Source: Gemmatimonadota bacterium (lineage in GTDB: Bacteria > Gemmatimonadota > Gemmatimonadetes > Palauibacterales > Palauibacteraceae). From it: 64,000 nucleotides of DNA. The translations under genes were made by a program, and so were the position numbers. Below the pieces are notes generated by a model. That model was not told where the DNA came from and ran no database searches. It saw only the letters and a program-made list of their open reading frames with translations. Shown here piece after piece: positions 1 through 64,000 of the stretch. Where the stretch lies: contig OY762926.1 of assembly GCA_963666735.1 (NCBI GenBank), forward strand, positions 1,824,001 to 1,888,000, in the 5' to 3' direction. Positions within the stretch are counted from its first letter, which is position 1, and every line of letters begins with the position of its first letter.

Positions 1-550
1 CGATCGCGGCCGAGAAGAGCCTGCCCAGCGTCCTGGGCCGCGACCGCGTCGTGTCCTCCGTCACATACATCACGTCGAGGCCCTCGCCGACCGCGAACTC
101 GATGGCGTCCCGCGTGGCGGCCAGGATGCGCTCGACATCCCAGTCCTCGGCGTATTGGCGAATCGGCGAACTCCCGATGAAGGCGCCGACCTCGAGCGGA
201 AGGCCCGTCGCCTGCTGGATGCGGGCGATGGGTTCGATATCCGCGCGGACGGTGCGCGCCGCGCAGTTCGCCTCGATCGGCAGGCGATGGTCCACGATCT
301 CGCGGGCGAGCGCCAGCACGGCGCCGTAGGCCCTCGGTCCCGCGCCCGGAAGCCCGATGTCGGCGGCGTGGATGCCGAGGTCCACCATGAGGTGGAGGAG
401 TTCGATCTTCTTCTCGATGGGCGGGTCCTTGACGGACGGATTCTGCAGGCCGTCGCGGAGCGTCTCATCGTCCAGTTCGACCCGGGCCGCCGCGTAGTCG
501 TGGCTCCCCGGAAGCGCGTTCCAGTCGTATATGAGTTCGTCCTGGCTCAC
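1..550 (-). CDS. LeuA-family (DRE-TIM) enzyme, 2-isopropylmalate/homocitrate synthase-like; runs off the window edge
   Basis: My translation from GTG at 550 (GTGA overlap with the upstream stop) reads MSQDELIYDWN...LDDETLRDGLQ...GLPGAGP...EDTTRS. It contains the DRE-TIM D-E-T-L-R-D-G motif. Not in the ORF track because it is incomplete. Confidence 0.8.
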   Translation of the reverse strand, partial: MSQDELIYDWNALPGSHDYAAARVELDDETLRDGLQNPSVKDPPIEKKIELLHLMVDLGIHAADIGLPGAGPRAYGAVLALAREIVDHRLPIEANCAARTVRADIEPIARIQQATGLPLEVGAFIGSSPIRQYAEDWDVERILAATRDAIEFAVGEGLDVMYVTEDTTRSRPRTLGRLFSAAI

Positions 551-1539
551 GTCCACTCGCCTTCGACGACGCCGTCGTCTCCCACACTCACCCTTCCGCG
601 TACGCCTCGAAGCGTCACACGGTCCCCGACCAGTGAATCTACGAGATCGCAGTCTTCGATGACGCTGTCCGCGCCGACGATCGTGTGGCGGAGGCGCGAA
701 CCCAGGATCCGGCTTCCGGATGCCACGCTCACGTTGGGGCCGAGCGCGGAAGATTCGACGATGGCGTCCGCGGCGACCGCAATGGCGCCTTCGACGGCGA
801 CGGAATCCGGAAGGTCGGGCTCCCCTCCGTGCCCGCGTTCCAGCATCACGCGGTTCGTCTCGAGCAGCGTTTCGGGCTTCCCGCAATCAAACCAGCCGCC
901 GACTTCCGCCGTATGGATACGGGCGCCACGGTCGATCATGTACTGGAACGCGTCCGTTAGAAAGTACTCCCCGAGCTTGGGATCCAGGTCCATCACATGC
1001 CGAACCCCGTCGAACATCAGTTCATGATCCTTCACGTAGTAGACGCCGATGTTCGCGAGCTTCGATACGGGTTCCGACGGCTTCTCGATGATCCGCCGCA
1101 TGGTTCCGGCCTCATCGGTGACGATGACGCCGTACCGCTGGTAGTCCTCGACCTCCTTGGCCCAGATGATGCCGGACGCGGACGCGTGGCGGTGCAGCAC
1201 GCTGAAGTCGGCATCGAAGAGCGTGTCCACGAAAACGATGAGGACCGGCCCGGTCACCCAGGGTTCCGCCAGCGAAATCGCGTCGGCCGTCCCCCGCTGG
1301 CTGGCCTGCTCCACGTAGGTGACCGGGAGGCCTGGAAACTCCTCGGCCATGAAAGCCCGGATCCGGCCGGAAAGGTGCCCGGTGATGCAGATGAACTCGT
1401 CGACGCCCTCGGCCTTGAGCTGCTCGACGACGTAGGAAAGGACGGGCCGATTGGCCACGCGGAGTAAGGGTTTGGGACGGGTGTGGGTGTGGGGACGGAC
1501 CCTTGTACCCATTCCCGCCAACGGTATTATGGCCTGCAT
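547..1539 (-). CDS. sugar-phosphate nucleotidyltransferase (glucose-1-phosphate thymidylyltransferase-like) with C-terminal hexapeptide repeats
   Basis: AIIPLAGMGTRVRPHT..PKPLL signature, GTADA motif and beta-helix-like C-terminus. Confidence 0.9.
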   Translation of the reverse strand: MQAIIPLAGMGTRVRPHTHTRPKPLLRVANRPVLSYVVEQLKAEGVDEFICITGHLSGRIRAFMAEEFPGLPVTYVEQASQRGTADAISLAEPWVTGPVLIVFVDTLFDADFSVLHRHASASGIIWAKEVEDYQRYGVIVTDEAGTMRRIIEKPSEPVSKLANIGVYYVKDHELMFDGVRHVMDLDPKLGEYFLTDAFQYMIDRGARIHTAEVGGWFDCGKPETLLETNRVMLERGHGGEPDLPDSVAVEGAIAVAADAIVESSALGPNVSVASGSRILGSRLRHTIVGADSVIEDCDLVDSLVGDRVTLRGVRGRVSVGDDGVVEGEWT

Positions 1540-1674
1540 GTTAAACCGTCAGAGTCTCGGGAGAGTGGTCCTGCCGTCTGCGGGGGCCGGGAGCCCGGGC
1601 CAACCGGGCCCCGCGGATCGCCAAGCTATCCGTCCGCGGCAGACGCGGGCAACCGAAGAAAGAGGGCTTCCGGA

Positions 1675-2130
1675 GTGACGGAGGCAGCTCCCGGCGGCGG
1701 GCAGACCAACGGGATCTCCCGCTGGTTTCACGAGAATTCGGCGGACACCCGTGCGCCGGACGGGCCCGAGCCGCGCCTTTACGAGGTGGCCTTCTCCCGG
1801 GTCTGGGACCAACTGGTGAGATACGCCGAGCGGCGCTGGTGGTGGACACTCGCCCACCGTGACGAAGACCTCGGACTCATCTCCGTGAGGTGCGCGGTCC
1901 CCCTCTTGCGTTGGGTCGATGACCTGACGATCTGGGTTGCCCTTGATGCGAACGGGCTCACGCGGGTCGAGGCGTTCTCGCGCGCGCGGCGGCGAAACTT
2001 CGATCTCGGCACGAACCGGCGACGGATCCGGCGCATGCTGAAATCGCTCGACCGGGCCCTGGGACCGCGAGCCAGGCTGCCCGACGCCGCTCCCGGCGGG
2101 GACGCGTGGGACGCGCCGGGGGGGACGTGA
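1675..2130 (+). CDS. DUF1499-like protein
   Basis: LRWVDDLTI...SRARRRNFDLGTNRRRI motif resembles DUF1499; GTG start chosen at 1675. Confidence 0.7.
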   Translation: MTEAAPGGGQTNGISRWFHENSADTRAPDGPEPRLYEVAFSRVWDQLVRYAERRWWWTLAHRDEDLGLISVRCAVPLLRWVDDLTIWVALDANGLTRVEAFSRARRRNFDLGTNRRRIRRMLKSLDRALGPRARLPDAAPGGDAWDAPGGT

Positions 2131-3038
2131 TCGGGCGACGGACGCCCGGGGCGGCGGGCGCCGCCCTGATCTTCTTCGCCTGCGCCGGGCCTCCCCCGGA
2201 TGGAACGGCGGAAGCTCGCGGGGAAATCGCAGGTGAGCCGCTCACGCCGGCGGTCGACGCACGCTACTTGACGCACCTGCTCTTCGCCTCCGGCGACGGG
2301 ACATCGTTCATCGGTTCGTTCGATCAGACGGCCGAGGGCGAGGACCTGCGCCTCGACTACGACGTGCGCCTCGCGGACGGGGGCGCCTGGCGGTCCCTCG
2401 TACGGACGCGGGACACGGTGTCCGTGGCCCGCGCGGCGTGGCGCCTGCTGCCTACGCCGACGATGGCGATGCGGGTCGGCGATGCCGGCCAAGTCGTGAG
2501 TCTCCTGTTCGGCGAACCCGAGGGCGAGGGCCCGGATCCGGTCCGCCTCGTGGCGGGCGAGGAAGTGTCCGTCTGGACGGGACCGACGGGGCAACGGGAG
2601 TCGCTGGGCATGGCGGCGCTGCGGATGGGCGACAGGGCCGTGCCGGGCATCCTCTTTTTTCGGCGCGCCGCCCGGGCGCTGAGCATCCCCGTCGCGTCGA
2701 CGGATGGCCGGACGTTTGTGTTCGCCGACTCGCTCGGCAACGGTCTCGTCGTCCACGCGGGCACCATCGGCCAGCCGGCGGTTGCCAACACCTGGCTGCA
2801 CGGGGTCGAAGCGGCCTGGGGTGAGGTGACGCTCGAAGCGCCGGATCCGGGGCGGGCGGGCGGTTCGGCGGCGGCCTGGCGGTTCGAGATCTCCGGTACG
2901 ACGGTCCGCGGGAGTTTTCGGCCGCTGATGAGCGAAGACCCCGGCGACGGAACCGTCATCCGCATGGAAGCCACCGTCTACGTCGGTACGGAGGTTCTCT
3001 ACTTCAACGGGTTCGCGGCCACGCTGCCCTCTCCCTGA
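2127..3038 (+). CDS. hypothetical protein, possible lipoprotein
   Basis: Coupled to neighbours by overlapping start/stop codons; hydrophobic N-terminus ending FFAC. Confidence 0.65.
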   Translation: MIGRRTPGAAGAALIFFACAGPPPDGTAEARGEIAGEPLTPAVDARYLTHLLFASGDGTSFIGSFDQTAEGEDLRLDYDVRLADGGAWRSLVRTRDTVSVARAAWRLLPTPTMAMRVGDAGQVVSLLFGEPEGEGPDPVRLVAGEEVSVWTGPTGQRESLGMAALRMGDRAVPGILFFRRAARALSIPVASTDGRTFVFADSLGNGLVVHAGTIGQPAVANTWLHGVEAAWGEVTLEAPDPGRAGGSAAAWRFEISGTTVRGSFRPLMSEDPGDGTVIRMEATVYVGTEVLYFNGFAATLPSP

Positions 3039-4627
3039 TGGAATTCGACTGGCTGCGCGCCCTCGTCACGGTGGCCTTCGGCGCCCTGGCGGGCGGGATT
3101 ACGAACCGGATCGCCGTGTGGATGATCTTCCATCCCTACCGTCCGCCGAAGATTCTGGGCCGGCCCGTGCGGTGGCTGCAGGGAGCGGTACCGAAGAATC
3201 AGAAACGGTTGGCCGATTCGGTCGGTGGCGTCGTCGGCGGAGCGCTCCTCACGCCAGAAGACATCACTTCCGAGCTGCGCCAACTCGAGTCCGCCTTTCG
3301 GGAGCGGCTGCGGGAACTCGCGGTCGAACTCGGCGAGGGCGAGCAACCCGCGCTGGCCGACCTCCTCCCCGAGGCCGCGCTCGTCGAGGTCCGGGAACTC
3401 CTCACGCGGATTCTTGGACAGGGCCGGGAGTTCCTGGCCGGGACGCTGGATTCGCCGGAGTTCGGGGATGAATCCGGGCGCCTCCTCGAGTCGATCCGGG
3501 AGTCGCTGAGCGACGAATCCCTCGCTCAGACGCTGGAACCGGAGCGGGTCGCGGCCGTGCGCGACACGATCGACGGCTGGCTCGAACGGCTCGTCGATTC
3601 ATCGGCCTTCGAGGCAACGGTACGCCGCCACCTGGACGAGGCCGCGCGGCAACTGCTCAGACCGCACCGGACGTTCGAGCAACTGATCCCCGCGGGGCTC
3701 GTTGCCGCGCTGGAGCACGCGATCAAGGACTATCTTCCGGTCGCGATCGAGCGCTTGAGCCGACTGCTCGACGACCCGGACGCGAGGGAGCGGATCGAGC
3801 ACGTGCTCGGGGAACTGTTCGACCGCTTCATGCAGGATCTACGCTTCCACCAGCGCGTCGTGGCCCGCTTCATCGTCACCGAGGAAACCGTGACGCAGGC
3901 GCTCGATACCCTGCGCGAGCAAGGGGCCGACCGCCTCGGCGGCGTGCTGCGCGAACCGGAGGTGCAGACGGCGATCGCGCGGCACGTCAACGACGGCGTC
4001 GTAGAGTTCCTCCGGCACCCTCCTTCGGAGGTCATCGGCGGCGCGGGCGATCCCCAGGTCGAGAGCGCGCTCGATGCGTCGGCGGAGTGGATCGTGAAGG
4101 CGGCGCGGGATCCGGGCTCGCGCGCCTTCCTGCTCGACCGACTCGAGGGACTGCTCGAGCGCTTCGGCGAGAGGAGCTGGGCGGACGTGCTGGACGCCGT
4201 CCCGGCCGACCGCGTGGCGGCCTCGCTTGCCGCGGGATTTCGGTCCGACGCGGGACGCGCCCTCTTCGACTCGATCGCCGAGTCGATGGCTGACCGGCTC
4301 CTTCGTACGCCGATCGGGCGGCTCGGGCGTTTCCTGCGCGAGGACGCCGCGGTACGGCTTGCCGACACGCTGGCCGCGCCCGCGTGGGACTGGATCGTCA
4401 ACCGGGTGCCCGAGGTGGCGGAGCGTATCCGGATCGCCGAGCGTATCTCGACGAAGATCGAGAACTTCTCCATCGAACGGATCGAACACCTTGTTCGCGA
4501 TATCAGCCAGCGTGAATTCGACCTCATTGTGCGGCTCGGATACCTGCTCGGCGCCGGCATCGGCACCGGGCTCGTGATTCTCGATTCCCTCCCGGTACTC
4601 GAGTTCATCCGGGGACTGCTCGGATGA
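3038..4627 (+). CDS. DUF445 family membrane protein
   Basis: N-terminal GGITNRIAVWMIFHP..QGAVPK and C-terminal RE..LIVRLGYLLGAGIG. Confidence 0.85.
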   Translation: MEFDWLRALVTVAFGALAGGITNRIAVWMIFHPYRPPKILGRPVRWLQGAVPKNQKRLADSVGGVVGGALLTPEDITSELRQLESAFRERLRELAVELGEGEQPALADLLPEAALVEVRELLTRILGQGREFLAGTLDSPEFGDESGRLLESIRESLSDESLAQTLEPERVAAVRDTIDGWLERLVDSSAFEATVRRHLDEAARQLLRPHRTFEQLIPAGLVAALEHAIKDYLPVAIERLSRLLDDPDARERIEHVLGELFDRFMQDLRFHQRVVARFIVTEETVTQALDTLREQGADRLGGVLREPEVQTAIARHVNDGVVEFLRHPPSEVIGGAGDPQVESALDASAEWIVKAARDPGSRAFLLDRLEGLLERFGERSWADVLDAVPADRVAASLAAGFRSDAGRALFDSIAESMADRLLRTPIGRLGRFLREDAAVRLADTLAAPAWDWIVNRVPEVAERIRIAERISTKIENFSIERIEHLVRDISQREFDLIVRLGYLLGAGIGTGLVILDSLPVLEFIRGLLG

Positions 4628-5316
4628 CGGCGGCGCGTTTCGCTGCCGCCCGCGCCGTCGCGTGCGGCGTCGGTCTCGCCGTGTCCGCCTGCGCCTCCCC
4701 GGACGCGGCGATCGACCGCACGGAGGGCACGGGGGAACTGCGGGGACTGGCGCTCGAACAACCATTCGAGGTGCCGGAGTTTACCCTCACGGACTCCCGG
4801 GGGCGCCGGTTCGACTTTCGGCCGGAGACCGCGGGGTCGCTCACGCTGCTCTTCTTCGGCTATACGCACTGCCCCGATATCTGTCCGGTGCAGATGGCGG
4901 TGCTCGGGGCCGCCCTCGACGATCTCTCGTACGCGGATCGCCGCGAGATCGAAGTCGTCTTCGTAACGACGGATCCGGCGCGCGACACACCGGACCGGCT
5001 GCGGAGCTGGCTGGACCTCTTCGACGCGTCCTTCGTCGGCCTCAGCGGGGAGATGGAGACGGTGAACGAGGTCCAGGCCGGGTTCCACCTTCCGCCGGCG
5101 CAGATCGAAGAGACCTCGCACCCGCCGGGCGCGGGTGAGCCGTATTTCGTGGGACACGCGACGCCGGTCGTCGCCGTCACGGGCGACGGCGTCGCGCGGG
5201 CGCTGTACCCGAGCGGCGTGCGCCAGACCGACTGGCGCCACGACCTTCCACTGCTCCTGCGCCTCAACCGGTCGGTTTCGAAGCCGGCGGGCGAAGCGGG
5301 CACGAGCGGCGACTGA
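4624..5316 (+). CDS. SCO1/SenC copper chaperone (lipoprotein)
   Basis: FFGYTHCPDICP, TDPARDT and the conserved His. Confidence 0.92.
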   Translation: MTAARFAAARAVACGVGLAVSACASPDAAIDRTEGTGELRGLALEQPFEVPEFTLTDSRGRRFDFRPETAGSLTLLFFGYTHCPDICPVQMAVLGAALDDLSYADRREIEVVFVTTDPARDTPDRLRSWLDLFDASFVGLSGEMETVNEVQAGFHLPPAQIEETSHPPGAGEPYFVGHATPVVAVTGDGVARALYPSGVRQTDWRHDLPLLLRLNRSVSKPAGEAGTSGD

Positions 5317-5325
5317 GGCCGCACG

Positions 5326-6111
5326 ATGCAATGGTGGTGCGCGGCCCAAGGCATCCCGTGGGACTGGTCCTGGCGCCCCTATCCGGGCGTCTGGCTCTTC
5401 ATCGCGTTCCTGTGTCTCGCCTATCGCGTCTTCACCCGGGGCGCCGCGCCTTCGCGGGTCGAGATCGCCCGCTTCGCCGGTGGCGCGCTCACGCTCTGGG
5501 TCGCGCTGGACTGGCCGGTGGGCGCGCTCGGTTCCGGGTACCTGGCGTCCGTGCACATGGTGCAGTTCCTCCTCATCGCGCTGCTCGCCCCGCCTCTCAT
5601 CATCGCGGGACTTCCGCGCGCGGCGCTGGAGCGAGTGCGCCGCGGCCGGGCGACTTCCGTCCTCGGGTTCCTCGCGCGACCGCTCATCGCGCTGCTCTTC
5701 TTCCATACGATCGTCATCGCGACGCACTGGCCGGAGGTCGTGGACGGTCTCATGGCCTCGCAGGCGGGCTCGCTCGCGCTCGACATGGCCTGGCTGGGCG
5801 GCGGACTCGTCTTCTGGTGGCCCGTCGTGAGTCCGATCCCGCACCGGCCGCGTTTTCCGCTCGGCGTCCGGATCTGCTACCTGATCGCGAGCACGGTGTT
5901 GATGACGCTGCCGTACGTCTTCCTGACGTTCGCGGAACTCCCCTTCTACGCGACGTACGAACTCGCGCCTCCGGTAGGCGCGCTTTCGGCGGGCGAGGAC
6001 CAGCGGCTCGCGGGGCTGATCATGCGGATCGGCGGAGGCACGATACTGTGGACGGCGGCGGGTGTCGTCTTCTGGTTCTGGTACCGCTCGGAGAACGACG
6101 CCGCGGACTGA
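5326..6111 (+). CDS. ctaG: cytochrome c oxidase assembly protein, caa3 CtaG family
   Basis: SVHMVQFLL..APPL and EDQRLAGLIM motifs; multiple transmembrane segments; follows SCO. Confidence 0.85.
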   Translation: MQWWCAAQGIPWDWSWRPYPGVWLFIAFLCLAYRVFTRGAAPSRVEIARFAGGALTLWVALDWPVGALGSGYLASVHMVQFLLIALLAPPLIIAGLPRAALERVRRGRATSVLGFLARPLIALLFFHTIVIATHWPEVVDGLMASQAGSLALDMAWLGGGLVFWWPVVSPIPHRPRFPLGVRICYLIASTVLMTLPYVFLTFAELPFYATYELAPPVGALSAGEDQRLAGLIMRIGGGTILWTAAGVVFWFWYRSENDAAD

Positions 6112-6133
6112 GCCGGACTGAGCCGCGACGGCG

Positions 6134-6454
6134 CTATTCGCTCACCTGTTCGGACACCCAGTCCACGTAGGGCACGGAGCCGGCGGTCACGGGAATGAAG
6201 AGGACCTCCGGGACATCGTAGGGGTGGAGTTCGCGGATGCGTCGCTCGACGGCATCGCTGCGGGCCGCGGTCGTCTTGAGGATGCCGAGGGCTTCCGCCT
6301 CCTCGCAGACCTCGCCCTCCCATCGATAGACGGAGGTCACGCGGTCCGCGACGTTCAGGCAGGCGATGAGCCGCTCTTCGACGAGGGCCCGTCCCAGCCG
6401 CAGGAGTTGTTCGCGGTCAGGCCCCGTGATGAGCCCGGCCACGACGTCGCTCAC
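6134..6454 (-). CDS. cutA: divalent-cation tolerance protein CutA
   Basis: LVEERLIAC, SVYRWEG, HPYDVPE. Confidence 0.93.
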   Translation of the reverse strand: MSDVVAGLITGPDREQLLRLGRALVEERLIACLNVADRVTSVYRWEGEVCEEAEALGILKTTAARSDAVERRIRELHPYDVPEVLFIPVTAGSVPYVDWVSEQVSE

Positions 6455-8322
6455 GGGCGATCCCGCTCTTTTTCCCGCCCGCTCATGGCGTCCTCGGCCC
6501 GCTCGTAGAGCGCGTCGATCGCGCCGGCGAAACGGGTCTCGATCACGCGGCGCTTGACCTTGAGCGTCGGCGTCAGCTCCCCGCCCTCGACGGTGAACGG
6601 CCCGGGGACGAGGAGCACGTCGCGCGGCCGCTCGTAGTGCGCGAAGTCCCGGCAGCGTTCCCGCACGGCCCGCTCGATCATGCCGCGCGTCCGGGCGTCC
6701 GTGACGAGATCGGCGTCCGCCGCTTCCTCGACTCCGTGCAGTTCCGGACGGACGGCCCCGAATTCGGGCACGACGATAACGATGGGGAACTTTCGTCCGT
6801 CGCCGAGCATCACGGCTTCCCCCACCATCGGGTGCCGCTTGATCTCCGCCTCGATGGGCTGGGGAGCGATGTTCTTCCCGTAGGCGGTGATGATGAGGTC
6901 CTTCTTGCGGTCCGTGATCCGGAGGTATCCGTCCTCGTCGATCTCGCCCACATCGCCCGTGTGGAACCAGCCGTCGTCATCGATGGCTTCGGTCGTCGCC
7001 TCGGGCTTGTTGTAGTAGCCCGCCATGATCTGCGGCCCGCGGACGAGAATCTCTCCGTCCTCGGCGATCCGGATCTCGGTGCCGGGGATCGGCTTCCCGA
7101 CCGTGCCGAGGCGGATGGCGTCGATCGGATTGAAGCTGACGGCGGGCGAGGTCTCCGTGAGCCCGTAGCCTTCGACGATGGGCAGGCGCGCGGCGAAGAA
7201 GAAGCGGGCCACGGCGGGCGCCAGCGGGGCTCCGCCGCTCACGAAGTAGAGGATCCGTCCTCCGGTGCGGGCACGCAGCTTCGAGAACACGAGGCGGTCG
7301 GCGAGCGCGGACTGGAGACCGAGGCCCGGCCCGACCCGGCGTCCCTCGAGTTCCGCCAGCGCGCGGGTTTCGCCGACGCGACGCGCCCAATTGAAGATCT
7401 GCTGCTTCGCGCCGCCCACCTCCCGGGCGCTGGCTTCGGCGCTCTCGAGCACCTTCTCGAAGACCCGCGGGACGGCGGCCATGAAGGTGGGCGAGACTTC
7501 GCCGAGATCGCGGGCCACCGTGGTCGGGGACTCCGCGTACGCGACGGTGACCCCCGCTTGCCACATGATATAGTGGCCGACCGTGCGCTCGAACACGTGC
7601 GCGAGGGGCAGGAGCGCGAGAGCCACGTGGGTGGAGTCGATCGGGAAGGCCCGCAGCGCCATGTCCGCGTTCGAATGGAAGTTGGCGTGCGTGAGCATCA
7701 CGCCCTTCGGGTCGCCGGTCGTGCCCGAGGTGTAGATGAGCGTCGCCAGGTCTTCCGGACGCGTCTTTCGAGCGTGCGTTTCGTAGGTCGACGCGAGCGC
7801 TTCGGGCGCGGACTCGCCGAGGTCGGAGAGGGCGTCCAGCTGCATCGTGGCCAGCGAAGACCCCTCGGGCGCTGTTACGGGCTCGAAGGCGATCGCCAGT
7901 TGCAGTGCGGGCAGTTCGTCTTCGATCTCCGCGATCTTGTCCAGTTGCTCCTGGTCCTCCACGAATACGGCGCGTGCGCCGGAGTCCGCGAGGATGTAGC
8001 AAACCTGATCGGAGGGAAGCACCGGGTAGACGGGGACGGAGGTGAGCCCCGCCATGACGATGCCCCAGTCGGCCAGGGCCCACTCGAGGCGGGTCTGCGA
8101 GAGGATCGCGATGCGGTCGCCCGCTTCGAACCCCTTTGTTCGGAGCCCGAGCGCGATGGCCCGGGCGCGGCGGCCGATGTCATCGGTCGAGGTCGAAATC
8201 CAGACGCCATCGGCTCCCCGCGTCCGCGCCGCGTCCGCGCGGGGCCGGGAGAGCCCGTCGAGGAAGAGTTCCGGCAATGTGCCGGGCCGATAATCTTCCG
8301 GGAGCGGACTCGAGATTTGCAC
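6451..8322 (-). CDS. long-chain fatty acid--CoA ligase
   Basis: YTSGTTGDPKG, EGYGLTET, WFHTGD, ELTPTLKVKR. Confidence 0.92.
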   Translation of the reverse strand: MQISSPLPEDYRPGTLPELFLDGLSRPRADAARTRGADGVWISTSTDDIGRRARAIALGLRTKGFEAGDRIAILSQTRLEWALADWGIVMAGLTSVPVYPVLPSDQVCYILADSGARAVFVEDQEQLDKIAEIEDELPALQLAIAFEPVTAPEGSSLATMQLDALSDLGESAPEALASTYETHARKTRPEDLATLIYTSGTTGDPKGVMLTHANFHSNADMALRAFPIDSTHVALALLPLAHVFERTVGHYIMWQAGVTVAYAESPTTVARDLGEVSPTFMAAVPRVFEKVLESAEASAREVGGAKQQIFNWARRVGETRALAELEGRRVGPGLGLQSALADRLVFSKLRARTGGRILYFVSGGAPLAPAVARFFFAARLPIVEGYGLTETSPAVSFNPIDAIRLGTVGKPIPGTEIRIAEDGEILVRGPQIMAGYYNKPEATTEAIDDDGWFHTGDVGEIDEDGYLRITDRKKDLIITAYGKNIAPQPIEAEIKRHPMVGEAVMLGDGRKFPIVIVVPEFGAVRPELHGVEEAADADLVTDARTRGMIERAVRERCRDFAHYERPRDVLLVPGPFTVEGGELTPTLKVKRRVIETRFAGAIDALYERAEDAMSGREKERDRP

Positions 8323-8352
8323 GTTGCCGGTGGCGTTGCCGGTGGCGGGCCG

Positions 8353-8790
8353 CTAGCGGGCGGCCGATTCCGCGACCGGCACGCCGAGCCGCTGGAGGGT
8401 GCGCCGGGCATGCTCGAGATGCCTCGGTTCCTCCCGGTCGCCGCGCGCGTAGGCCAGGAACTCCTGAAGATGCCGCGAGGCTTCCCGCTCGGCGCCCTTC
8501 TTCAACAGCAGGAACGCCAGACCATAGTGCGCCGCCGTGCTGCGCGGGCGCTCCTCGAGGGCGGCGCCGTACGCGCGAACCGCATCATCGGTGAGTCCAA
8601 TGTGCGTGTACACCACGGCCATCTGTTCCAGCGTGGCCGGATGCCGCGGGCTGTACTTCAAGGAAAGACGAAATGAAATGAGCGCCTCGTGGTAGAGTTC
8701 CTGCCGAACCAGTTCCACACCTTCCTCGTAGAAGTCCGGCCGCTTCCGTCGGCGCCTTCCGTTACCGTCCCAGATCTTCCTCCACACCAT
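8353..8790 (-). CDS. tetratricopeptide repeat protein
   Basis: TPR-like helices (AVRAYGAALEERP..AAHYGLAFLL). Confidence 0.8.
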   Translation of the reverse strand: MVWRKIWDGNGRRRRKRPDFYEEGVELVRQELYHEALISFRLSLKYSPRHPATLEQMAVVYTHIGLTDDAVRAYGAALEERPRSTAAHYGLAFLLLKKGAEREASRHLQEFLAYARGDREEPRHLEHARRTLQRLGVPVAESAAR

Positions 8791-8886
8791 GCCACCCCCC
8801 CCCAGAGCGAGTCCGGATCGTACATCTCACTCACACAACCTCCACACATCTCCCCCAAGTCCCCACACGTCTGGCGACAGCGGACA

Positions 8887-8914
8887 ATTATAGCGTTTTG
8901 TCAAGCTGTGGCAA
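8887..8914 (-). promoter_or_regulatory. sigma70-type promoter TTGCCA-16-TATAAT upstream of the TPR gene
   Basis: Perfect -10 and near-consensus -35 in an AT-rich patch of very GC-rich DNA. Confidence 0.65.
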
Positions 8915-8922
8915 ATTGCGGA

Positions 8923-9654
8923 CTACGTTTGACGACGTTCACCGACCCAGACGGTGGCGTCGGAGGCGACTTTCGCGAACCCGGACGCGGCGAGCGAGTC
9001 GAGGTCCTCCAGCGTCGGATTCTCGACGACGAGGCGCGCGCCGGGCCGCGCGCAGCGCGTGATCTCGGACAGCGGCAGGGGAATGGGAGCCGCGAGCGCG
9101 ATCCCGTGCAGCACGCCGCAGCGAACCGGCCAGCGGAGCGGCGCGGCGCCCAGGAGAGGGTCGACGCCGGCCGCGAGATCCTCGGTGGCCACGGCGGGCG
9201 GGGGGGAACGGCCGGCGGGATCCGGGAGCCAGACGAGCACCTCGAGACGGTCTCCGAGGCGGGCGATGGGAGGGGCGTGCGCGGCCAGCCTCGGGCCCAG
9301 GAGCACGACCATCCCGGCCCGGTCGCTCACACCCAGCAGGGCCGCGAGGCGCAGTGCCCCCTCCGTTGCCGCCTCCGGAGCGGCCTCGCCGCCGGACCCG
9401 GCCGGATCCGGGATCGCCTCGGGCGCGGTCGCGGGAGGGCGGGCCGTCCCGGCGCCATGCGTGGCGCGGCGCGCGGCGCCGGAAAGGTCGAAGCGCATCG
9501 TCCCCCGACGGATGGGCACCTCGATCTCGCACAGGGGGCACCCCAGCCGTCCCTCGACCACGCGACGCAATTCCGCCCGGTCGACGAAGGCGACGAGCCC
9601 CGCCGACGCCCGGCAATCGGGACAGTCCAGGACCTCAGCCAGTTCGAGAAACAT
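8923..9654 (-). CDS. hypothetical protein with Trm112-like N-terminus (CPDC...CPLC)
   Basis: ATG at 9654 after GGAG-like RBS; MFLELAEVLDCPDC...EGRLGCPLCEIEVPIRRG. Confidence 0.65.
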   Translation of the reverse strand: MFLELAEVLDCPDCRASAGLVAFVDRAELRRVVEGRLGCPLCEIEVPIRRGTMRFDLSGAARRATHGAGTARPPATAPEAIPDPAGSGGEAAPEAATEGALRLAALLGVSDRAGMVVLLGPRLAAHAPPIARLGDRLEVLVWLPDPAGRSPPPAVATEDLAAGVDPLLGAAPLRWPVRCGVLHGIALAAPIPLPLSEITRCARPGARLVVENPTLEDLDSLAASGFAKVASDATVWVGERRQT

Positions 9655-9680
9655 GTCGCCGCCTCGCCGACTGCCTGCGC

Positions 9681-10244
9681 CTAGTCGCGCGAGTGTGCCA
9701 GACGGAGGAATTCCTCGCGCGTCCGGTGATCCCGGCGGAACAGGCCGCGCACCGCGCTCGTGATCGTCTTCGAGTTCTGCTTCTCGACACCCCTCATCAT
9801 CATGCAGAGGTGAATGGCCTCCACGACAACCCCGACACCCTGCGGGTTGAGCGCCTCCTCGATCGCCTGCGCGATTTCCTCGGTCAGGCGCTCCTGAAGC
9901 TGAAGCCGGCGGGCGAACACGTCGACGATGCGGGGGAACTTGGAGATCCCGACGATGCGTCCGTCCGGGACGTACGCGATGTGCGCCTTGCCGAAGAAGG
10001 GGAGCATGTGGTGCTCGCACAGCGAATAGACTTCGATGTCCTTGACCATGACCATCGAATCGTGGGGTTCCTCGAAGATCGCCGTCCCGATGACCTCCTC
10101 GACGGTCTGGCCGTAGCCGCGGGTGAGAAACTCCAGGGCGGCGGCCACGCGCGCCGGCGTCCGGACGAGCCCTTCGCGACCGGGGTCCTCGCCGAGCAGT
10201 TCGAGCTGTTCGCGGACGAGACGCGGCAGGCGCTCTTCGCTCAC
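9681..10244 (-). CDS. folE: GTP cyclohydrolase I
   Basis: [39 protein letters not shown]. Confidence 0.97.
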
Positions 10245-10315
10245 GATCTCCTCCAGGAGTGCTCCGGGATCTCCTCCGGCGGATGTGGGGCGCCGTCGCC
10301 CCCTGCCCGGGATGC

Positions 10316-10341
10316 AAAAGGGGCGACCCGTGGGTCACCCC
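10316..10341 (-). terminator. intrinsic terminator of the putative ncRNA
   Basis: Minus strand GGGGTGACCC-AC-GGGTCGCCCC hairpin followed by TTTT. Confidence 0.7.
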
Positions 10342-10503
10342 CTCTGTAGGAATCGGATGCAAGGGGATTTCTTGAAGCCCTCCGCAACACGGTTCGGCCC
10401 CTCCCATCGGTTTCCGCCGTCCCCGCAGGGCATGACGTCCGCCTCCGGATCGGAGACTCTATGGGCAATTGTTGGCTCAAGAAATATGGCCTTGCATCCG
10501 TCC
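10316..10503 (-). ncRNA. ssrS: putative 6S RNA (rod-like hairpin with internal bubble, ~190 nt)
   Basis: Nested complementary segments CGGATGCAAGG/CCTTGCATCCG, ATTTCTTGA/TCAAGAAAT, CAACA/TGTTG and an apical stem; own promoter and terminator. The family call is inferred from shape and size. Confidence 0.6.
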
Positions 10504-10509
10504 GCGTGA

Positions 10510-10538
10510 ACGTTAGTGCCGCTTCGGGTCCGCGGCAA
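10510..10538 (-). promoter_or_regulatory. sigma70-type promoter TTGCCG-17-TAACGT for the putative ncRNA
   Basis: 17-bp spacing; predicted start ~10503, just before the long stem. Confidence 0.55.
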
Positions 10539-10641
10539 ACCTTGCTGGCCCGAGGTTGGCGCGCGCGGTACGGGCGACCCCGGTGGCGCGTGGCGACCGC
10601 CGAAGTCATGATGCTTCCGAACTCTTCCCCACGGAGGCGCC

Positions 10642-10926
10642 ATGGCCCGCCGACCCTCTCCGCAGAATTCCTTCACGTCGTCACAGGAGGTGACGGACGA
10701 ACAACTCGACGCGTACATCCGCACGCGCCTCGCGCTCGCGGGCGTCGATCTCTCCGTGCTTCCCGACGACGATGAGGATGCGCCGGCCGATCAGCGCCGC
10801 ATCATGGCGTCCGCGCGCCGCTTCATGAGGTCGACGCCCGGGGCGATCGCCGATTTCGAGTTCGATCCCCTGGGGCCTGCACCCGCCATCTATCCCGCCG
10901 AACTGAGCGCGTGGAACCGTGGGTGA
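10642..10926 (+). CDS. small hypothetical protein, probable amidase partner
   Basis: GGAGG RBS; overlaps the amidase start. Confidence 0.7.
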   Translation: MARRPSPQNSFTSSQEVTDEQLDAYIRTRLALAGVDLSVLPDDDEDAPADQRRIMASARRFMRSTPGAIADFEFDPLGPAPAIYPAELSAWNRG

Positions 10927-12697
10927 GCTGAACCGGCGCCGTTTCCTCGAGCGGATGACGGCGCTGACCGCGACGGCCATTGCGACCCCTTCGACCCTGG
11001 GCGCGATCTCCGACCCGGGATCCGGCGGCGCGACGGGATGCCCCGGAGGGACCGAAGCGGGCAGCGGGACCGCGACCGGACACCTCGGCGAACTGCACCT
11101 TCCGCCGGCGGGCCGTCCGCAACCTGCGGACCTGACCGAACTCACGCTCGCCGAAGCGGCGCGGCTCCTTCGTGACGGCGACGTGGGCGCGGTCGAACTC
11201 GTGGAGGCGTATCTCGCGCGGATCGGCCGGTGGGACCCCCGCTATCAGGCGTTCAACACGGTGGTTTCCCAGGCCGCGCTCGAGGCGGCCCGGACCGCGG
11301 ACCGGACACGCGGACGCGCCCCGCTGACGGGCGTGCCGCTCGCGATCAAGGACAACTATTTCACCGCCGGCGTCCGCACGACGGCCAACTCGTTCATCTT
11401 CGAGGACTTCGTGCCGGATTTCGACGCGACCTCGTGGGCGCGGCTTCGCGACGCGGGCGCGATCCTGCTCGGCAAGACCCAGATGGGACCGCTCGCGACG
11501 ACGGCCGCCTCGACCCCCACGGGGGAGCGCACGACGGTGAACGCATGGGCCCCGCACCACGACAATGTGAGCCCGGGCGGATCCTCGAGCGGGTCGGCGA
11601 CGGCGGTCGCGGCGCGCATGGCCGCGTCGAGCACCGGGACGCAGACGGGCGGCTCGATCACGAACCCATCGAACGCACAGGCGCTGACGGGCATCAAGCC
11701 GACGATGGGCCGGGTCTCGCTGCACGGCATCCTCCCTCTCACCTACACGCGAGATCATCCGGGCCCGCTGGCCAGGGACGCGGTCGACGCGGCGTTGATG
11801 CTGCGGGTCATGGCGGGGCCCGACCCCGCGGACCCCCGGTCCCTCGGCCTCCCGCCGGTCCCGGACTACCTGCGGGCGGTGAGCGGGGACGGCGGCGCCC
11901 TCACGCACCCGGAGCGCGGAGGGGCGGTGCGGATCGGCGTTCTGCCGGGCTTCCTCGACGAACCGGAGCCTCCGGCGGACCCGGGGCCCGAACCGGACCC
12001 CGATGTCGACCGCATCGGAAGCTCGTTCCCGCGGCGGGAGCGGACGCAGGCGGCGTACCGTCGCGAAGTGGCGACGGCGGAGGCGCGGCGGCGCATGCTC
12101 GCGACGCTCGAGGACGTGGGAGCGGAAATCGTCGAACTCGACTTCCCGACCCACTGGGAGACGCTGACGAGCTTCGACTTCAACAACGTGCGGCTCCCGG
12201 AGCGCTCGGAGATCTTCCTCGAACACCTTCGGGACGACGTGAGGAAGTTCGGCGTCTCGCTCGCCCCATGGGTCAACGGGCTGCTCCTTCCCGCGGCCGA
12301 GTACGTGCGCGGCTCGCGGGCCCGGCTCGTCCTTCTGGAGGAGGTCCTCGACGAGGTGTTCGGCCGCTGCGACCTGGTGACGCAGACCGCGCCGTACCCC
12401 TTCGACATGGTGGGGCTGCCGCTCATCGGCTTCCCGATCGGGTTCGAGACCGGGTCGACGGGATACCCGAGACCCATCGGGGGCATGTTCGGCGCGGAAC
12501 CCTACGCGGAACACCACCTGCTCGCCGTCATCGCGGCGTACCAGCGCGCGACGGACTGGCACCTGCGGCGGCCCGCGGACCCCGGCGCGCTCCGGCCCGC
12601 CGAGGGGGACGGGGGCGCCCCCGGCGACGGCTCGGGCGGCCGGAGCCCTTCACCGGGACGCTACGATTTGTTCGACGTGATGGAGCGCGGCGAATAG
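10919..12697 (+). CDS. amidase-signature family protein with Tat signal
   Basis: LNRRRFL Tat motif; GVPLAIKD, PGGSSSGSA, GTQTGGS. Confidence 0.9.
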   Translation: MGELNRRRFLERMTALTATAIATPSTLGAISDPGSGGATGCPGGTEAGSGTATGHLGELHLPPAGRPQPADLTELTLAEAARLLRDGDVGAVELVEAYLARIGRWDPRYQAFNTVVSQAALEAARTADRTRGRAPLTGVPLAIKDNYFTAGVRTTANSFIFEDFVPDFDATSWARLRDAGAILLGKTQMGPLATTAASTPTGERTTVNAWAPHHDNVSPGGSSSGSATAVAARMAASSTGTQTGGSITNPSNAQALTGIKPTMGRVSLHGILPLTYTRDHPGPLARDAVDAALMLRVMAGPDPADPRSLGLPPVPDYLRAVSGDGGALTHPERGGAVRIGVLPGFLDEPEPPADPGPEPDPDVDRIGSSFPRRERTQAAYRREVATAEARRRMLATLEDVGAEIVELDFPTHWETLTSFDFNNVRLPERSEIFLEHLRDDVRKFGVSLAPWVNGLLLPAAEYVRGSRARLVLLEEVLDEVFGRCDLVTQTAPYPFDMVGLPLIGFPIGFETGSTGYPRPIGGMFGAEPYAEHHLLAVIAAYQRATDWHLRRPADPGALRPAEGDGGAPGDGSGGRSPSPGRYDLFDVMERGE

Positions 12698-12704
12698 AGA
12701 GCGG

Positions 12705-14609
12705 TCACCATGCGATGCCGTAGTCGTCGCCGTGGTGGCTCGAGCCGCCCCAGAAGGCGTCGTTCTCCCAGTCGAAGAAGATCGCGTTGATCGGCCCCGA
12801 TGTGCGCTCCGCGAAGGTGAGTTCGTAACCCATCGAGTCGAGGGCGGAGCGGATCCAGGGCGGCGTCGCGTCCTGCAGCAGCATCCGTCCCGGGCGCGTC
12901 TCGTGCTGGCCGAATGAACCCCGCATCTGGTAGCTGTTCATGTTCGGCGCCTCGACCGCCTGCTGCACGTTCATGTCCCACTCGACCACGTTGAGGAAGA
13001 ACTGGAGCAGGTTCTGGTCCTGTCCGTCTCCCCCCTGAACGGCGAAGGAGAGGAAGGGACGGCCGTCCTTGAGCGCCATGCCCGGCGTAAGCGTGGCGCG
13101 CGGCCGCTTTCCGGGTTCGATCACGTTGTACGGGTTGTCCGCCTCATCGAGGACGAAGCTCTGGGCCCGCTGGGAGAGCCCGATCCCGGTTTCCCCGGCG
13201 ACGACGGCGGGAATCCAGCCGCCGGAAGGCGTGATGGAGACGACCCAGCCCTCCGCGTCCGCCGCCTGTACGGAGGTCGTGCCGAGATAGAAGTCCTCGT
13301 CGAGTTCCGCGTGATCGCCCAGGGACAGTTCGACTCCCTGTTCCGTCGTGACGGCGGCCCGCGTCCCCCAGCGTTCGAGCAGGTCGGTGAAGGGGTTCTC
13401 CTCCCCCTGGAAGGGATAGGGATCGCCGGGCCCCGCGTTCGGATCGTTCCGGTCCCAGTCGATGGCCTCGAGCCGGGCCCTCGCGTAGTCCTTCGAGAGA
13501 AGTCCCTCGATCGGTTCCGCGGGCGGGAAGTAGGGGTCGCCGTAGTAGAAGTCGCGGTCGGCGAAGGAGAGGTTCATCACCTGATAGAGGGCGTGGAGAT
13601 AGTTCGCGCTGTTGTAGCCCATGCCCTTGAGGTCGAGTTGCTCGGCCATGTTGAGCGCCTGCAGCATCACGGGTCCCTGGACCCAGGTCGTGAGCTTGTA
13701 GACATCGATCCCCTTGTAGTTGGCGGTGACCGGCTCCTCCAGGTAGACCTGCCAGTTCGCCATGTCCTCCATCGTGATGAGCGCGCCGGCCGCCCGGGCG
13801 CCCGCGACGAAGTCCGCCGCGATTTCTCCCCGGTAGAAGGCGTTGTACGCGGCGTAGATCGCCTCCCTGCGGCTCGCGCCTCCGGCGAGCGCCTCGGCCT
13901 CGGCTTCGACGAGCCGCTCCAGCGTCCGCTTCAGTCCCGGCTGCCGAAAGATCTCGCCCTCCCGCGGGCCGGGGTTATCGGCGTCGTCCGGGTGAGTGAA
14001 GTACACGTCCATGGACGACGGCCACTGCCGGATCTCGTCCACCGTATTCCGGATGCGGCGCACCGCATCGGCCTCGATCGGGTATCCGTCCGCCATCTCG
14101 ATCGAGGGCTGAAGCACGTCGGCGAGGCTCAGCCGGCCCCATTCGGCGAGCATCGTCATGAGCCCGCCGGGCGTGCCGGGGGTCACGGCCGACAGCGGGC
14201 CGAACTCGGGGGGGAAGTTGTCGTGGCCCTCCGCGCGGTAGCGGTCGGGGGTCGCGCCGGTCGGCGCCACGCCGAGCGCGTTCACGCCGATGACGCGCTC
14301 TTCTCCCGGATGATAGATGAGCGCCTGTGTCTCGCCTCCCCACGAGAGCACGTCCCACATGGTGGAGGTCGCGGCGAGCATGGCGGCGGCCGCGTCGACC
14401 GCGTTTCCGCCCTGATGGAACATGCGCGCCCCGGCGGTGGCGCCGAGCGGCTTGCCGGTGATCGCCATCCAGTGGCGCCCGTGCAGCACCGGCTTGGCGG
14501 TGCGCTGGGCTTCGACGACCGGAGGCAGAGCCAGGAGCAGCAGAGCCGCGAGGGCGACGCGGGGCGTCACGAAGTTGCGGACGGAGCAAGAGCCGAGAGC
14601 GACGGACAT
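12705..14609 (-). CDS. ggt: gamma-glutamyltransferase family protein, secreted
   Basis: GGNAVDAA, TTSVQAAD nucleophile site, PGKRPRATLTP, GGDGQDQ; signal peptide. Confidence 0.9.
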   Translation of the reverse strand: MSVALGSCSVRNFVTPRVALAALLLLALPPVVEAQRTAKPVLHGRHWMAITGKPLGATAGARMFHQGGNAVDAAAAMLAATSTMWDVLSWGGETQALIYHPGEERVIGVNALGVAPTGATPDRYRAEGHDNFPPEFGPLSAVTPGTPGGLMTMLAEWGRLSLADVLQPSIEMADGYPIEADAVRRIRNTVDEIRQWPSSMDVYFTHPDDADNPGPREGEIFRQPGLKRTLERLVEAEAEALAGGASRREAIYAAYNAFYRGEIAADFVAGARAAGALITMEDMANWQVYLEEPVTANYKGIDVYKLTTWVQGPVMLQALNMAEQLDLKGMGYNSANYLHALYQVMNLSFADRDFYYGDPYFPPAEPIEGLLSKDYARARLEAIDWDRNDPNAGPGDPYPFQGEENPFTDLLERWGTRAAVTTEQGVELSLGDHAELDEDFYLGTTSVQAADAEGWVVSITPSGGWIPAVVAGETGIGLSQRAQSFVLDEADNPYNVIEPGKRPRATLTPGMALKDGRPFLSFAVQGGDGQDQNLLQFFLNVVEWDMNVQQAVEAPNMNSYQMRGSFGQHETRPGRMLLQDATPPWIRSALDSMGYELTFAERTSGPINAIFFDWENDAFWGGSSHHGDDYGIAW

Positions 14610-14693
14610 GATGGAATCCTCCGGGGAAGAACCGCGCGAACCGACAGCCGAAATATGGCCCCCTCCCGGCCCGGGGCGAAAGCCGGGCCGGAG

Positions 14694-15914
<1,221 letters not shown>

Positions 15915-15928
15915 GGACGTAGAGTCTC

Positions 15929-17797
15929 TTGGATATGATGACCGGACTTCGTTTCACCATGGAATCGGACAGACGCCGGGGCCGCGCCCGGCGAAGCGTG
16001 CGCCGCCACGGTGGGGCGCGGGAGGTCGCTTCGCAAGGCGGAGGGAGGCCCGCCGGGCGGACGCTCCGCCTCTCCGCTCTCGTCGTGAGCTTCCTTTCGG
16101 GCCTGTCGGCTGGCTGTCGTCCGGCCCCGGAGGGACCGCGTCCGCCCCGGATTCCGGCGGAGGGGGCGACGCTCGACGCGGCCTCGGTGGCCCCCGAACC
16201 GGGCCTGGAGTTGCGCCGCGCGACGGCCCGCGCCGGTTTCGATATCGCGCACTATCGGATCGAACTCGACCTCTCCCGTCCCGCCTCGGGAGAATTCGCG
16301 GCCGTCGCGACGCTGCGGGGCGACCTCGCCGCCGGTGCGGATCGCGTGGACCTCGACTTCATCGGGCTGGAGGTCGCGTCCGTGACGATGGACGGCCGGG
16401 CCGTCGAGTACGGGCGTGGCGGCTCGGTGCTCACGGTCGGCCCGTTCGAGGCGACAGCCGCCGCCGTGGAGCGCGAGATCCGCGTCGAATACGGAGGTTC
16501 CCCGCAGAACGGCCTCTTCTTCGGCGAGGATCGCAACGGCGAGCCGGCCGTGTTCGCGGACAACTGGCCGAACCGCGCCCGGTGGTGGTTTCCCTCCAAC
16601 GATCACCCCCTGGACAAGGCCACCGCCCGCTTCGAGGTCCTGGCCCCGGCGGGGTTCGAGGTCATCGCCAACGGGCGCCTCGTGGAGACGCGTCCGGGAA
16701 CCGAGGGTGGAGCGGTGTGGGTCTGGGAGACGGATTCCGGTGCGCCGATCCCCTCCTATACGATGGTCGTGGGGATGGCCCGCTTCGAGCGTCGTCCCCT
16801 CGGCGCGGCGGGCTGCGGACTCTCCCCGGCGGCGCCTCGTTCCGGAGGAGAAGGGGAGGCCTGCGCGGCCGTTTCGGTGTGGGCGCTGGCGGGCGATGGC
16901 GACTACGGGGCCGAACGCTTCTCGCGCGCGCCGGACATGCTCGACTTCTACAGCGAGCTGATCGGGCCGTATCCGTACGAGAAACTCGCCCACGTGGAGT
17001 CGTCGACCCGATTCGGGGGCATGGAGAACTCGAGCGCGATCTTCTACGGGCGCGGAGCCTGGGAGGAGCGGCGCATGGGCGAGGGGGTCATCGCGCACGA
17101 GACCGCGCACCAGTGGTTCGGCGACGCGGTGAGCCCGGCGTCCTGGAACCACCTGTGGGTCAGCGAGGGATTCGCGAGCTACTTCGGCCCGCTCTATTTC
17201 GAGGCCCGGGACGGGACGGAGGCGTTTCAGGCGCTCATGAGCGGGAGCCGCGAGGTCGCGGTGGGATCGGACGTCGTTGGGCAGGCGATCGTCGACTCCA
17301 GCTCCAACCAGCTCTTCGACCTCCTGAACCGGAACAACTACCAGAAGGGCGCCTGGGTCCTCCACATGCTGCGCCGTCACATGGGGGACGAAGCGTTCTT
17401 CCGCGGGATCCGGGACTACTACGCCGGTCATCTCCACGGCGCCGCCCTGACCCGCGACGTGCGGGAGGCGTTCGAGCGCGCCTCGGGCCGCGAGCTGGGC
17501 TGGTTCTTCGACCAGTGGGTCCACGGCCCCGGACACCCGCGACTCGAGGTGGAATGGGGCCCGGAGGCGGAGGATCTCGTGCTCTCGATCCGCCAGGCGC
17601 AGCCGGCGGAGTGGCCGGTGTTCACGCTCGATCTCGAGTTCGAGGTCGAGGGGGGCGCCGCCGATGGCCGTCGCGCGAGCGTGCGCGTCGACTCGCGGGA
17701 AGCGATGCTGCGCATCCCGGGCGCCGCGGGGGCCGACGGCGTGCGCTTCGACCCCGACGTCAGCGTGCTCGCGACGGCGGAACTGCGGCGGCGCTGA
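15929..17797 (+). CDS. M1 family metalloaminopeptidase (start uncertain)
   Basis: GGMEN, HETAHQWFG..WVSEGFA, YQKGAWVLHML. Confidence 0.92.
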   Translation: MDMMTGLRFTMESDRRRGRARRSVRRHGGAREVASQGGGRPAGRTLRLSALVVSFLSGLSAGCRPAPEGPRPPRIPAEGATLDAASVAPEPGLELRRATARAGFDIAHYRIELDLSRPASGEFAAVATLRGDLAAGADRVDLDFIGLEVASVTMDGRAVEYGRGGSVLTVGPFEATAAAVEREIRVEYGGSPQNGLFFGEDRNGEPAVFADNWPNRARWWFPSNDHPLDKATARFEVLAPAGFEVIANGRLVETRPGTEGGAVWVWETDSGAPIPSYTMVVGMARFERRPLGAAGCGLSPAAPRSGGEGEACAAVSVWALAGDGDYGAERFSRAPDMLDFYSELIGPYPYEKLAHVESSTRFGGMENSSAIFYGRGAWEERRMGEGVIAHETAHQWFGDAVSPASWNHLWVSEGFASYFGPLYFEARDGTEAFQALMSGSREVAVGSDVVGQAIVDSSSNQLFDLLNRNNYQKGAWVLHMLRRHMGDEAFFRGIRDYYAGHLHGAALTRDVREAFERASGRELGWFFDQWVHGPGHPRLEVEWGPEAEDLVLSIRQAQPAEWPVFTLDLEFEVEGGAADGRRASVRVDSREAMLRIPGAAGADGVRFDPDVSVLATAELRRR

Positions 17798-19124
17798 ACG
17801 GGCGGGCGATCCGGGCCGCTTGCGGGCTGCCGAGCGCCAGGTCGCACGCCAGCAGGTCGTCGTCCGTTTCGCGGCGGATCACCTCCCGCGCCGCGCCGTC
17901 CCGCACGAAGATGACGGCGGGGCGTCCGACCCCGTTGTAACGGCTCGACATCGCGAACACGTAGGCGCCCGTGCCCGGGATGGCGAGCACGTCGCCCACC
18001 TCGGTGTCGGCGGGCAGCGTCGCCGACGGCACGACCACGTCGCCCGACTCGCAGTGCCTCCCCACGACGCGAAACGTCCGCCCGGTCTCGCCGAGCGCGC
18101 GCGAAGCGTTGAGCACCTCGTAGCTCGCCCCGTACAGCGAGGGGCGCGGGTTGTCGGAGAGCCCGCCGTCCACGGCCAGTGCCTCCGCGGCCCCATCGAG
18201 ACGCTTGCGCGCGTGAATCGTGTAGAGGGTGAGCCCGGCGTTCGCGATCACGGACCGGCCCGGTTCGATGATGAGCCGGTACGCGCCCAGCCGCGCCGCC
18301 GCGTTGGACCGGCGCAGGCCGGCCTGCAGCGCCGCGGCATACCGCCGCGGTGAGGGCACCTCTTCCCCGGCGCGGTAGGGCGCCGCGAGCCCGCCCCCGA
18401 GATCCAGGTCGACCGTCTCGGGAAAACAGAGCCGCAGCGGCGCAACGAAATCCACTGCCGCCTCCGCGACCCGGGAGAAGAGCGCGGCATCCCGAATCTG
18501 GCTGCCCGCGTGGATGTGGACGCCCGTCAGGCGCCACTCTCCCGCGCCCGCGATCCGGCGCGCGACGGACTCCGCGACGGCCGGCGACATCCCGAAATGC
18601 GTGCCCGGCCCCACCGTCCGCACCTTCTCGTGGGTCTCCGGGGCCAGATCCACGTTCAGTCGCAGGAGCAGATCCGGACGATGGTCGGACTCTGCCGCGG
18701 CCGCCGCTCTCCGGAGGTCATCGACCTCGTCCGGATGGTCGATGACGACCCGGCCCACCCCGTACCCGATGGCCCGTTCCAACTCGGCGGCCGACTTGGC
18801 GTTCCCATGGAGGATGACGTCGCGCATCGGGAAGCCCGCTCGCCGCACGAGTTCGAGTTCCCCGCCGGAGACGACGTCCACCAGCCAGCCCTCCCGGGCC
18901 AGAAGCCGCACCAGGGCCCCGCACAGGAAGGCCTTGCCGGCGTATGTCAGTCCGGCGTCCGGTCCGAAGGCGGCACGAAAACGGGCGAGACGGTCCTCGA
19001 GATGGCTCTCGTCGACGACGACCAGCGGCGTCCCGAATCGGACGGCGAGTTCCGTCAGCCCTACCCCGCCGACGCGCCCTCGCCCGCCGGTCTCGGTCCA
19101 TGAGACGGGCAGGACGTGCTTCAC
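17760..19124 (-). CDS. lysA: diaminopimelate decarboxylase
   Basis: FGTPL, YAGKAF, HIHAGSQI, IEPGRS, GRHCESGD, GAY; true start is the GTG at 19124 overlapping the upstream stop. Confidence 0.93.
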   Translation of the reverse strand: MKHVLPVSWTETGGRGRVGGVGLTELAVRFGTPLVVVDESHLEDRLARFRAAFGPDAGLTYAGKAFLCGALVRLLAREGWLVDVVSGGELELVRRAGFPMRDVILHGNAKSAAELERAIGYGVGRVVIDHPDEVDDLRRAAAAAESDHRPDLLLRLNVDLAPETHEKVRTVGPGTHFGMSPAVAESVARRIAGAGEWRLTGVHIHAGSQIRDAALFSRVAEAAVDFVAPLRLCFPETVDLDLGGGLAAPYRAGEEVPSPRRYAAALQAGLRRSNAAARLGAYRLIIEPGRSVIANAGLTLYTIHARKRLDGAAEALAVDGGLSDNPRPSLYGASYEVLNASRALGETGRTFRVVGRHCESGDVVVPSATLPADTEVGDVLAIPGTGAYVFAMSSRYNGVGRPAVIFVRDGAAREVIRRETDDDLLACDLALGSPQAARIARPFSAAAVPPSRAR

Positions 19125-20557
19125 ATCAGGGCTCCGACGACGGCGAAGCCCGCGGTCGCGATGCCTCCCGCGACGAGCGCATACGGAATCTGCGTGCGGA
19201 CGTGCTCGATGTGATCGGTGGCCGAGGCGAGCGAGGCGATGATCGTCGTATCGCTGATCGGGCTGCAGTGGTCGCCGAAGATGCCACCCGACAGCACCGC
19301 GGCCACGAACGGCGCAGGCGGCAGGCCGAGGGCGTTCGCGAGCGGGACGGCCACCGCGAGCATGATCGCGAACGTCCCCCAACTGCTTCCGGTGGCGAAG
19401 GCGATCACGCCCGTGACGACGAACACGAGCGGCAGCAGCACCATGAGCGGGAAGGTGTCTCCGACGACGCCCGCCGCATAGAGACCCGTCCCCAGCGACC
19501 TCGTCACATCGCCGAGCGACAGCGCGAGCCAGAGCACGACGGCCATTCCGGTGAGCGCCCCCGCCCCCTTCAATCCCACGCGACTCAGCGCTTCGATGTC
19601 GAGGGAGCGCTGGCCGAGGGCGAGGAGCCAGGCCAGGGCCAGCCCCGCGAGCACCGCCCACAGCACGCTCGTGGTACCGGACCCGTCCGCAATCGACCCG
19701 CCCCCCGTCACCCACATGAACAGCGGCATGGAGACGACCATGGCCGCGATGGGGATCAGCATGTTGCGAGGCTTGAGCGCGACGCCCTCGGCCGGCGGCG
19801 GCGCGATCTCCTCCGGATCCGCGAGCGCCACGGCGTGGTCCCAGTGGAGACGCCCTTCCCCCGTGCGCGCCTCGGCTTTCTTCATCGGACCCCAGTTCCA
19901 GCCCCGGAAGGCGGTCAGGCCCGCCAGGACGAGGGCCGCGATGGCATAGAGGTTGAGCGGAATCGCGACGAGAAAGACGCCGAGCGGGTTGGCCACGCCC
20001 TGCTCGGTCAGGATCCCCAGAACCAGCGCGCCCCACGCGTTGAAGGGGATGAGGATGCAGACGGGCGCCGAGGTCGAGTCCACGATGTAGGCCAGTTTCT
20101 CTCGCGAGATCCTGAAGCGGTCGAAGAGGGGCCGCGACACGGAGCCCGCGACGAGGATCGTAAGATTCGATTCGATGAAGACGACGATCCCGATCAGCCA
20201 GGCCATGATCTGGGCGCGCCGGGCGTTCGTCACCCAGCGGGCTTCCTCGACCCAGCGCACGAAGCCCCGCATGCCGCCATTCGCCTCCACCGTGGCGATG
20301 AGGGCGCCGATGAGGAACGTGAAAACGATGACCCGCGCGTTGCCCGCGTCGCCGAGCACGCCGATCGCGCCATCGATCGCGCCCGCGGCGCCCGCGGCCG
20401 GGTTCCAGCCGGAGAGAATCGTGTGTCCGAGCCAGATGCCGGCCGCCAGGGAGAGGAAGACCTGCCGCGTGTAGATCGCGAGCCCAATCGCCAGCAGCGG
20501 GGGGAGAAGCGAGGCGAAGCCGTACGTACCGACCTCCTGCAGAGCGATTTCGGCCAT
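19121..20557 (-). CDS. Na+/H+ antiporter NhaC family transporter (possible amino-acid transporter)
   Basis: SREKLAYIVDSTSAP, FATGSSWGTF, FGDHCSPISDTT, HVRTQIPY. Confidence 0.9.
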   Translation of the reverse strand: MAEIALQEVGTYGFASLLPPLLAIGLAIYTRQVFLSLAAGIWLGHTILSGWNPAAGAAGAIDGAIGVLGDAGNARVIVFTFLIGALIATVEANGGMRGFVRWVEEARWVTNARRAQIMAWLIGIVVFIESNLTILVAGSVSRPLFDRFRISREKLAYIVDSTSAPVCILIPFNAWGALVLGILTEQGVANPLGVFLVAIPLNLYAIAALVLAGLTAFRGWNWGPMKKAEARTGEGRLHWDHAVALADPEEIAPPPAEGVALKPRNMLIPIAAMVVSMPLFMWVTGGGSIADGSGTTSVLWAVLAGLALAWLLALGQRSLDIEALSRVGLKGAGALTGMAVVLWLALSLGDVTRSLGTGLYAAGVVGDTFPLMVLLPLVFVVTGVIAFATGSSWGTFAIMLAVAVPLANALGLPPAPFVAAVLSGGIFGDHCSPISDTTIIASLASATDHIEHVRTQIPYALVAGGIATAGFAVVGALM

Positions 20558-20595
20558 TCACGTCCTCCCGGGGTTCAGCCGCCCGCGGGGGCGAC

Positions 20596-21201
20596 TCAGC
20601 GCTTCGAGACCCAGCGGCTCCGTCGATCGTAAAACCTGAGGGGTTGGTCCGCCGCGCGCGAGATCCCGATCCGCGTCGTGACCCGCACGACCGCCTCCGG
20701 GACGGTTTCTCCCCAATGCACGGAGAGCGGGGGATGGTCGAGTCGATGCCCCTGCATGTCGGGACCCACCGCGAGCGCCTGGGCGAGCCGGGCCGGGCCG
20801 TTGGTGAGTTCCGCTCGGCCGCGGCGGCGGCGCATGACATCGAGACCCTCGGTTGGCTCGACGGCCCGCAGGAGGACGCCGGCCGGGAAGCCCTCCGGTC
20901 CCGTGACCACGTTCAGGAGCCAGTGGATGCCATAGTTGCGGTGGATGTACGCGGTGCCCGGAGGTCCGAACAGCGGCGCGTTCCGCGCCGTGCGGCCGAT
21001 CCGCTCGGCCGCGTGGCAGGCGTCGTCCTCGGGCCCCGTGTAGGCTTCCGTCTCGACGATCCGGCCGGCGGTCCGCTCACCGGCGCAGTCGGAGCGCACC
21101 GTGCAGCCGAGCAGTGCCCGGGCCACTTCGACGGCGGGGCGAGAGAGAAAATCGGCGTCGATCGGTCCGGACCGGGGGCCCGGACCGGCCGAGTCGTTCA
21201 G
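20596..21201 (-). CDS. DNA-3-methyladenine glycosylase (MPG family); start uncertain
   Basis: GRIVETEAY, YGIHWLLNVV, NGPARL, RIGIS; homology extends upstream of the track start (DFLSRPAVEVARALLG). Confidence 0.9.
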   Translation of the reverse strand: MNDSAGPGPRSGPIDADFLSRPAVEVARALLGCTVRSDCAGERTAGRIVETEAYTGPEDDACHAAERIGRTARNAPLFGPPGTAYIHRNYGIHWLLNVVTGPEGFPAGVLLRAVEPTEGLDVMRRRRGRAELTNGPARLAQALAVGPDMQGHRLDHPPLSVHWGETVPEAVVRVTTRIGISRAADQPLRFYDRRSRWVSKR

Positions 21202-23450
21202 CTTTCCCGCTCTGCTCGCCGGGCTGCGCGGACCACTTTCGCCCGGCCTTCCGAGAGCACTTCGGTCAGGCGCGCCGGCTCGGAGTCGATGACCTCGAAC
21301 ACTCGGTCGCCGAAGTGGTCGAAGAGCACCTCCGCGGTCCGCTTCCCGACGCCCGCATAGTTGCGGACCATGTGCCCGATGGGTCCCCCGGCGGGCTTCG
21401 CGGCCGGCTTGGCGGCCGGCTTGGCGGTGCCGCCGGCCGACTTCCCGGCCCCTCCGGCCTTGCGTACCGCGGGCCGGCTGCGAGTCGGAGCGTCCGCGCG
21501 CTTCGCTTCCTTCTTCGCCTTGCCCGTGGCCGGTTCCTCATCGGCGACCGGGCCGATGCGAGGCGCGCCTGCCTTCTTCGCCGCACTCGGCCCAGCGGTC
21601 CGCCCGCGGGATCCCGACCTGTAACGCCCCAGCGTGCGCCGGGAAGGCGTCTTCTCCCGGGCGCTCGGCTGGCTTTCTCGGGCTTCCGGCTCGCGCTGCG
21701 GCGTCGGCGCCGCGGGCTCCTTCTTCGGCGCCGCCTGCTCACGATCCGACCTCGGGGCCCGCTGTTCCCGCGCCTTCGGCTGGCCGCGGCGCGCAGCAGG
21801 CCCGCCATCTCGCTGATCCGCCCGACCCTGATCCGCCCGGCCCTTCGCGGCCGTCCCTGCGTCCTGCGCGCCAGCCGGGTCCTTCCCGGCGCGTTCGGCT
21901 CGAGGCGGCTCCGACTTCCGCTGCTGAGCCGGCGTTGTCCGCCGACTCGGCGTGTCCGCCCTGGCCGCCGGAGACGATGGCGCACGCTGCGGCGCCGGCT
22001 TGCTGCGGGGCGCCGGCTTGCTCGCAGGCGCGGCCCTGCTCCCGGGTGCCGGCTTGCTCTCGGGCGCCGGCTCGCTCCTGGGCGCCGGTCCGATCCCGAA
22101 GCGGCCGAGCGTCTTGCGTGCGGCCCTCGCCGCAGCGGACAGCGCGGACCGCCCGCCCCCATCGTCCTCGCTTGCGGGCGCCGTCGGCTTCGCCCCGCTC
22201 GCCGGCGCGGCTGGCGCAGCCGCCACGGTCAGATAGTGATTGCCGTCCTCGTGCCGCGACATCGCGACGACGCCCGCGTCGTGCGCTGCCCTCAGGAACA
22301 GGCTGAACTTGCTGAAGCCGAAGGTGCCCTCATCGAACGTGGCGTCGTACTGCAGGAGCTTGCGCTTGACCATCGAGTCGCGGACCGGGGCTCCGTTCCG
22401 CGAGAGCTCGGCCACCGCGCGCTTCAGCGCCTCGTAGGCACCTTCGACGGCCGGAGCAGCCGAAGAACCCGTCACCTTCGCCGTCGTCTTCGCCGACGGT
22501 TTCCCGGCTTTTGCGGGCGCTCGATCGATCGAGGCTTTCGGGGCGGACGCACGGCCGCGGCCGGAGCCTCCGCGGCGTCCACGCCGACCGCGGCTCCTCG
22601 CCATCGGGGTCTCCGCCCGGGAGGACGCCGCCTCGCCGCCCGACGCCGACGCTGATGCCGACGCTGACGCTGACGCTGACGCCGCGCCGGAAGGCAGGCC
22701 GACATCGTACTGGCCGTTTTCCCGCTTCTGCAGCACGATCCGCCCGCGTTTGGCCGCTTCACTCAGGAATCGGTTGAATCGGGAGAAGCCGGTCGTCTTC
22801 TCGTCGAAGCCCGGATCCATCTCCAGCATCACCTGCTTCAGACGGTCCGATCGCATGACATCGCCGCGCTCGACCATGCGCGCGACGGCTCGGCTCGTCA
22901 ACTCCCACGGATCGTGCTTCTCGGTCTGCGTTTCGTCGGCCGACTGGAGTCCCGACACCCGGTTGTAGCTGTAGTACTCGTCGCAGTTCTGGACGAGGAT
23001 GTCGGATGCGGACTCCTGGAGTCCCACGCCGATCACGTACTTCCCGTACTCCTTCAGCTTCAGGACGAGACTCGAGAAGTCGGAATCCCCCGAGAAGAGA
23101 ATGAAGGTCGCGATCTCGGGGCGCGTAAACACCAGTTCGAGCGCGTCGATCGCGAGTCGGATATCGGTGGCGTTCTTCTTCGACGACCCGTAGGCGGGCG
23201 CGAAGATGAGATCGATGGAGGCCTCGGAGAGCGGCACGATGTACTGGGGATAGCGTCGCCAGTCCGCGTACGCCCGCTGTACGGCCACCTTGCCCCGGAT
23301 GATGTCCGAGTCGAGGAAGTTTCGGAGTTCCTGGCCCAGGTTGGACCGGATCCCCATGGTCACGTTGTCGAAATCGATGAGAAGCGCCGCGGCGGCTGCC
23401 ATATCGGCGGAGGAGCGCCGATGGGGCGCCCGCATGTACATGTCGTTCAT
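21198..23450 (-). CDS. NYN-domain protein with two LOTUS/OST-HTH domains, long disordered linkers and a C-terminal HhH-like module
   Basis: IDFDN..KNATDIRLAIDA..SGDSDF NYN motifs; two FDE..GFS(R/K)F LOTUS motifs; GVGKRTAE. Confidence 0.88.
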   Translation of the reverse strand: MNDMYMRAPHRRSSADMAAAAALLIDFDNVTMGIRSNLGQELRNFLDSDIIRGKVAVQRAYADWRRYPQYIVPLSEASIDLIFAPAYGSSKKNATDIRLAIDALELVFTRPEIATFILFSGDSDFSSLVLKLKEYGKYVIGVGLQESASDILVQNCDEYYSYNRVSGLQSADETQTEKHDPWELTSRAVARMVERGDVMRSDRLKQVMLEMDPGFDEKTTGFSRFNRFLSEAAKRGRIVLQKRENGQYDVGLPSGAASASASASASASASGGEAASSRAETPMARSRGRRGRRGGSGRGRASAPKASIDRAPAKAGKPSAKTTAKVTGSSAAPAVEGAYEALKRAVAELSRNGAPVRDSMVKRKLLQYDATFDEGTFGFSKFSLFLRAAHDAGVVAMSRHEDGNHYLTVAAAPAAPASGAKPTAPASEDDGGGRSALSAAARAARKTLGRFGIGPAPRSEPAPESKPAPGSRAAPASKPAPRSKPAPQRAPSSPAARADTPSRRTTPAQQRKSEPPRAERAGKDPAGAQDAGTAAKGRADQGRADQRDGGPAARRGQPKAREQRAPRSDREQAAPKKEPAAPTPQREPEARESQPSAREKTPSRRTLGRYRSGSRGRTAGPSAAKKAGAPRIGPVADEEPATGKAKKEAKRADAPTRSRPAVRKAGGAGKSAGGTAKPAAKPAAKPAGGPIGHMVRNYAGVGKRTAEVLFDHFGDRVFEVIDSEPARLTEVLSEGRAKVVRAARRAERES
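22640..22684. repeat. hexamer tandem repeat (gacgct/gacgcc) encoding a (SA)n tract
   Basis: gacgccgacgctgatgccgacgctgacgctgacgctgacgcc. Confidence 0.8.
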
Positions 23451-23631
23451 GTCCTCTTGTTCCGTTCGTTGTCGCGAACGGTCCGGCGAGGCCCCTCTGC
23501 CTCGCCCCCGGTGGCGGGGGGGATGGTGAGAGGGGTCTACGGACCACGGTTCGCGTTTTCGCCGGTCCGGCCGCGGGCCGCTTTGCCCGTCGACCGCCGC
23601 GGCGATCTGGTTTCCGGCAGCCCGTGGCTGC

Positions 23632-25233
23632 CTAGTCGGCCTCCGCGCGTATGACGCGGGCCAGACTCACGCGGCGCGCTTGTACGCTGGAGGCCTCCGG
23701 AAGCTCATCCAGAAAGTGAATGAGATCCGGCACTCTGTGCTCTGCCAGAGACTCGTGGCAGAAATCGCGGATTTCATCGGCCGTGATCAGGGCCCCTTCG
23801 GCAGTGATCACGCAGGCGCAGATGAGTTCACCCAGCACGTCGTTGGGGATCCCGAGAACCACCGCTTCTTCCACCGCGGGGTGGGACCGGAGCTGCGCTT
23901 CGATTTCGGCAGGGTGTACGCTGTTACCCCCGCGAAGAATGACGTCGCTCAGGCGACCGACGATATGCAGGTAACCCTCGGGGTCGACCATCGCAAGGTC
24001 CCCCGTCTTCAGGAAGCCGTCTTCCGTCAGCGTTTTTCGGGTCTGGCCGGGCTGACGGAAGTACCCGTGCATCACGTTGAAACCACGCACGGCGAGTTCA
24101 CCAACGGACTCGTTGGGGAGTTCTCCGCCGGCCTCATCGAGCACCCTGAGCTCGACCCCTGCGAGCGGGCGGCCCACCGTGTGGGCTCGCTTCGACTCGG
24201 GATCCGACCGGGTCGTGATCGAGACCGTGGGGGAGGTCTCGGTGAGACCGTAGGCGCTCTCGAGATCGGGGACCAGGCGACGGCGCAGGTCGCGCACCAG
24301 GACATCGCCGACCGGAGCGCCCGCGATGAGCCCGGTGCGCAGGGAGTCGGGCCGGGCCCCGCCGCTTTCCAGCGCCCGCAGCAGCATCACGAACATGGTC
24401 GGGACACCGTGTACGACCGTGGCCTCGTGCTCCCGCGCAAGCGCGAGCGCGCCCGCCGCGTCGAAGGTCTCCTGCAATACCAGCGCTCCCCCGGTGCCGA
24501 GCGTCGTGAGCAGGGCGGTGAGCCCGAAGATGTTCGGCAGCGGGACGATACACAGCGTTCGGTCGTCGCCGTCCAACCCCAGCCGCGCCGCCGTTGCGAG
24601 GGCGGTCCGCACCAGGTTGTCGTGCGTGAGGACGACTCCCTTCGGAGCCCCCGTCGTCCCGGGCGTGTACAGAATCGCGCAGGGATCCCGGTGCACGTCC
24701 ACATCCGCCGGCGGGACTTCCCGGCCGCGGCCGCTCGCGATGAGATCCTCGAACTGGAAGATCCGGTCGTCATACCAGAGATCCTCCTCTCCGACCGTCA
24801 CCACGTACTGCAGGTCCGGCAGCCCGCTGAGGAGGTGCTCGAACCGCTGGAGATAGTCCACACCATCCCAGTCCTCGGCCGAGATCGCGACGGCGGCTTC
24901 GGAATTCCGCAGCGCGAAACGCAGTTCGCGCGCCGAGCAGTTCGGGCCGATGGGCACGAGGATGGCGCCCGCTTCCGCGACCGCGAGGGCGGAGATCACG
25001 AATTCGGGCCAGTTGGGCAACTGGACCGCGACCCGGTCCCCGGGCTCGACCCCTAGGTTGTGAAGCCCCACCGCCAGGGCGCGCGCGTGCGCCGCGACGC
25101 GGGAATAGCTCCACGACCCGCCCCGCGCGAGTATGCAGGGCGCGTGCGGGCTCAACTCCGCGTGTCGGGCGAAGAGATCGGCGATGCTGAGCGCAGAGGT
25201 CGGTGACGGTTCGGCCGGGATCACGTCCGACAA
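23632..25233 (-). CDS. class I adenylate-forming enzyme (acyl-CoA synthetase family); start approximate
   Basis: YTPGTTGAPKG, YGLTET, LKTGDL. Confidence 0.88.
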   Translation of the reverse strand: MSDVIPAEPSPTSALSIADLFARHAELSPHAPCILARGGSWSYSRVAAHARALAVGLHNLGVEPGDRVAVQLPNWPEFVISALAVAEAGAILVPIGPNCSARELRFALRNSEAAVAISAEDWDGVDYLQRFEHLLSGLPDLQYVVTVGEEDLWYDDRIFQFEDLIASGRGREVPPADVDVHRDPCAILYTPGTTGAPKGVVLTHDNLVRTALATAARLGLDGDDRTLCIVPLPNIFGLTALLTTLGTGGALVLQETFDAAGALALAREHEATVVHGVPTMFVMLLRALESGGARPDSLRTGLIAGAPVGDVLVRDLRRRLVPDLESAYGLTETSPTVSITTRSDPESKRAHTVGRPLAGVELRVLDEAGGELPNESVGELAVRGFNVMHGYFRQPGQTRKTLTEDGFLKTGDLAMVDPEGYLHIVGRLSDVILRGGNSVHPAEIEAQLRSHPAVEEAVVLGIPNDVLGELICACVITAEGALITADEIRDFCHESLAEHRVPDLIHFLDELPEASSVQARRVSLARVIRAEAD

Positions 25234-25235
25234 TC

Positions 25236-26363
25236 TCAAGCTCGCCGGGCTGGGCGTAAAGCCGTCGCGAGCGGTTCTCCGAGATCTTCCTCGCCGAGAG
25301 CGAAGCTGTGTCGTCCATCCGCGTCGGTAGCCACCTCGCCGAGTCGCGAAAGGAATACGCAGCGGATCCGGTCCAGGCGAGCCTTCTTGTCCTTCGACAT
25401 CGCATCCTGAATCTCGGTTGGCTCGCGGTCGGTCTCCCAATCGCCGCCGAGCCCGCACGCCTCCAGCAGTGCGGCGAGCTGTTCGGATGTGCCGCGCTCC
25501 GTAATCCCGAGCAGTTCTCCGAGGCGCGACTCGGCGCGCATACCCGCGGCGACGGCCTCGCCATGGAGGAGCTTGTAGCCTTCGAGCGTCTCCAGGGCGT
25601 GGCCGACCGTGTGTCCGAAGTTCAGGATCTCCCGCCGGCCCCGCTCCAGCGGGTCATCGCCGACCACCGCCGCCTTGTGCCGCACCACGCGCTCGATGAG
25701 TTCCGAGGCGGCCTCCGGGTCGCCGCTCGACAGCGCCGCGGACCCGCTCACCATCCAGTCCCAGAGTTCCGCATCGAGAATCGCCGCCGTCTTCACGGCC
25801 TCCGCCAGCCCGGCGCAGCGCTGGCGCCGCGGCAGCGTCTCCAGGACGGCGGGATCGATGAGCACGGCCGATGGGTGATGGAAGGCCCCGATCAGATTCT
25901 TGCCCGCTTCGGTATCGACGCCCGTCTTGCCCCCCACGGAACTGTCCAGCATGGCCAGCAGCGTCGTGGGAATCTGAACGACGGGAACGCCGCGCATGTA
26001 CGTGGCCGCGACGAAACCGGCCAGATCGCCCGCGACCCCGCCTCCGAGCGCGACGACGGCCGAGTCGCGACCGAACCGCGCCTGAAGCATGCGATCGCTC
26101 AGCGCGGCCCACTGCTCGCGACTCTTGTTCCACTCGCCCGCCGGGAACGAGAACAGATCGGCGGCGAGACCCGCCTCCTCCAGGCGGGAGACGATCCCGG
26201 CGCCATAGAGCCGCGCGACCTGCGAGTCCGCGATCACGGCGTATCGGTGCGCCGGCGCATGCCGCCGGCAGACCGATGCGGCTTCGGCGAGCAGCCCCGG
26301 TTCGATGTGAATCGGGTAGCTCCCGCCTTCAGCGACCTGAACTTCCAGCGTCCCGCGGCTCAT
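25236..26363 (-). CDS. aroB: 3-dehydroquinate synthase
   Basis: GGGVAGDLAGFVAATYMRG, DSSVGGKTG, LNFGHTVGHALE. Confidence 0.96.
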   Translation of the reverse strand: MSRGTLEVQVAEGGSYPIHIEPGLLAEAASVCRRHAPAHRYAVIADSQVARLYGAGIVSRLEEAGLAADLFSFPAGEWNKSREQWAALSDRMLQARFGRDSAVVALGGGVAGDLAGFVAATYMRGVPVVQIPTTLLAMLDSSVGGKTGVDTEAGKNLIGAFHHPSAVLIDPAVLETLPRRQRCAGLAEAVKTAAILDAELWDWMVSGSAALSSGDPEAASELIERVVRHKAAVVGDDPLERGRREILNFGHTVGHALETLEGYKLLHGEAVAAGMRAESRLGELLGITERGTSEQLAALLEACGLGGDWETDREPTEIQDAMSKDKKARLDRIRCVFLSRLGEVATDADGRHSFALGEEDLGEPLATALRPARRA

Positions 26364-26917
26364 GAACCTCCATCGGAAGCGCCCGCCAGGCGCAGCTCCG
26401 TGAGGGTGACGCCCGCCGGGTCGAGAGCGGTCGCCAACTCGGCGATCGAGCGCCCGAGCGCGGGATGCCGCCAGGCGCCGGCAACCTCCGCCAGCGGCAG
26501 GAGAACGAAGGCCCGCTCCGCCAGCGCGGCGTGTGGAATTGCGAGGTGCGGCGTCTCGACAACTTCGTCCGCGTAGAGAAGGATGTCGAGATCGAGCGGG
26601 CGGGAGGAGAATCTCGGCGCGTCCGGGTCGCGCCCCGCGTCCGATTCGAGATCCTTGAGCGAGACGAGCAGGGCGTCGGGCTCGAGACGAGTCCAGCCGA
26701 CGCAGCAGGCGTTCAGGTAGGCGGGCTGGTCCAGGCCGTAGGCGGGCGCGGTCTCGTAGACCCTGGAGAACCGGGGCTCGACCAGCGCCTTCTTCGCCAG
26801 ACACCGTGCGGCGGCGCGCAGATGGTCGATGCGAGAACCCAGATTCGATCCCATCCCGACGGCCACTGCCCGCAGCGAGGCGTCGGCACCGGAGGATGGC
26901 AGGCCGGACCCCGTCAA
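26360..26917 (-). CDS. folK: hydroxymethyldihydropteridine pyrophosphokinase; start approximate
   Basis: GMGSNLG, RPLDLDILLY, IPH...ERAFVLLPL. Confidence 0.93.
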   Translation of the reverse strand: MTGSGLPSSGADASLRAVAVGMGSNLGSRIDHLRAAARCLAKKALVEPRFSRVYETAPAYGLDQPAYLNACCVGWTRLEPDALLVSLKDLESDAGRDPDAPRFSSRPLDLDILLYADEVVETPHLAIPHAALAERAFVLLPLAEVAGAWRHPALGRSIAELATALDPAGVTLTELRLAGASDGGS

Positions 26918-26939
26918 GCCGCGCTGGGCGCCCGAATCG

Positions 26940-27140
26940 CTAGCGACTCTCCGGGAGTATCGGGACGATGCTGTTCCCCGGATTCGTGTCGCCCGGCTCA
27001 TCGAGCGCGGTGTCTTCCGTCGAATCAACGGACGGAACCGTGGGCCCGACGGTGAGGTCCAGACAGCCGGTCGTGGACGCGCCGGCCAACCCGATCAGGA
27101 CTGCGCATGCCGCCAGGAAGTGCGTGGCTCTCGGTCTCAT
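26940..27140 (-). CDS. small hypothetical lipoprotein
   Basis: MRPRATHFLAACAVLIGLAGASTTGC signal/lipobox-like sequence; acidic tail. Confidence 0.5.
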   Translation of the reverse strand: MRPRATHFLAACAVLIGLAGASTTGCLDLTVGPTVPSVDSTEDTALDEPGDTNPGNSIVPILPESR

Positions 27141-27264
27141 ATATGCCTCTGTATGCTTGCTCGGGACCATCTCCGTAGCCGGAAGCTAGTGCGGCGGACG
27201 ACCGCCACACAACGAGGAAACGTCCGAAGTCCCGCTTTTCTGACACGTCCGGCCGCAGACGCGA

Positions 27265-27298
27265 AAGAGGCCACCGGGGACGAACCCGGTGGCCTCTT
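27265..27298 (-). terminator. hairpin terminator after the SusCD array
   Basis: 14-bp inverted repeat aagaggccaccggg / cccggtggcctctt. Confidence 0.7.
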
Positions 27299-27326
27299 CC
27301 ATCGGCCGGGTGTACCGCGGAGAGTG

Positions 27327-29060
27327 CTAACGCACGACGAGATCGGCGTTCGCCGCCCGCCGCTCCACGGCCAGGCTCTTCTGGAGACGTTGCAGCGCGA
27401 ATGCCGCCCGCTGCAGCGCGGAATCGAGACTGCCCGGCACCACGGCCGGCGGTATGGGGCTGCCGGCCGAACTCGGTTCACCCCCGCCGAAGGTGTAGAT
27501 GTCCCGCTGCAGAACCTCGAGGTCGGCGGCCGGCATCGGCAACTGCAACGCCGTCCCCGCCGGCAGGATATCGTTGCGCCGTCCGTGCCAGAACTCCAAC
27601 CCGCCAAAGACGTTGAACACGTTCTCGAAGTGCTCCCACCACATCGCGTCGCGCAGGTTGCCGCAACGGCCCTGCACGTCGTACCGCTTCCGCGGCGTGC
27701 ACTCGCCCGCCGCATTGGACGGCACCGCGTCCGTCGGGTTCGACGGCGCGGGAGGCAGGCCCGCCTGGGCGCGCGTCACGTTGATGACGTCGGCGGCGCC
27801 CCCGAAGTTGCCCATGCGGTAGTGCCCCTCGGCGACGTAGTGGTCCATCTCGTTCGACGTCATGGACTCCATCGTGCCGAACTCACACCGGCTGCAACTC
27901 AGAGTGTAGTGCTCGTACCGCGTGTCTCCGTAGTGCGACTGGCGGTACGTACCGCGCTCCGGCCGGAAGATGATCGTCGCGTTGTACCGGGCGACCGGAC
28001 CGGTGGACGCGGCCGTCGGACTCACGCTCTCGCCCAACGTGCCGTTCTCGTTCACCGCCGGGAAGCGCTTGTCGTCGCCGAACGTGAGCCTGCGGGCCGT
28101 ACGCTGTTCCGTCGGTGTCGAGAGCCAATCCTGATACTCTCCGCTCTGATCCGCCATGCCGACCCAGTCCATGTGCATCCGGTGCCAGGTATTGTTCTCC
28201 TGCATGAAAATCTTGATGCCGCTCCACCACGGAGTCCCGGAAGATCGGTCCTCACCGATTACGACGACGTCGCGCATCCCGTTCTGCGCGTCCTGTATGA
28301 CCTTGCTCCAGTTCACGCCGGCGGCCTCGGCGTCGGTTCGGGGCAGGTTCGCCGCGCAACGTGCCTTCCAGCTCACCAGATAGTCGGCGAACTGGTTGTT
28401 GTCCCACGGGTTGCCGTTGATCCACGTGTCCGGAAGCGTGAACGAGGACGCGCGAACCGCAGCTTCCGCCTCGTCCAGCCTGTTCATCGCGTACGCGAAG
28501 ACGGCGTTATAGTCGGCCGTCTCCAGTTCGCCCGCCAGATCCGTCGTCTCGTCGACGATGAACGCCTGGTCGTACCACAACGCCAGCAGACAGGAGAGCA
28601 TCGCCTGACTCGCCATCGCGAACGCGCGCGCGCGCGCGTTGCGCTCGCCTCCGGGGCCGATCTCGAGACCCTCGTCGATGGCCCGGATCCCGTCCGAAGC
28701 CCCCGAGATGCCGGAGTAGGCGTCACCCCAGTTCCCCTCGAATATGTACGAACTGCCGTACGAGGGGGAGTTCGGCAGCGGCTCGCGGGGCTCACGACCG
28801 AGGTCGTTCATCCCCATGTTGCCCCACGTCGCCGTGTGGCGGCTCGACATGTGGTTGAATGCGAAGTTCGCGTTGGTCCAGTAGTGCCCGATTTCCCAGA
28901 CCTTGAGGAAGGAACTCGCGATGAGCGTCTCCACGTCGTCCGGGCCGGCCAAAGCGCGCGCCCGGTCCGGCTCATTCGGGTTGTCGACCTGCAGGTCGCA
29001 GCCCGAAAAGCCGACCGTCAGCGCCAGCGCCAGGGCCGGTAGTGTCAGCTTCTTTTTCAT
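27327..29060 (-). CDS. SusD/RagB-like outer-membrane lipoprotein (pair 3)
   Basis: FSGC lipobox, DLQVDNPN; directly downstream of SusC; C-terminal LQLPMPAADL. Confidence 0.85.
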   Translation of the reverse strand: MKKKLTLPALALALTVGFSGCDLQVDNPNEPDRARALAGPDDVETLIASSFLKVWEIGHYWTNANFAFNHMSSRHTATWGNMGMNDLGREPREPLPNSPSYGSSYIFEGNWGDAYSGISGASDGIRAIDEGLEIGPGGERNARARAFAMASQAMLSCLLALWYDQAFIVDETTDLAGELETADYNAVFAYAMNRLDEAEAAVRASSFTLPDTWINGNPWDNNQFADYLVSWKARCAANLPRTDAEAAGVNWSKVIQDAQNGMRDVVVIGEDRSSGTPWWSGIKIFMQENNTWHRMHMDWVGMADQSGEYQDWLSTPTEQRTARRLTFGDDKRFPAVNENGTLGESVSPTAASTGPVARYNATIIFRPERGTYRQSHYGDTRYEHYTLSCSRCEFGTMESMTSNEMDHYVAEGHYRMGNFGGAADVINVTRAQAGLPPAPSNPTDAVPSNAAGECTPRKRYDVQGRCGNLRDAMWWEHFENVFNVFGGLEFWHGRRNDILPAGTALQLPMPAADLEVLQRDIYTFGGGEPSSAGSPIPPAVVPGSLDSALQRAAFALQRLQKSLAVERRAANADLVVR

Positions 29061-29114
29061 GACCCCTCCATTACTTCAGTCCAAGTCCGTCCTACCCCCG
29101 TGCATGAAGGGGAC

Positions 29115-32100
29115 TCAAAAAACCAGTTCCGCCGAGAAGGTGAACGTCCGGAAGTTGGGATAGCCGAAGCTGTCCACGCGGTTCACGGCCGCACTGCCAA
29201 GTTGTCCGCCCGCTCTCCCGACCTCGGGGTCGTACCCGCGATACTCGGTGAGCGTAATCAGATTGCGGCCGATGGCATTCAGCGTGATCCGATCGAACAC
29301 ACTGCCGAACAAGGCCTCCATGGCCGTCTCGGGCAACGTGTAGCCGATGGACAGCTCGCGGACCTTGAGCCAGTCGCCGTTCTCGCGGAACCACGAGTTG
29401 TCCGAGCCGACATTGTAGATGACCGACGCGTACCCGGTGGGCTTGTTGAGCTCCAGCGGCTTGCCCGTCTGGTCCACGTCCTCGCCGCGCAACTCGCGAA
29501 GCGCCCACTGGGCCGTGTTGTTGTAGATCGAGTGTCCGACCGAAGCTTCCAGCAGGCTGTTCACGCTGAGGCCCTTGTACCGGAAGTTCATCGCGAACGC
29601 GCCGTTGAAGTCGGGCGTGGTGTTCCCGTACGGCAGGAACTCCGTCAGCCGACACTTCTCCATGTAGTTGGAGGGGTTCTTGGCGACACAGGCGGGGGAA
29701 TAGTCCTGGACGTAGAATGGGTGGCCCCACTGGTACGTGCGAGTGCCGTCTTCGGAGTTAACGTCGACCGTCGTGCCCCACAGCTTGCTGCTGAACCCCT
29801 CGGTGTATTGGGCGCCGCCCGTCGCGACGAGCAACCCGTCATCGTTCACCTGGAAGTTCGCGGCGCATTCCGAAGCCGACACGCCGACCGGCGCCAGATC
29901 CGCGCAGCTCGTGGCCAGCACCTCGCCCCACAACTCGCCCAGCGGACGACCCTCGGAGACGAAGAAGGTCCCCTGCGTGAAGTCGGGCACGTCCAGGCGC
30001 GTGATCTCCTGCTTCGTCCTGTCGAGGTTCAGCCGGAACTGCAGCCCCAGGTCCTGCTCGTCGATCGCCGCGTAGCGGAGCGACGCCTCGTACGTCTGCG
30101 CCGCGATCTCGCCCGCGTTCTGCCACTGGCTCGAGAAACCCACGAACGCCGGCTGCGGAACCCGAAGAAGCTGGTCATCGGTATTCTGCCACGCGTACGT
30201 GAGGTCGAGGCCCAGGTTCTCGAAGAACACGAAGTTGATCCCCGCCTCGCGCTCCGTCGTGTACTCCGGCCTCAGAGCTCGGTTCCCGAGATTGATCGGG
30301 AAGATCGCGCCCGCCGAGACACCGAACGTCTCGTACTGGGCGGCGAAGTTCGGCCGGCCGCCGGCCGTGCCCAACGAGAAGCGCAACTTCAGTTCATCGA
30401 TCGCGTCGATGCTCCAGAAATCTTCCTGTGTGATACGCCATGCAACCGAGCCGCGGTAGTAGGTCTGCCACCGCTCATCGGGCCCGAACAGCGAGGAGCC
30501 GTCGCGCCGAACGAGGCCGTCGACGATGTAGCGGCCGAGGTAGTCGGCGCTCGCGATTCCGAACAGCCCTTCCGCCTTGATGCTGCGGACGGTGTTGCTT
30601 CCGGTCGTCTCGCCGATGATGGCGCCGAAGTTCGGCACGTCCTGTACGGAGAACCGGCTCCCGAACACGCCGTTCGATTCGAAGGCCTGATCCTCGATCA
30701 GGTAGCGGACCTTCCCGCGCACCGTGAGGTCGCCGTCCATGAGCGCCCGGCTCGCACCCAGCGTCACCGACGCGTTGATGGCCTCGTCCGTGAAATTGCC
30801 CTCCCGCAGGCGGCCGCCGGTGAACTCACCCGTGCCGCTGGCGCTGGAAGTGCGCTCGTTCTTCGGCCGGATCTCGTAGTCGCTGAAGTCCGTCCGGTCG
30901 AAGGATGCGTTCGCCTCGAGCGTCAGCCAGTCGATGGCCGCGGGCGAGAAGTTGAGGTCCACCGACCCCATCGTCCGCGTGCGTTCGTCGCGGCTGTCGT
31001 TCGTAGCCAGGAGGTAGAGCGGGTTCGCCTCGATCGACTGCGGGTCCGCGTCGATATCGGGATACCCGTCGAGCGGGGAAATGCCCGAGAGGTCGATCGC
31101 CGGCGATACGAAGGTCAGCCGCGCAAACGCACTGTTCGTGACCGCCTTGTCGTCCTGGTCGGCGCGCGAGTAGAAGCCGCTCGCCGCGATGTCCAGGTCG
31201 CCGAAGCGCGTGTCGACGTTCAGACGCACGTTCTGGCGCTCGTAGCCATCGTCGTTCGGGGTCCCGACATCGAAGGCCGACAGTCCCTGGGCGACGCGAT
31301 CCGCGTTCAGTGTGGCGAGGTTCTCGACACACGCCGAGCAGCTCACCACGCCGGCTTCGCGGAACTGGTCCACGCTCACCCGGAAGCTCGATTCGCCGAA
31401 CCGTCCCGTCACCGCGCCGTAGATGTCCAACGTCTCGCCCGGATCGAAGAACGTGTCCATGTGGTCGAAGAGCTCGCCCGGGAACGCCTGGTTCGCGAAC
31501 GCCGTCGCCACCGTCCCGGGTTCGCCCGGAGCGATCTGGTTGTACAGCAGCGCCGAGCCGAAACCCCTGCGGTTCAGGTCGCGGAAATCGACCTCGTTCC
31601 CGTCTGTGTCGATGAACTTGGTCCCGGCCGCATTCATCGTGTACGGGTGCGAACGCACCAGACCGATGTCGCCGACGAGCTGGCCGAAACCGTACTCGCC
31701 GCGGCCGAGGATGTTCAGCGAATTCGTCTGCAGGCCCGTACCGCGCTTCGTCGTGATCTCGATCACGCCGTTCTGCGCCCGCGAACCGTACAGCGAGGCC
31801 GCCGCCGCGCCCTTCACGATCTCCACATGGTCGATGTCGAGCGCACCCACGTCGGCGAGCGAAGCGCTCTCGGACTGGATGACCCCGTCGATCACGATCA
31901 GCGGTGACTGACTCCGGCCGGAAGCGTCAATCGATGTCGGGCCGCGCAGCATGATCGACGCCGCCTCACCGGGCTGGCCCGAACCGGAAATCACCGACAC
32001 GCCGGCCGCCTTGCCGGCCAGCAGCGATGACGCGTCCGCCGCCGGGACCGGCAGGTCCCGCGCCGACAGCCGCTCCACCGTGAACGGGAGCTTCACCTGC

Positions 32101-32495
32101 GGCGTCTCGCCCACCACTCCCGTGACCACGATGTCCTGGAGGCGTAGCGCGGTCTGCTCCACGGCGAAGTCCGCCGTCGCCACCTGGCCCGATTCTACCG
32201 TCACCGTCTGCGACAGTTCGTGGTATCCGATCAGGCGGACCGTCACCGTCTGCTCGCCCGCCGGTACCCCTTCCAGCCGGTACGTGCCCTCCAGACCCGA
32301 AAGGGTGCCGAGCACCGTTCCCGCAACGAACACCTGCGCGCCGGCCACCGGGGCCAGCGACTCCGCGTCGGTCACCGTCCCCGAGATCGCTCCCTGAGCG
32401 AGCAGCGGGGCCGCGCCGATGAAGAGCCAGGCGCTCAGTGCCGTGGCGGTCAGCGCACCCGCGCGCCTCCGCCGTTCTGACAGCCTTAACAACAT
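29115..32495 (-). CDS. SusC/RagA-family TonB-dependent receptor (pair 3)
   Basis: CarboxypepD_reg-like N-terminus; PLIVIDG, VKGAAAASLYGSRAQNGVIEITTK; RRDGSS; C-terminal Phe. Confidence 0.95.
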   Translation of the reverse strand: MLLRLSERRRRAGALTATALSAWLFIGAAPLLAQGAISGTVTDAESLAPVAGAQVFVAGTVLGTLSGLEGTYRLEGVPAGEQTVTVRLIGYHELSQTVTVESGQVATADFAVEQTALRLQDIVVTGVVGETPQVKLPFTVERLSARDLPVPAADASSLLAGKAAGVSVISGSGQPGEAASIMLRGPTSIDASGRSQSPLIVIDGVIQSESASLADVGALDIDHVEIVKGAAAASLYGSRAQNGVIEITTKRGTGLQTNSLNILGRGEYGFGQLVGDIGLVRSHPYTMNAAGTKFIDTDGNEVDFRDLNRRGFGSALLYNQIAPGEPGTVATAFANQAFPGELFDHMDTFFDPGETLDIYGAVTGRFGESSFRVSVDQFREAGVVSCSACVENLATLNADRVAQGLSAFDVGTPNDDGYERQNVRLNVDTRFGDLDIAASGFYSRADQDDKAVTNSAFARLTFVSPAIDLSGISPLDGYPDIDADPQSIEANPLYLLATNDSRDERTRTMGSVDLNFSPAAIDWLTLEANASFDRTDFSDYEIRPKNERTSSASGTGEFTGGRLREGNFTDEAINASVTLGASRALMDGDLTVRGKVRYLIEDQAFESNGVFGSRFSVQDVPNFGAIIGETTGSNTVRSIKAEGLFGIASADYLGRYIVDGLVRRDGSSLFGPDERWQTYYRGSVAWRITQEDFWSIDAIDELKLRFSLGTAGGRPNFAAQYETFGVSAGAIFPINLGNRALRPEYTTEREAGINFVFFENLGLDLTYAWQNTDDQLLRVPQPAFVGFSSQWQNAGEIAAQTYEASLRYAAIDEQDLGLQFRLNLDRTKQEITRLDVPDFTQGTFFVSEGRPLGELWGEVLATSCADLAPVGVSASECAANFQVNDDGLLVATGGAQYTEGFSSKLWGTTVDVNSEDGTRTYQWGHPFYVQDYSPACVAKNPSNYMEKCRLTEFLPYGNTTPDFNGAFAMNFRYKGLSVNSLLEASVGHSIYNNTAQWALRELRGEDVDQTGKPLELNKPTGYASVIYNVGSDNSWFRENGDWLKVRELSIGYTLPETAMEALFGSVFDRITLNAIGRNLITLTEYRGYDPEVGRAGGQLGSAAVNRVDSFGYPNFRTFTFSAELVF

Positions 32496-32610
32496 GGATC
32501 ACTCTCCCTGCAGCAGTGAGATCCCTGCGGCCCGGGGGCCGCCACCTCTATCTGAAGTCATACCGGGAGGCGCCCGCAGACGCCCCCCGGTCGTTTTACC
32601 TCAAGTCACC

Positions 32611-34338
32611 TCAACGCACGACCAGATCCTCGCTGGCGCGCGCGGCCTTCTGGTGCGTCCGGAGCCGATGCAGCGTGAGTGCCGCTCTCCGCAACGCCGA
32701 GTCGAGGCTGCCCGGAACGATCGACGGGGGCGTCGGATTCCCGGCCGCACCGCCCGCGCTCCCGCCGAAGGTGTAGATGTCCCGCTGCAGCACCTCGAGG
32801 TCCGCGGCCGGCATCGGCAACTGCAGCGCCGTGCCCGCCGGCAGGATGTCGTTGCGGCGCCCATGCCAGAATTCGAGCCCGCCGAACACGTTGAACACGT
32901 TCTCGAAGTGCTCGAACCAGATCGCGTCCCGCAGGTTTCCGCAGCGCCCCTGAAGGTCGTACCGCTTGCGCGGCGTGCATTCGCCGTTGGCGTTCGAGGG
33001 CACCGCATCCGTCGGATTCGATGGCGCCGGAGGCAATCCGGCCTCCATTCGCGTCACATTGATGATGTCCGCGGCTCCTCCGAAGTCGCCCATCCGGTAC
33101 AGGCCTTCGGCGATGTAGTGGTCCATCTCCTGGCTCGTCATCTCCTCCATGTCCCCGGACTCGCAGAAGTTGCAGCTCAGGGTGTAGTGGTCGTACCGCG
33201 CATCGCCGTAGTGCGATTGCCGGTACGTCCCGCGCGAGGCGATGAAGATGATGTTGGCGTTGTAGCGGTGGACCGGTCCCACGGAGGCGGCCGTGGGACT
33301 CACGCTCTCCCCCAGCGTCCCGTCCTCGTTCACGGCGGGGTAACGCCGGTCATCCCCGAAGGCCATCTTGCGCGCCGTCCGCTTCGAGGTCTCGAACGAG
33401 AGCCAGTCCTGGTACTGCCCGCTCTGGTCCGCCATGCCGGCCCAGTCCATGTGCATCCGGTGCCAGGTTCCGTTCTGCTGGGCCTTGGCTTTCAGGTCGT
33501 CGAACCAGGCCGTGTCCGACGAACGGTCTTCGCCGACGACGACGACATCCCGAATGCCCCCGCGGGCGTCCGCGATGATCTGGCTCCAGTTGGCTCCCGC
33601 CGCCTCCGCATCCGTTCGCGGCAGGTTCGCCGCGCAGCGCGCCTTCCAGTTCACCAGGTAATCGGCGAACTGGTTGTTGTCCCACGCATTGCCGTTGATC
33701 CACGTGTCCGGGAGCGAGAACGAAGCCGCCCGCACGGCGGACTCCGCCTCGTTCAGCTTGCCCATCGCGTAGCTGAACATGCTGTTGTAGTCGACCGTCT
33801 CGAGTTCGCCGGTGAGATCCGTCGTCTCGTCGACGATGAAGGCCTGGTCGTACCAGAGCGCGAGAAGGCAACTCAGCATCGCCTGAGTTGAAACGGCGAA
33901 GGCGCGGGCGCGGGCGTTCCGCTCGCCGCCCGGCCCGATCTCCAGACCCTCGTCGATGGCCCGGATCCCGTCGGACGCCGCCGCGATCCCTCCATAGGCG
34001 TCGTTCCAGTGCTCCGAGAACACGTACGACCAGCGGTAGGAAGTCGAGTTCGGCATCGGCTCGCGGGGCTCGCGGCCGAGGTCGTTCTGGCCGTTGTTGC
34101 CCCACGTCGCCGTGTGCCGGCTCGACATGTGGTTGAAGGAAAAGTTCGCGTTGTTCCAGTAGTGTCCCATCGCCCAGACCTGCTGATAGGAACTGGCGAT
34201 GAGCGACTCGACGTCATCCGGACTCGCCAGCGCGCGCGCCCGGTCCGGCTCGTTCGGGTTGTTGACCTGAAGGTCGCAGCCCGAAAAACCGACTCCGAGT
34301 GCCAGCGTGACGGCCGGCAGTGTCAGCTTCCTGTTCAT
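32611..34338 (-). CDS. SusD/RagB-like lipoprotein (pair 2)
   Basis: Paralog of 27327-29060; FSGC lipobox. Confidence 0.85.
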   Translation of the reverse strand: MNRKLTLPAVTLALGVGFSGCDLQVNNPNEPDRARALASPDDVESLIASSYQQVWAMGHYWNNANFSFNHMSSRHTATWGNNGQNDLGREPREPMPNSTSYRWSYVFSEHWNDAYGGIAAASDGIRAIDEGLEIGPGGERNARARAFAVSTQAMLSCLLALWYDQAFIVDETTDLTGELETVDYNSMFSYAMGKLNEAESAVRAASFSLPDTWINGNAWDNNQFADYLVNWKARCAANLPRTDAEAAGANWSQIIADARGGIRDVVVVGEDRSSDTAWFDDLKAKAQQNGTWHRMHMDWAGMADQSGQYQDWLSFETSKRTARKMAFGDDRRYPAVNEDGTLGESVSPTAASVGPVHRYNANIIFIASRGTYRQSHYGDARYDHYTLSCNFCESGDMEEMTSQEMDHYIAEGLYRMGDFGGAADIINVTRMEAGLPPAPSNPTDAVPSNANGECTPRKRYDLQGRCGNLRDAIWFEHFENVFNVFGGLEFWHGRRNDILPAGTALQLPMPAADLEVLQRDIYTFGGSAGGAAGNPTPPSIVPGSLDSALRRAALTLHRLRTHQKAARASEDLVVR

Positions 34339-34393
34339 GACCCCTCCATAAACTCAGTCCATGTCCGTCCGACCTCCGTTTCCCGGAGGGGCA

Positions 34394-37300
34394 TCAGAAC
34401 ACCAGTTCCGCCGAGAAGGTGAACGAGCGGAAGTTCGGATAGCCGAAGCTGTCGTACCGCTGCAGCGTGGAACTCGAGAGTTCGCCGCCGGTGCGGCCGA
34501 CCTCCGGGTCGTATCCCCGGTAGTCCGTGATCGTCAGCAGATTCCTGCCGATCGCGTTGAGGGTGATGCGCTCGAACATGTTGCCGAACAGAGCGTTGAC
34601 CGCGCTCTCGGGCAGCGTGTAGCCAAGTGCCAACTCGCGAACCTTGATCCAGTCGCCGTCCTCGCGGAACCAGGCGTTGTCGTTGTTCGAGAGATAGACG
34701 CCCGCGACGTAGCCGATGGACTTGTTGAACTCGAGCGGCTTGCCCGTCTGGTCCACGTCCTCGCCCCGGTCGTCCCGAAGCGCCCACTGCGCGGTGTTGT
34801 TGTAGATGGAGTGGCCCATCGACGACTCGACGAGGGCGTTCACGCTCAGGCTCTTGTAACGGAAGTTCGACCCGAACGACACGTTGAAGTCCGGCGTCGT
34901 GTTCCCGAACGGGAGCACGTCGGTGAGCTGGCACTTCTCCATGTAGTTGCCGGGGTTCTTCGCCACGCACGCCGGCGAGTAATCCAGAACCTTGATCGGA
35001 ATGCCCCAGAGGTATGTGGCCTCGCCACCGTCGGCCGTGGGCACCCTGCCATCGGTGCCCCAGAGCTTGCTGCTGAAGCCCTCGGTGTAGTCGGCGCCGC
35101 CCGTCCACACGAGGATGCCGTCGTCGTTTACCTGGAAGTTGGCGTTGCAGTCGGACGCCGCGATGCCGACGGGCTCGAGGTCCGCGCAGGTGGTCGCCAG
35201 CACGTGACCCCACATCTCGCCCAACGGACGCCCTTCGGCGACGAAGAAAGTCCCCTGGCGGTAGGCGGGAACGTCCAGACGCGTGATCTCCTGGCGCGTT
35301 CGATCCCAGTTCAGCCGGAACTGCAGGCCCATCTCCTGCGTGTCGATCGGGGCGTAGCGCAGCGACGCCTCGTAGGTCTTCGCCGTGATCTCGCCCGCGT
35401 TCTGCCACTGGCTCGAGAAGCCCACGAACGCCGGCTGCGGCACGCGCAGCAACTGGTCGTCCGTCGTCTGCCACGCATAGGTCAGGTCGAGACCGAGGTT
35501 ATCGAAGAACACGAAGTTGATTCCCGCTTCGCGCTCCGTCGTGAATTCCGGCTTGAGCGCCGTGTTCCCCAGGTTGACGGGGAAAATCGCTCCGCCCGAG
35601 ATGCCGAACGTCTCGTACTGCGCCTGGAAGTTCGGCCGCCCGCCGGCCGTCCCCAGCGAGAAACGCAGCTTCAGTTCATCGATCGCATCGATGCCCCAGA
35701 AGTCCTCCTGCGCGATGCGCCAGGCGAACGAGCCGCGGTAGTACGTCTGCCACCGCTCGTCCGGCCCGAAGAGCGAGGAGCCGTCGCGCCGGATGAGGCC
35801 GTCGACGATGTAGCGGCCCCGGTAGTCCATGCTCGCGATGCCGAACAGCCCTTCCGCCTTGATGCTCCGTACGGAGTTGCTGCCGGTCGTCGAGCCGATG
35901 ATCGCGCCGAAGTTCGGCACGTCCTGCACCGAGAACTGGCTGCCGAACACACCGTTCGAACCGAAGTTCTGGTCCTCGATCAGGTAGCGGGCCTTCCCGC
36001 GTACGGTGAGGTCCCCGTCCATGAAGGTCTGGGTGGCACCAAGGGTCACCGAAGCGTTGATCGCCTCGTCCTCGAAGTTGCCCTCGCGCAGACTGCCGCC
36101 GGTGGGCCCTTCCCGAGTCTTCTCGTTCTTCGGGTAGAGTTCGTAATCGTAGAAGTCCGTCCGGTCGAACGATGCATTCGCCTCGAGGGTCAACCAGTCG
36201 ATGCCCGCCGGCGAGTAGTTGAGGTCGACCGACCCCATCGTCCGCGTTCGCTGGTCCCGGCTGTCGACGATCGCGAGCAGATAGAGCGGGTTGCTGGAGA
36301 TGGACTGCGTGTCCGCATCGATTCGCGGGTATCCGTCGACCGGATCGATCTGCGCCAGGTCGACGGCCGGCGACGCGAAGGTCAACTGGCTGAAGGCCCC
36401 GTTCTCGAGCGCCTTGTCGTCCTGGGTGGCGCGCGAGTAGAACCCGCTCGCCGCGATGTCCAGGTCGCCGAAGCGCGTGTCGACGTTCAGACGCACGTTC
36501 TGCCGCTCGTACCCCTCATCGTCCGGCAGCCCCACGTCGAAGGCCGTGAGCCCCTGAGCGACGCGGTCCGTATTCAGCGCGCCGAGGTTGTCGATGCAGA
36601 CGGTGCAGCGCACGACGCCACCCTCCCGGAACTGGTCCACGCTCACCCGGAAGCTGGACTCGCCGAAACGGCCCGTGACCGCCCCGTAGGCATCGATCGT
36701 CTCGCCGGGATCGAAGAACGTGTCCATGTGGTCGAACAGCTCATGCGGGAAGGCCTGGTTCGCGAAAGAAGTGAAGGAATCGCCGGGCTCGTCAGGATTG
36801 ATCTGGTTCGCGAGTACCGGAGCGCCGAAGCCGGGACGGCTGAGGTCGGTGAAGGCGACTTCGTTGCCGTCGGAGTCGATGAACAGCGTTCCCGCCGCGT
36901 TCATCTGGTACGGGTGGGAACGCGTGAGCCCCACGTCGCCGACGAGCTGGCTGATGCCGTACTCGCCGCGCGCCAGGATGTTCAGCGTGTTCGTCTGCAG
37001 ACCCGTGCCGCGCTTCGTCGTGATCTCGATCACGCCGTTCTGCGCCCGCGAGCCGTACAGCGAAGCCGCCGCCGCGCCCTTCACGATCTCCACGTGGTCG
37101 ATGTCCAGCGATCCGATGTCGGAGAGCGAGGCCGATTCCGACTGGATCACGCCGTCGATCACGATCAGCGGCGATAGCGATCGACCGGATGAATTGATGG
37201 AGGTCGGACCCCGCAGCATGATCGAGGCCTCGGCGCCGGGCTGGCCGGAACCGGAAACGACCGATACGCCCGCCGCCTTCGCCGTCAGCAGCGAGGAGAC

Positions 37301-37762
37301 ATCGGCCGCCGGGACGGGGAAGTTCTGCGCCGACAGCCGCTCCACCGTGAACGGGAGTTTCACCTGGGGCGTCTCGCCCACAACCCCGGTCACGACGATG
37401 TCCTGGAGGCGGAGAGCCGTCTGCTCCACGCTGAAGTCCGCGGTCGCCACCTGACCGGACGCCACCGTCACCGTCTGCGACAGCTCACGGTAGCCGATGA
37501 GGCGGACCGACACGGTCTGTTCGCCCGCCGGCACCCCCTCCAGCCGATATGTGCCTTCCAAACCCGACAGCGTACCGATCACCGTTCCCGCAACGAACAC
37601 CTGCGCGCCGGCCACCGGGGCCAGCGACTCCGCATCGGTCACCGTCCCGGAGATCGCTCCCTGAGCGATCAGCGGGGCCGCGCCGATAAAGAGCCAGGCG
37701 CTCAATGCCGTGGCGGCCAACGCGCTCGCGCGTCTCCGCCGTTCTGACGACGTGTACATCAT
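34394..37762 (-). CDS. SusC/RagA-family TonB-dependent receptor (pair 2)
   Basis: Same SusC motifs; ATG at 37762 aligns with the paralog starts. Confidence 0.95.
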   Translation of the reverse strand: MMYTSSERRRRASALAATALSAWLFIGAAPLIAQGAISGTVTDAESLAPVAGAQVFVAGTVIGTLSGLEGTYRLEGVPAGEQTVSVRLIGYRELSQTVTVASGQVATADFSVEQTALRLQDIVVTGVVGETPQVKLPFTVERLSAQNFPVPAADVSSLLTAKAAGVSVVSGSGQPGAEASIMLRGPTSINSSGRSLSPLIVIDGVIQSESASLSDIGSLDIDHVEIVKGAAAASLYGSRAQNGVIEITTKRGTGLQTNTLNILARGEYGISQLVGDVGLTRSHPYQMNAAGTLFIDSDGNEVAFTDLSRPGFGAPVLANQINPDEPGDSFTSFANQAFPHELFDHMDTFFDPGETIDAYGAVTGRFGESSFRVSVDQFREGGVVRCTVCIDNLGALNTDRVAQGLTAFDVGLPDDEGYERQNVRLNVDTRFGDLDIAASGFYSRATQDDKALENGAFSQLTFASPAVDLAQIDPVDGYPRIDADTQSISSNPLYLLAIVDSRDQRTRTMGSVDLNYSPAGIDWLTLEANASFDRTDFYDYELYPKNEKTREGPTGGSLREGNFEDEAINASVTLGATQTFMDGDLTVRGKARYLIEDQNFGSNGVFGSQFSVQDVPNFGAIIGSTTGSNSVRSIKAEGLFGIASMDYRGRYIVDGLIRRDGSSLFGPDERWQTYYRGSFAWRIAQEDFWGIDAIDELKLRFSLGTAGGRPNFQAQYETFGISGGAIFPVNLGNTALKPEFTTEREAGINFVFFDNLGLDLTYAWQTTDDQLLRVPQPAFVGFSSQWQNAGEITAKTYEASLRYAPIDTQEMGLQFRLNWDRTRQEITRLDVPAYRQGTFFVAEGRPLGEMWGHVLATTCADLEPVGIAASDCNANFQVNDDGILVWTGGADYTEGFSSKLWGTDGRVPTADGGEATYLWGIPIKVLDYSPACVAKNPGNYMEKCQLTDVLPFGNTTPDFNVSFGSNFRYKSLSVNALVESSMGHSIYNNTAQWALRDDRGEDVDQTGKPLEFNKSIGYVAGVYLSNNDNAWFREDGDWIKVRELALGYTLPESAVNALFGNMFERITLNAIGRNLLTITDYRGYDPEVGRTGGELSSSTLQRYDSFGYPNFRSFTFSAELVF

Positions 37763-37907
37763 GGATTGCCCTTCCCCTAACGTGAAACCGTCGGCGACCC
37801 CCAACCCTCTCCCGCCCGTTACAACCCGTTAAAACGGAATGATCGGGAGCCGCAGTCCTGCGACCCCCGATCATTTTTTGTAAGCATGCGCCTCGTCGTT
37901 AAGCGCA

Positions 37908-37944
37908 CGCCTCCCGGCACCGTCACTGACGGCGCCGGGAGGCG
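37908..37944 (-). terminator. hairpin after SusD of pair 1
   Basis: cgcctcccggcaccgtca / tgacggcgccgggaggcg inverted repeat; no strong U-tract. Confidence 0.5.
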
Positions 37945-38047
37945 TCCGTGCTCCATGGAAGGGCCGTCTATCCAACCACCCGCCTTCCTGGTTCAGAACC
38001 TTCGGGGAGAACCATCCCCGCCCGGGCCTTGCCGGGCTGCTGCCTTC

Positions 38048-39772
38048 TTACCGAACTACGAGATCCCGCGCCTTGCGGTCAGCGGCCTGGCTGGCCTTGA
38101 TCCGCTCAAGCGCGTAAGCGGCCCGCTCCAGTGCGGAGTCGAGGCTGCCGGGAACCACGCTCGGTGTCGGATCGCCGGCCGAACTCGGCCCGCCACCGCC
38201 GAACGTGTAGATGTCGCGCTGAAGCACTTCGAGGTCGGCGGCCGGCAGCGGCAACTGCAGCGCCGTACCCGCCGGCAGGATGTCATTGCGACGCCCGTGC
38301 CAGAACTCGAGTCCGCCGAACACGTTGAACACGGTTTCGAAGTGCTCGAACCACATTGCATCCCGCAGGTTGCCGCAGCGGCCCTGCACGTCGTACCGCT
38401 TCCGCGGCGTGCACTGGCCCGCACCGTTGGAGGGCACGGCATCCGTCGGGTTCGATGGAGCTGCGGGCAGCCCGGCCTCCATCCGCGTCTTGTTCACGAT
38501 CTCCGCGGCACCCGCGAAGTTGCCCATGCGGTAGTGCGCCTCGGCGATGTAGCCATCCATCTCCTGCGTCGTCATGTGCTCCATGTCGCCGAAGAAGCAG
38601 AAGCTGCAGCTGAGCGTGTAGGCGTCATACCGCATGTCGCCGTAGTGCGACTGCCGGTACGTGCCGCGCTCAGGCCGGAAAATGATCGTCGAGTTGTAAC
38701 GCGACCGCGGACCGAAGGACGCGACCGATGGGCTTACGACCTCCGACGTGGCGCCGTTATCGTTGGTCGGCGGGAACCGCATGTCGTCGCCGAATTCCAT
38801 CCGGCGCGCGGTGCGCTGCTGCGTCGGGGTCGACAGCCAGTCCTGGTACTCCCCGGTCTGGTCGGCCATGCCTACCCAGTCCATGTGCATCCGGTGCCAG
38901 GTTTCGTTCTCCTGCATGAGCGTCTTGAGGCCGTCGAACCACGGGCTGTCCGACGAGGAGTCCTCCCCTGTGAGGACGACATCGCCGATGCCATTCTGAG
39001 CGTCCGAGATGATCTTGCTCCAGTTGGCCCCGGCGGCTTCGGCGTCGGTCCGCGGCATGTTCGCCGCGCAGCGCGCCTTCCAGCCCACGAGGTAGTCCGC
39101 CCACTGGTTGTTGTCCCAGCCGTTCCCGTTGATCCAGGTCTCCTCGAGCGTGAACGATGCCGCTCGGGCCTGCGACTCCGCCGCGTCCAGCTTGCCCATG
39201 GCGTAGCTGAACATGGCGTTGTAGTCGACCGTCTCGAGTTCGCCGCCCAGGTCCGTCGTCTCGTCGACGATGAAGCCCTGGTCGTACCACAGCGCAAGCA
39301 GGCACGAGAGGATCGCCTGATTGCCCGCGGCGAATGCGAGCGCACGCGCGTTTCGCTCGCCACCGGGCCCGATCTCGAGACCCGCCTCGATGGCTCGGAT
39401 CCCGTCCGACGCCCCCGAGATTCCGCCGTAGGCGTCACCCCAGTTGGCCTCGAAAACGTAGGCCCAGCGATACGAAGGGGAGTTCGGCAGGGACTCGCGG
39501 GGCTCACGACCGAGGTCGTTCATCCCCATGTTGCCCCATGTCGCCGTGTGGCGGCTGGCCATATGGCCGAACGCGAAGTTTGCGTTGTTCCAGTAATGTC
39601 CGATTTCCCAGACCTTGATGAAGGAGCTCGCAATGAGCGTTTCCACATCGTCCGGGCCGGCCAGGGCGCGAGCGCGATCCGGCTGGTTCGGGTTGTCGAC
39701 CTGCAGGTCGCAGCCCGAAAAGCCGACCGTCAGCGCCAGCGCAAAGGCCGGTAGCGTCAGCTTCCTATTCAT
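38048..39772 (-). CDS. SusD/RagB-like lipoprotein (pair 1)
   Basis: Paralog; GGAGAG RBS before ATG 39772. Confidence 0.85.
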   Translation of the reverse strand: MNRKLTLPAFALALTVGFSGCDLQVDNPNQPDRARALAGPDDVETLIASSFIKVWEIGHYWNNANFAFGHMASRHTATWGNMGMNDLGREPRESLPNSPSYRWAYVFEANWGDAYGGISGASDGIRAIEAGLEIGPGGERNARALAFAAGNQAILSCLLALWYDQGFIVDETTDLGGELETVDYNAMFSYAMGKLDAAESQARAASFTLEETWINGNGWDNNQWADYLVGWKARCAANMPRTDAEAAGANWSKIISDAQNGIGDVVLTGEDSSSDSPWFDGLKTLMQENETWHRMHMDWVGMADQTGEYQDWLSTPTQQRTARRMEFGDDMRFPPTNDNGATSEVVSPSVASFGPRSRYNSTIIFRPERGTYRQSHYGDMRYDAYTLSCSFCFFGDMEHMTTQEMDGYIAEAHYRMGNFAGAAEIVNKTRMEAGLPAAPSNPTDAVPSNGAGQCTPRKRYDVQGRCGNLRDAMWFEHFETVFNVFGGLEFWHGRRNDILPAGTALQLPLPAADLEVLQRDIYTFGGGGPSSAGDPTPSVVPGSLDSALERAAYALERIKASQAADRKARDLVVR

Positions 39773-39879
39773 GGTCTCTCCGTTGTTCAATCGGTATCTC
39801 CCGGTCCCATCCGTGGCGGGTAACGAGGCGGGGGGACGCCCTCCGGAGAGGGCGCCCCGCCACTGCCACGGGCAAGGAA

Positions 39880-42800
39880 TCAGAATACCAGTTCAGCTGA
39901 GAAGGTGAAGGTCCGGAAGTTCGGATAACCGAAGCTATCCACTCGGTTCAGCGCTGCATTCTGAAGCGATCCGGTCGCCCGTCCGACCTCCGGGTCGTAG
40001 CCGCGATAGTCCGTGATCGTGAACAGATTGCGACCGATCACATTGAGCGTAACCCGATCGAAGATGTCGCTGAACAGACTCTCGACCATGTTCTGGGGCA
40101 GCGTGTAGCCGAGCGAAAGCTCGCGCAGCTTGACCCAACTGCCGTCCTCGCGGAACCAGGAGTTGTCGGCGTTGACCGAGTAGATCGCGGAGGCATAGCC
40201 CACGGGCTTGTTGTGCTCGAGCGGTTTGCCCGTCTGGTCCGTGTCCTCACCCCGCAGTTCGCGAAGCGACCACTGGGCCGTGCCGTTGTAGATCGACTGG
40301 CCCTGCGAGGTCTCGAGGAGCGCGTTCACGCTGAGACCATGGTACCGGAAGTTCGTCGCGAAGGACGCGTTGAAGTCCGGCGTCGTGTTCCCGAACGGCA
40401 GGAATTCGGTCAGCGTGCACATCTCCTCGTAGTTGCCGGGATTCTTCGACACGCACGCCGGCGAGTAGTCCTGGACCTTGATCGGGAGACCCCAGTCGTA
40501 CGAGTTGCTTCCGTCCGCCGTGGCGACCTCGACCTGCGTTCCCCACAGCTTCTTGCTGAAGCCTTCCGTGAAGGCGGCGCCGCCCGTCGGGACGAGGAGG
40601 CCGTCATCGTTCACCTGGAAGTTGGCGCTGCAGTCGGAAGCGGACACGCCGATCGGCGCCAGATCCGCACAACTGGTGGCCCACAGTTCGCCCCACAGCT
40701 CGCCCAGCGGGCGACCCTCGGAGACGAAGAAGTTGCCGCCCTGTGTGAAGTCGGGCACGTCGAGACGCGTGATCTCCTGCTGGGTCCGGTCCCAGTTCAG
40801 CCGGAACTGGAGGCCCAGGTCCTGCTCGTCGATCGCCGCGTAGCGCAGTGACACCTCGTACGTCTCGGCCGCGATCTCGCCCGCGTTCTGCCACTGGCTC
40901 GAGAAGCCCACGAAGGCCGGCTGCGGAACCTGCAGGAGCTGCTGGTCCGTCGTCTGCCACGCGTAGGTCAGATCGAGACCCAGATTGTCGAAGAACACGA
41001 AGTTCAAGCCCGCCTCTTTCTCGGACGTGAACTCCGGCTTCAACGCACGGTTCCCGAGGTTGATCGGGAAGATCGCCCCCGCCGAGACGCCGAACGTCTC
41101 GTACTGGGCGGTGAATCTCGGCCGTCCGCCCGCCGTGCCCAGCGAGAAGCGCAGCTTCAGTTCATCGATCGCGTCGATGTTCCAGAAGTCCTCCTGAGAG
41201 ACCCGCCACGCAACGGAGCCGCGGTAGTAGGTCTGCCACCGCTCATCGGGGCCGAACAGCGAGGAGCCATCGCGCCGGATCAGACCGTCGAGGATGTAGC
41301 GGCCGAGGTAGTCGGCGCTCGCGATCCCGAACAGTCCCTCCGACTTGATCCCTTCGGTCAGGTTTTCCCCCGACGTCTCGCCAATGATCGCGCCGAAGTT
41401 CGGCACGTCCTGCACCGAGAACCGGCTCCCGAACACGCCGTTCGACTCGAAGACCTGGTCCTCGATCAGGTAGCGGGCCTTACCGCGCACCGTGAGATCG
41501 CCGTCCATGAACGTCTGGCTCGCACCCAGCGTCACCGACGCGTTGACCGCCTCGTTTACGGAGTTGCGCTCTTCCAGGCTGCCGCCCGTAAAGTCGCCGG
41601 TGCCGCCACCGCCGGCCGTGCGCTCGTTCTTGGGTCGGATCGTGTAGTCGCTCCAGTCCGTCCGGTCGAACGATGCGTTTGCCTCGAGCGTCAGCCAGTC
41701 GATGGCCGCGGGCGAGAAGTTGAGGTCGACGGAACCCATCGTCCGCGTGCGCTCGTCCCGGCTGTCATTGACGGCCAGCAGGTAGAGCGGGTTGGGCTCG
41801 ATTGACTGCGGATCCGCGTTGAGGTCCGGATACCCGTCCGTCGGGTCGACCTGCGAGATATCGAGCGCCGGGGACATGAAGGTCAGCCGGGAGAAGGCGC
41901 CCGTCGATACGGCCTTGTCGTCCTGGTCGGAGCGCGAATAGAAGCCGCTCGCCGCGATATCCAGGTCGCCGAAGCGCGTGTCGACGTTCAGACGCACGTT
42001 CTGCCGCTCGAAGCCCTCGTCGTTCGGAACACCGACATCGAAGGCCGTGAGACCCTGCGCGACACGATCCGCGTTCAGCGTGGCGAGATTGTCGATGCAG
42101 ACGGAACAACTCACGACGCCGCCTTCGCGGAACTGGTTCACGCTCACCCGGAAGCTCGACTCGCCGAAACGGCCCGTCACGGCGCCGTAGAGGTCCATCG
42201 TCTCGCCGGGATCGAAGAACGTGTCCATGTGGTCGAACAGTTCGTTCGGGAACGCCTGGTTTGCGAACGCGGTCTGCGGCGTCGCGGGATCGCCCGGGGC
42301 GATCTGGTTGTAGAGCCGGGCGGAACCGAAGCCGGGGCGGTTCAGGTCGCCGAAGTCGACCTCGTTGCCCTCGCTGTCGATGAACTTCGTGCCGGACGCG
42401 TTCATCTCGTACGGATGCGAACGCACCAGGCCGACGTCACCGACGAGCTGGCCGAAGCCGTACTCGCCGCGGCCGGTGATGTTCAGCGAATTCGTCTGCA
42501 GGCCCGTCCCTCGCTTCGTCGAGATCTCGATCACGCCGTTCTGCGCCCGCGAACCGTACAGCGAGGCCGCCGCCGCGCCCTTCACGATCTCCACGTGGTC
42601 GATGTCCAGCGCGCCCACGTCCGAGAGCGACGCGCCCTCGGCCTGGATCACGCCGTCGATCACGATCAGCGGCGACATGCTCCGGCCGGCGGAGTTGATC
42701 GACGTCGGGCCGCGCAGCGTGATCGTGGCTTCCGAGCCGGGCTGACCCGAAGCCGAGATGACCGATACGCCGGCCGCCTTACCCGCCAGCAGCGAGGAGG

Positions 42801-43263
42801 CGTCGGCCGCCGGGACCGGAAGGTCCTGCGCCGACAGCCGCTCCACCGTGAACGGGAGCTTGATCTGCGGCGTCTCGCCGACCACCCCCGTCACGACGAT
42901 GTCCTGGAGACGAAGAGCCGTCTGCTCCACGGCGAAGTCGGCCGTCGCAACCTGGCCCGACGCCACCGTCACCGTCTGCGACAGCTCGTGGTAACCGATC
43001 AGGCGGATCGTCACCGTCTGCTCGCCCGCCGGTACGCCTTCCAACCGGTACGTGCCCTCTGGACCCGACAGCGTACCGATCACTGTTCCCGCAACGAACA
43101 CCTGCGCACCGGCCACCGGGGCCAGCGACTCCGCGTCGGTCACGGTCCCCGAGATCGCTCCCTGAGCGAGCAGCGGGGCCGCGCCGATAAAGAGCCAGGC
43201 GCTCAATGCTGTAGCGGTCAGCGCGCTCGCGCGCCGCCGCCGTCCTGACAAATGAAACAACAT
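39880..43263 (-). CDS. SusC/RagA-family TonB-dependent receptor (pair 1)
   Basis: SusC motifs; AGGAGG RBS before ATG 43263. Confidence 0.95.
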   Translation of the reverse strand: MLFHLSGRRRRASALTATALSAWLFIGAAPLLAQGAISGTVTDAESLAPVAGAQVFVAGTVIGTLSGPEGTYRLEGVPAGEQTVTIRLIGYHELSQTVTVASGQVATADFAVEQTALRLQDIVVTGVVGETPQIKLPFTVERLSAQDLPVPAADASSLLAGKAAGVSVISASGQPGSEATITLRGPTSINSAGRSMSPLIVIDGVIQAEGASLSDVGALDIDHVEIVKGAAAASLYGSRAQNGVIEISTKRGTGLQTNSLNITGRGEYGFGQLVGDVGLVRSHPYEMNASGTKFIDSEGNEVDFGDLNRPGFGSARLYNQIAPGDPATPQTAFANQAFPNELFDHMDTFFDPGETMDLYGAVTGRFGESSFRVSVNQFREGGVVSCSVCIDNLATLNADRVAQGLTAFDVGVPNDEGFERQNVRLNVDTRFGDLDIAASGFYSRSDQDDKAVSTGAFSRLTFMSPALDISQVDPTDGYPDLNADPQSIEPNPLYLLAVNDSRDERTRTMGSVDLNFSPAAIDWLTLEANASFDRTDWSDYTIRPKNERTAGGGGTGDFTGGSLEERNSVNEAVNASVTLGASQTFMDGDLTVRGKARYLIEDQVFESNGVFGSRFSVQDVPNFGAIIGETSGENLTEGIKSEGLFGIASADYLGRYILDGLIRRDGSSLFGPDERWQTYYRGSVAWRVSQEDFWNIDAIDELKLRFSLGTAGGRPRFTAQYETFGVSAGAIFPINLGNRALKPEFTSEKEAGLNFVFFDNLGLDLTYAWQTTDQQLLQVPQPAFVGFSSQWQNAGEIAAETYEVSLRYAAIDEQDLGLQFRLNWDRTQQEITRLDVPDFTQGGNFFVSEGRPLGELWGELWATSCADLAPIGVSASDCSANFQVNDDGLLVPTGGAAFTEGFSKKLWGTQVEVATADGSNSYDWGLPIKVQDYSPACVSKNPGNYEEMCTLTEFLPFGNTTPDFNASFATNFRYHGLSVNALLETSQGQSIYNGTAQWSLRELRGEDTDQTGKPLEHNKPVGYASAIYSVNADNSWFREDGSWVKLRELSLGYTLPQNMVESLFSDIFDRVTLNVIGRNLFTITDYRGYDPEVGRATGSLQNAALNRVDSFGYPNFRTFTFSAELVF

Positions 43264-43711
43264 GGATCTCCCTCCTGTGGCAGTGGGATCCTCTGCGACC
43301 CGAACCTTGTTCGAGGGCCGAACCCTCGCCCGACGCAGCCGGGTCATTACACCGCGTCGAGACCAGCCTGAAAAGCACTTCGGTTCTCGTTAGCCTGCAC
43401 GTCGTGTCGTGTCACTACTCCTTTACAACGATTGGCGGCACCGTTTTGCGACGCACCGGACGCCGCGATGCCGAATGCAGCGCCCGCGGCGAGCCGAAAC
43501 CCCGCTCCCCGTCACGCGCCGAAGCCCGACGGTTCCCATGCGCGTCCCACACGCATCCCGCGCATCCGGTGCGGCCTTTCGGCGCACACCCGCAGCTTCC
43601 CCGACGAACGGGACCGGGCAACATGAACGCGAACTTCGGCCCGTGCAAGACCCTCGCGGAGGCCGTGACGGGACCGCCTGCGCGGGCGTCGGGCCTGTGA
43701 AACCCGAGACA

Positions 43712-44923
43712 TCAGGATCGGAGAGAGACCCGCGCGAACGCTCGCTTGCCTCGCTGCACGAGATACTCGCCTTCTCCCAGGCGGAGGTCGCCCTCCCGGA
43801 TCACGTTCCCGTCCACCCGGACGGCCCCCTGGCGGATGAGTCGACCCGCCTCGGACGAGGAAGCCGCGAGCCCCGAATCGCGGAGGATGTGCGCGATCCA
43901 GAGCGTCTCCCGCTCTCCGAGAAGGAGCGACACGGAAGGGACGTTCTCGGGCACTTCCCGGCGTCGGTGCAGGCGGTCGAACGCTTCCCGCGCCTCGCCG
44001 GCCGCCTCCGCGCCGTGGTAGCGCGCCACGAGATCTCCGGCCAGCCACCGCTTGGCGGCGAGCGGATCGGTCCCCGCCTGTGCGCGACGGGTGGCGAGTT
44101 CCTCTCCGGAGGCGCTCGATACGAGCACGAGCCACTCGTCGAGCAGCGTGTCCGGGATCGACATCACCCGCCCGAACGTCTCTCTCGCCTCCATCGCGAT
44201 ACCGACGTAGTTGCCGTAGCTCTTGGACATCTTCCGATGCCCGTCGGTCCCGCGCAGAAGCGGCATGATGAGGCACACCTGCGGCTCCTGGCCCGCGCGT
44301 TCCTGCAGCGTCCTCCCCAGCAGCAGGTTGAACAGCTGGTCGGTACCGCCGAGTTCGACATCGGCCCGCAGGGCGACGGAATCGTACCCCTGCATCATCG
44401 GATAGAGGAATTCGACGAGGCTGATGGGACGTCCCTCCCGGTGGCGGGCCGCGAAGTCGTCGCGCTCGAGCATGCGGGCGACCGTGTACTGCGAGGTCAG
44501 TCGCAGGATGTCCGCCAACGCGAGGCCGGCGAGCCATTCGCTGTTCTTCCGGATCTCGGTCGTCTCCGGATCGAGGATGCGAAAGACCTGGTCTTCGTAG
44601 GTGGCCAGGTTCGACTCGATCTCCTCCTCGGACAGCATCGGCCGCGTCTCGTCCCGTCCGCTCGGGTCGCCCACGCGGGCCGTGAAGTCGCCCATCACGA
44701 AGACGACGCGGTGGCCGAGTTCCTGAAATGTCCGCAGCTTGTGGATCGACACGCCGTGGCCGATGTGGAGATCGGGCCGGGTCGGGTCGAACCCCTGTTT
44801 AATAAGGAGGGGCCGGTTCTCTCGTGCCGAACGCTCGAGCTTGGCCACGAGTTCGTCTTCCGGGACGATGGACTCGGCTCCCTCCCGGATCCGGTGGATC
44901 TGTTCGTCTACGGGGAGAAACAT
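43712..44923 (-). CDS. tyrS: tyrosine--tRNA ligase (copy 1)
   Basis: GFDPT..LHIGH, KMSKS, S4-like C-terminus. Confidence 0.97.
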
Positions 44924-45079
44924 CTGCGCCTGGGGTCGGTATATTCCCTATCGTTCCCGTCGCGGGTCGTTCCCGCCCGGGGGCAGCGTGACGATAGAAT
45001 CGGGCCGTCGGCGGTTCGATGCGAGGGGTGAGGTCCGGAAGAACGTGAACGGCCGGGAGATGGCAGGGGGGAAACGGGG

Positions 45080-47266
45080 ATGATCCGTCGACGACGAGTT
45101 GCGCGCCGGTCGCGGGCCGCGAAGAAGAAGAAGAAGAAGCGGACGCCCGCCCGCCTGGCCGGGCTCATACCGCGGCGGGCTCTGCTGCTCGCCGTTCTCA
45201 TCGGCGGCGGGCTGGGGGGGGGCGTGGCATGGCGCGGATGGACGCACCTGTGCGACGAGTGTCCCTCCATCGCGCAGATACACGCGTTCGAGCCCAAGGA
45301 AGCGACGAAGCTCTACGCGGCGGACGGATCGCTCCTTGCCGAACTCGCCATCGAGCGGCGGACCGCGATCCCCATGGAGGACCTCCCGCGACATGTGTAC
45401 AACGCCTTCATCGCGGTAGAGGACAAGCGCTTCTGGGGGCACGCGGGGGTGGATCTGCTGCGGACGACGCGGGCCTTTTTCGATTTCCTGATGAGGGGGT
45501 ACGGGGCCGCGGGCGGCAGTTCGATCACGCAACAGCTCGCGGGGAACATGTTCGAGAGTTCCGTGAACCGCCGCGACATCAGCATCCGGAGGAAGCTGCG
45601 CGAGATGCGGGTCGCGATCGATCTCGAGGGAGCTTACAGCAAGTGGGAGATCCTCGAAGCCTACCTCAACCAGATCAACTTCGGCGGCGTGTTCGGGGTT
45701 CAGGCCGCGGCGGAGCGTTACTTCGGGAAGACCGCTGCGCAGCTCAATCTGCCGGAGGCGGCGCTGCTCGCGGCCATCCCCCGGAATCCGGCGGGGTACA
45801 ACCCGATCCGGCGCCCCGAGCGGGCCATCGGGCGGCGCAATCTCGTCCTTCAACTGATGGCCGCCCAGGGACTCGTGAGCATCGAGGACGCCGAGGCGGC
45901 GAAGGCGTACCCGCTGGAACTCGCGAGGGGAGCCCGCATCGAGCAGGACGCGCCCTACTTCGTGGAATGGGTGCGGCAGCGGCTCTACGATCGATACGGC
46001 ACCGACATCTACGAGAAGGGGTTCCGCGTCTACACGACGCTCGACCCGGATCTTCAGACGGTCGCGGATTCCGCGCTGCTGGCCCAGCTGGAGTGGGTGG
46101 ACCGCCACCCGGCCTATCGCGGCGTCACCTTCGAGGAAGTGCGGGCGTGGCCGCCCGACAGCCTGTACCAGGTGAGCCGCGGAGGCGCGGAGATGCCCTA
46201 CGTGCAGGGGATGTTCATCGCGCTGGACGCGGCGACCGGTGACGTGCGGGCGATGGTGGGCGGGCGAGATTTCGGCGACTCCGAGTTCAACCGGGCGACC
46301 CAGGCCATTCGGCAGCCGGGGTCCGTGTTCAAGCCGTTCGTGTACGCGACGGCGATCGCGTCCGGCATCCCGGCATCGGAGATCATCTACGACCAGCCGT
46401 ACTACCTCGAGAATGTCGGCGGCGACCCCTACGCGCCGCGCAACTTCGACAACGACTTCAAGGGTCCGCTGACCCTGCGGCGGGCGCTGGCCCGGTCCAT
46501 TAACATCGTGGCGGTCAAGCTGGGGCAGCGCGTGGGCGAGGAATCCTTCGCGCAGATGGCCGAGCGCATGGGCATCTCATCGAGTGTGCCGCGGGTGCCG
46601 TCGGCCGCGATCGGCTCCATGGACGTTCGTCCGATCGAGATTGCCAGCGCCTACAGCACCTTCGCGAACCTCGGCGTCCGCGTCTCTCCCCGGTCGATCC
46701 TCCGCGTGGAGAGCAGGGACGGCCGCGTGCTCTGGGAGAGCCGGGTCCAGCGCGAGCGGGTGCTGGAGCCGGACATCGCCTGGATCGCCCAGTCCATGCT
46801 GCGCGACGCGGTGGACCAGGGTACCGGGACGCTGGCGGTGAGGTCTCGCTATGCGATTCCCTTCTCCATACCGGTAGCGGGCAAGACGGGGACGACGAAC
46901 GATGCGACGAACACCTGGTTCGTCGGGCTCACGCCGGACCTCGTGACGACCACGTGGATCGGGCTCGACCGGCCCCGGCGCATCTATACGGGCGCCACGG
47001 GGGGAGGCACGGCGGCGCCGGTCGGAGCGGCGGTGCTCGCGCACTACTACGAGACGCACGAACACCCCGACGCGTGGGAACGACCGCCCGGCCTCATCGA
47101 GCGAACGGTGGACGAGACGACGGGACTGCTGTCCACGCGCTGGTGTCCGATCGACGTCAGCTACGTCGAGATCTACCTCGAGGGGACGGAACCGACCGAG
47201 ATGTGCGACGCGCATGGCCCGTGGAGCGCGCAGACCCCCGCCCGGCGGAATTTCGCGCCACACTAG
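45080..47266 (+). CDS. class A penicillin-binding protein, PBP1A family (copy 1, intact)
   Basis: EDKRF, GGSSITQQL, RKLRE; SVFK, SIN, KTG. Confidence 0.95.
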   Translation: MIRRRRVARRSRAAKKKKKKRTPARLAGLIPRRALLLAVLIGGGLGGGVAWRGWTHLCDECPSIAQIHAFEPKEATKLYAADGSLLAELAIERRTAIPMEDLPRHVYNAFIAVEDKRFWGHAGVDLLRTTRAFFDFLMRGYGAAGGSSITQQLAGNMFESSVNRRDISIRRKLREMRVAIDLEGAYSKWEILEAYLNQINFGGVFGVQAAAERYFGKTAAQLNLPEAALLAAIPRNPAGYNPIRRPERAIGRRNLVLQLMAAQGLVSIEDAEAAKAYPLELARGARIEQDAPYFVEWVRQRLYDRYGTDIYEKGFRVYTTLDPDLQTVADSALLAQLEWVDRHPAYRGVTFEEVRAWPPDSLYQVSRGGAEMPYVQGMFIALDAATGDVRAMVGGRDFGDSEFNRATQAIRQPGSVFKPFVYATAIASGIPASEIIYDQPYYLENVGGDPYAPRNFDNDFKGPLTLRRALARSINIVAVKLGQRVGEESFAQMAERMGISSSVPRVPSAAIGSMDVRPIEIASAYSTFANLGVRVSPRSILRVESRDGRVLWESRVQRERVLEPDIAWIAQSMLRDAVDQGTGTLAVRSRYAIPFSIPVAGKTGTTNDATNTWFVGLTPDLVTTTWIGLDRPRRIYTGATGGGTAAPVGAAVLAHYYETHEHPDAWERPPGLIERTVDETTGLLSTRWCPIDVSYVEIYLEGTEPTEMCDAHGPWSAQTPARRNFAPH

Positions 47267-47281
47267 CCGCTTACCCGCCGT

Positions 47282-48583
47282 TCAGGCGATCCGCTCCAGA
47301 ATCAGCGGTTGCGCCCCGGGTGGCTCGGGAGAGAGCCGGATCGCGTCCGTGAGGCGGTGGGCGGCCGTCGCGGCGCTCGCCGCGTCCGCCGCGTGTACGG
47401 TGAGGACAGGTTCGCTTTCGGAGACCCTCTCGCCCGCAATCCGGTGAAACTCGAACCCCACTCTCGGATCGACCGCATCCTCGACGCGCCGGCGACCGGC
47501 GCCGAGTTCCACCGAGGCGACGCCCACCCTGCGGGCGTGGACGTCGAGCCAACCGGAGCCGGGCGATCGGAAGGGTTCGCGGACCGGGGCCGAGGGGAGG
47601 CGCCCGGGATCGTCGGCCACCCGTGGGTCCCCTCCCTGGACCTCGATGAGCCGCGCGAAGCGCTCGAGCGCGACCCCGCTGTCCAGAATCGCTCCGAGTG
47701 CCGTCCGGGCCTCCCCGGCGTCGGGTGCGCCACCGACCGAGACGAGCAACTCGGCGCTCAGCGCGAGGGTGACTTCGCGTAGATCCGCGGGTCCCCCGCC
47801 CCTCAAGGTCTCGATCGCCTCTCGCACCTCCAGCGCGTTGCCGACGGTGCGGCCCAGGGGGGCGTCCATCGCGGTGAGGAGCGCGCTCGTCCGCACCCCC
47901 TCGGCTGCCGCGAGGTCGACCATCGTGCGCGCCAATCCACGCGCCTGCTCACGGTCGGCGATGAAGGCGCCGCGCCCGCACTTCACGTCGAGCACGAGCG
48001 CCCCGATCCCCTCCGCCACCTTCTTGGAAACGATCGAGGCCGCGATCAGGGGTGGGGAAGGAACGGTCCCCGTCACATCCCGGAGGGCGTAGAGACGACC
48101 GTCGAGCGGCGCGATTTCCTTCGTCTGGCCGATCATCGCGCAGCCGACGTCATCGAGAATGGCCTGAAACCGTACGAGATCCAGGGACACGTTGAACCCG
48201 GGGATCGCCTCGAGCTTGTCCAGCGTTCCGCCGGTGTGCCCGAGACCGCGGCCCGACATCATGGGGACGCGAAATCCGGCTTCGGCCAGGAGCGGCGCCA
48301 GGATGAGCGAGACCTTGTCGCCGACGCCGCCGGTGGAATGCTTGTCGACCGTCGGCGGACCGTCTTCCGAGAACCGCAGTCGCGCCCCGGACTCGATGAT
48401 CTCCCGCAGGAGGACGGAAAGCTCGGCGGGATCCAGCCCGCGGATGAACGCGGCCATGAGAAAGGCCGACATCTGATACTCGGCGACGCTTCCGTCGAGG
48501 TACGCGCGCAGGAAGGCCGCGAGTTCGTCGGACGAGAGCCGCTCGCCGTCTCGCTTCTTCTCGATGAGCCGGGTGGGGAGCAT
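47282..48583 (-). CDS. deoA: thymidine/pyrimidine-nucleoside phosphorylase (copy 1)
   Basis: DKHSTGGVGDK, SGRGLGHTGGTLDKLE. Confidence 0.93.
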   Translation of the reverse strand: MLPTRLIEKKRDGERLSSDELAAFLRAYLDGSVAEYQMSAFLMAAFIRGLDPAELSVLLREIIESGARLRFSEDGPPTVDKHSTGGVGDKVSLILAPLLAEAGFRVPMMSGRGLGHTGGTLDKLEAIPGFNVSLDLVRFQAILDDVGCAMIGQTKEIAPLDGRLYALRDVTGTVPSPPLIAASIVSKKVAEGIGALVLDVKCGRGAFIADREQARGLARTMVDLAAAEGVRTSALLTAMDAPLGRTVGNALEVREAIETLRGGGPADLREVTLALSAELLVSVGGAPDAGEARTALGAILDSGVALERFARLIEVQGGDPRVADDPGRLPSAPVREPFRSPGSGWLDVHARRVGVASVELGAGRRRVEDAVDPRVGFEFHRIAGERVSESEPVLTVHAADAASAATAAHRLTDAIRLSPEPPGAQPLILERIA

Positions 48584-48595
48584 GAGCCGCCAACC

Positions 48596-48624
48596 TTGTC
48601 CGGCCCCGGCCCCCTGTCTAGCTT
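48596..48624 (+). promoter_or_regulatory. promoter TTGTCC-17-TAGCTT; possible leaderless transcript for V4R-ruvX-mltG-thiE
   Basis: Both hexamers and the spacing are conserved in the diverged copies (61958-61986); ATG follows within ~7-9 nt. Confidence 0.6.
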
Positions 48625-48631
48625 TTTCGCG

Positions 48632-49129
48632 ATGATCTCCCCCACTCAGGCCCCTGCCGTGATCCTGCCGAGATCGGTCCTCGCGGATCTCTTTCACCGC
48701 TGCGCGAGCCTGGGCGACGCCGGCATCGCGGCGTTGAACGAGGCGGGGGACCGTACCGGCGCGGCGGCCGTCGCGCTGCTCGGCGATTCGCCGGACGCGC
48801 TTTCCGCGGCGGAGTTCTGGACCTTTCTGGACGAGATCCTCCGCAAGGCGGGCCTCGGGTCGATATCGTTCAAGCCGGGAGGAGGAGCTTCCGCCGCCAT
48901 CGCCTGGCGCGACTCGCCGGAGGCCACGACGGCCGGGAATGTCCGCTGCCACTTTTCGGCCGCGCTGTTGCGCGGCGTTCTGAGCCGTGTGGCGGACCGC
49001 GCGGTGGAGGTCGCCGAGGTGCAATGCAGCGGCGGCGGGGAGCCATGCTGGTTCGTGTTCGGATCCGCGGAGGCGATCGAACGACTGCGGATCGGTGGTC
49101 AATCGGGGGCCGGGGACCAGGCGCACTGA
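48632..49129 (+). CDS. V4R-domain-like protein
   Basis: GLGSI..., CHFSAALLRGVLS..., EVQCSGGGEPCWF pattern. Confidence 0.7.
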   Translation: MISPTQAPAVILPRSVLADLFHRCASLGDAGIAALNEAGDRTGAAAVALLGDSPDALSAAEFWTFLDEILRKAGLGSISFKPGGGASAAIAWRDSPEATTAGNVRCHFSAALLRGVLSRVADRAVEVAEVQCSGGGEPCWFVFGSAEAIERLRIGGQSGAGDQAH

Positions 49130-49131
49130 GC

Positions 49132-49596
49132 GTGCCCCGCGGTCGTTTGATGGCGCTCGACTACGGCCGGCGCCGCATCGGGGTGGCCGTCACGGATCCG
49201 ACACAAACGATCGCGGCGCCCCACGGCGTGGTGGAGAGACCCAACCGACGGGCTCCGGGAACCGCGATCCCGGGCGCGCTGACCGAACTCGTGGCGGAAA
49301 TGGATCCGTCCGGCATCCTCGTGGGTATTCCGTTCTCGATGGATGGGACCGCAGGCGAGATGGCTGAAGAGGCGCGGGCCTTCGCCCGGGCTTTGGAGGA
49401 AGCGACGGGAGTACGAACGATCGAGTGGGATGAGCGGTTGTCCACCGCCCGGGCGGAACGAGAGATCCTCAGCATGGATCCGCCTCGAGGCCGGCGGCGG
49501 CGGAAGGGCCGGACGGACGAAATGGCCGCGGCGCTGATGCTCGCCGCTTACCTGCGCAGCGCCCCTGCGGGTGCCGGCGTCCCCCGAGGCCCGTGA
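49132..49596 (+). CDS. ruvX: RuvX/YqgF pre-16S rRNA nuclease (copy 1)
   Basis: ALDYGRRRIGVAVTD, VGIP, WDERLST, DEMAA. Confidence 0.93.
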   Translation: MPRGRLMALDYGRRRIGVAVTDPTQTIAAPHGVVERPNRRAPGTAIPGALTELVAEMDPSGILVGIPFSMDGTAGEMAEEARAFARALEEATGVRTIEWDERLSTARAEREILSMDPPRGRRRRKGRTDEMAAALMLAAYLRSAPAGAGVPRGP

Positions 49597-50624
49597 AACT
49601 CCTGCCGAAACGGACGGGCGTTCGCCTGCTCCTCGCCGCTCTCGCTGCCCTCGCGCCCGTGGCATACGGGTTCTTCTCCGTCGAGTTCCGGGGCCGCGGC
49701 GTTCCCGATGGGTCGGTGGTCGAGGTCCTTGTCCCGGATGGCGCCGCGTCGCTCGAGGTCGCCGGCGTACTCCGGGCGGCGGAGTTGATCTTCCATCCCC
49801 GGATCTTCGACGCGTACGTGCGCCTCAAGGGTCAGGGGCGACAACTGAAGGCCGGCCGGTACGAGATTCCGCGCGGAGCCCCATATCCATACCTGCTCGA
49901 AGCGCTTCGAACCGGAGCGGTCGTGACGACGCCGCTCACGATCCCGGAGGGTCTTCGGGTCCCGCAGGTGGCGGAACGCCTGGCGGTCTACGTCGGCGAT
50001 TCGACCGCGACCGTCCTTGCCTGGCTGACGGATCCGAAGCGGATCGATGAGCTGGAGGTGCCGGGCCCCACGCTGGAGGGGTACCTGTTCCCGGAGACCT
50101 ATCGATTCGCCGATGGTGTCGGAATCCCGGTCATCGTCCGGGCGATCGTCGGACGGTACAGGGGTTTCTGGGGGATGGAGGAGCGCGCTCAAGCTGCCGC
50201 GCTCGGCCTCGATGAACGAGAGATCGTGACGCTCGCGAGCATTGTCGAGAAGGAAGTCCGGTGGGACGACGAGCGTTCGGTGGTCGCGGGGGTCTACTGG
50301 AACCGCCTTCAGCGCGACATGCTGCTGCAGGCGGATCCCACGGTGCAGTACGCCCTCGGCGAGCCGCGCGCACGCCTGCTCTACCGCGACATCGACTCCG
50401 TCGCCGATCACCCCTACAACACCTACACGCAGCAGGGACTGCCGCCCGGGCCCATCGCTTCGCCGGGCGCGGCCTCGCTGCACGCCGCCCTCCGGCCCGC
50501 CGACCACGAGTACATCTTCTTTGTGGCACGAAATGACGGCTCGCACGAGTTCACCCGGACGCTGCGCGAGCACAACAACGCGATAAACCGGATACGCCTC
50601 GACCGCGAGCCGGCGGAACGGTAG
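49593..50624 (+). CDS. mltG: endolytic transglycosylase MltG (copy 1, intact)
   Basis: TIPEG, LEGYLFPETY, LASIVEKE, LQADPTV, GLPPGPI. Confidence 0.95.
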   Translation: MKLLPKRTGVRLLLAALAALAPVAYGFFSVEFRGRGVPDGSVVEVLVPDGAASLEVAGVLRAAELIFHPRIFDAYVRLKGQGRQLKAGRYEIPRGAPYPYLLEALRTGAVVTTPLTIPEGLRVPQVAERLAVYVGDSTATVLAWLTDPKRIDELEVPGPTLEGYLFPETYRFADGVGIPVIVRAIVGRYRGFWGMEERAQAAALGLDEREIVTLASIVEKEVRWDDERSVVAGVYWNRLQRDMLLQADPTVQYALGEPRARLLYRDIDSVADHPYNTYTQQGLPPGPIASPGAASLHAALRPADHEYIFFVARNDGSHEFTRTLREHNNAINRIRLDREPAER

Positions 50625-50637
50625 GACGAGAAGAACC

Positions 50638-50910
50638 ATGCCCGGCTCGCCCACGTCAGATGGCTGGCCTCTGATGGTGATCACGCACCCGCGGCCCGCC
50701 TGCGGCCAGCCGCTCGAGCGGGTCGTGGCCGAATGCGTGGACGCCGGGGCACCCGCGATCCAACTCCGGGACAAGACCGCGGACGGCCGGGCGCTCGCCA
50801 CGACCGCCGCGAGGCTCCGCGCGATCACGGAGTCCGCAGGCTCCAACCTGATCGTGAACGACCGTCTCGATGTCGCGCTCGCCACCGGCGCGGACGGCGT
50901 CCATCTCGGT
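50638..50910 (+). pseudogene. thiE: thiamine-phosphate synthase, N-terminal half only (copy 1, cut at the inversion junction)
   Basis: IQLRDK, IVNDRLDVALA, ADGVHLG, then homology stops abruptly at ~50910. Confidence 0.85.
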
Positions 50911-50929
50911 CGAGAGGCTTACGGGAAGC

Positions 50930-51535
50930 TTAGGGACGCCGGGCGAGATTGAGGAGGCTGCGCACAACCTGGGAGGGCTCGGGGGCGTGCATGACCGCGC
51001 CCAGGACGGCGATGGCGGCGCCGGTGGCGAAGACGGCTGGGGCGTTACGGGCGGTGATGCCCCCGATGCCGAAACAGGGAATCCCGCTTGAGCGAAGCAC
51101 GGCTCGCACGCGCTCGGGACCGACGGCCTCATGGGCCAGGCCGGGCTTGGAGTGCGTCCCGAACACGGCCCCGACGCCGAGATAGTCGGCGCCGGCGCGG
51201 GCCGCGCGGCGGGCTTCGGTGGGATCGTCGGTGGAGTAACCGATGAGGAAGCCCTTGGGAGCGAGTTCGCGCGCGGCGTGGAGGGGGAGGTCGTCCGGGC
51301 CGAGGTGGACGCCGTCGGCCCCGGCGGCGAGGGCGACGTCTAGGCGGTCGTTGACGATGAGAAGCGCGCCGGAGCCGTCCATGGCGGCGCGGAGGGCCGC
51401 GGCTTGGGCGGTGAGCGCCCGTGCGTCGGCGGTCTTGTCGCGAAGCTGAATGACCGGCACCCCGGCGGCCACGCACTCGGCGACGACTTGGTGCAGGGGG
51501 CGACCGCTGCGCGGGCGGGGATGCGTCAGCACCAT
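50930..51535 (-). CDS. thiE: thiamine-phosphate synthase (copy 2, complete)
   Basis: QLRDK, NDR, GVHLG, GADYLGVGAVFGTHSK, IGGI. Confidence 0.92.
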   Translation of the reverse strand: MVLTHPRPRSGRPLHQVVAECVAAGVPVIQLRDKTADARALTAQAAALRAAMDGSGALLIVNDRLDVALAAGADGVHLGPDDLPLHAARELAPKGFLIGYSTDDPTEARRAARAGADYLGVGAVFGTHSKPGLAHEAVGPERVRAVLRSSGIPCFGIGGITARNAPAVFATGAAIAVLGAVMHAPEPSQVVRSLLNLARRP

Positions 51536-51576
51536 GACCCGGGCGGCCGCCAGGCGCGAGCGTGGGCCGGGCGGCG

Positions 51577-52550
51577 TCAGCGTTGGGCGGCGTCGCGCGC
51601 GAGCCGGATGCGGTTTCGGGCGTCGTTGTGCTCGCGCAGCGTGCGCGTGAACTCGTGCCGCCCGTCACCCCGCGCCACGAAGAAGATGTAGTCGTGCTCG
51701 GCGGGGTGGAGGGCGGCGCGCAGCGACGCGGCCCCCGGCGAGGCGATCGGACCCGGCGGCAGCCCCGGCTGCGTGTACGTGTTATACGGGTGATCCGCGA
51801 CCGAATCGATATCGCGATACAGGAGCCGCGCGCGCGGTTCCCCGAGGGCGAACTGCACGGTCGGATCGGCTTGGAGGAGCATCCCCCTCCGCAGACGGTT
51901 CCAATACACGCCGGAGACGGTGCGCCGCTCGTCCCCCCATAGGACCTCCTTCTCGACGATACTGGCGAGCGTCACGACCTCCCGCTCCTCCATCCCGATT
52001 TCAGCGGCGCGCGCGCCCTCCTCCTCACCCCAGAACGCCTTGTACCGGCCGACCATGGCGGTCACGATCGCCGGGACCCCGACCCCTTCCGCGAAGCGGT
52101 ACGTCTCGGGGAAGAGGTAGCCCTCGAGCGTGGGGCCTCTCCCGTGTACTCCGCGATCCGTTCCGCCACGGCTTCGACCCGCAGGCCCTCCGGGATCGTG
52201 AGCGGGGTGGTGGCGACGGCCCCGTCGCGCAGAACCTTGAGCAGGTAGGCGTACGATGCACCGCGCGGGATTTCGTACCGGCCGGCCTTCAGGACTCGCG
52301 CCGCACCCCGAAGGCGAACGTAGGTGTCGAAGATGCGCGCATGGAAGATCAGCTCCTCCGCCTCGAGAAGACGCGCGATCTGCCGCGACGAGAAGCCCGC
52401 GGGCACGCGGATATCGATCGCCGATCCATCCGGGATGCCGGGTCCCCGAAACTCGGTGGAAAGGAACCCGTACACCACCGGCGCCGCGGCCACCAACGCG
52501 GCGGCGAGCAGACCGCGGCGCGTCCTCGGTGGCGGCGGCGCGCGGGTCAT
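51577..52550 (-). pseudogene. mltG: mltG copy 2, frameshifted by an internal deletion
   Basis: N- and C-terminal halves are in different frames; ~64 nt missing at ~52138 relative to copy 1. Confidence 0.88.
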
Positions 52551-53011
52551 GAGCCGGGGGCACGGATCGGGCCGGCGGGGCGCATGGGGCCGGCGGTCGC
52601 GCCGCTCCGCAGATACGCGGACAACATCAGAGCCGCCGCCAGCTCGTCGGTTCGCCCCTTCAGCCGCCGTTTGGCGCGCGACAGCGCCATGCCGGCGAGC
52701 TCTCGCTCGGCGCGCGCCGTCGAGAGCCGCTCGTCCCACTCGGCGGTGCGGACACCCGTGGCCTCCTCAACGGCTCGCGCGAAGGTCCGCGCCTCGGTGG
52801 CCATCGCACCCGCCGTCCCATCCATTGAGAAGGGAATCCCCACCAGAATGACGGCGGGCTCCAGCTCCGCCACGAGCGCCACCAGCGCGTCAGGCACCGT
52901 GGCCACCGGATCGGCGGGGGAACGGTCGACCACGCCGTGCGGGGCCGCGATCGTCCGGGTTGGATCCGTCACGGCGACACCAATGCGCCGCCGGCCGTAG
53001 TCAAGCGCCAT
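52547..53011 (-). CDS. ruvX: RuvX/YqgF (copy 2)
   Basis: MALDYGRRRIGVAVTD...WDERLST. Confidence 0.9.
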   Translation of the reverse strand: MALDYGRRRIGVAVTDPTRTIAAPHGVVDRSPADPVATVPDALVALVAELEPAVILVGIPFSMDGTAGAMATEARTFARAVEEATGVRTAEWDERLSTARAERELAGMALSRAKRRLKGRTDELAAALMLSAYLRSGATAGPMRPAGPIRAPGS

Positions 53012-53031
53012 CAGCCGGCTCCCCGGCGGGG

Positions 53032-53157
53032 TCAGGTCCACGGCCCCCCCGCGAGCCAAGTGTGCGCATACGACGGTTGGCCGGTGGGGCTGCGCGTGGG
53101 GGCCGAGCAGGCGGCGCTCGGGGGGAGGACGCCGGCGAGCGGGGTGGAGGGCTTCAT
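53032..53157 (-). pseudogene. remnant at the position of the V4R gene
   Basis: Same promoter and ATG position as copy 1, but only a 41-codon ORF remains. Confidence 0.6.
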
Positions 53158-53265
53158 CGGAACCGAAAGCTAGACAGCGGACCGGGGCCGGACAAGCTTT
53201 GCCCCGCACCGTCACCACAAGCGGCCGGGTCGCGGCGGCGCCCCGTTACCAGTAAGGAGAGGCGA

Positions 53266-54567
53266 TTGCTCCCAACCCGAGTCATCGAGAAGAAGCGGGA
53301 CGGCGGACGGCTCAACGATGACGAGCTGCGGACGTTCCTACGGGCGTACCTCGACGGTGACGTCGCCGACTACCAGATGTCGGCCTTCCTCATGGCGTCC
53401 TTCATCCAGGGCCTCGCTGCGGGTGAGCTCTCGGTGCTCACCCGGGAGATCATCGCGTCCGGCGCGCGCCTCGAGTTCGCGGACTTGGGTGGACCGCTGG
53501 TGGACAAGCACTCGACGGGAGGCGTCGGCGACAAGGTGTCGCTCGTGCTCGCGCCACTGCTTGCCGAGGCAGGGCTGCGCGTCCCCATGATGTCGGGCCG
53601 CGGTCTGGGGCACACCGGCGGAACGTTGGACAAGCTTGAGGCCATCCCGGGGTTCCAGGTGTCTATCGGTCTCGACCGCTTCCGCGCCATCCTGGACGAC
53701 GTGGGCTGCGCGATGATCGGCCAAACGACGCAGATCGCGCCGCTCGACGGCCGGCTCTACGCCCTCCGCGACGTGACCGGAACCGTGCCCTCAACGCCGC
53801 TCATCGCCGCCTCCATCGTCTCCAAGAAGGTGGCCGAGGGGATCGGCGCGCTGGTGCTTGACGTGAAGTGCGGCCGGGGTGCCTTCATGACCGATGAGCG
53901 CCGCGCGCGTGAGCTGGCCCAGACGATGGTCGCGCTCGCGGCCGCCGAGGGCGTGCGCACCACCGCCCTGCTCACGGCCATGGATGCGCCGCTGGGCCGC
54001 GCGGTGGGCAACGCCCTCGAAGTACGTGAAGCCATCGAAACGCTGCGGGGCGGCGGACCCGCGGACCTGCGGGCGGTGACGATCGCCCTCGCCGCGGAGC
54101 TCCTCGTTTCCGCGGGGCGCGCGACCGGTGCCAAGCAAGCCACGGCGACACTTGCCCCGATCCTCGAGAGCGGCGGCGCGCTCGGGCGCTTCGCCCGCCT
54201 CATCGAGGCCCAGGGGGGCGACCCGCGCGTGGCCGACGACCCCGGGCGCCTCCCTGTGGCGGCGGGCCGCACACCGTTTCGATCGCCCGGCGCGGGCTGG
54301 CTCGATGTTCACGCGCTCGAAGTCGGGTTCGCGTCGGTCGAGCTGGGGGCGGGCCGCCGCCGCGTCGATGACGCGGTGGATCCGACGGTCGGCTTCGAGT
54401 TTCACCGCGTCCAGGGCGACCGCGTGTCTGAAGGCGAAACCCTCGTCACGGTCCACGCGGCCAATGAGGCGGATGCCCGCCGGGCGCTCGACCGCCTCGT
54501 CGGGGCGGTCAGGCTTTACCCCGAACCTCCGCCTCCGCCGCGTTGGATCCTCGGTCGGATGGCGTGA
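53266..54567 (+). CDS. deoA: thymidine phosphorylase (copy 2)
   Basis: TTG start after AAGGAGAGG; same length as copy 1 (1302 nt). Confidence 0.92.
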   Translation: MLPTRVIEKKRDGGRLNDDELRTFLRAYLDGDVADYQMSAFLMASFIQGLAAGELSVLTREIIASGARLEFADLGGPLVDKHSTGGVGDKVSLVLAPLLAEAGLRVPMMSGRGLGHTGGTLDKLEAIPGFQVSIGLDRFRAILDDVGCAMIGQTTQIAPLDGRLYALRDVTGTVPSTPLIAASIVSKKVAEGIGALVLDVKCGRGAFMTDERRARELAQTMVALAAAEGVRTTALLTAMDAPLGRAVGNALEVREAIETLRGGGPADLRAVTIALAAELLVSAGRATGAKQATATLAPILESGGALGRFARLIEAQGGDPRVADDPGRLPVAAGRTPFRSPGAGWLDVHALEVGFASVELGAGRRRVDDAVDPTVGFEFHRVQGDRVSEGETLVTVHAANEADARRALDRLVGAVRLYPEPPPPPRWILGRMA

Positions 54568-54683
54568 CACTAACCCGCACGCCTCGGCAATTCGTTTCGC
54601 GGCGGCCGACGGGGCTCCGGACGGCAGCTGAGGCGCGTCCGTGCTGGCCCGCGCTGCTGCGTATAGTGCGTGTGGCGTTGTAC

Positions 54684-56925
54684 TTAGCGCGGGGCTAGGT
54701 GGCGGCGGAGGGGGGCGCGGGCGCTCCACGGGCCGTGCGCATCGCACATTTCGGTCGGCTCGGTGCCCTCGAGGTAGATCTCGACGTAGCTGAGTTCGAC
54801 CGGGCACCATCGCGTCGAGAGCAGGCCCGTGGTCTCGTCCACGGTCCGCTCGATCAGGCCCTGCGGCCGTTCCCACGGATCGGGGTGCGGATGCCTCTCA
54901 TAATAATGAGCCAGCACGGCCGCGCCGACGGGTGCCGCCGTTCCGCCGCCCGTCGCCCCCCGGTAGATCCGGCGGGGCCGGTCAAACCCAACCCAGGTCG
55001 TGGTGACAAGATCAGGCGTGAGTCCCACGAACCACGTTCGTGGCGTCGTTGGTCGTGCCCGTCTTGCCCGCCACCGGCACCGTGAACGGGATCGCATACC
55101 GGGAGCGCACCGCCAGCGTGCCCGTGCCCTGGTCCACGGCGTCCCGGAGCATGGACTGGGCGATCCACGCGATGTCCGGCTCAAGCACGCGCTCCCGCTG
55201 CACCGGGCTCTCCCACAGCACCCGGCCCTCCTTGCTTTCGACGAGCAGGATGGACCGGGGAGAGACGCGGACGCCGACGTTGGCGAAGGTCGTGTAGGCG
55301 GTCGCGACCTCGATCGGCCGCAGGTCCACGGAACCGATCGCGGCGGAGGGAACCCTGGGCACGCGCGAGGCGACGCCCATGCGCTCGGCCATCTGCGCGA
55401 ACGACTCCTCGCCGACGCGCTGCCCCAGCTTGACCGCGACGACGTTGATCGAACGGGCCAGCGCCCGGCGCAGCGTCAGGGGCCCCTTGAAGTCCTCCTC
55501 GAAGTTGGCGGGGGCATAGGGGTCGCCCCCGACGTTCTCGAGGCAGTAGGGCTGGTCGTAGATGATCTCGGACGCGGGAATCCCGGACGCGATCGCGGTC
55601 GCGTACACAAACGGCTTGAACACCGATCCCGGCTGGCGGAGGGCCTGCGTCGCGCGGTTGAATTCCGAGTCGCCGAAATCCCGCCCGCCCACGAGGGCGC
55701 GCACATCGCCCGTTGCCGCGTCGAGGGCGATGAACATCCCTTGGAGGTACGGCATCTCCGCGCCTCCGCGGCTGACTTGGTACAGGCTGTCCGGCGGCCA
55801 TGCCCGCACCTCCTCGAAGGTGACGCCGGAAAAGGCCGGGTGCCGGTCCACCCACTCCAGCTGGGCGAGCAGGGCCGAGTCGGCCACCGCCTGCAGATCC
55901 GGGTCGAGCGTCGTGTAGACCCGGAATCCCTTCTCATAAATGTCCGTCCCGTAGCGGTCGTAGAGACGCTGCCGCACCCACTCCACGAAATAGGGCGCCT
56001 CCCGCTCGATGCGCGCTCCCCGCGCCAGCTCCAGCGGATACGCCTTGGCGGCCTCGGCGTCCTCCACGCTAACCAGGCCCTGCGCCGCCATCAGCTCGAG
56101 GACCAGATTGCGGCGGCCGATGGCCCGCTCCGGCCGGCGGAGCGGATTGTACCCGGCGGGATTCCGCGGGATCGCCGCCAGCAACGCCGCCTCCGGCAGG
56201 TTCAGCTGGGCGGCGGTCTTTGCGAAGTACCGCTCCGCCGCCGCCTGAACGCCGAACACACCGTCGAAGTTGATCTGGTTGAGATAGGCCTCGAGGATCT
56301 CCTGCTTGCTGTACGCGCGCTCGAGGTCGATGGCGACGCGCATCTCCCGCAGCTTGCGGCGGACCGTAATGTCCCGGCGGTCCACGGACCCCTCGAACAT
56401 GTTCCCCGCGAGCTGCTGCGTGATCGAGCTTCCGCCCTGCGCGCCATATCCTTTAATTAGGAAGTCCGCGAACGCGCGCGCGGTCCGCCACGGATCGACG
56501 CCCGCGTGCGCCCAGAAGCGCTTGTCCTCGATCGCGATGAACGCGTTGTACACGTGCCGCGGGAGCTCGTTCATCCGGATCGGCGTGCGGCGCTCGACGG
56601 CAAGCTCCGCGAGGAGGGACCCGTCCGCCGCGTAGAGCTTCGTCGCCTCCTTCGGCTCGAAGGCGTAGATCTGGGCGATGGATGGGCACTGGTCGCACAC
56701 ATGCGTCCAACCCCGCCACGTGACGCCGGCCCCGAACGTGGCCCCCACCAGAATCGCGAGCGCCGCCGCCTTCCTCAACCAAGCCACGGCGCCACCTCGC
56801 CGGCGAGTCCGCAGGCCCCGCGCCGGGCTTGGGCGAGTTCTTCCGCGTCGTCCGCGTCCGCGCCTCCGTCCGCGCGACCGCCTGGCGGCGCGTCTCCGCC
56901 GGTTTGGCCGCGCGCGGCGGCTCAT
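54684..56925 (-). pseudogene. PBP1A copy 2, frameshifted after the KTG motif
   Basis: 2-nt loss at ~55036 moves the WFVG... C-terminus into another frame. Confidence 0.85.
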
Positions 56926-57132
56926 GGCGCCGTACCTGGGAATCGCCCCGGTTTGCCCGGGGGGCGCGGTGTGCGCGCCACGGTGTGCAAGCCCCTCACG
57001 CGTCCCTCCAACCTCGTCCCCTCGCTCCCCTCGTCCCCGAACCGCTCGCGTCCGGCCGCCGAGAGACCGATTCTATCGCGACGCGGCTTCCGGCGGGAGC
57101 CATCACCTCGATACTACCGACCCTTGGCGCGG

Positions 57133-58344
57133 ATGTTTCTCCCCGTAAACGAACAACTCAAGCGAATTCGAGAGGGGGCCGAGCGCATCGTGCCGGAAGG
57201 CGATCTCGCCGCCAAGCTCGAGCGCGCCACGCGCGCGCGTAGGCTCCTCATCGTCAAGCAGGGTTTCGATCCAACCCGGCCGGACCTCCACATCGGGCAC
57301 GGCGTGTCGATCCATAAGCTGCGGACGTTCCAAGAGCTCGGGCACCGCGTGGTCTTCGTGATGGGCGACTTCACGGCCCGGGTCGGCGACCCGAGCGGGA
57401 GGGACGATACGCGGCCCATGCTGTCGGAGGAGGAGATCGAGGCGAACCTGGCCACGTACGAGGACCAGCTCTTCCGCATCCTCGATCCGGACACCACGGA
57501 AATCCGGAGGAACAGCGAGTGGCTGGCGGGCTTGAGGCTCGCCGATATCCTCCGCCTCACGTCGCAATACACGGTGGCGCGCATGCTCGAGCGCGACGAC
57601 TTCGCCGCCCGGCACCGCGAGGGGCGCCCCATCAGCCTCGTCGAGTTCCTCTATCCGATGATGCAGGGCTACGATTCCGTCGCGCTTCGCGCCGATGTCG
57701 AGCTCGGGGGCACGGACCAGCTCTTCAACCTGCTCTTGGGCAGGACGCTGCAGGAGCGGGCCGGGCAGGAGCCCCAGGTGTGTCTGATCATGCCGCTCCT
57801 CCGCGGGACGGACGGCCACCGAAAGATGTCGAAGAGCTACGGCAACTACATCGGGATTTCGACGCCGCCAAACGAGGCGTTCGGGCGCGTGATGTCGATT
57901 CCGGACGCGCTTCTCGACGAGTGGCTGGTGCTCGCCTCCGGCACCCATGGCAAGGAGATCGCGGCGCGCCGGGAGCAGGCCCGGACCGACCCTTTGGGCA
58001 CCAAGCGGTGGCTCGCCCGCAACATCGTGGCGCGGTACCACGGGACGTCCGCCGCCGCGACGGCGCGCGAGGCCTTCGACCGCCTCCACCGGCGCCGCGA
58101 AGTGCCCGAGGACATCCCCGCCGTCACTCTTGGCCTTGCGGAGCGCCAGACGGCTTGGATCGCGCACGTCCTCCGCGACACCGGCCTCGCCGCGTCCTCG
58201 TCGGAGGCGGGCCGGTTGATCCGCCAAGGGGCCGTGAGGATCGACGGCGACGTGGTCAGGGACCGCAACCTACAGCTCCCTGTGGGTGAGTACTTGGTCC
58301 AGCGGGGCAAGCGCCGCTTCACAGGCGTGTCGATCCAGCCCTGA
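57133..58344 (+). CDS. tyrS: tyrosine--tRNA ligase (copy 2, intact, 403 aa)
   Basis: HIGH and KMSKS; same length as copy 1. Confidence 0.95.
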   Translation: MFLPVNEQLKRIREGAERIVPEGDLAAKLERATRARRLLIVKQGFDPTRPDLHIGHGVSIHKLRTFQELGHRVVFVMGDFTARVGDPSGRDDTRPMLSEEEIEANLATYEDQLFRILDPDTTEIRRNSEWLAGLRLADILRLTSQYTVARMLERDDFAARHREGRPISLVEFLYPMMQGYDSVALRADVELGGTDQLFNLLLGRTLQERAGQEPQVCLIMPLLRGTDGHRKMSKSYGNYIGISTPPNEAFGRVMSIPDALLDEWLVLASGTHGKEIAARREQARTDPLGTKRWLARNIVARYHGTSAAATAREAFDRLHRRREVPEDIPAVTLGLAERQTAWIAHVLRDTGLAASSSEAGRLIRQGAVRIDGDVVRDRNLQLPVGEYLVQRGKRRFTGVSIQP

Positions 58345-58502
58345 CACGGCCGGCGGGGAGTCTCGCGCTGCCGATGGCGAGGGTTGGGGGGTGTCGACGA
58401 CCCGCCGCTCTCCGGCCATGAGGTCTCCAAGCCCCAAACCCTGATTGGAAGGAGATCTCTTGATCTGCGAGATGTGGGGCCTTAGGCTCCGAGTTCCGGG
58501 AG

Positions 58503-58542
58503 CTTACAGATTCAGACTCAACCTTACAGATTCAGACTCAAC
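58503..58542 (+). repeat. perfect 20-bp tandem duplication CTTACAGATTCAGACTCAAC x2
   Basis: Read directly; immediately precedes the GGAGG RBS. Confidence 0.95.
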
Positions 58543-58553
58543 GTGGAGGCCTC

Positions 58554-59051
58554 ATGAGACGACTCGTACCGATACTGCTCGGACTGCTCGTTGCCAGCTC
58601 GTGCGTAGACGTTGGCACTGCGGGGCCCGGCTCAGCATCGGCTGTTTCCGGGGGTTTCGAACTGGGCGTCTTGGCGGACTGTGATCCCTCCGATGAGCAT
58701 CCCTGCCCGCCACCCCCGCCTCCACCCCCGCCACCCCCGCCGCAGCCACCCTGTCTGGAGTGTCCCGAGCCACCACCCCCACCGCCACCTCCGCCCCCAC
58801 CCCGGCCCGACCCGCCTTGCGGTCTCGATTGCCCGCCACCACTGCCAGTACCACCAAATCCGCCGCCGCCACCACCCCCGCCACCGCCGCCAGTGAATGC
58901 TTGTTTCTTTATGGCAGAGTACTGTTCGCTGTGCGAAGAAAATCCTATGCACCCATTGTATTGCGAGCAGTGTGAGCTTTACACAAAGCAGTGTGATGAC
59001 ATGGGTGACATGGGTGACACGCGGCGTCCGGACGGGCTCCGTGTGTGTTAA
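58554..59051 (+). CDS. polyproline/cysteine-rich putative lipoprotein
   Basis: GGAGG RBS; signal peptide ending VASSC; three poly-Pro tracts separated by Cys pairs; Cys-rich tail. Confidence 0.7.
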   Translation: MRRLVPILLGLLVASSCVDVGTAGPGSASAVSGGFELGVLADCDPSDEHPCPPPPPPPPPPPPQPPCLECPEPPPPPPPPPPPRPDPPCGLDCPPPLPVPPNPPPPPPPPPPPVNACFFMAEYCSLCEENPMHPLYCEQCELYTKQCDDMGDMGDTRRPDGLRVC

Positions 59052-59168
59052 GAGTATAGTCGAAAGCGTCGGGGCTCTCGTGCGAAGACGCAAGACGGTG
59101 ATTGCTCCCCGGACACGGACGCAAAGATACCAGCGTTGAGCAGCACCCAACATCGAATCGAGAATGGA

Positions 59169-59900
59169 GTGGAGATCGTGAAGGGCGCGGCGGCGGCGTC
59201 GCTGTACGGTTCGCGCGCGCAGAACGGCGTCATCGAGATCACGACGAAGCGCGGCACGAGCCTGCAGACGAACTCGCTCAACATCCTCGTTCGGGGGGAG
59301 TACGGGACCAGCCAGCTCGTCGGTGACGTTGGACTCACCCGTTCGCACCCGTACCTCATGAACGCCCAGGGCACGCTCTTCATCGATTCGGATGGCAACG
59401 AGGTCCAGTTCACGGACCTCAGCCGTCCCGGGTTCGGCGCGCCGGTGCTCGCCAACCAGATCAATCCCGGTGAACCCGGCGACTCGTTCACGTCGTTCGC
59501 CAACCAGGCGTTCCCGCACGAACTCTTCGACCACATGGACACGTTCTTCGATCCAGGCGAGACGATGGACGTCTACTCGGCCGTGACGGGCCGCTTCGGC
59601 GAGTCGAGCTTCCGCGTGAGCGTGGACCAGTTCATGGAGGGCGGCGTTGTGCGCTGCGCGCCCTGCATCGACAACCTCAGCACGCTCAACGCCGATCGCG
59701 TCGCGCAAGGCCTGACGCCCTTCGACGTCGGCCTCCCGGATGACGACGGCTACGAGCGCCAGAACGTCCGCCTGAACGTGGACACGCGCTTCGGCGACCT
59801 GGACATCGCCGCGAGCGGCTTCTACTCGCGCGCCGACCAGGACGACAAGGCGCTCGAGAACGGCGCCTTCAGCCAGTTGACGTTCGCTTCGCCTGCGGTC
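59169..59900 (+). pseudogene. internal fragment of a fourth SusC, closest to pair 2
   Basis: VEIVKGAAAASLYGSRAQ...FSQLTFASPAV; lacks the N-terminus and most of the barrel. Confidence 0.9.
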
Positions 59901-60469
59901 CATCCTGCTCGTCGAAAGCAAGGAGGGCCGGGTGCTGTGGGAGAGCCCGGTGCAGCGGGAGCGCGTGCTTGAGCCGGACATCGCGTGGATCGCCCAGTCC
60001 ATGCTCCGGGACGCCGTGGACCAGGGCACGGGCACGCTGGCGGTGCGCTCCCGGTATGCGATCCCGTTCACGGTGCCGGTGGCGGGCAAGACGGGCACGA
60101 CCAACGACGCCACGAACGTGGTTCGTGGGACTCACGCCTGATCTTGTCACCACGACCTGGGTTGGGTTTGACCGGCCCCGCCGGATCTACCGGGGGGCGA
60201 CGGGCGGCGGAACGGCGGCACCCGTCGGCGCGGCCGTGCTGGCTCATTATTATGAGAGGCATCCGCACCCCGATCCGTGGGAACGGCCGCAGGGCCTGAT
60301 CGAGCGGACCGTGGACGAGACCACGGGCCTGCTCTCGACGCGATGGTGCCCGGTCGAACTCAGCTACGTCGAGATCTACCTCGAGGGCACCGAGCCGACC
60401 GAAATGTGCGATGCGCACGGCCCGTGGAGCGCCCGCGCCCCCCTCCGCCGCCACCTAGCCCCGCGCTAA
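59896..60469 (+). pseudogene. PBP1A 3' fragment (copy 3) with the same frameshift as copy 2
   Basis: Mirror of 54684-55257. Confidence 0.88.
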
Positions 60470-60585
60470 GTACAACGCCACACGCACTATACGCAGCAGC
60501 GCGGGCCAGCACGGACGCGCCTCAGCTGCCGTCCGGAGCCCCGTCGGCCGCCGCGAAACGAATTGCCGAGGCGTGCGGGTTAGTG

Positions 60586-61887
60586 TCACGCCATCCGACC
60601 GAGGATCCAACGCGGCGGAGGCGGAGGTTCGGGGTAAAGCCTGACCGCCCCGACGAGGCGGTCGAGCGCCCGGCGGGCATCCGCCTCATTGGCCGCGTGG
60701 ACCGTGACGAGGGTTTCGCCTTCAGACACGCGGTCGCCCTGGACGCGGTGAAACTCGAAGCCGACCGTCGGATCCACCGCGTCATCGACGCGGCGGCGGC
60801 CCGCCCCCAGCTCGACCGACGCGAACCCGACTTCGAGCGCGTGAACATCGAGCCAGCCCGCGCCGGGCGATCGAAACGGTGTGCGGCCCGCCGCCACAGG
60901 GAGGCGCCCGGGGTCGTCGGCCACGCGCGGGTCGCCCCCCTGGGCCTCGATGAGGCGGGCGAAGCGCCCGAGCGCGCCGCCGCTCTCGAGGATCGGGGCA
61001 AGTGTCGCCGTGGCTTGCTTGGCACCGGTCGCGCGCCCCGCGGAAACGAGGAGCTCCGCGGCGAGGGCGATCGTCACCGCCCGCAGGTCCGCGGGTCCGC
61101 CGCCCCGCAGCGTTTCGATGGCTTCACGTACTTCGAGGGCGTTGCCCACCGCGCGGCCCAGCGGCGCATCCATGGCCGTGAGCAGGGCGGTGGTGCGCAC
61201 GCCCTCGGCGGCCGCGAGCGCGACCATCGTCTGGGCCAGCTCACGCGCGCGGCGCTCATCGGTCATGAAGGCACCCCGGCCGCACTTCACGTCAAGCACC
61301 AGCGCGCCGATCCCCTCGGCCACCTTCTTGGAGACGATGGAGGCGGCGATGAGCGGCGTTGAGGGCACGGTTCCGGTCACGTCGCGGAGGGCGTAGAGCC
61401 GGCCGTCGAGCGGCGCGATCTGCGTCGTTTGGCCGATCATCGCGCAGCCCACGTCGTCCAGGATGGCGCGGAAGCGGTCGAGACCGATAGACACCTGGAA
61501 CCCCGGGATGGCCTCAAGCTTGTCCAACGTTCCGCCGGTGTGCCCCAGACCGCGGCCCGACATCATGGGGACGCGCAGCCCTGCCTCGGCAAGCAGTGGC
61601 GCGAGCACGAGCGACACCTTGTCGCCGACGCCTCCCGTCGAGTGCTTGTCCACCAGCGGTCCACCCAAGTCCGCGAACTCGAGGCGCGCGCCGGACGCGA
61701 TGATCTCCCGGGTGAGCACCGAGAGCTCACCCGCAGCGAGGCCCTGGATGAAGGACGCCATGAGGAAGGCCGACATCTGGTAGTCGGCGACGTCACCGTC
61801 GAGGTACGCCCGTAGGAACGTCCGCAGCTCGTCATCGTTGAGCCGTCCGCCGTCCCGCTTCTTCTCGATGACTCGGGTTGGGAGCAA
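60586..61887 (-). CDS. deoA: thymidine phosphorylase (copy 3)
   Basis: Identical translation to copy 2. Confidence 0.9.
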   Translation of the reverse strand: MLPTRVIEKKRDGGRLNDDELRTFLRAYLDGDVADYQMSAFLMASFIQGLAAGELSVLTREIIASGARLEFADLGGPLVDKHSTGGVGDKVSLVLAPLLAEAGLRVPMMSGRGLGHTGGTLDKLEAIPGFQVSIGLDRFRAILDDVGCAMIGQTTQIAPLDGRLYALRDVTGTVPSTPLIAASIVSKKVAEGIGALVLDVKCGRGAFMTDERRARELAQTMVALAAAEGVRTTALLTAMDAPLGRAVGNALEVREAIETLRGGGPADLRAVTIALAAELLVSAGRATGAKQATATLAPILESGGALGRFARLIEAQGGDPRVADDPGRLPVAAGRTPFRSPGAGWLDVHALEVGFASVELGAGRRRVDDAVDPTVGFEFHRVQGDRVSEGETLVTVHAANEADARRALDRLVGAVRLYPEPPPPPRWILGRMA

Positions 61888-62141
61888 TCGCCTCTCCTTA
61901 CTGGTAACGGGGCGCCGCCGCGACCCGGCCGCTTGTGGTGACGGTGCGGGGCAAAGCTTGTCCGGCCCCGGTCCGCTGTCTAGCTTTCGGTTCCGATGAA
62001 GCCCTCCACCCCGCTCGCCGGCGTCCTCCCCCCGAGCGCCGCCTGCTCGGCCCCCACGCGCAGCCCCACCGGCCAACCGTCGTATGCGCACACTTGGCTC
62101 GCGGGGGGGCCGTGGACCTGACCCCGCCGGGGAGCCGGCTG

Positions 62142-62606
62142 ATGGCGCTTGACTACGGCCGGCGGCGCATTGGTGTCGCCGTGACGGATCCAACCCGGAC
62201 GATCGCGGCCCCGCACGGCGTGGTCGACCGTTCCCCCGCCGATCCGGTGGCCACGGTGCCTGACGCGCTGGTGGCGCTCGTGGCGGAGCTGGAGCCCGCC
62301 GTCATTCTGGTGGGGATTCCCTTCTCAATGGATGGGACGGCGGGTGCGATGGCCACCGAGGCGCGGACCTTCGCGCGAGCCGTTGAGGAGGCCACGGGTG
62401 TCCGCACCGCCGAGTGGGACGAGCGGCTCTCGACGGCGCGCGCCGAGCGAGAGCTCGCCGGCATGGCGCTGTCGCGCGCCAAACGGCGGCTGAAGGGGCG
62501 AACCGACGAGCTGGCGGCGGCTCTGATGTTGTCCGCGTATCTGCGGAGCGGCGCGACCGCCGGCCCCATGCGCCCCGCCGGCCCGATCCGTGCCCCCGGC
62601 TCATGA
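62142..62606 (+). CDS. ruvX: RuvX/YqgF (copy 3)
   Basis: Identical translation to copy 2. Confidence 0.9.
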   Translation: MALDYGRRRIGVAVTDPTRTIAAPHGVVDRSPADPVATVPDALVALVAELEPAVILVGIPFSMDGTAGAMATEARTFARAVEEATGVRTAEWDERLSTARAERELAGMALSRAKRRLKGRTDELAAALMLSAYLRSGATAGPMRPAGPIRAPGS

Positions 62607-63576
62607 CCCGCGCGCCGCCGCCACCGAGGACGCGCCGCGGTCTGCTCGCCGCCGCGTTGGTGGCCGCGGCGCCGGTGGTGTACGGGTTCCTTTCCACCGA
62701 GTTTCGGGGACCCGGCATCCCGGATGGATCGGCGATCGATATCCGCGTGCCCGCGGGCTTCTCGTCGCGGCAGATCGCGCGTCTTCTCGAGGCGGAGGAG
62801 CTGATCTTCCATGCGCGCATCTTCGACACCTACGTTCGCCTTCGGGGTGCGGCGCGAGTCCTGAAGGCCGGCCGGTACGAAATCCCGCGCGGTGCATCGT
62901 ACGCCTACCTGCTCAAGGTTCTGCGCGACGGGGCCGTCGCCACCACCCCGCTCACGATCCCGGAGGGCCTGCGGGTCGAAGCCGTGGCGGAACGGATCGC
63001 GGAGTACACGGGAGAGGCCCCACGCTCGAGGGCTACCTCTTCCCCGAGACGTACCGCTTCGCGGAAGGGGTCGGGGTCCCGGCGATCGTGACCGCCATGG
63101 TCGGCCGGTACAAGGCGTTCTGGGGTGAGGAGGAGGGCGCGCGCGCCGCTGAAATCGGGATGGAGGAGCGGGAGGTCGTGACGCTCGCCAGTATCGTCGA
63201 GAAGGAGGTCCTATGGGGGGACGAGCGGCGCACCGTCTCCGGCGTGTATTGGAACCGTCTGCGGAGGGGGATGCTCCTCCAAGCCGATCCGACCGTGCAG
63301 TTCGCCCTCGGGGAACCGCGCGCGCGGCTCCTGTATCGCGATATCGATTCGGTCGCGGATCACCCGTATAACACGTACACGCAGCCGGGGCTGCCGCCGG
63401 GTCCGATCGCCTCGCCGGGGGCCGCGTCGCTGCGCGCCGCCCTCCACCCCGCCGAGCACGACTACATCTTCTTCGTGGCGCGGGGTGACGGGCGGCACGA
63501 GTTCACGCGCACGCTGCGCGAGCACAACGACGCCCGAAACCGCATCCGGCTCGCGCGCGACGCCGCCCAACGCTGA
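62603..63576 (+). pseudogene. mltG: mltG copy 3 with the same deletion/frameshift
   Basis: Junction at 63015/63016. Confidence 0.88.
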
Positions 63577-63617
63577 CGCCGCCCGGCCCACGCTCGCGCC
63601 TGGCGGCCGCCCGGGTC

Positions 63618-64000
63618 ATGGTGCTGACGCATCCCCGCCCGCGCAGCGGTCGCCCCCTGCACCAAGTCGTCGCCGAGTGCGTGGCCGCCGGGGTGCCGGT
63701 CATTCAGCTTCGCGACAAGACCGCCGACGCACGGGCGCTCACCGCCCAAGCCGCGGCCCTCCGCGCCGCCATGGACGGCTCCGGCGCGCTTCTCATCGTC
63801 AACGACCGCCTAGACGTCGCCCTCGCCGCCGGGGCCGACGGCGTCCACCTCGGCCCGGACGACCTCCCCCTCCACGCCGCGCGCGAACTCGCTCCCAAGG
63901 GCTTCCTCATCGGTTACTCCACCGACGATCCCACCGAAGCCCGCCGCGCGGCCCGCGCCGGCGCCGACTATCTCGGCGTCGGGGCCGTGTTCGGGACGCA
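63618..64000 (+). CDS. thiE: thiE copy 3 (runs off the window)
   Basis: Mirror of 51153-51535. Confidence 0.88.
   Translation, partial: MVLTHPRPRSGRPLHQVVAECVAAGVPVIQLRDKTADARALTAQAAALRAAMDGSGALLIVNDRLDVALAAGADGVHLGPDDLPLHAARELAPKGFLIGYSTDDPTEARRAARAGADYLGVGAVFGT

Follow-up and report, generated by a model that had tools for sequence, protein, structure and literature searches.

A foreign tract of core genes between a truncated thiE and the 5S rRNA gene in an uncultured Palauibacter, shared with a second species of the genus

Organization of the locus

The analysed genome (G000) is a single N-free contig of 3.98 Mb with a GC content of 68.5%. Named homologs of the ThiE and TyrS encoded in the window (the whole stretch of DNA analysed, 64,000 nucleotides) belong to Candidatus Palauibacter, Gemmatimonadota. 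The bacterium that hosts the mirrored block is uncultured, marine, and sponge-associated.

Two sets of housekeeping genes lie in mirror order, as a preliminary description of the sequence had noticed; self-comparison reproduces this order, with DNA identity between the copies of 71–83%. The gene names given there also hold, as tyrS, PBP1A, deoA, ruvX, mltG, and thiE are recognized by NCBIfam models and the V4R-domain gene by Pfam. The first set comprises native and intact tyrS (43712..44923, minus strand, 403 aa, TIGR00234; sister to G017 in trees), PBP1A (45080..47266, plus strand, 728 aa, TIGR02074; 99.6% amino acid identity to G017), and deoA/pdp (47282..48586, minus strand, NF004490/TIGR02644), followed on the plus strand by the V4R-domain gene (48632..49129, 165 aa, PF02830 above the cut-off), intact ruvX (49150..49596, TIGR00250), and intact mltG (49593..50624, 343 aa, TIGR00247). 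The thiE of this set (50638..50909, plus strand), however, is cut at junction 1 (50909/50910) with approximately 91 codons left, and the frame continues into foreign DNA up to a stop at 50952.

The foreign tract occupies 50910–64243, i.e., approximately 13 kb of housekeeping genes adjoining the 5S rRNA gene. It begins with arm A (50910..55257, minus strand), an inverted donor copy with thiE2, mltG2, ruvX2, a V4R remnant, deoA2, and the 3′ part of PBP1A2. Among these, thiE2 (50930..51535, minus strand, 201 aa, TIGR00693 above the cut-off) and ruvX2 (52547..53011, minus strand) are intact, as are, in G000, deoA2 (53266..54567, plus strand, 433 aa) and, beyond arm A, tyrS2 (57133..58344, plus strand, 403 aa). 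The second set as a whole, however, is not: mltG2 (51577..52550, minus strand, 5′ end approximate) is frameshifted by a 64-bp deletion near 52136, PBP1A2 (54684..56925, minus strand) by a 2-bp deletion near 55035 that costs approximately 95 C-terminal residues, and the deoA–ruvX interval (53012..53265) has shrunk to 258 bp, compared with 570 bp in copy 1, and holds only a 5′ remnant of the V4R gene. Since the ruvX–mltG–thiE operons converge, the copies are joined tail-to-tail, and not head-to-head as first reported.

The feature does not end at 58344, the limit initially assigned to it. It goes on through an orphan Pro/Cys-rich ORF (58554..59051, plus strand, 165 aa, with a signal-peptide-like start), an internal fragment of a donor SusC/RagA gene (59169..59895, plus strand, partial TIGR04056), and a third copy at 59896–64243. 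The orphan has no Pfam match and, among the 36 genus genomes, a strong match in a second species, G008, alone. The SusC fragment is 81–86% identical to three native SusC genes and ends at junction 2 (59895/59896); a Pfam scan gave no name to three SusC partners of 575–580 aa. The third copy, arm A′ (59896..64000, continuing past the window to 64243, plus strand), is a direct donor copy from the 3′ part of PBP1A2 to thiE2 and the exact reverse complement of 50910–55257 (4,348 bp, 100%). It abuts the rRNA genes: in extended window coordinates, a hairpin with a U run is followed by 5S rRNA at 64298–64414 and 23S rRNA at 64493–67517. The deoA–thiE block is thus present 3 times: direct at 47282–50909, inverted within 50910–55257, and direct within 59896–64243.

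Several observations of the preliminary description were reproduced. The 2 TyrS copies differ at 14 of the first 47 residues (71 differences in total) and both have 403 aa, and the DeoA copies align gap-free over 435 positions. In the 3.98-Mb genome TyrS has only 2 matches, namely this pair, and RuvX, MltG, and DeoA have none outside this locus. Comparison of the genome with itself also lists diverged repeats nearby, among which more tracts of this type may lie.

Support for the assembled structure

The mirror block is real and not an assembly chimera. Among the 18 sequencing runs listed, 17 contain part of 50000–59900 and 11 contain at least half of its words; 3 of these 11 are marked as a possible source, and the other 8 come from 3 studies and hold 70–100% of the words. 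The share is 0.06–0.07 in X9–X11. Four of the 18 runs (X4, X8, X12, and X14) were examined at the locus, in all cases as contigs. Junction 1 is bridged by contigs of X4 (50824–51877, no differing letters) and of X8, a coral metagenome (50777–51148). Bridging was accepted with at least 31 letters on each side of a junction, and short joints and loose ends with sides of <30 letters were ignored as likely belonging to other organisms. In X12 and X14 arm A is assembled as one 4,348-bp contig that breaks where a 2-copy repeat predicts. Its depth (29 and 48, respectively) is about twice that of the flanks: the native side has 11.9 and 18–27, and the middle segment has 14.4 and 25.7. Contig depth is not copy number, but near-identical contigs were compared and the figures are consistent with 2 copies. 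As for junction 2, it lies in 103-bp contigs that extend 30 letters to one side and so just miss the 31-letter rule, and the orientation of the middle segment is beyond what contigs can fix.

Outside these runs, junction 1 is present in 2 of the 114 family genomes, and a pattern scan of the JGI metagenomes for it gave 0 matches. Proteins identical to ThiE2, TyrS2, and TyrS1 are all recorded with a longest contig of 4.13 Mb, which exceeds the 3.98 Mb of G000 and suggests a second long assembly. In G008 the end of contig C58 carries the copy-1 haplotype of that genome, the same junction 1, and 25 bp of arm A, while the end of contig C57 carries the copy-2 allele joined to G008's own rRNA and atp region.

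Origin of the second copy

Judging by identity and trees, copy 1 is native and copy 2 comes from a deep-branching congener that was found in no collection searched. Copy 1 has 94% identity to G017 and 88–92% to 10 further congeners over approximately 7.3 kb, and nucleotide trees place it as sister to G017 (100/100), in agreement with protein trees. According to both nucleotide trees (21 rows, i.e., 19 chosen genus relatives and the 2 copies), copy 2 falls outside the 14-row clade containing copy 1 (100/100 and 99/99). Between the copies dS equals 0.73–1.19 and dN equals 0.06–0.17, which sets them about as far apart as G000 is from G010 or from G050. Each of the 5 copy-2 genes has a slightly higher GC3. 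High dS together with low dN suggests that copy 2 was long under purifying selection in another lineage and that its lesions are recent. Trees and dS values, both of which the preliminary description had called for, thus support the option it listed of a block acquired from a related species.

Own allele variants aside, donor proteins have matches of at most 73% (ThiE2) and at most 83% (TyrS2) among 8,000 scored candidates each. For the donor DNA the best other match is 87% among the 36 genus genomes and 77% among the 114 family genomes, and the highest identity to ThiE2 in the JGI metagenomes is 63% among the best 80 of 285 loci. P0124, with 95% identity to TyrS2, was considered as a donor sequence and rejected as a copy-1/copy-2 mosaic. 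The donor's native gene order would be the one deduced from congeners.

Borders and junctions

On the right, the donor-type sequence common to G000 and G008 covers thiE2, the spacer, and the hairpin and reaches the 5S gene. Past this gene, G000 resembles G017 and G006, and G008 resembles G011. The 5S gene itself is identical in 5 of 5 aligned genomes, representing 5 species, the donor's own 5S not being among them.

On the left, junction 1 is a non-homologous fusion inside thiE with microhomology of at most 2 bp. Two base pairs are possible with thiE of the G024, G006, and G012 types (3 of the 11 non-carrier alleles) and fewer with the others, and such microhomology would hold only if the recipient allele was G024-like. 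The donor breakpoint lies 3–4 nt past the U run of the hairpin, which is strong according to folding (z −6.3) and would terminate the rRNA transcript; a promoter and terminator scan of arm A′ found nothing and did not call the hairpin. For junction 2 a CGGTC overlap is likely, judging from SusC paralogs.

Approximately 435 bp of native DNA, comprising the 3′ half of thiE and the spacer (2767–3201 of L032 in G017 coordinates), are lost at junction 1 and do not occur elsewhere in the G000 genome. Native thiE being destroyed, the insert replaces and does not only add. The earlier suggestion of a block inserted beside its native locus is right about acquisition, but it missed the replacement of thiE, the end at 5S, the 4.3-kb inverted repeat, and the second species. 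An intact comEC gene is present in G000, which shows the possibility of DNA uptake only.

Occurrence in a second species

Junction 1 and the donor allele recur in G008, a genome from a different Palauibacter species; over the 2,399 bp of arm A′ that it shares with G000 there are 5 differences (99.8%). The background identity of the 2 genomes is lower: 91.3% over the adjoining 19.8 kb and mostly 84–90% in three 20-kb samples, in which single pieces also show 72–79% and 95%.

The left flank (48900..50909), which arrived with the tract, has a haplotype like that of the G008/G024 clade. From approximately 48900 to the junction G000 resembles this clade rather than G017, its sister species. This left limit is an estimate, and an informative-site scan indicates a mosaic near 49800–50200. 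Over the last 610 bp before the junction there are 13 and 18 differences to the G008/G024 clade versus 68 to G017, and ruvX1–mltG1 of G000 switch their tree partner into the same clade (100/99). The flank and the tree switch suggest that the first integration probably took place in a G008/G024-like genome. The finished structure then probably moved into the G000 lineage by recombination from the flank to 5S, a direction that we infer from these similarities. What is left of the middle segment in G008 points the same way as arm A′ and thus has the native gene order. One of the lineages has therefore probably undergone a flip of this segment between the arms.

Run X8 differs by 6 letters to the left of the junction, and a 390-bp deletion in tyrS2 is peculiar to it. 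It gives no more than a hint of a third haplotype, because its contigs are of low depth and possibly joined across organisms.

Gene decay and retention of thiE2

In G000 the full-length genes of copy 2 are tyrS2, deoA2, ruvX2, and thiE2, and in G008 contig C57 only ruvX2 and thiE2, where TyrS2 is without residues 118–194, DeoA2 is broken, and PBP1A2 is absent. The break in mltG2 is common to both genomes. Thus, ruvX2 and thiE2 are the sole genes of copy 2 that both species keep at full length. The early break of both cell-wall genes fits incompatibility of foreign members of a complex, although 2 cases prove nothing.

No intact native thiE was found in the G000 and G008 genomes, whose thiC and thiG are intact. 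Together with its second copy in arm A′, thiE2 is the only full-length canonical ThiE gene of G000. Another gene of the TMP-TENI family adjoins thiG in 5 of 5 genomes. Its product has VNGR and SVH as in solved TenI and is without the ND, DD, and SK motifs, which occur in ThiE2 and in solved ThiE and presumably have catalytic roles. By its motifs this paralog is TenI-like and not a canonical ThiE.

As thiE2 is now the only full-length canonical thiamine-phosphate synthase gene, the tract could not simply drop out. Given the missing native thiE and the retained thiC and thiG, such a lock-in would be the simplest reason why the tract persists, the decay being observed and its cause conjectural. 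The differences within thiE2 give another impression. In G008 all 3 are non-synonymous, including Gly179Arg at a position where 7 of 7 aligned congeners have Ser, which does not look like purifying selection. In addition, both species retain an intact ruvX2, itself redundant, and survival could therefore be a matter of small target size.

Proposed mechanism and alternatives

Taken together, the locus is explained with good confidence as a xenologous merodiploid formed in 3 steps: integration, spread between species, and retention with decay. For integration the ends of the tract are observed and the mechanism is a reconstruction. Approximately 9 kb of donor chromosomal DNA (SusC′–tyrS–PBP1A–deoA–V4R–ruvX–mltG–thiE, natively abutting 5S) would have recombined into a G008/G024-like genome by homology-facilitated illegitimate recombination (HFIR). 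The conserved 5S(–23S) rRNA would have anchored one end by homology, and the other end would have been joined illegitimately within native thiE. Two template switches would have duplicated the distal 4.35 kb in inverted form, giving the 3 deoA–thiE blocks with the middle one inverted. Followed leftwards from the rRNA, the path would run over approximately 9 kb of donor DNA, reverse, copy 4.35 kb again up to the hairpin, and reverse onto native thiE. The recipient would have lost approximately 435 bp in the process, among them the 3′ half of thiE. The finished structure would then have entered the G000 lineage by homologous recombination between the ruvX–mltG flank on the left and 5S on the right, from a less eroded carrier. 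Finally, redundant donor genes would break while the tract is held by thiE2, and the outcome would be a xenologous displacement of thiE caught midway. Delivery of the DNA by phage or GTA is compatible with this explanation.

Among the alternatives, a neutral fate after the same origin deserves the most weight, although it is unlikely. Here the tract would be kept and spread by a recombination hot spot beside the single 23S–5S unit, and thiE2 would survive by its small size. The non-synonymous differences of G008 thiE2 and the intact ruvX2 speak for this, as do the mosaic flanks of G000 elsewhere, e.g., in the atp region, and a group I intron of the 23S gene, located 1.2 kb from the tract, which G008 and G017 have (2 of the 10 relatives checked) and G000 lacks. 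However, nearly every other donor gene, including small ones (V4R and mltG), is damaged in at least one species, and thiC and thiG are retained with no intact native thiE left. A nuclease of the 23S intron is a possible aid to such a hot spot. Distinctly less probable is the insertion into thiE of a mobile element whose terminal inverted repeats measure 4.3 kb, be it a composite transposon, an integrative element, or a specialised transducing or GTA particle. Its inverted repeats are perfect, it occurs in 2 species, IS-like sequence lies 25 bp past the junction in G008, and the genome has many dispersed repeats of 99–100%. Nevertheless, apart from one orphan the annotated ORFs of the tract are chromosomal genes, and none of them is a transposase or integrase gene. 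The right border lies at 5S rRNA, and the tract moved together with native DNA of its flank. Moreover, the far part of native thiE is absent, so that there is no target-site duplication. A transposon or integrative element would be expected to bring a recombinase and to keep both target halves; here the ORFs scanned include no recombinase gene, and the far half of thiE is missing.

The other 2 options of the preliminary description fare worst and are both very improbable. An old intragenomic duplication with copies diverging in place would suit adjacent copies with dS near saturation. Yet copy 2 branches outside 14 copy-1 alleles while occurring in only 2 of the 36 genus genomes, it is 99.8% identical across 2 species whose native genes differ by dS of 0.23–0.28, and low dN/dS indicates that purifying selection acted over a long time, in contrast to the recent date of the inactivating lesions. 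This option is rejected. A chimeric join, produced in assembly or amplification from 2 co-occurring Palauibacter genomes, might be suspected since the host is uncultured with a scored contamination of 4.67%, assemblers typically have trouble with exact inverted repeats next to rRNA genes, and the middle-segment orientation escapes the contigs. It is largely refuted by the same junction in G008 on a different haplotype and with other sequence after it, as well as by the bridging contigs of X4 and X8 and the 2 carriers among 114 genomes. The G008 tract also has SNPs and deletions of its own, 8 non-source runs from 3 studies hold 70–100% of the words, the middle segment has the depth of native DNA, and donor genes are frameshifted, which is unexpected in a free-living donor.

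Comparison with known systems

The locus seems to work like a product of HFIR, to have a geometry resembling tandem inversion duplication (TID), and to have behaved since then as in core-genome introgression. PMC2884548 describes HFIR in Acinetobacter baylyi, Pseudomonas stutzeri, and Streptococcus pneumoniae. The likeness is one homologous end, one illegitimate end, and foreign DNA in place of the recipient DNA between them. Correspondingly, donor-type sequence runs to 5S and is followed by host-type spacer, and the recipient DNA between anchor and fusion is gone. Products of HFIR also have a short microhomology at the illegitimate fusion and arise by RecA-dependent integration of transforming DNA; at junction 1 at most 2 bp of microhomology are possible. 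In contrast to those HFIR cases, this one is natural and from an uncultured symbiont, the likely anchor is 5S/23S rRNA, and the cargo is the homeologous core-gene block itself, with an inverted duplication in addition.

TID of Salmonella has reportedly been described by Kugelberg et al. in 2010. A TID has 3 copies with the central one inverted, and is trimmed by later deletions; all of its arms come from one chromosomal allele, with junctions at short palindromes or microhomologies. The 3-fold block with an inverted centre is shared by the present locus. The single allele is not, as the left arm is native and the 2 donor arms are 71–83% identical to it, which implies a hybrid made during or after gene transfer.

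Introgression usually replaces alleles. As outlined in PMC12615716, core-gene DNA moves between species by homologous recombination, which affects on average 2% of core genes and is commonest between close relatives. The sharing between G000 and G008 is similar, with identity of 99.8% in the tract versus mostly 84–91% in the background, and with ruvX1–mltG1 changing their tree partner. At the present locus, in contrast, the added alleles are far more distant; they were placed next to the native set and subsequently handed on together. As for the transformation-induced merodiploids of S. pneumoniae, PMC3784515 presents them as unstable, with self DNA between repeats duplicated in direct tandem. 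Like the present locus, they are partially diploid for essential genes, which leaves one copy free to break. The present locus differs in being inverted, xenologous, and found in more than one species.

The mechanisms are thus known ones, and their combination would be an unusual natural case. No published description of this combination was found, most subscription journals being outside the search, and the Palauibacter literature found does not mention the locus in its titles or the opening parts of its abstracts.

Significance

The locus gives a dated natural snapshot of xenologous gene displacement, in which the entry point, breakpoints, spread, and order of decay can be read, with independent replicates in 2 species and possibly a third haplotype. 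It also records a Palauibacter lineage from this fragment alone, and illustrates that duplicated diverged single-copy markers in a metagenome-assembled genome, which usually count as contamination, can be real. Metagenomes would allow direct tests of whether foreign core genes are anchored at rRNA and of which ones are purged first.

A more speculative and rather doubtful extension is that rRNA genes act as natural portals for core-gene blocks from lineages too distant for allele exchange. The tract, made non-removable by the loss of native thiE and its supply of 2 foreign copies, would then be positively selected across several co-resident Palauibacter species of sponges and corals for higher or altered vitamin B1 output, with foreign PBP1A and MltG selectively silenced as incompatible. 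Thiamine synthesis is named as a key trait of the order in PMC10469786, and if thiE2 is under selection, the tract would bear on the thiamine supply.

Genes flanking and within the donor tract

To the left of the mirrored block, three pairs consisting of a SusC/RagA gene and its partner stand in tandem (window 27327-43347), with an identity between pairs of 80-84%. The same array is also kept in G017, the sister species of G000, in the congeners G011 and G006, and in G008, the second species that carries the foreign tract. This conservation indicates that the array is old and is separate from the integration of the tract.

Within the tract itself, an orphan Pro/Cys-rich ORF and a repeat upstream of it (window 58345-59168) stand where the donor SusC gene would have its 5' part. 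The repeat is near-tandem, with a length of 20 bp, and is located at about 58503-58542. Among 36 genomes of the genus, the sole strong match of the ORF belongs to G008. In the latter species, an IS-like sequence begins 25 bp beyond the junction of native and donor copies (L030 19770-19919, the end of contig C58), being 86% alike to G000:C1 2980095-2980244.

rRNA genes, tRNA clusters and tandem repeats

A group I intron of ~640 bp resides within the 23S rRNA gene (L029 8698-9338 and L032 4369-5008, the insertion site corresponding to 65464|65465 of the extended window). It is found in 2 of the 10 relatives checked, G008 and G017, is absent from G000, and carries a LAGLIDADG-like ORF. The 16S and 23S-5S genes of G000 are unlinked: the single 16S gene (G000:C1 756965-758523) sits 1.1 Mb away from the 23S-5S unit (L001 4298-7517), which is preceded by the atp genes. 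Elsewhere in this genome, 13 tRNA genes form two tight clusters on one strand (G000:C1 2289347-2294905), and two long stretches in which a ~75-bp unit recurs in tandem (158503-162226 and 1255804-1258001 of the same contig) probably represent repeat proteins.

Other possible signs of allele exchange

Protein P0124, encoded on a 1,593-bp contig, is a TyrS with an N-terminal part of the native copy-1 type and the remainder of the donor copy-2 type, a mosaic that is due either to conversion of one mirror copy by the other or to an assembly error. TyrS of the congener G016 (L013) is just 85.7% identical to that of G000. It is placed outside the clade that holds PBP1A and DeoA of G016, and its gene is possibly another allele replacement at the same locus. 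As for the atp genes of G000, identity to G017 falls to 85-93% at 69001-71400 of the extended window (L001 9001-11400), compared with about 97% elsewhere, which suggests that a further patch was introgressed beyond the rRNA genes.

Follow-up and report, generated by a model that had tools for sequence, protein, structure and literature searches.

The window considered here, a 64,000-nt stretch of the genome of a Gemmatimonadota bacterium (G000), holds a small open reading frame (ORF) whose product combines a predicted signal peptide and lipobox, a proline stalk punctuated by cysteines and a compact acidic tip. The ORF lies in a non-homologous insert between the second of two tyrS copies and a truncated susC fragment, and the coordinates of these and other features are collected in Table 1.

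Table 1. Features at and around the ORF (window positions, unless the genome contig G000:C1 is given)
Feature	Position	Strand	Remarks
Foreign duplicated block (thiE-like, mltG, ruvX, pdp, PBP1A, tyrS)	50910..64000		the names thiE-like, mltG, ruvX and pdp are presumed from the sequences
Perfect 4348-nt inverted duplication	50910-55257 / 59896-64243		housekeeping genes; ends just before rRNA genes
tyrS copy 2, 5' neighbour	57130..58344	+	about 80% identical to copy 1 and to congeners
Non-homologous insert, 824 nt	58345..59168		replaces susC leader and first about 220-250 susC codons
Perfect 20-nt tandem duplication	58503..58542	+	just 5' of the ribosome-binding site; present in G008 with one mismatch
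Shine-Dalgarno GGAGG	58545..58549	+	4 nt 5' of the ATG
ORF	58554-59051	+	165 aa; 14 Cys
Signal peptide and lipobox, Cys17 the predicted lipidation site	58554..58604	+	mean hydropathy 2.3 over residues 4-16
Flexible spacer and Cys43-x7-Cys51 loop (one disulfide likely)	58605..58706	+	pLDDT < 60
Proline stalk, residues 52-113; Pro runs of 12, 11 and 11, with CLEC and CGLDC	58707..58892	+	length-variable
Tip, residues 114-149; acidic; predicted helix-loop-helix; hypervariable between alleles	58893..59000	+	six Cys aligned in P0002
Tail, residues 150-165, last residue the odd Cys165 (probably unpaired)	59001..59051	+	low pLDDT
5'-truncated susC fragment, 3' neighbour	59169..59907	+	
Small exported Cys-rich ORFs elsewhere in the genome	G000:C1:1912133, 1921279, 1931583, 2188954, 2414876, 2417131, 2420538, 2901716, 2901986, 3873180, 3876819

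The first-pass annotation had described the ORF as a lipoprotein with a signal peptide, a lipobox-like Cys and the motifs CLEC, CGLDC, CSLC and CEQC, all of which are present. The three proline runs that it listed are also there, although the last is 11 rather than 12 residues long, and the proline codons are mixed as it stated (CCA 19, CCG 17, CCC 13 and CCT 4 of 53); CCA accounts for 2.3% of the proline codons of long genes and for 13 of 187 in the other poly-Pro tracts of the genome. Its remark that the region is less GC-rich than its flanks holds for the ORF as a whole (64.3%, against 68.1% in tyrS copy 2) but not evenly along it, the dip being mostly owed to the tip and tail (50.3%) and the stalk reaching 77.2%. 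The GC3 of the ORF is 0.58-0.59 against a median of 0.87, and none of 1278 long genes, a set picked by codon score, is as low; its own codon score, -0.51, is atypical.

The lipobox was judged by a PROSITE-type rule, which residues 1-17 satisfy and which still holds in the allele carrying A14T. In bacterial lipoproteins the lipobox Cys is expected at about residue 15-35, and its position here, together with the basic N-terminus and the hydrophobic stretch that follows, agrees with a substrate of signal peptidase II. A search of 58300-59250 revealed no sigma-70 promoter consensus; around the insert there was likewise no sign of a promoter, terminator or terminal inverted repeat, and an Rfam search of the locus (L017) gave no match. 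An alternative coding frame, including an antisense poly-Gly gene, was rejected, as the other five frames carry 3 to 8 stops each over 58500-59100 and show no synonymous excess. Two small repeats were also seen: the DMGDMGD of the tail is coded by short 9-nt tandem repeats (58994-59020), and a 14-nt direct repeat, 86% alike, lies at 58339-58352, at the tyrS stop, and at 59108-59121, near the other end of the insert, where it is possibly an attachment scar or else a product of chance.

The insert belongs to a larger foreign block, a second copy of a set of housekeeping genes that is about 72-83% identical to the native copy. Here the two tyrS genes are about 80% identical (window 43712-50909 vs 50910-58344). 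Copy 1 is followed by susC, the order also found at 27 of 28 congener tyrS loci, and no counterpart of the gene occurs there, as the first-pass annotation had observed. In the tree copy 2 falls outside the main clade of the genus, in which copy 1 is placed, and that clade is moderately supported (90/87). None of 114 family genomes qualifies as the donor of copy 2, the best match being 80% identical once G008, the one other genome that carries the block, is set aside. Between G008 and G000 identity is 92% in the native region and 99-100% in the block, whereas G017, which is closer to G000 (95%), is without it, so that the block has, as we infer from these identities, moved recently between species. 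The proposal that the gene was acquired laterally is thus borne out, because its codon use is foreign and it lies in a divergent tyrS block that is 99-100% shared against 92% in native DNA. The inverted duplication looks like the outcome of an integration event with one end anchored in rRNA and the other joined illegitimately, and could explain part of the 4.67% contamination figure of the genome. The block has since been eroded. In G000 its copies of PBP1A and mltG carry frameshifts, tyrS copy 2 being intact there, and in G008 deletions have removed 56, 240 and about 2860 nt from it besides part of the stalk, the 240-nt deletion falling in tyrS copy 2. The joints of these deletions (L016:16954-19603) overlap by 3-13 nt each, against 14 nt at the stalk joint, and the erosion in G008 is, judged by such joints, microhomology-mediated decay. 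Separately, the 23S rRNA gene of G008 contains a group I intron (L016:12666-13330; Rfam 59.2 bits; window-relative position in G000 about 65464), a 640-nt piece of which is absent from G000, while a gap of equal size suggests its presence in G017.

Among the 36 genomes of the genus the insert is seen only in G000 and G008, so that one of the 35 congeners of G000 has the gene, flanked there too by tyrS copy 2 and the fragment of susC. A search of 114 family genomes found it besides G000 only in G008, and a genome contig search matched only the G008 contig. Of 22 listed sequencing runs, 19 contain all or part of the stretch, and in 11 of these all the sampled words are present; two of the 11 are flagged as possible sources, and the other nine come from three studies. 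No RNA run is among those listed, which carries no information on expression. Run labels include sponge metagenome (four runs) and coral metagenome (one). Three runs (X16, X17 and X19) contain pieces of the stretch only, with no differences, a 4348-nt contig occurs at about double depth in run X12, and a contig spanning the junction in X14. An assembly artefact is ruled out by G008, in which the gene has identical surroundings.

Only three alleles were available for comparison, that of the window (G000), that of G008, which recurs in run X13 and was counted once, and that of X15, known from a single Logan contig of a coral run at depth 7, for which the listing covers 20 of the 23 differences and 6 of the 9 gap letters. 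The G008 allele, identically in X13, has a 150-nt in-frame deletion in the stalk with 14-nt microhomology at its joint, by which 50 residues and four Cys are gone. No amino-acid change is listed in the tail across the three alleles, and it is in the tip that they differ most.

The six tip cysteines are spaced as a mirror image, C117-x6-C124-x2-C127-x9-C137-x2-C140-x6-C147, a pattern for which the tip is the sole strict match across the six frames of the genome. AlphaFold, run on the single sequence of the G000 allele, predicts two helices (113-129 and 134-149; pLDDT 81-85), and the same two helices are predicted for the G008 allele (pLDDT 77-84); in both models the rest of the protein is extended or of low confidence, with no folded N-terminal domain. 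Because the spacing is mirrored on antiparallel helices, a ladder of three disulfides would fit, with C117-C147, C124-C140 and C127-C137 as the predicted pairs (1-6/2-5/3-4). Structure searches with the models returned generic hairpins only (best Z 5.6 and 4.4).

The claim that the gene is an orphan proved too strong. When 1.84 billion representatives were scanned, with the allele of G008 as query, seven matches were obtained at E <= 0.001, of which six involved poly-Pro only and were dropped. The seventh, P0002, is a metagenomic protein of 125 aa (Logan, ENA; a singleton cluster) that matches with E 3e-5 and 30% identity over 110 aa. It is acidic and has a signal, a C-x6-C loop, poly-Pro and C-x6-C-x2-C-x11-C-x2-C-x6-C, the first C-x6-C pair preceding the poly-Pro at the same place as the Cys43/Cys51 loop. 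All six tip cysteines are aligned, with a loop of 11 rather than 9, and P0002 is the one homologue found, a distant one. Its tip-only score against the G008 tip is reached by none of 20000 shuffles with fixed cysteines and that against the window tip by 94 of 20000. Unlike the window protein it is without a lipobox, has one short Pro run and lacks both the punctuating stalk cysteines and the terminal Cys, leaving eight Cys, an even number, after the signal region. It keeps 3 of 15 tip residues that are invariant among the alleles, against 4 of 15 that vary. As P0002 keeps the layout but not the lipobox, the layout would be old and conserved, the anchor optional and the family small or poorly sampled.

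Beyond this one protein, searches were unproductive. Pfam, NCBIfam, PHROGs, PADLOC and exact look-ups gave no useful match for the protein, so no well-known family emerged from the profile collections, and an exact look-up of P0002 gave no name. A word-index search of a 5.8-billion set scored none of 1536 candidates, further queries being without candidates, and a blank from the ESM Atlas speaks for neither novelty nor absence. Across 401 genomes of the phylum, queries with the tip, the N-terminus and a three-row profile yielded four weak matches only, all off-frame and due to chance. At least four metagenome contigs matched, and those listed proved on inspection to be chance matches. No homologue was found in viral contigs or, with P0002 as query, in plasmids and phages. 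The family and its combination of traits were not encountered in the literature as surveyed by titles and the beginnings of abstracts; PMC10469786, in the portion consulted, mentions neither lipoprotein nor proline. The separate parts are known in kind.

P0002 also bears on whether the ORF is genuine. A chance ORF or an assembly chimera might be suspected from the atypical codon score, from a site between the arms of a perfect inverted duplication and from the contamination figure of the genome. This reading is barely credible, since G008 and the Logan contigs from other studies both show the same context, the competing frames show the stops and the lack of synonymous excess described above, and P0002 keeps the whole layout, which largely refutes it.

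The same comparison shifts attention from the stalk to the tip. The first-pass annotation had singled out the rod punctuated by cysteines, yet the punctuation is dispensable or lost in the G008 allele and absent from P0002; the conserved unit is, on these comparisons, the six-Cys tip. An architecture in which the stalk and terminal cysteines polymerise the protein into a disulfide-cross-linked surface coat, in the manner of minicollagen flanks, would account for the CxxC and CxxxC pairs along the stalk and for the odd number of non-lipid cysteines in both full alleles (13 and 9), which leaves Cys165 free for an intermolecular bond. We regard it as improbable, given that four stalk cysteines are lost in G008 and absent in P0002, whose cysteines are even in number with none at the terminus, that collagen and CRD motifs are absent, and that a hypervariable tip is not expected of a structural polymer. 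Cys165 may nevertheless dimerise the protein.

The variation of the tip is pronounced. Its G008 version differs from that of the window by nine substitutions, which make eight amino-acid changes, and its X15 version by 14 substitutions and two in-frame losses of 3 nt. In G008 this amounts to 9 of 108 nt, against 15 of 4486 nt in the shared block, a 25-fold excess (Fisher 1.5e-9), and in X15 to 14 substitutions in the 108 tip nt against 6 in the other 390 nt of the ORF (3e-6). Each of the three allele branches carries changes (5, 4 and 9), and residues 135 and 146 have three states each. Across the three alleles the tip has 17 variable sites, spread over the codon positions as 6/6/5, of which none is synonymous, none lies in a Cys codon and none creates a stop; the five third-position changes are all Asp/Glu transversions. 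In helix 2 all seven variable residues lie opposite the Cys face (permutation P 0.007) and in helix 1 there is no face bias (P 0.25), in a test that scored N115 and D148 as invariant although the X15 indels touch both. Under uniform neutral change the joint chance of the tip pattern is 0.5-2e-4, for a region that was chosen post hoc. Some elements of this pattern are less telling than they seem. On its own the absence of synonymous change is unremarkable, because 10 of 11 coding substitutions in the housekeeping copies of the block are non-synonymous as well, and 0/17 against 1/11 synonymous are indistinguishable (Fisher 0.39). The in-frame indels are weak evidence, because both microhomology between Pro codons and trinucleotide slippage are inherently in frame. 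What stands out in the tip is its rate of change together with the sparing of its cysteines, the latter having on its own a P of 0.03-0.08.

A diversity-generating arrangement was considered, with the tip as a DGR target, but no template repeat was found: the best off-target ungapped match in G000 covers 43 of 91 invariant positions. No second copy of the tip was found in G008. Seven of the 17 tip sites involve A on either strand, counted without reference to any template. Two genes for RVT_1 reverse transcriptases lie far away in the genome (G000:C1:3852213-3852881 and 1082147-1082800).

These observations must be set against the condition of the block. The gene might be a passenger, once functional in its donor and now decaying with the DNA around it, its tip differences being patches introduced by recombination from older divergent alleles or the result of local hypermutability rather than of current selection. 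The frameshifted PBP1A and mltG copies in G000, the losses from block and stalk in G008, the non-synonymous background of the block, the lack of a promoter consensus and the even spread of tip sites over codon positions would all suit such a fate. Patches from old functional alleles should, however, carry synonymous changes, which none of the 17 sites does; the acceleration affects all three branches, the third-position changes are uniformly Asp/Glu transversions, and the full-length allele persists unchanged, by sampled words, in the nine non-source runs from three studies. On balance we consider a passenger rather unlikely. The reading that we prefer, to which we give about an even chance, is that of a tethered binding miniprotein stapled by disulfides and under diversifying selection, facing a host protein or a phage.

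Could the tip bind metal instead? Its two CxxC pairs might hold Zn or Cu for capture or buffering, since CxxC-x9-CxxC is reminiscent of a zinc knuckle, and one His as well as acidic residues are at hand. Weak matches were obtained to DENR, at E 0.023 (the three-row profile gave 0.2), and, also at E 0.023, to an anti-sigma family whose cut-off lies far above the score. Both models, however, place the CxxC pairs inside helices rather than knuckles, the weak matches cover half of the motif only, and the hypervariability would go unexplained. The compartment into which bacterial proteins are exported is oxidising, and the protein is exported. Metal binding is therefore decidedly improbable.

The first-pass annotation had further proposed an architecture like that of eukaryotic proteins, by analogy with minicollagens, extensins and pherophorins, with which the protein has in common a signal peptide, long Pro runs and adjacent Cys clusters. 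Each of these families was rejected by its definition, as outlined in the excerpts consulted. A minicollagen (PMC7981951) has the signal peptide and polyproline stretches seen here, but there is no run of three Gly-X-Y and no C...C...C...C...CC domain; the repeated Ser-Pro3-5 and Tyr-X-Tyr of extensins (PMC4769139) are absent; and pherophorins consist of two globular domains flanking a Pro-rich rod (PMC9818292), whereas here neither a match to their Pfam domain nor a folded N-terminal domain in the models was obtained. The eukaryote-like origin is unsupported, because the named families fail and poly-Pro after a lipobox is common in the genome, and the export and translation signals are bacterial. 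Such a tether is in fact something of a house style, for 15 other ORFs of G000 with lipobox and poly-Pro pass a rough filter, some of whose rows are doubtful and which missed the ORF at 58554-59051 by one hydrophobic residue; these other Pro-tethered lipoproteins have larger domains with at most 2.1% Cys. In another genome (G051), a large lipoprotein with Ig-like repeats (L019) has about 70 uninterrupted prolines.

A related proposal is host mimicry, by which exposed poly-Pro would recruit profilin, SH3 or WW proteins of the sponge. Actin-recruiting bacterial proteins use poly-Pro recruitment in this way, and the Pro runs of 11-12 residues and the weak, poly-Pro-only matches to BimA (E 0.41) and PRIMA1 (E 0.029) would be in line with it. 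It is nonetheless most improbable, as there is no [FL]PPPP motif and no WH2-type Pfam match, many ordinary lipoproteins of the genome have comparable Pro runs after the lipobox, and selection acts on the tip rather than on the stalk, whose length varies. What speaks for it more generally is that sponge symbionts use eukaryotic-like proteins to counter phagocytosis, according to the excerpt consulted of PMC13747020.

The closest formal likeness of the tip is to other disulfide hairpins. In the twin CX9C (CHCH) proteins of mitochondria, as described in excerpts of PMC10653836, PMC12114033 and PMC4571295, a two-helix hairpin carries nested disulfides; C117-x9-C127 and C137-x9-C147 fit this motif, as do Cys 75/85 and 97/107 of P0002, with the hairpin predicted and the nesting probable in our case. 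The tip is unlike CHCH proteins in its extra Cys pair 124/140, bacterial signal peptide, Shine-Dalgarno sequence and Pro stalk, the CHCH Pfam profile gave no match up to E 10, nor is a bacterial gene of this kind a mitochondrial Mia40 substrate, and the resemblance is likely convergent. CHCH or B-IV-like chains are not among the structure matches listed, which does not exclude them. Alpha-hairpinins, vicilin-buried peptides and the nemertean B-IV peptides share with the tip a predicted fold, a ladder-like Cys pairing and tolerance of a variable surface, but are free eukaryotic peptides with 0, 2 or 4 disulfides (bioRxiv 10.1101/2020.05.26.118075, PMC11722136, PMC7191063, in the portions consulted); ladder hairpins with one or three disulfides had not been structurally described according to the excerpt of the first of these, from 2020. 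The tip differs in being bacterial, tethered and acidic, with three predicted disulfides and no CX3C...CX3C, and the alpha-hairpinin motif XnC1X3C2XnC3X3C4Xn, as given in the excerpt of PMC7191063, is absent from it.

The genome itself offers partial parallels. In G000 there are seven DsbA-like matches, and besides the ORF at hand 11 small Cys-rich ORFs with export signals (Table 1), among which those near 2.41-2.42 Mb and 3.87 Mb adjoin DsbA-like genes and several end in a CC motif. The mini-protein at G000:C1:3873180, itself next to a DsbA-like gene, has a mirrored Cys spacing (3,6,7,6,3) like that of the tip. None of these ORFs has sequence similarity to it, 34 to 427 of 500 shuffles scoring equally.

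Under the preferred reading of a tethered binding miniprotein, the protein would be exported and lipidated at Cys17, and a DsbA-like enzyme of the genome may oxidise the tip cysteines. Polyproline-II rises by 0.31 nm per residue, so that the stalk, as a rod of this kind, could hold a rigid acidic hairpin up to about 19 nm away from its anchor, and 4 nm in the short allele. The tip would then be exposed at the cell surface, where its outward face would change under selection to bind or to evade a partner from host or phage. This partner is probably basic, given an acidic tip in which five changes exchange Asp and Glu. A benefit to the cell is also suggested by retention of the scaffold, because a mere phage receptor would be more simply lost than retuned. 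Of the role first proposed for the protein, a disulfide-cross-linked one at the surface or in adhesion, what can be kept is an exported, probably lipid-anchored Cys- and Pro-rich protein, for which an interaction at the surface is plausible because the tip is hypervariable.

If the gene should after all be a passenger, it would provide a clear case of an orphan gene riding on a cross-species block that duplicated housekeeping genes. A bolder proposal, tentative and on the whole unlikely, is that with this protein a hitherto undescribed family of bacteria comes to light for the first time, made up of exported binders built on a three-disulfide helical hairpin, convergent with mitochondrial twin-CX9C proteins and with the hairpin peptides of animals and plants; a sponge symbiont would display it on a Pro rod of adjustable length, the benefit it brings would have carried a foreign block of 13 kb from one species into another, and the tip would now be keeping pace, in real time, with a phage or a recognition protein of the sponge. 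Should the three-disulfide ladder be true, it would give a bacterial example of a fold class that is described mainly in eukaryotes and, in the excerpt consulted of the 2020 preprint, has 0, 2 or 4 disulfides. How sponge symbionts are recognised, tolerated or preyed upon is a largely open field in which the known candidates are large repeat proteins. In this setting an arms race has a compact marker in a scaffold of 36 residues whose cysteines stay fixed while its surface changes fast, and its three natural tip versions can be made and used to pull down the partner.
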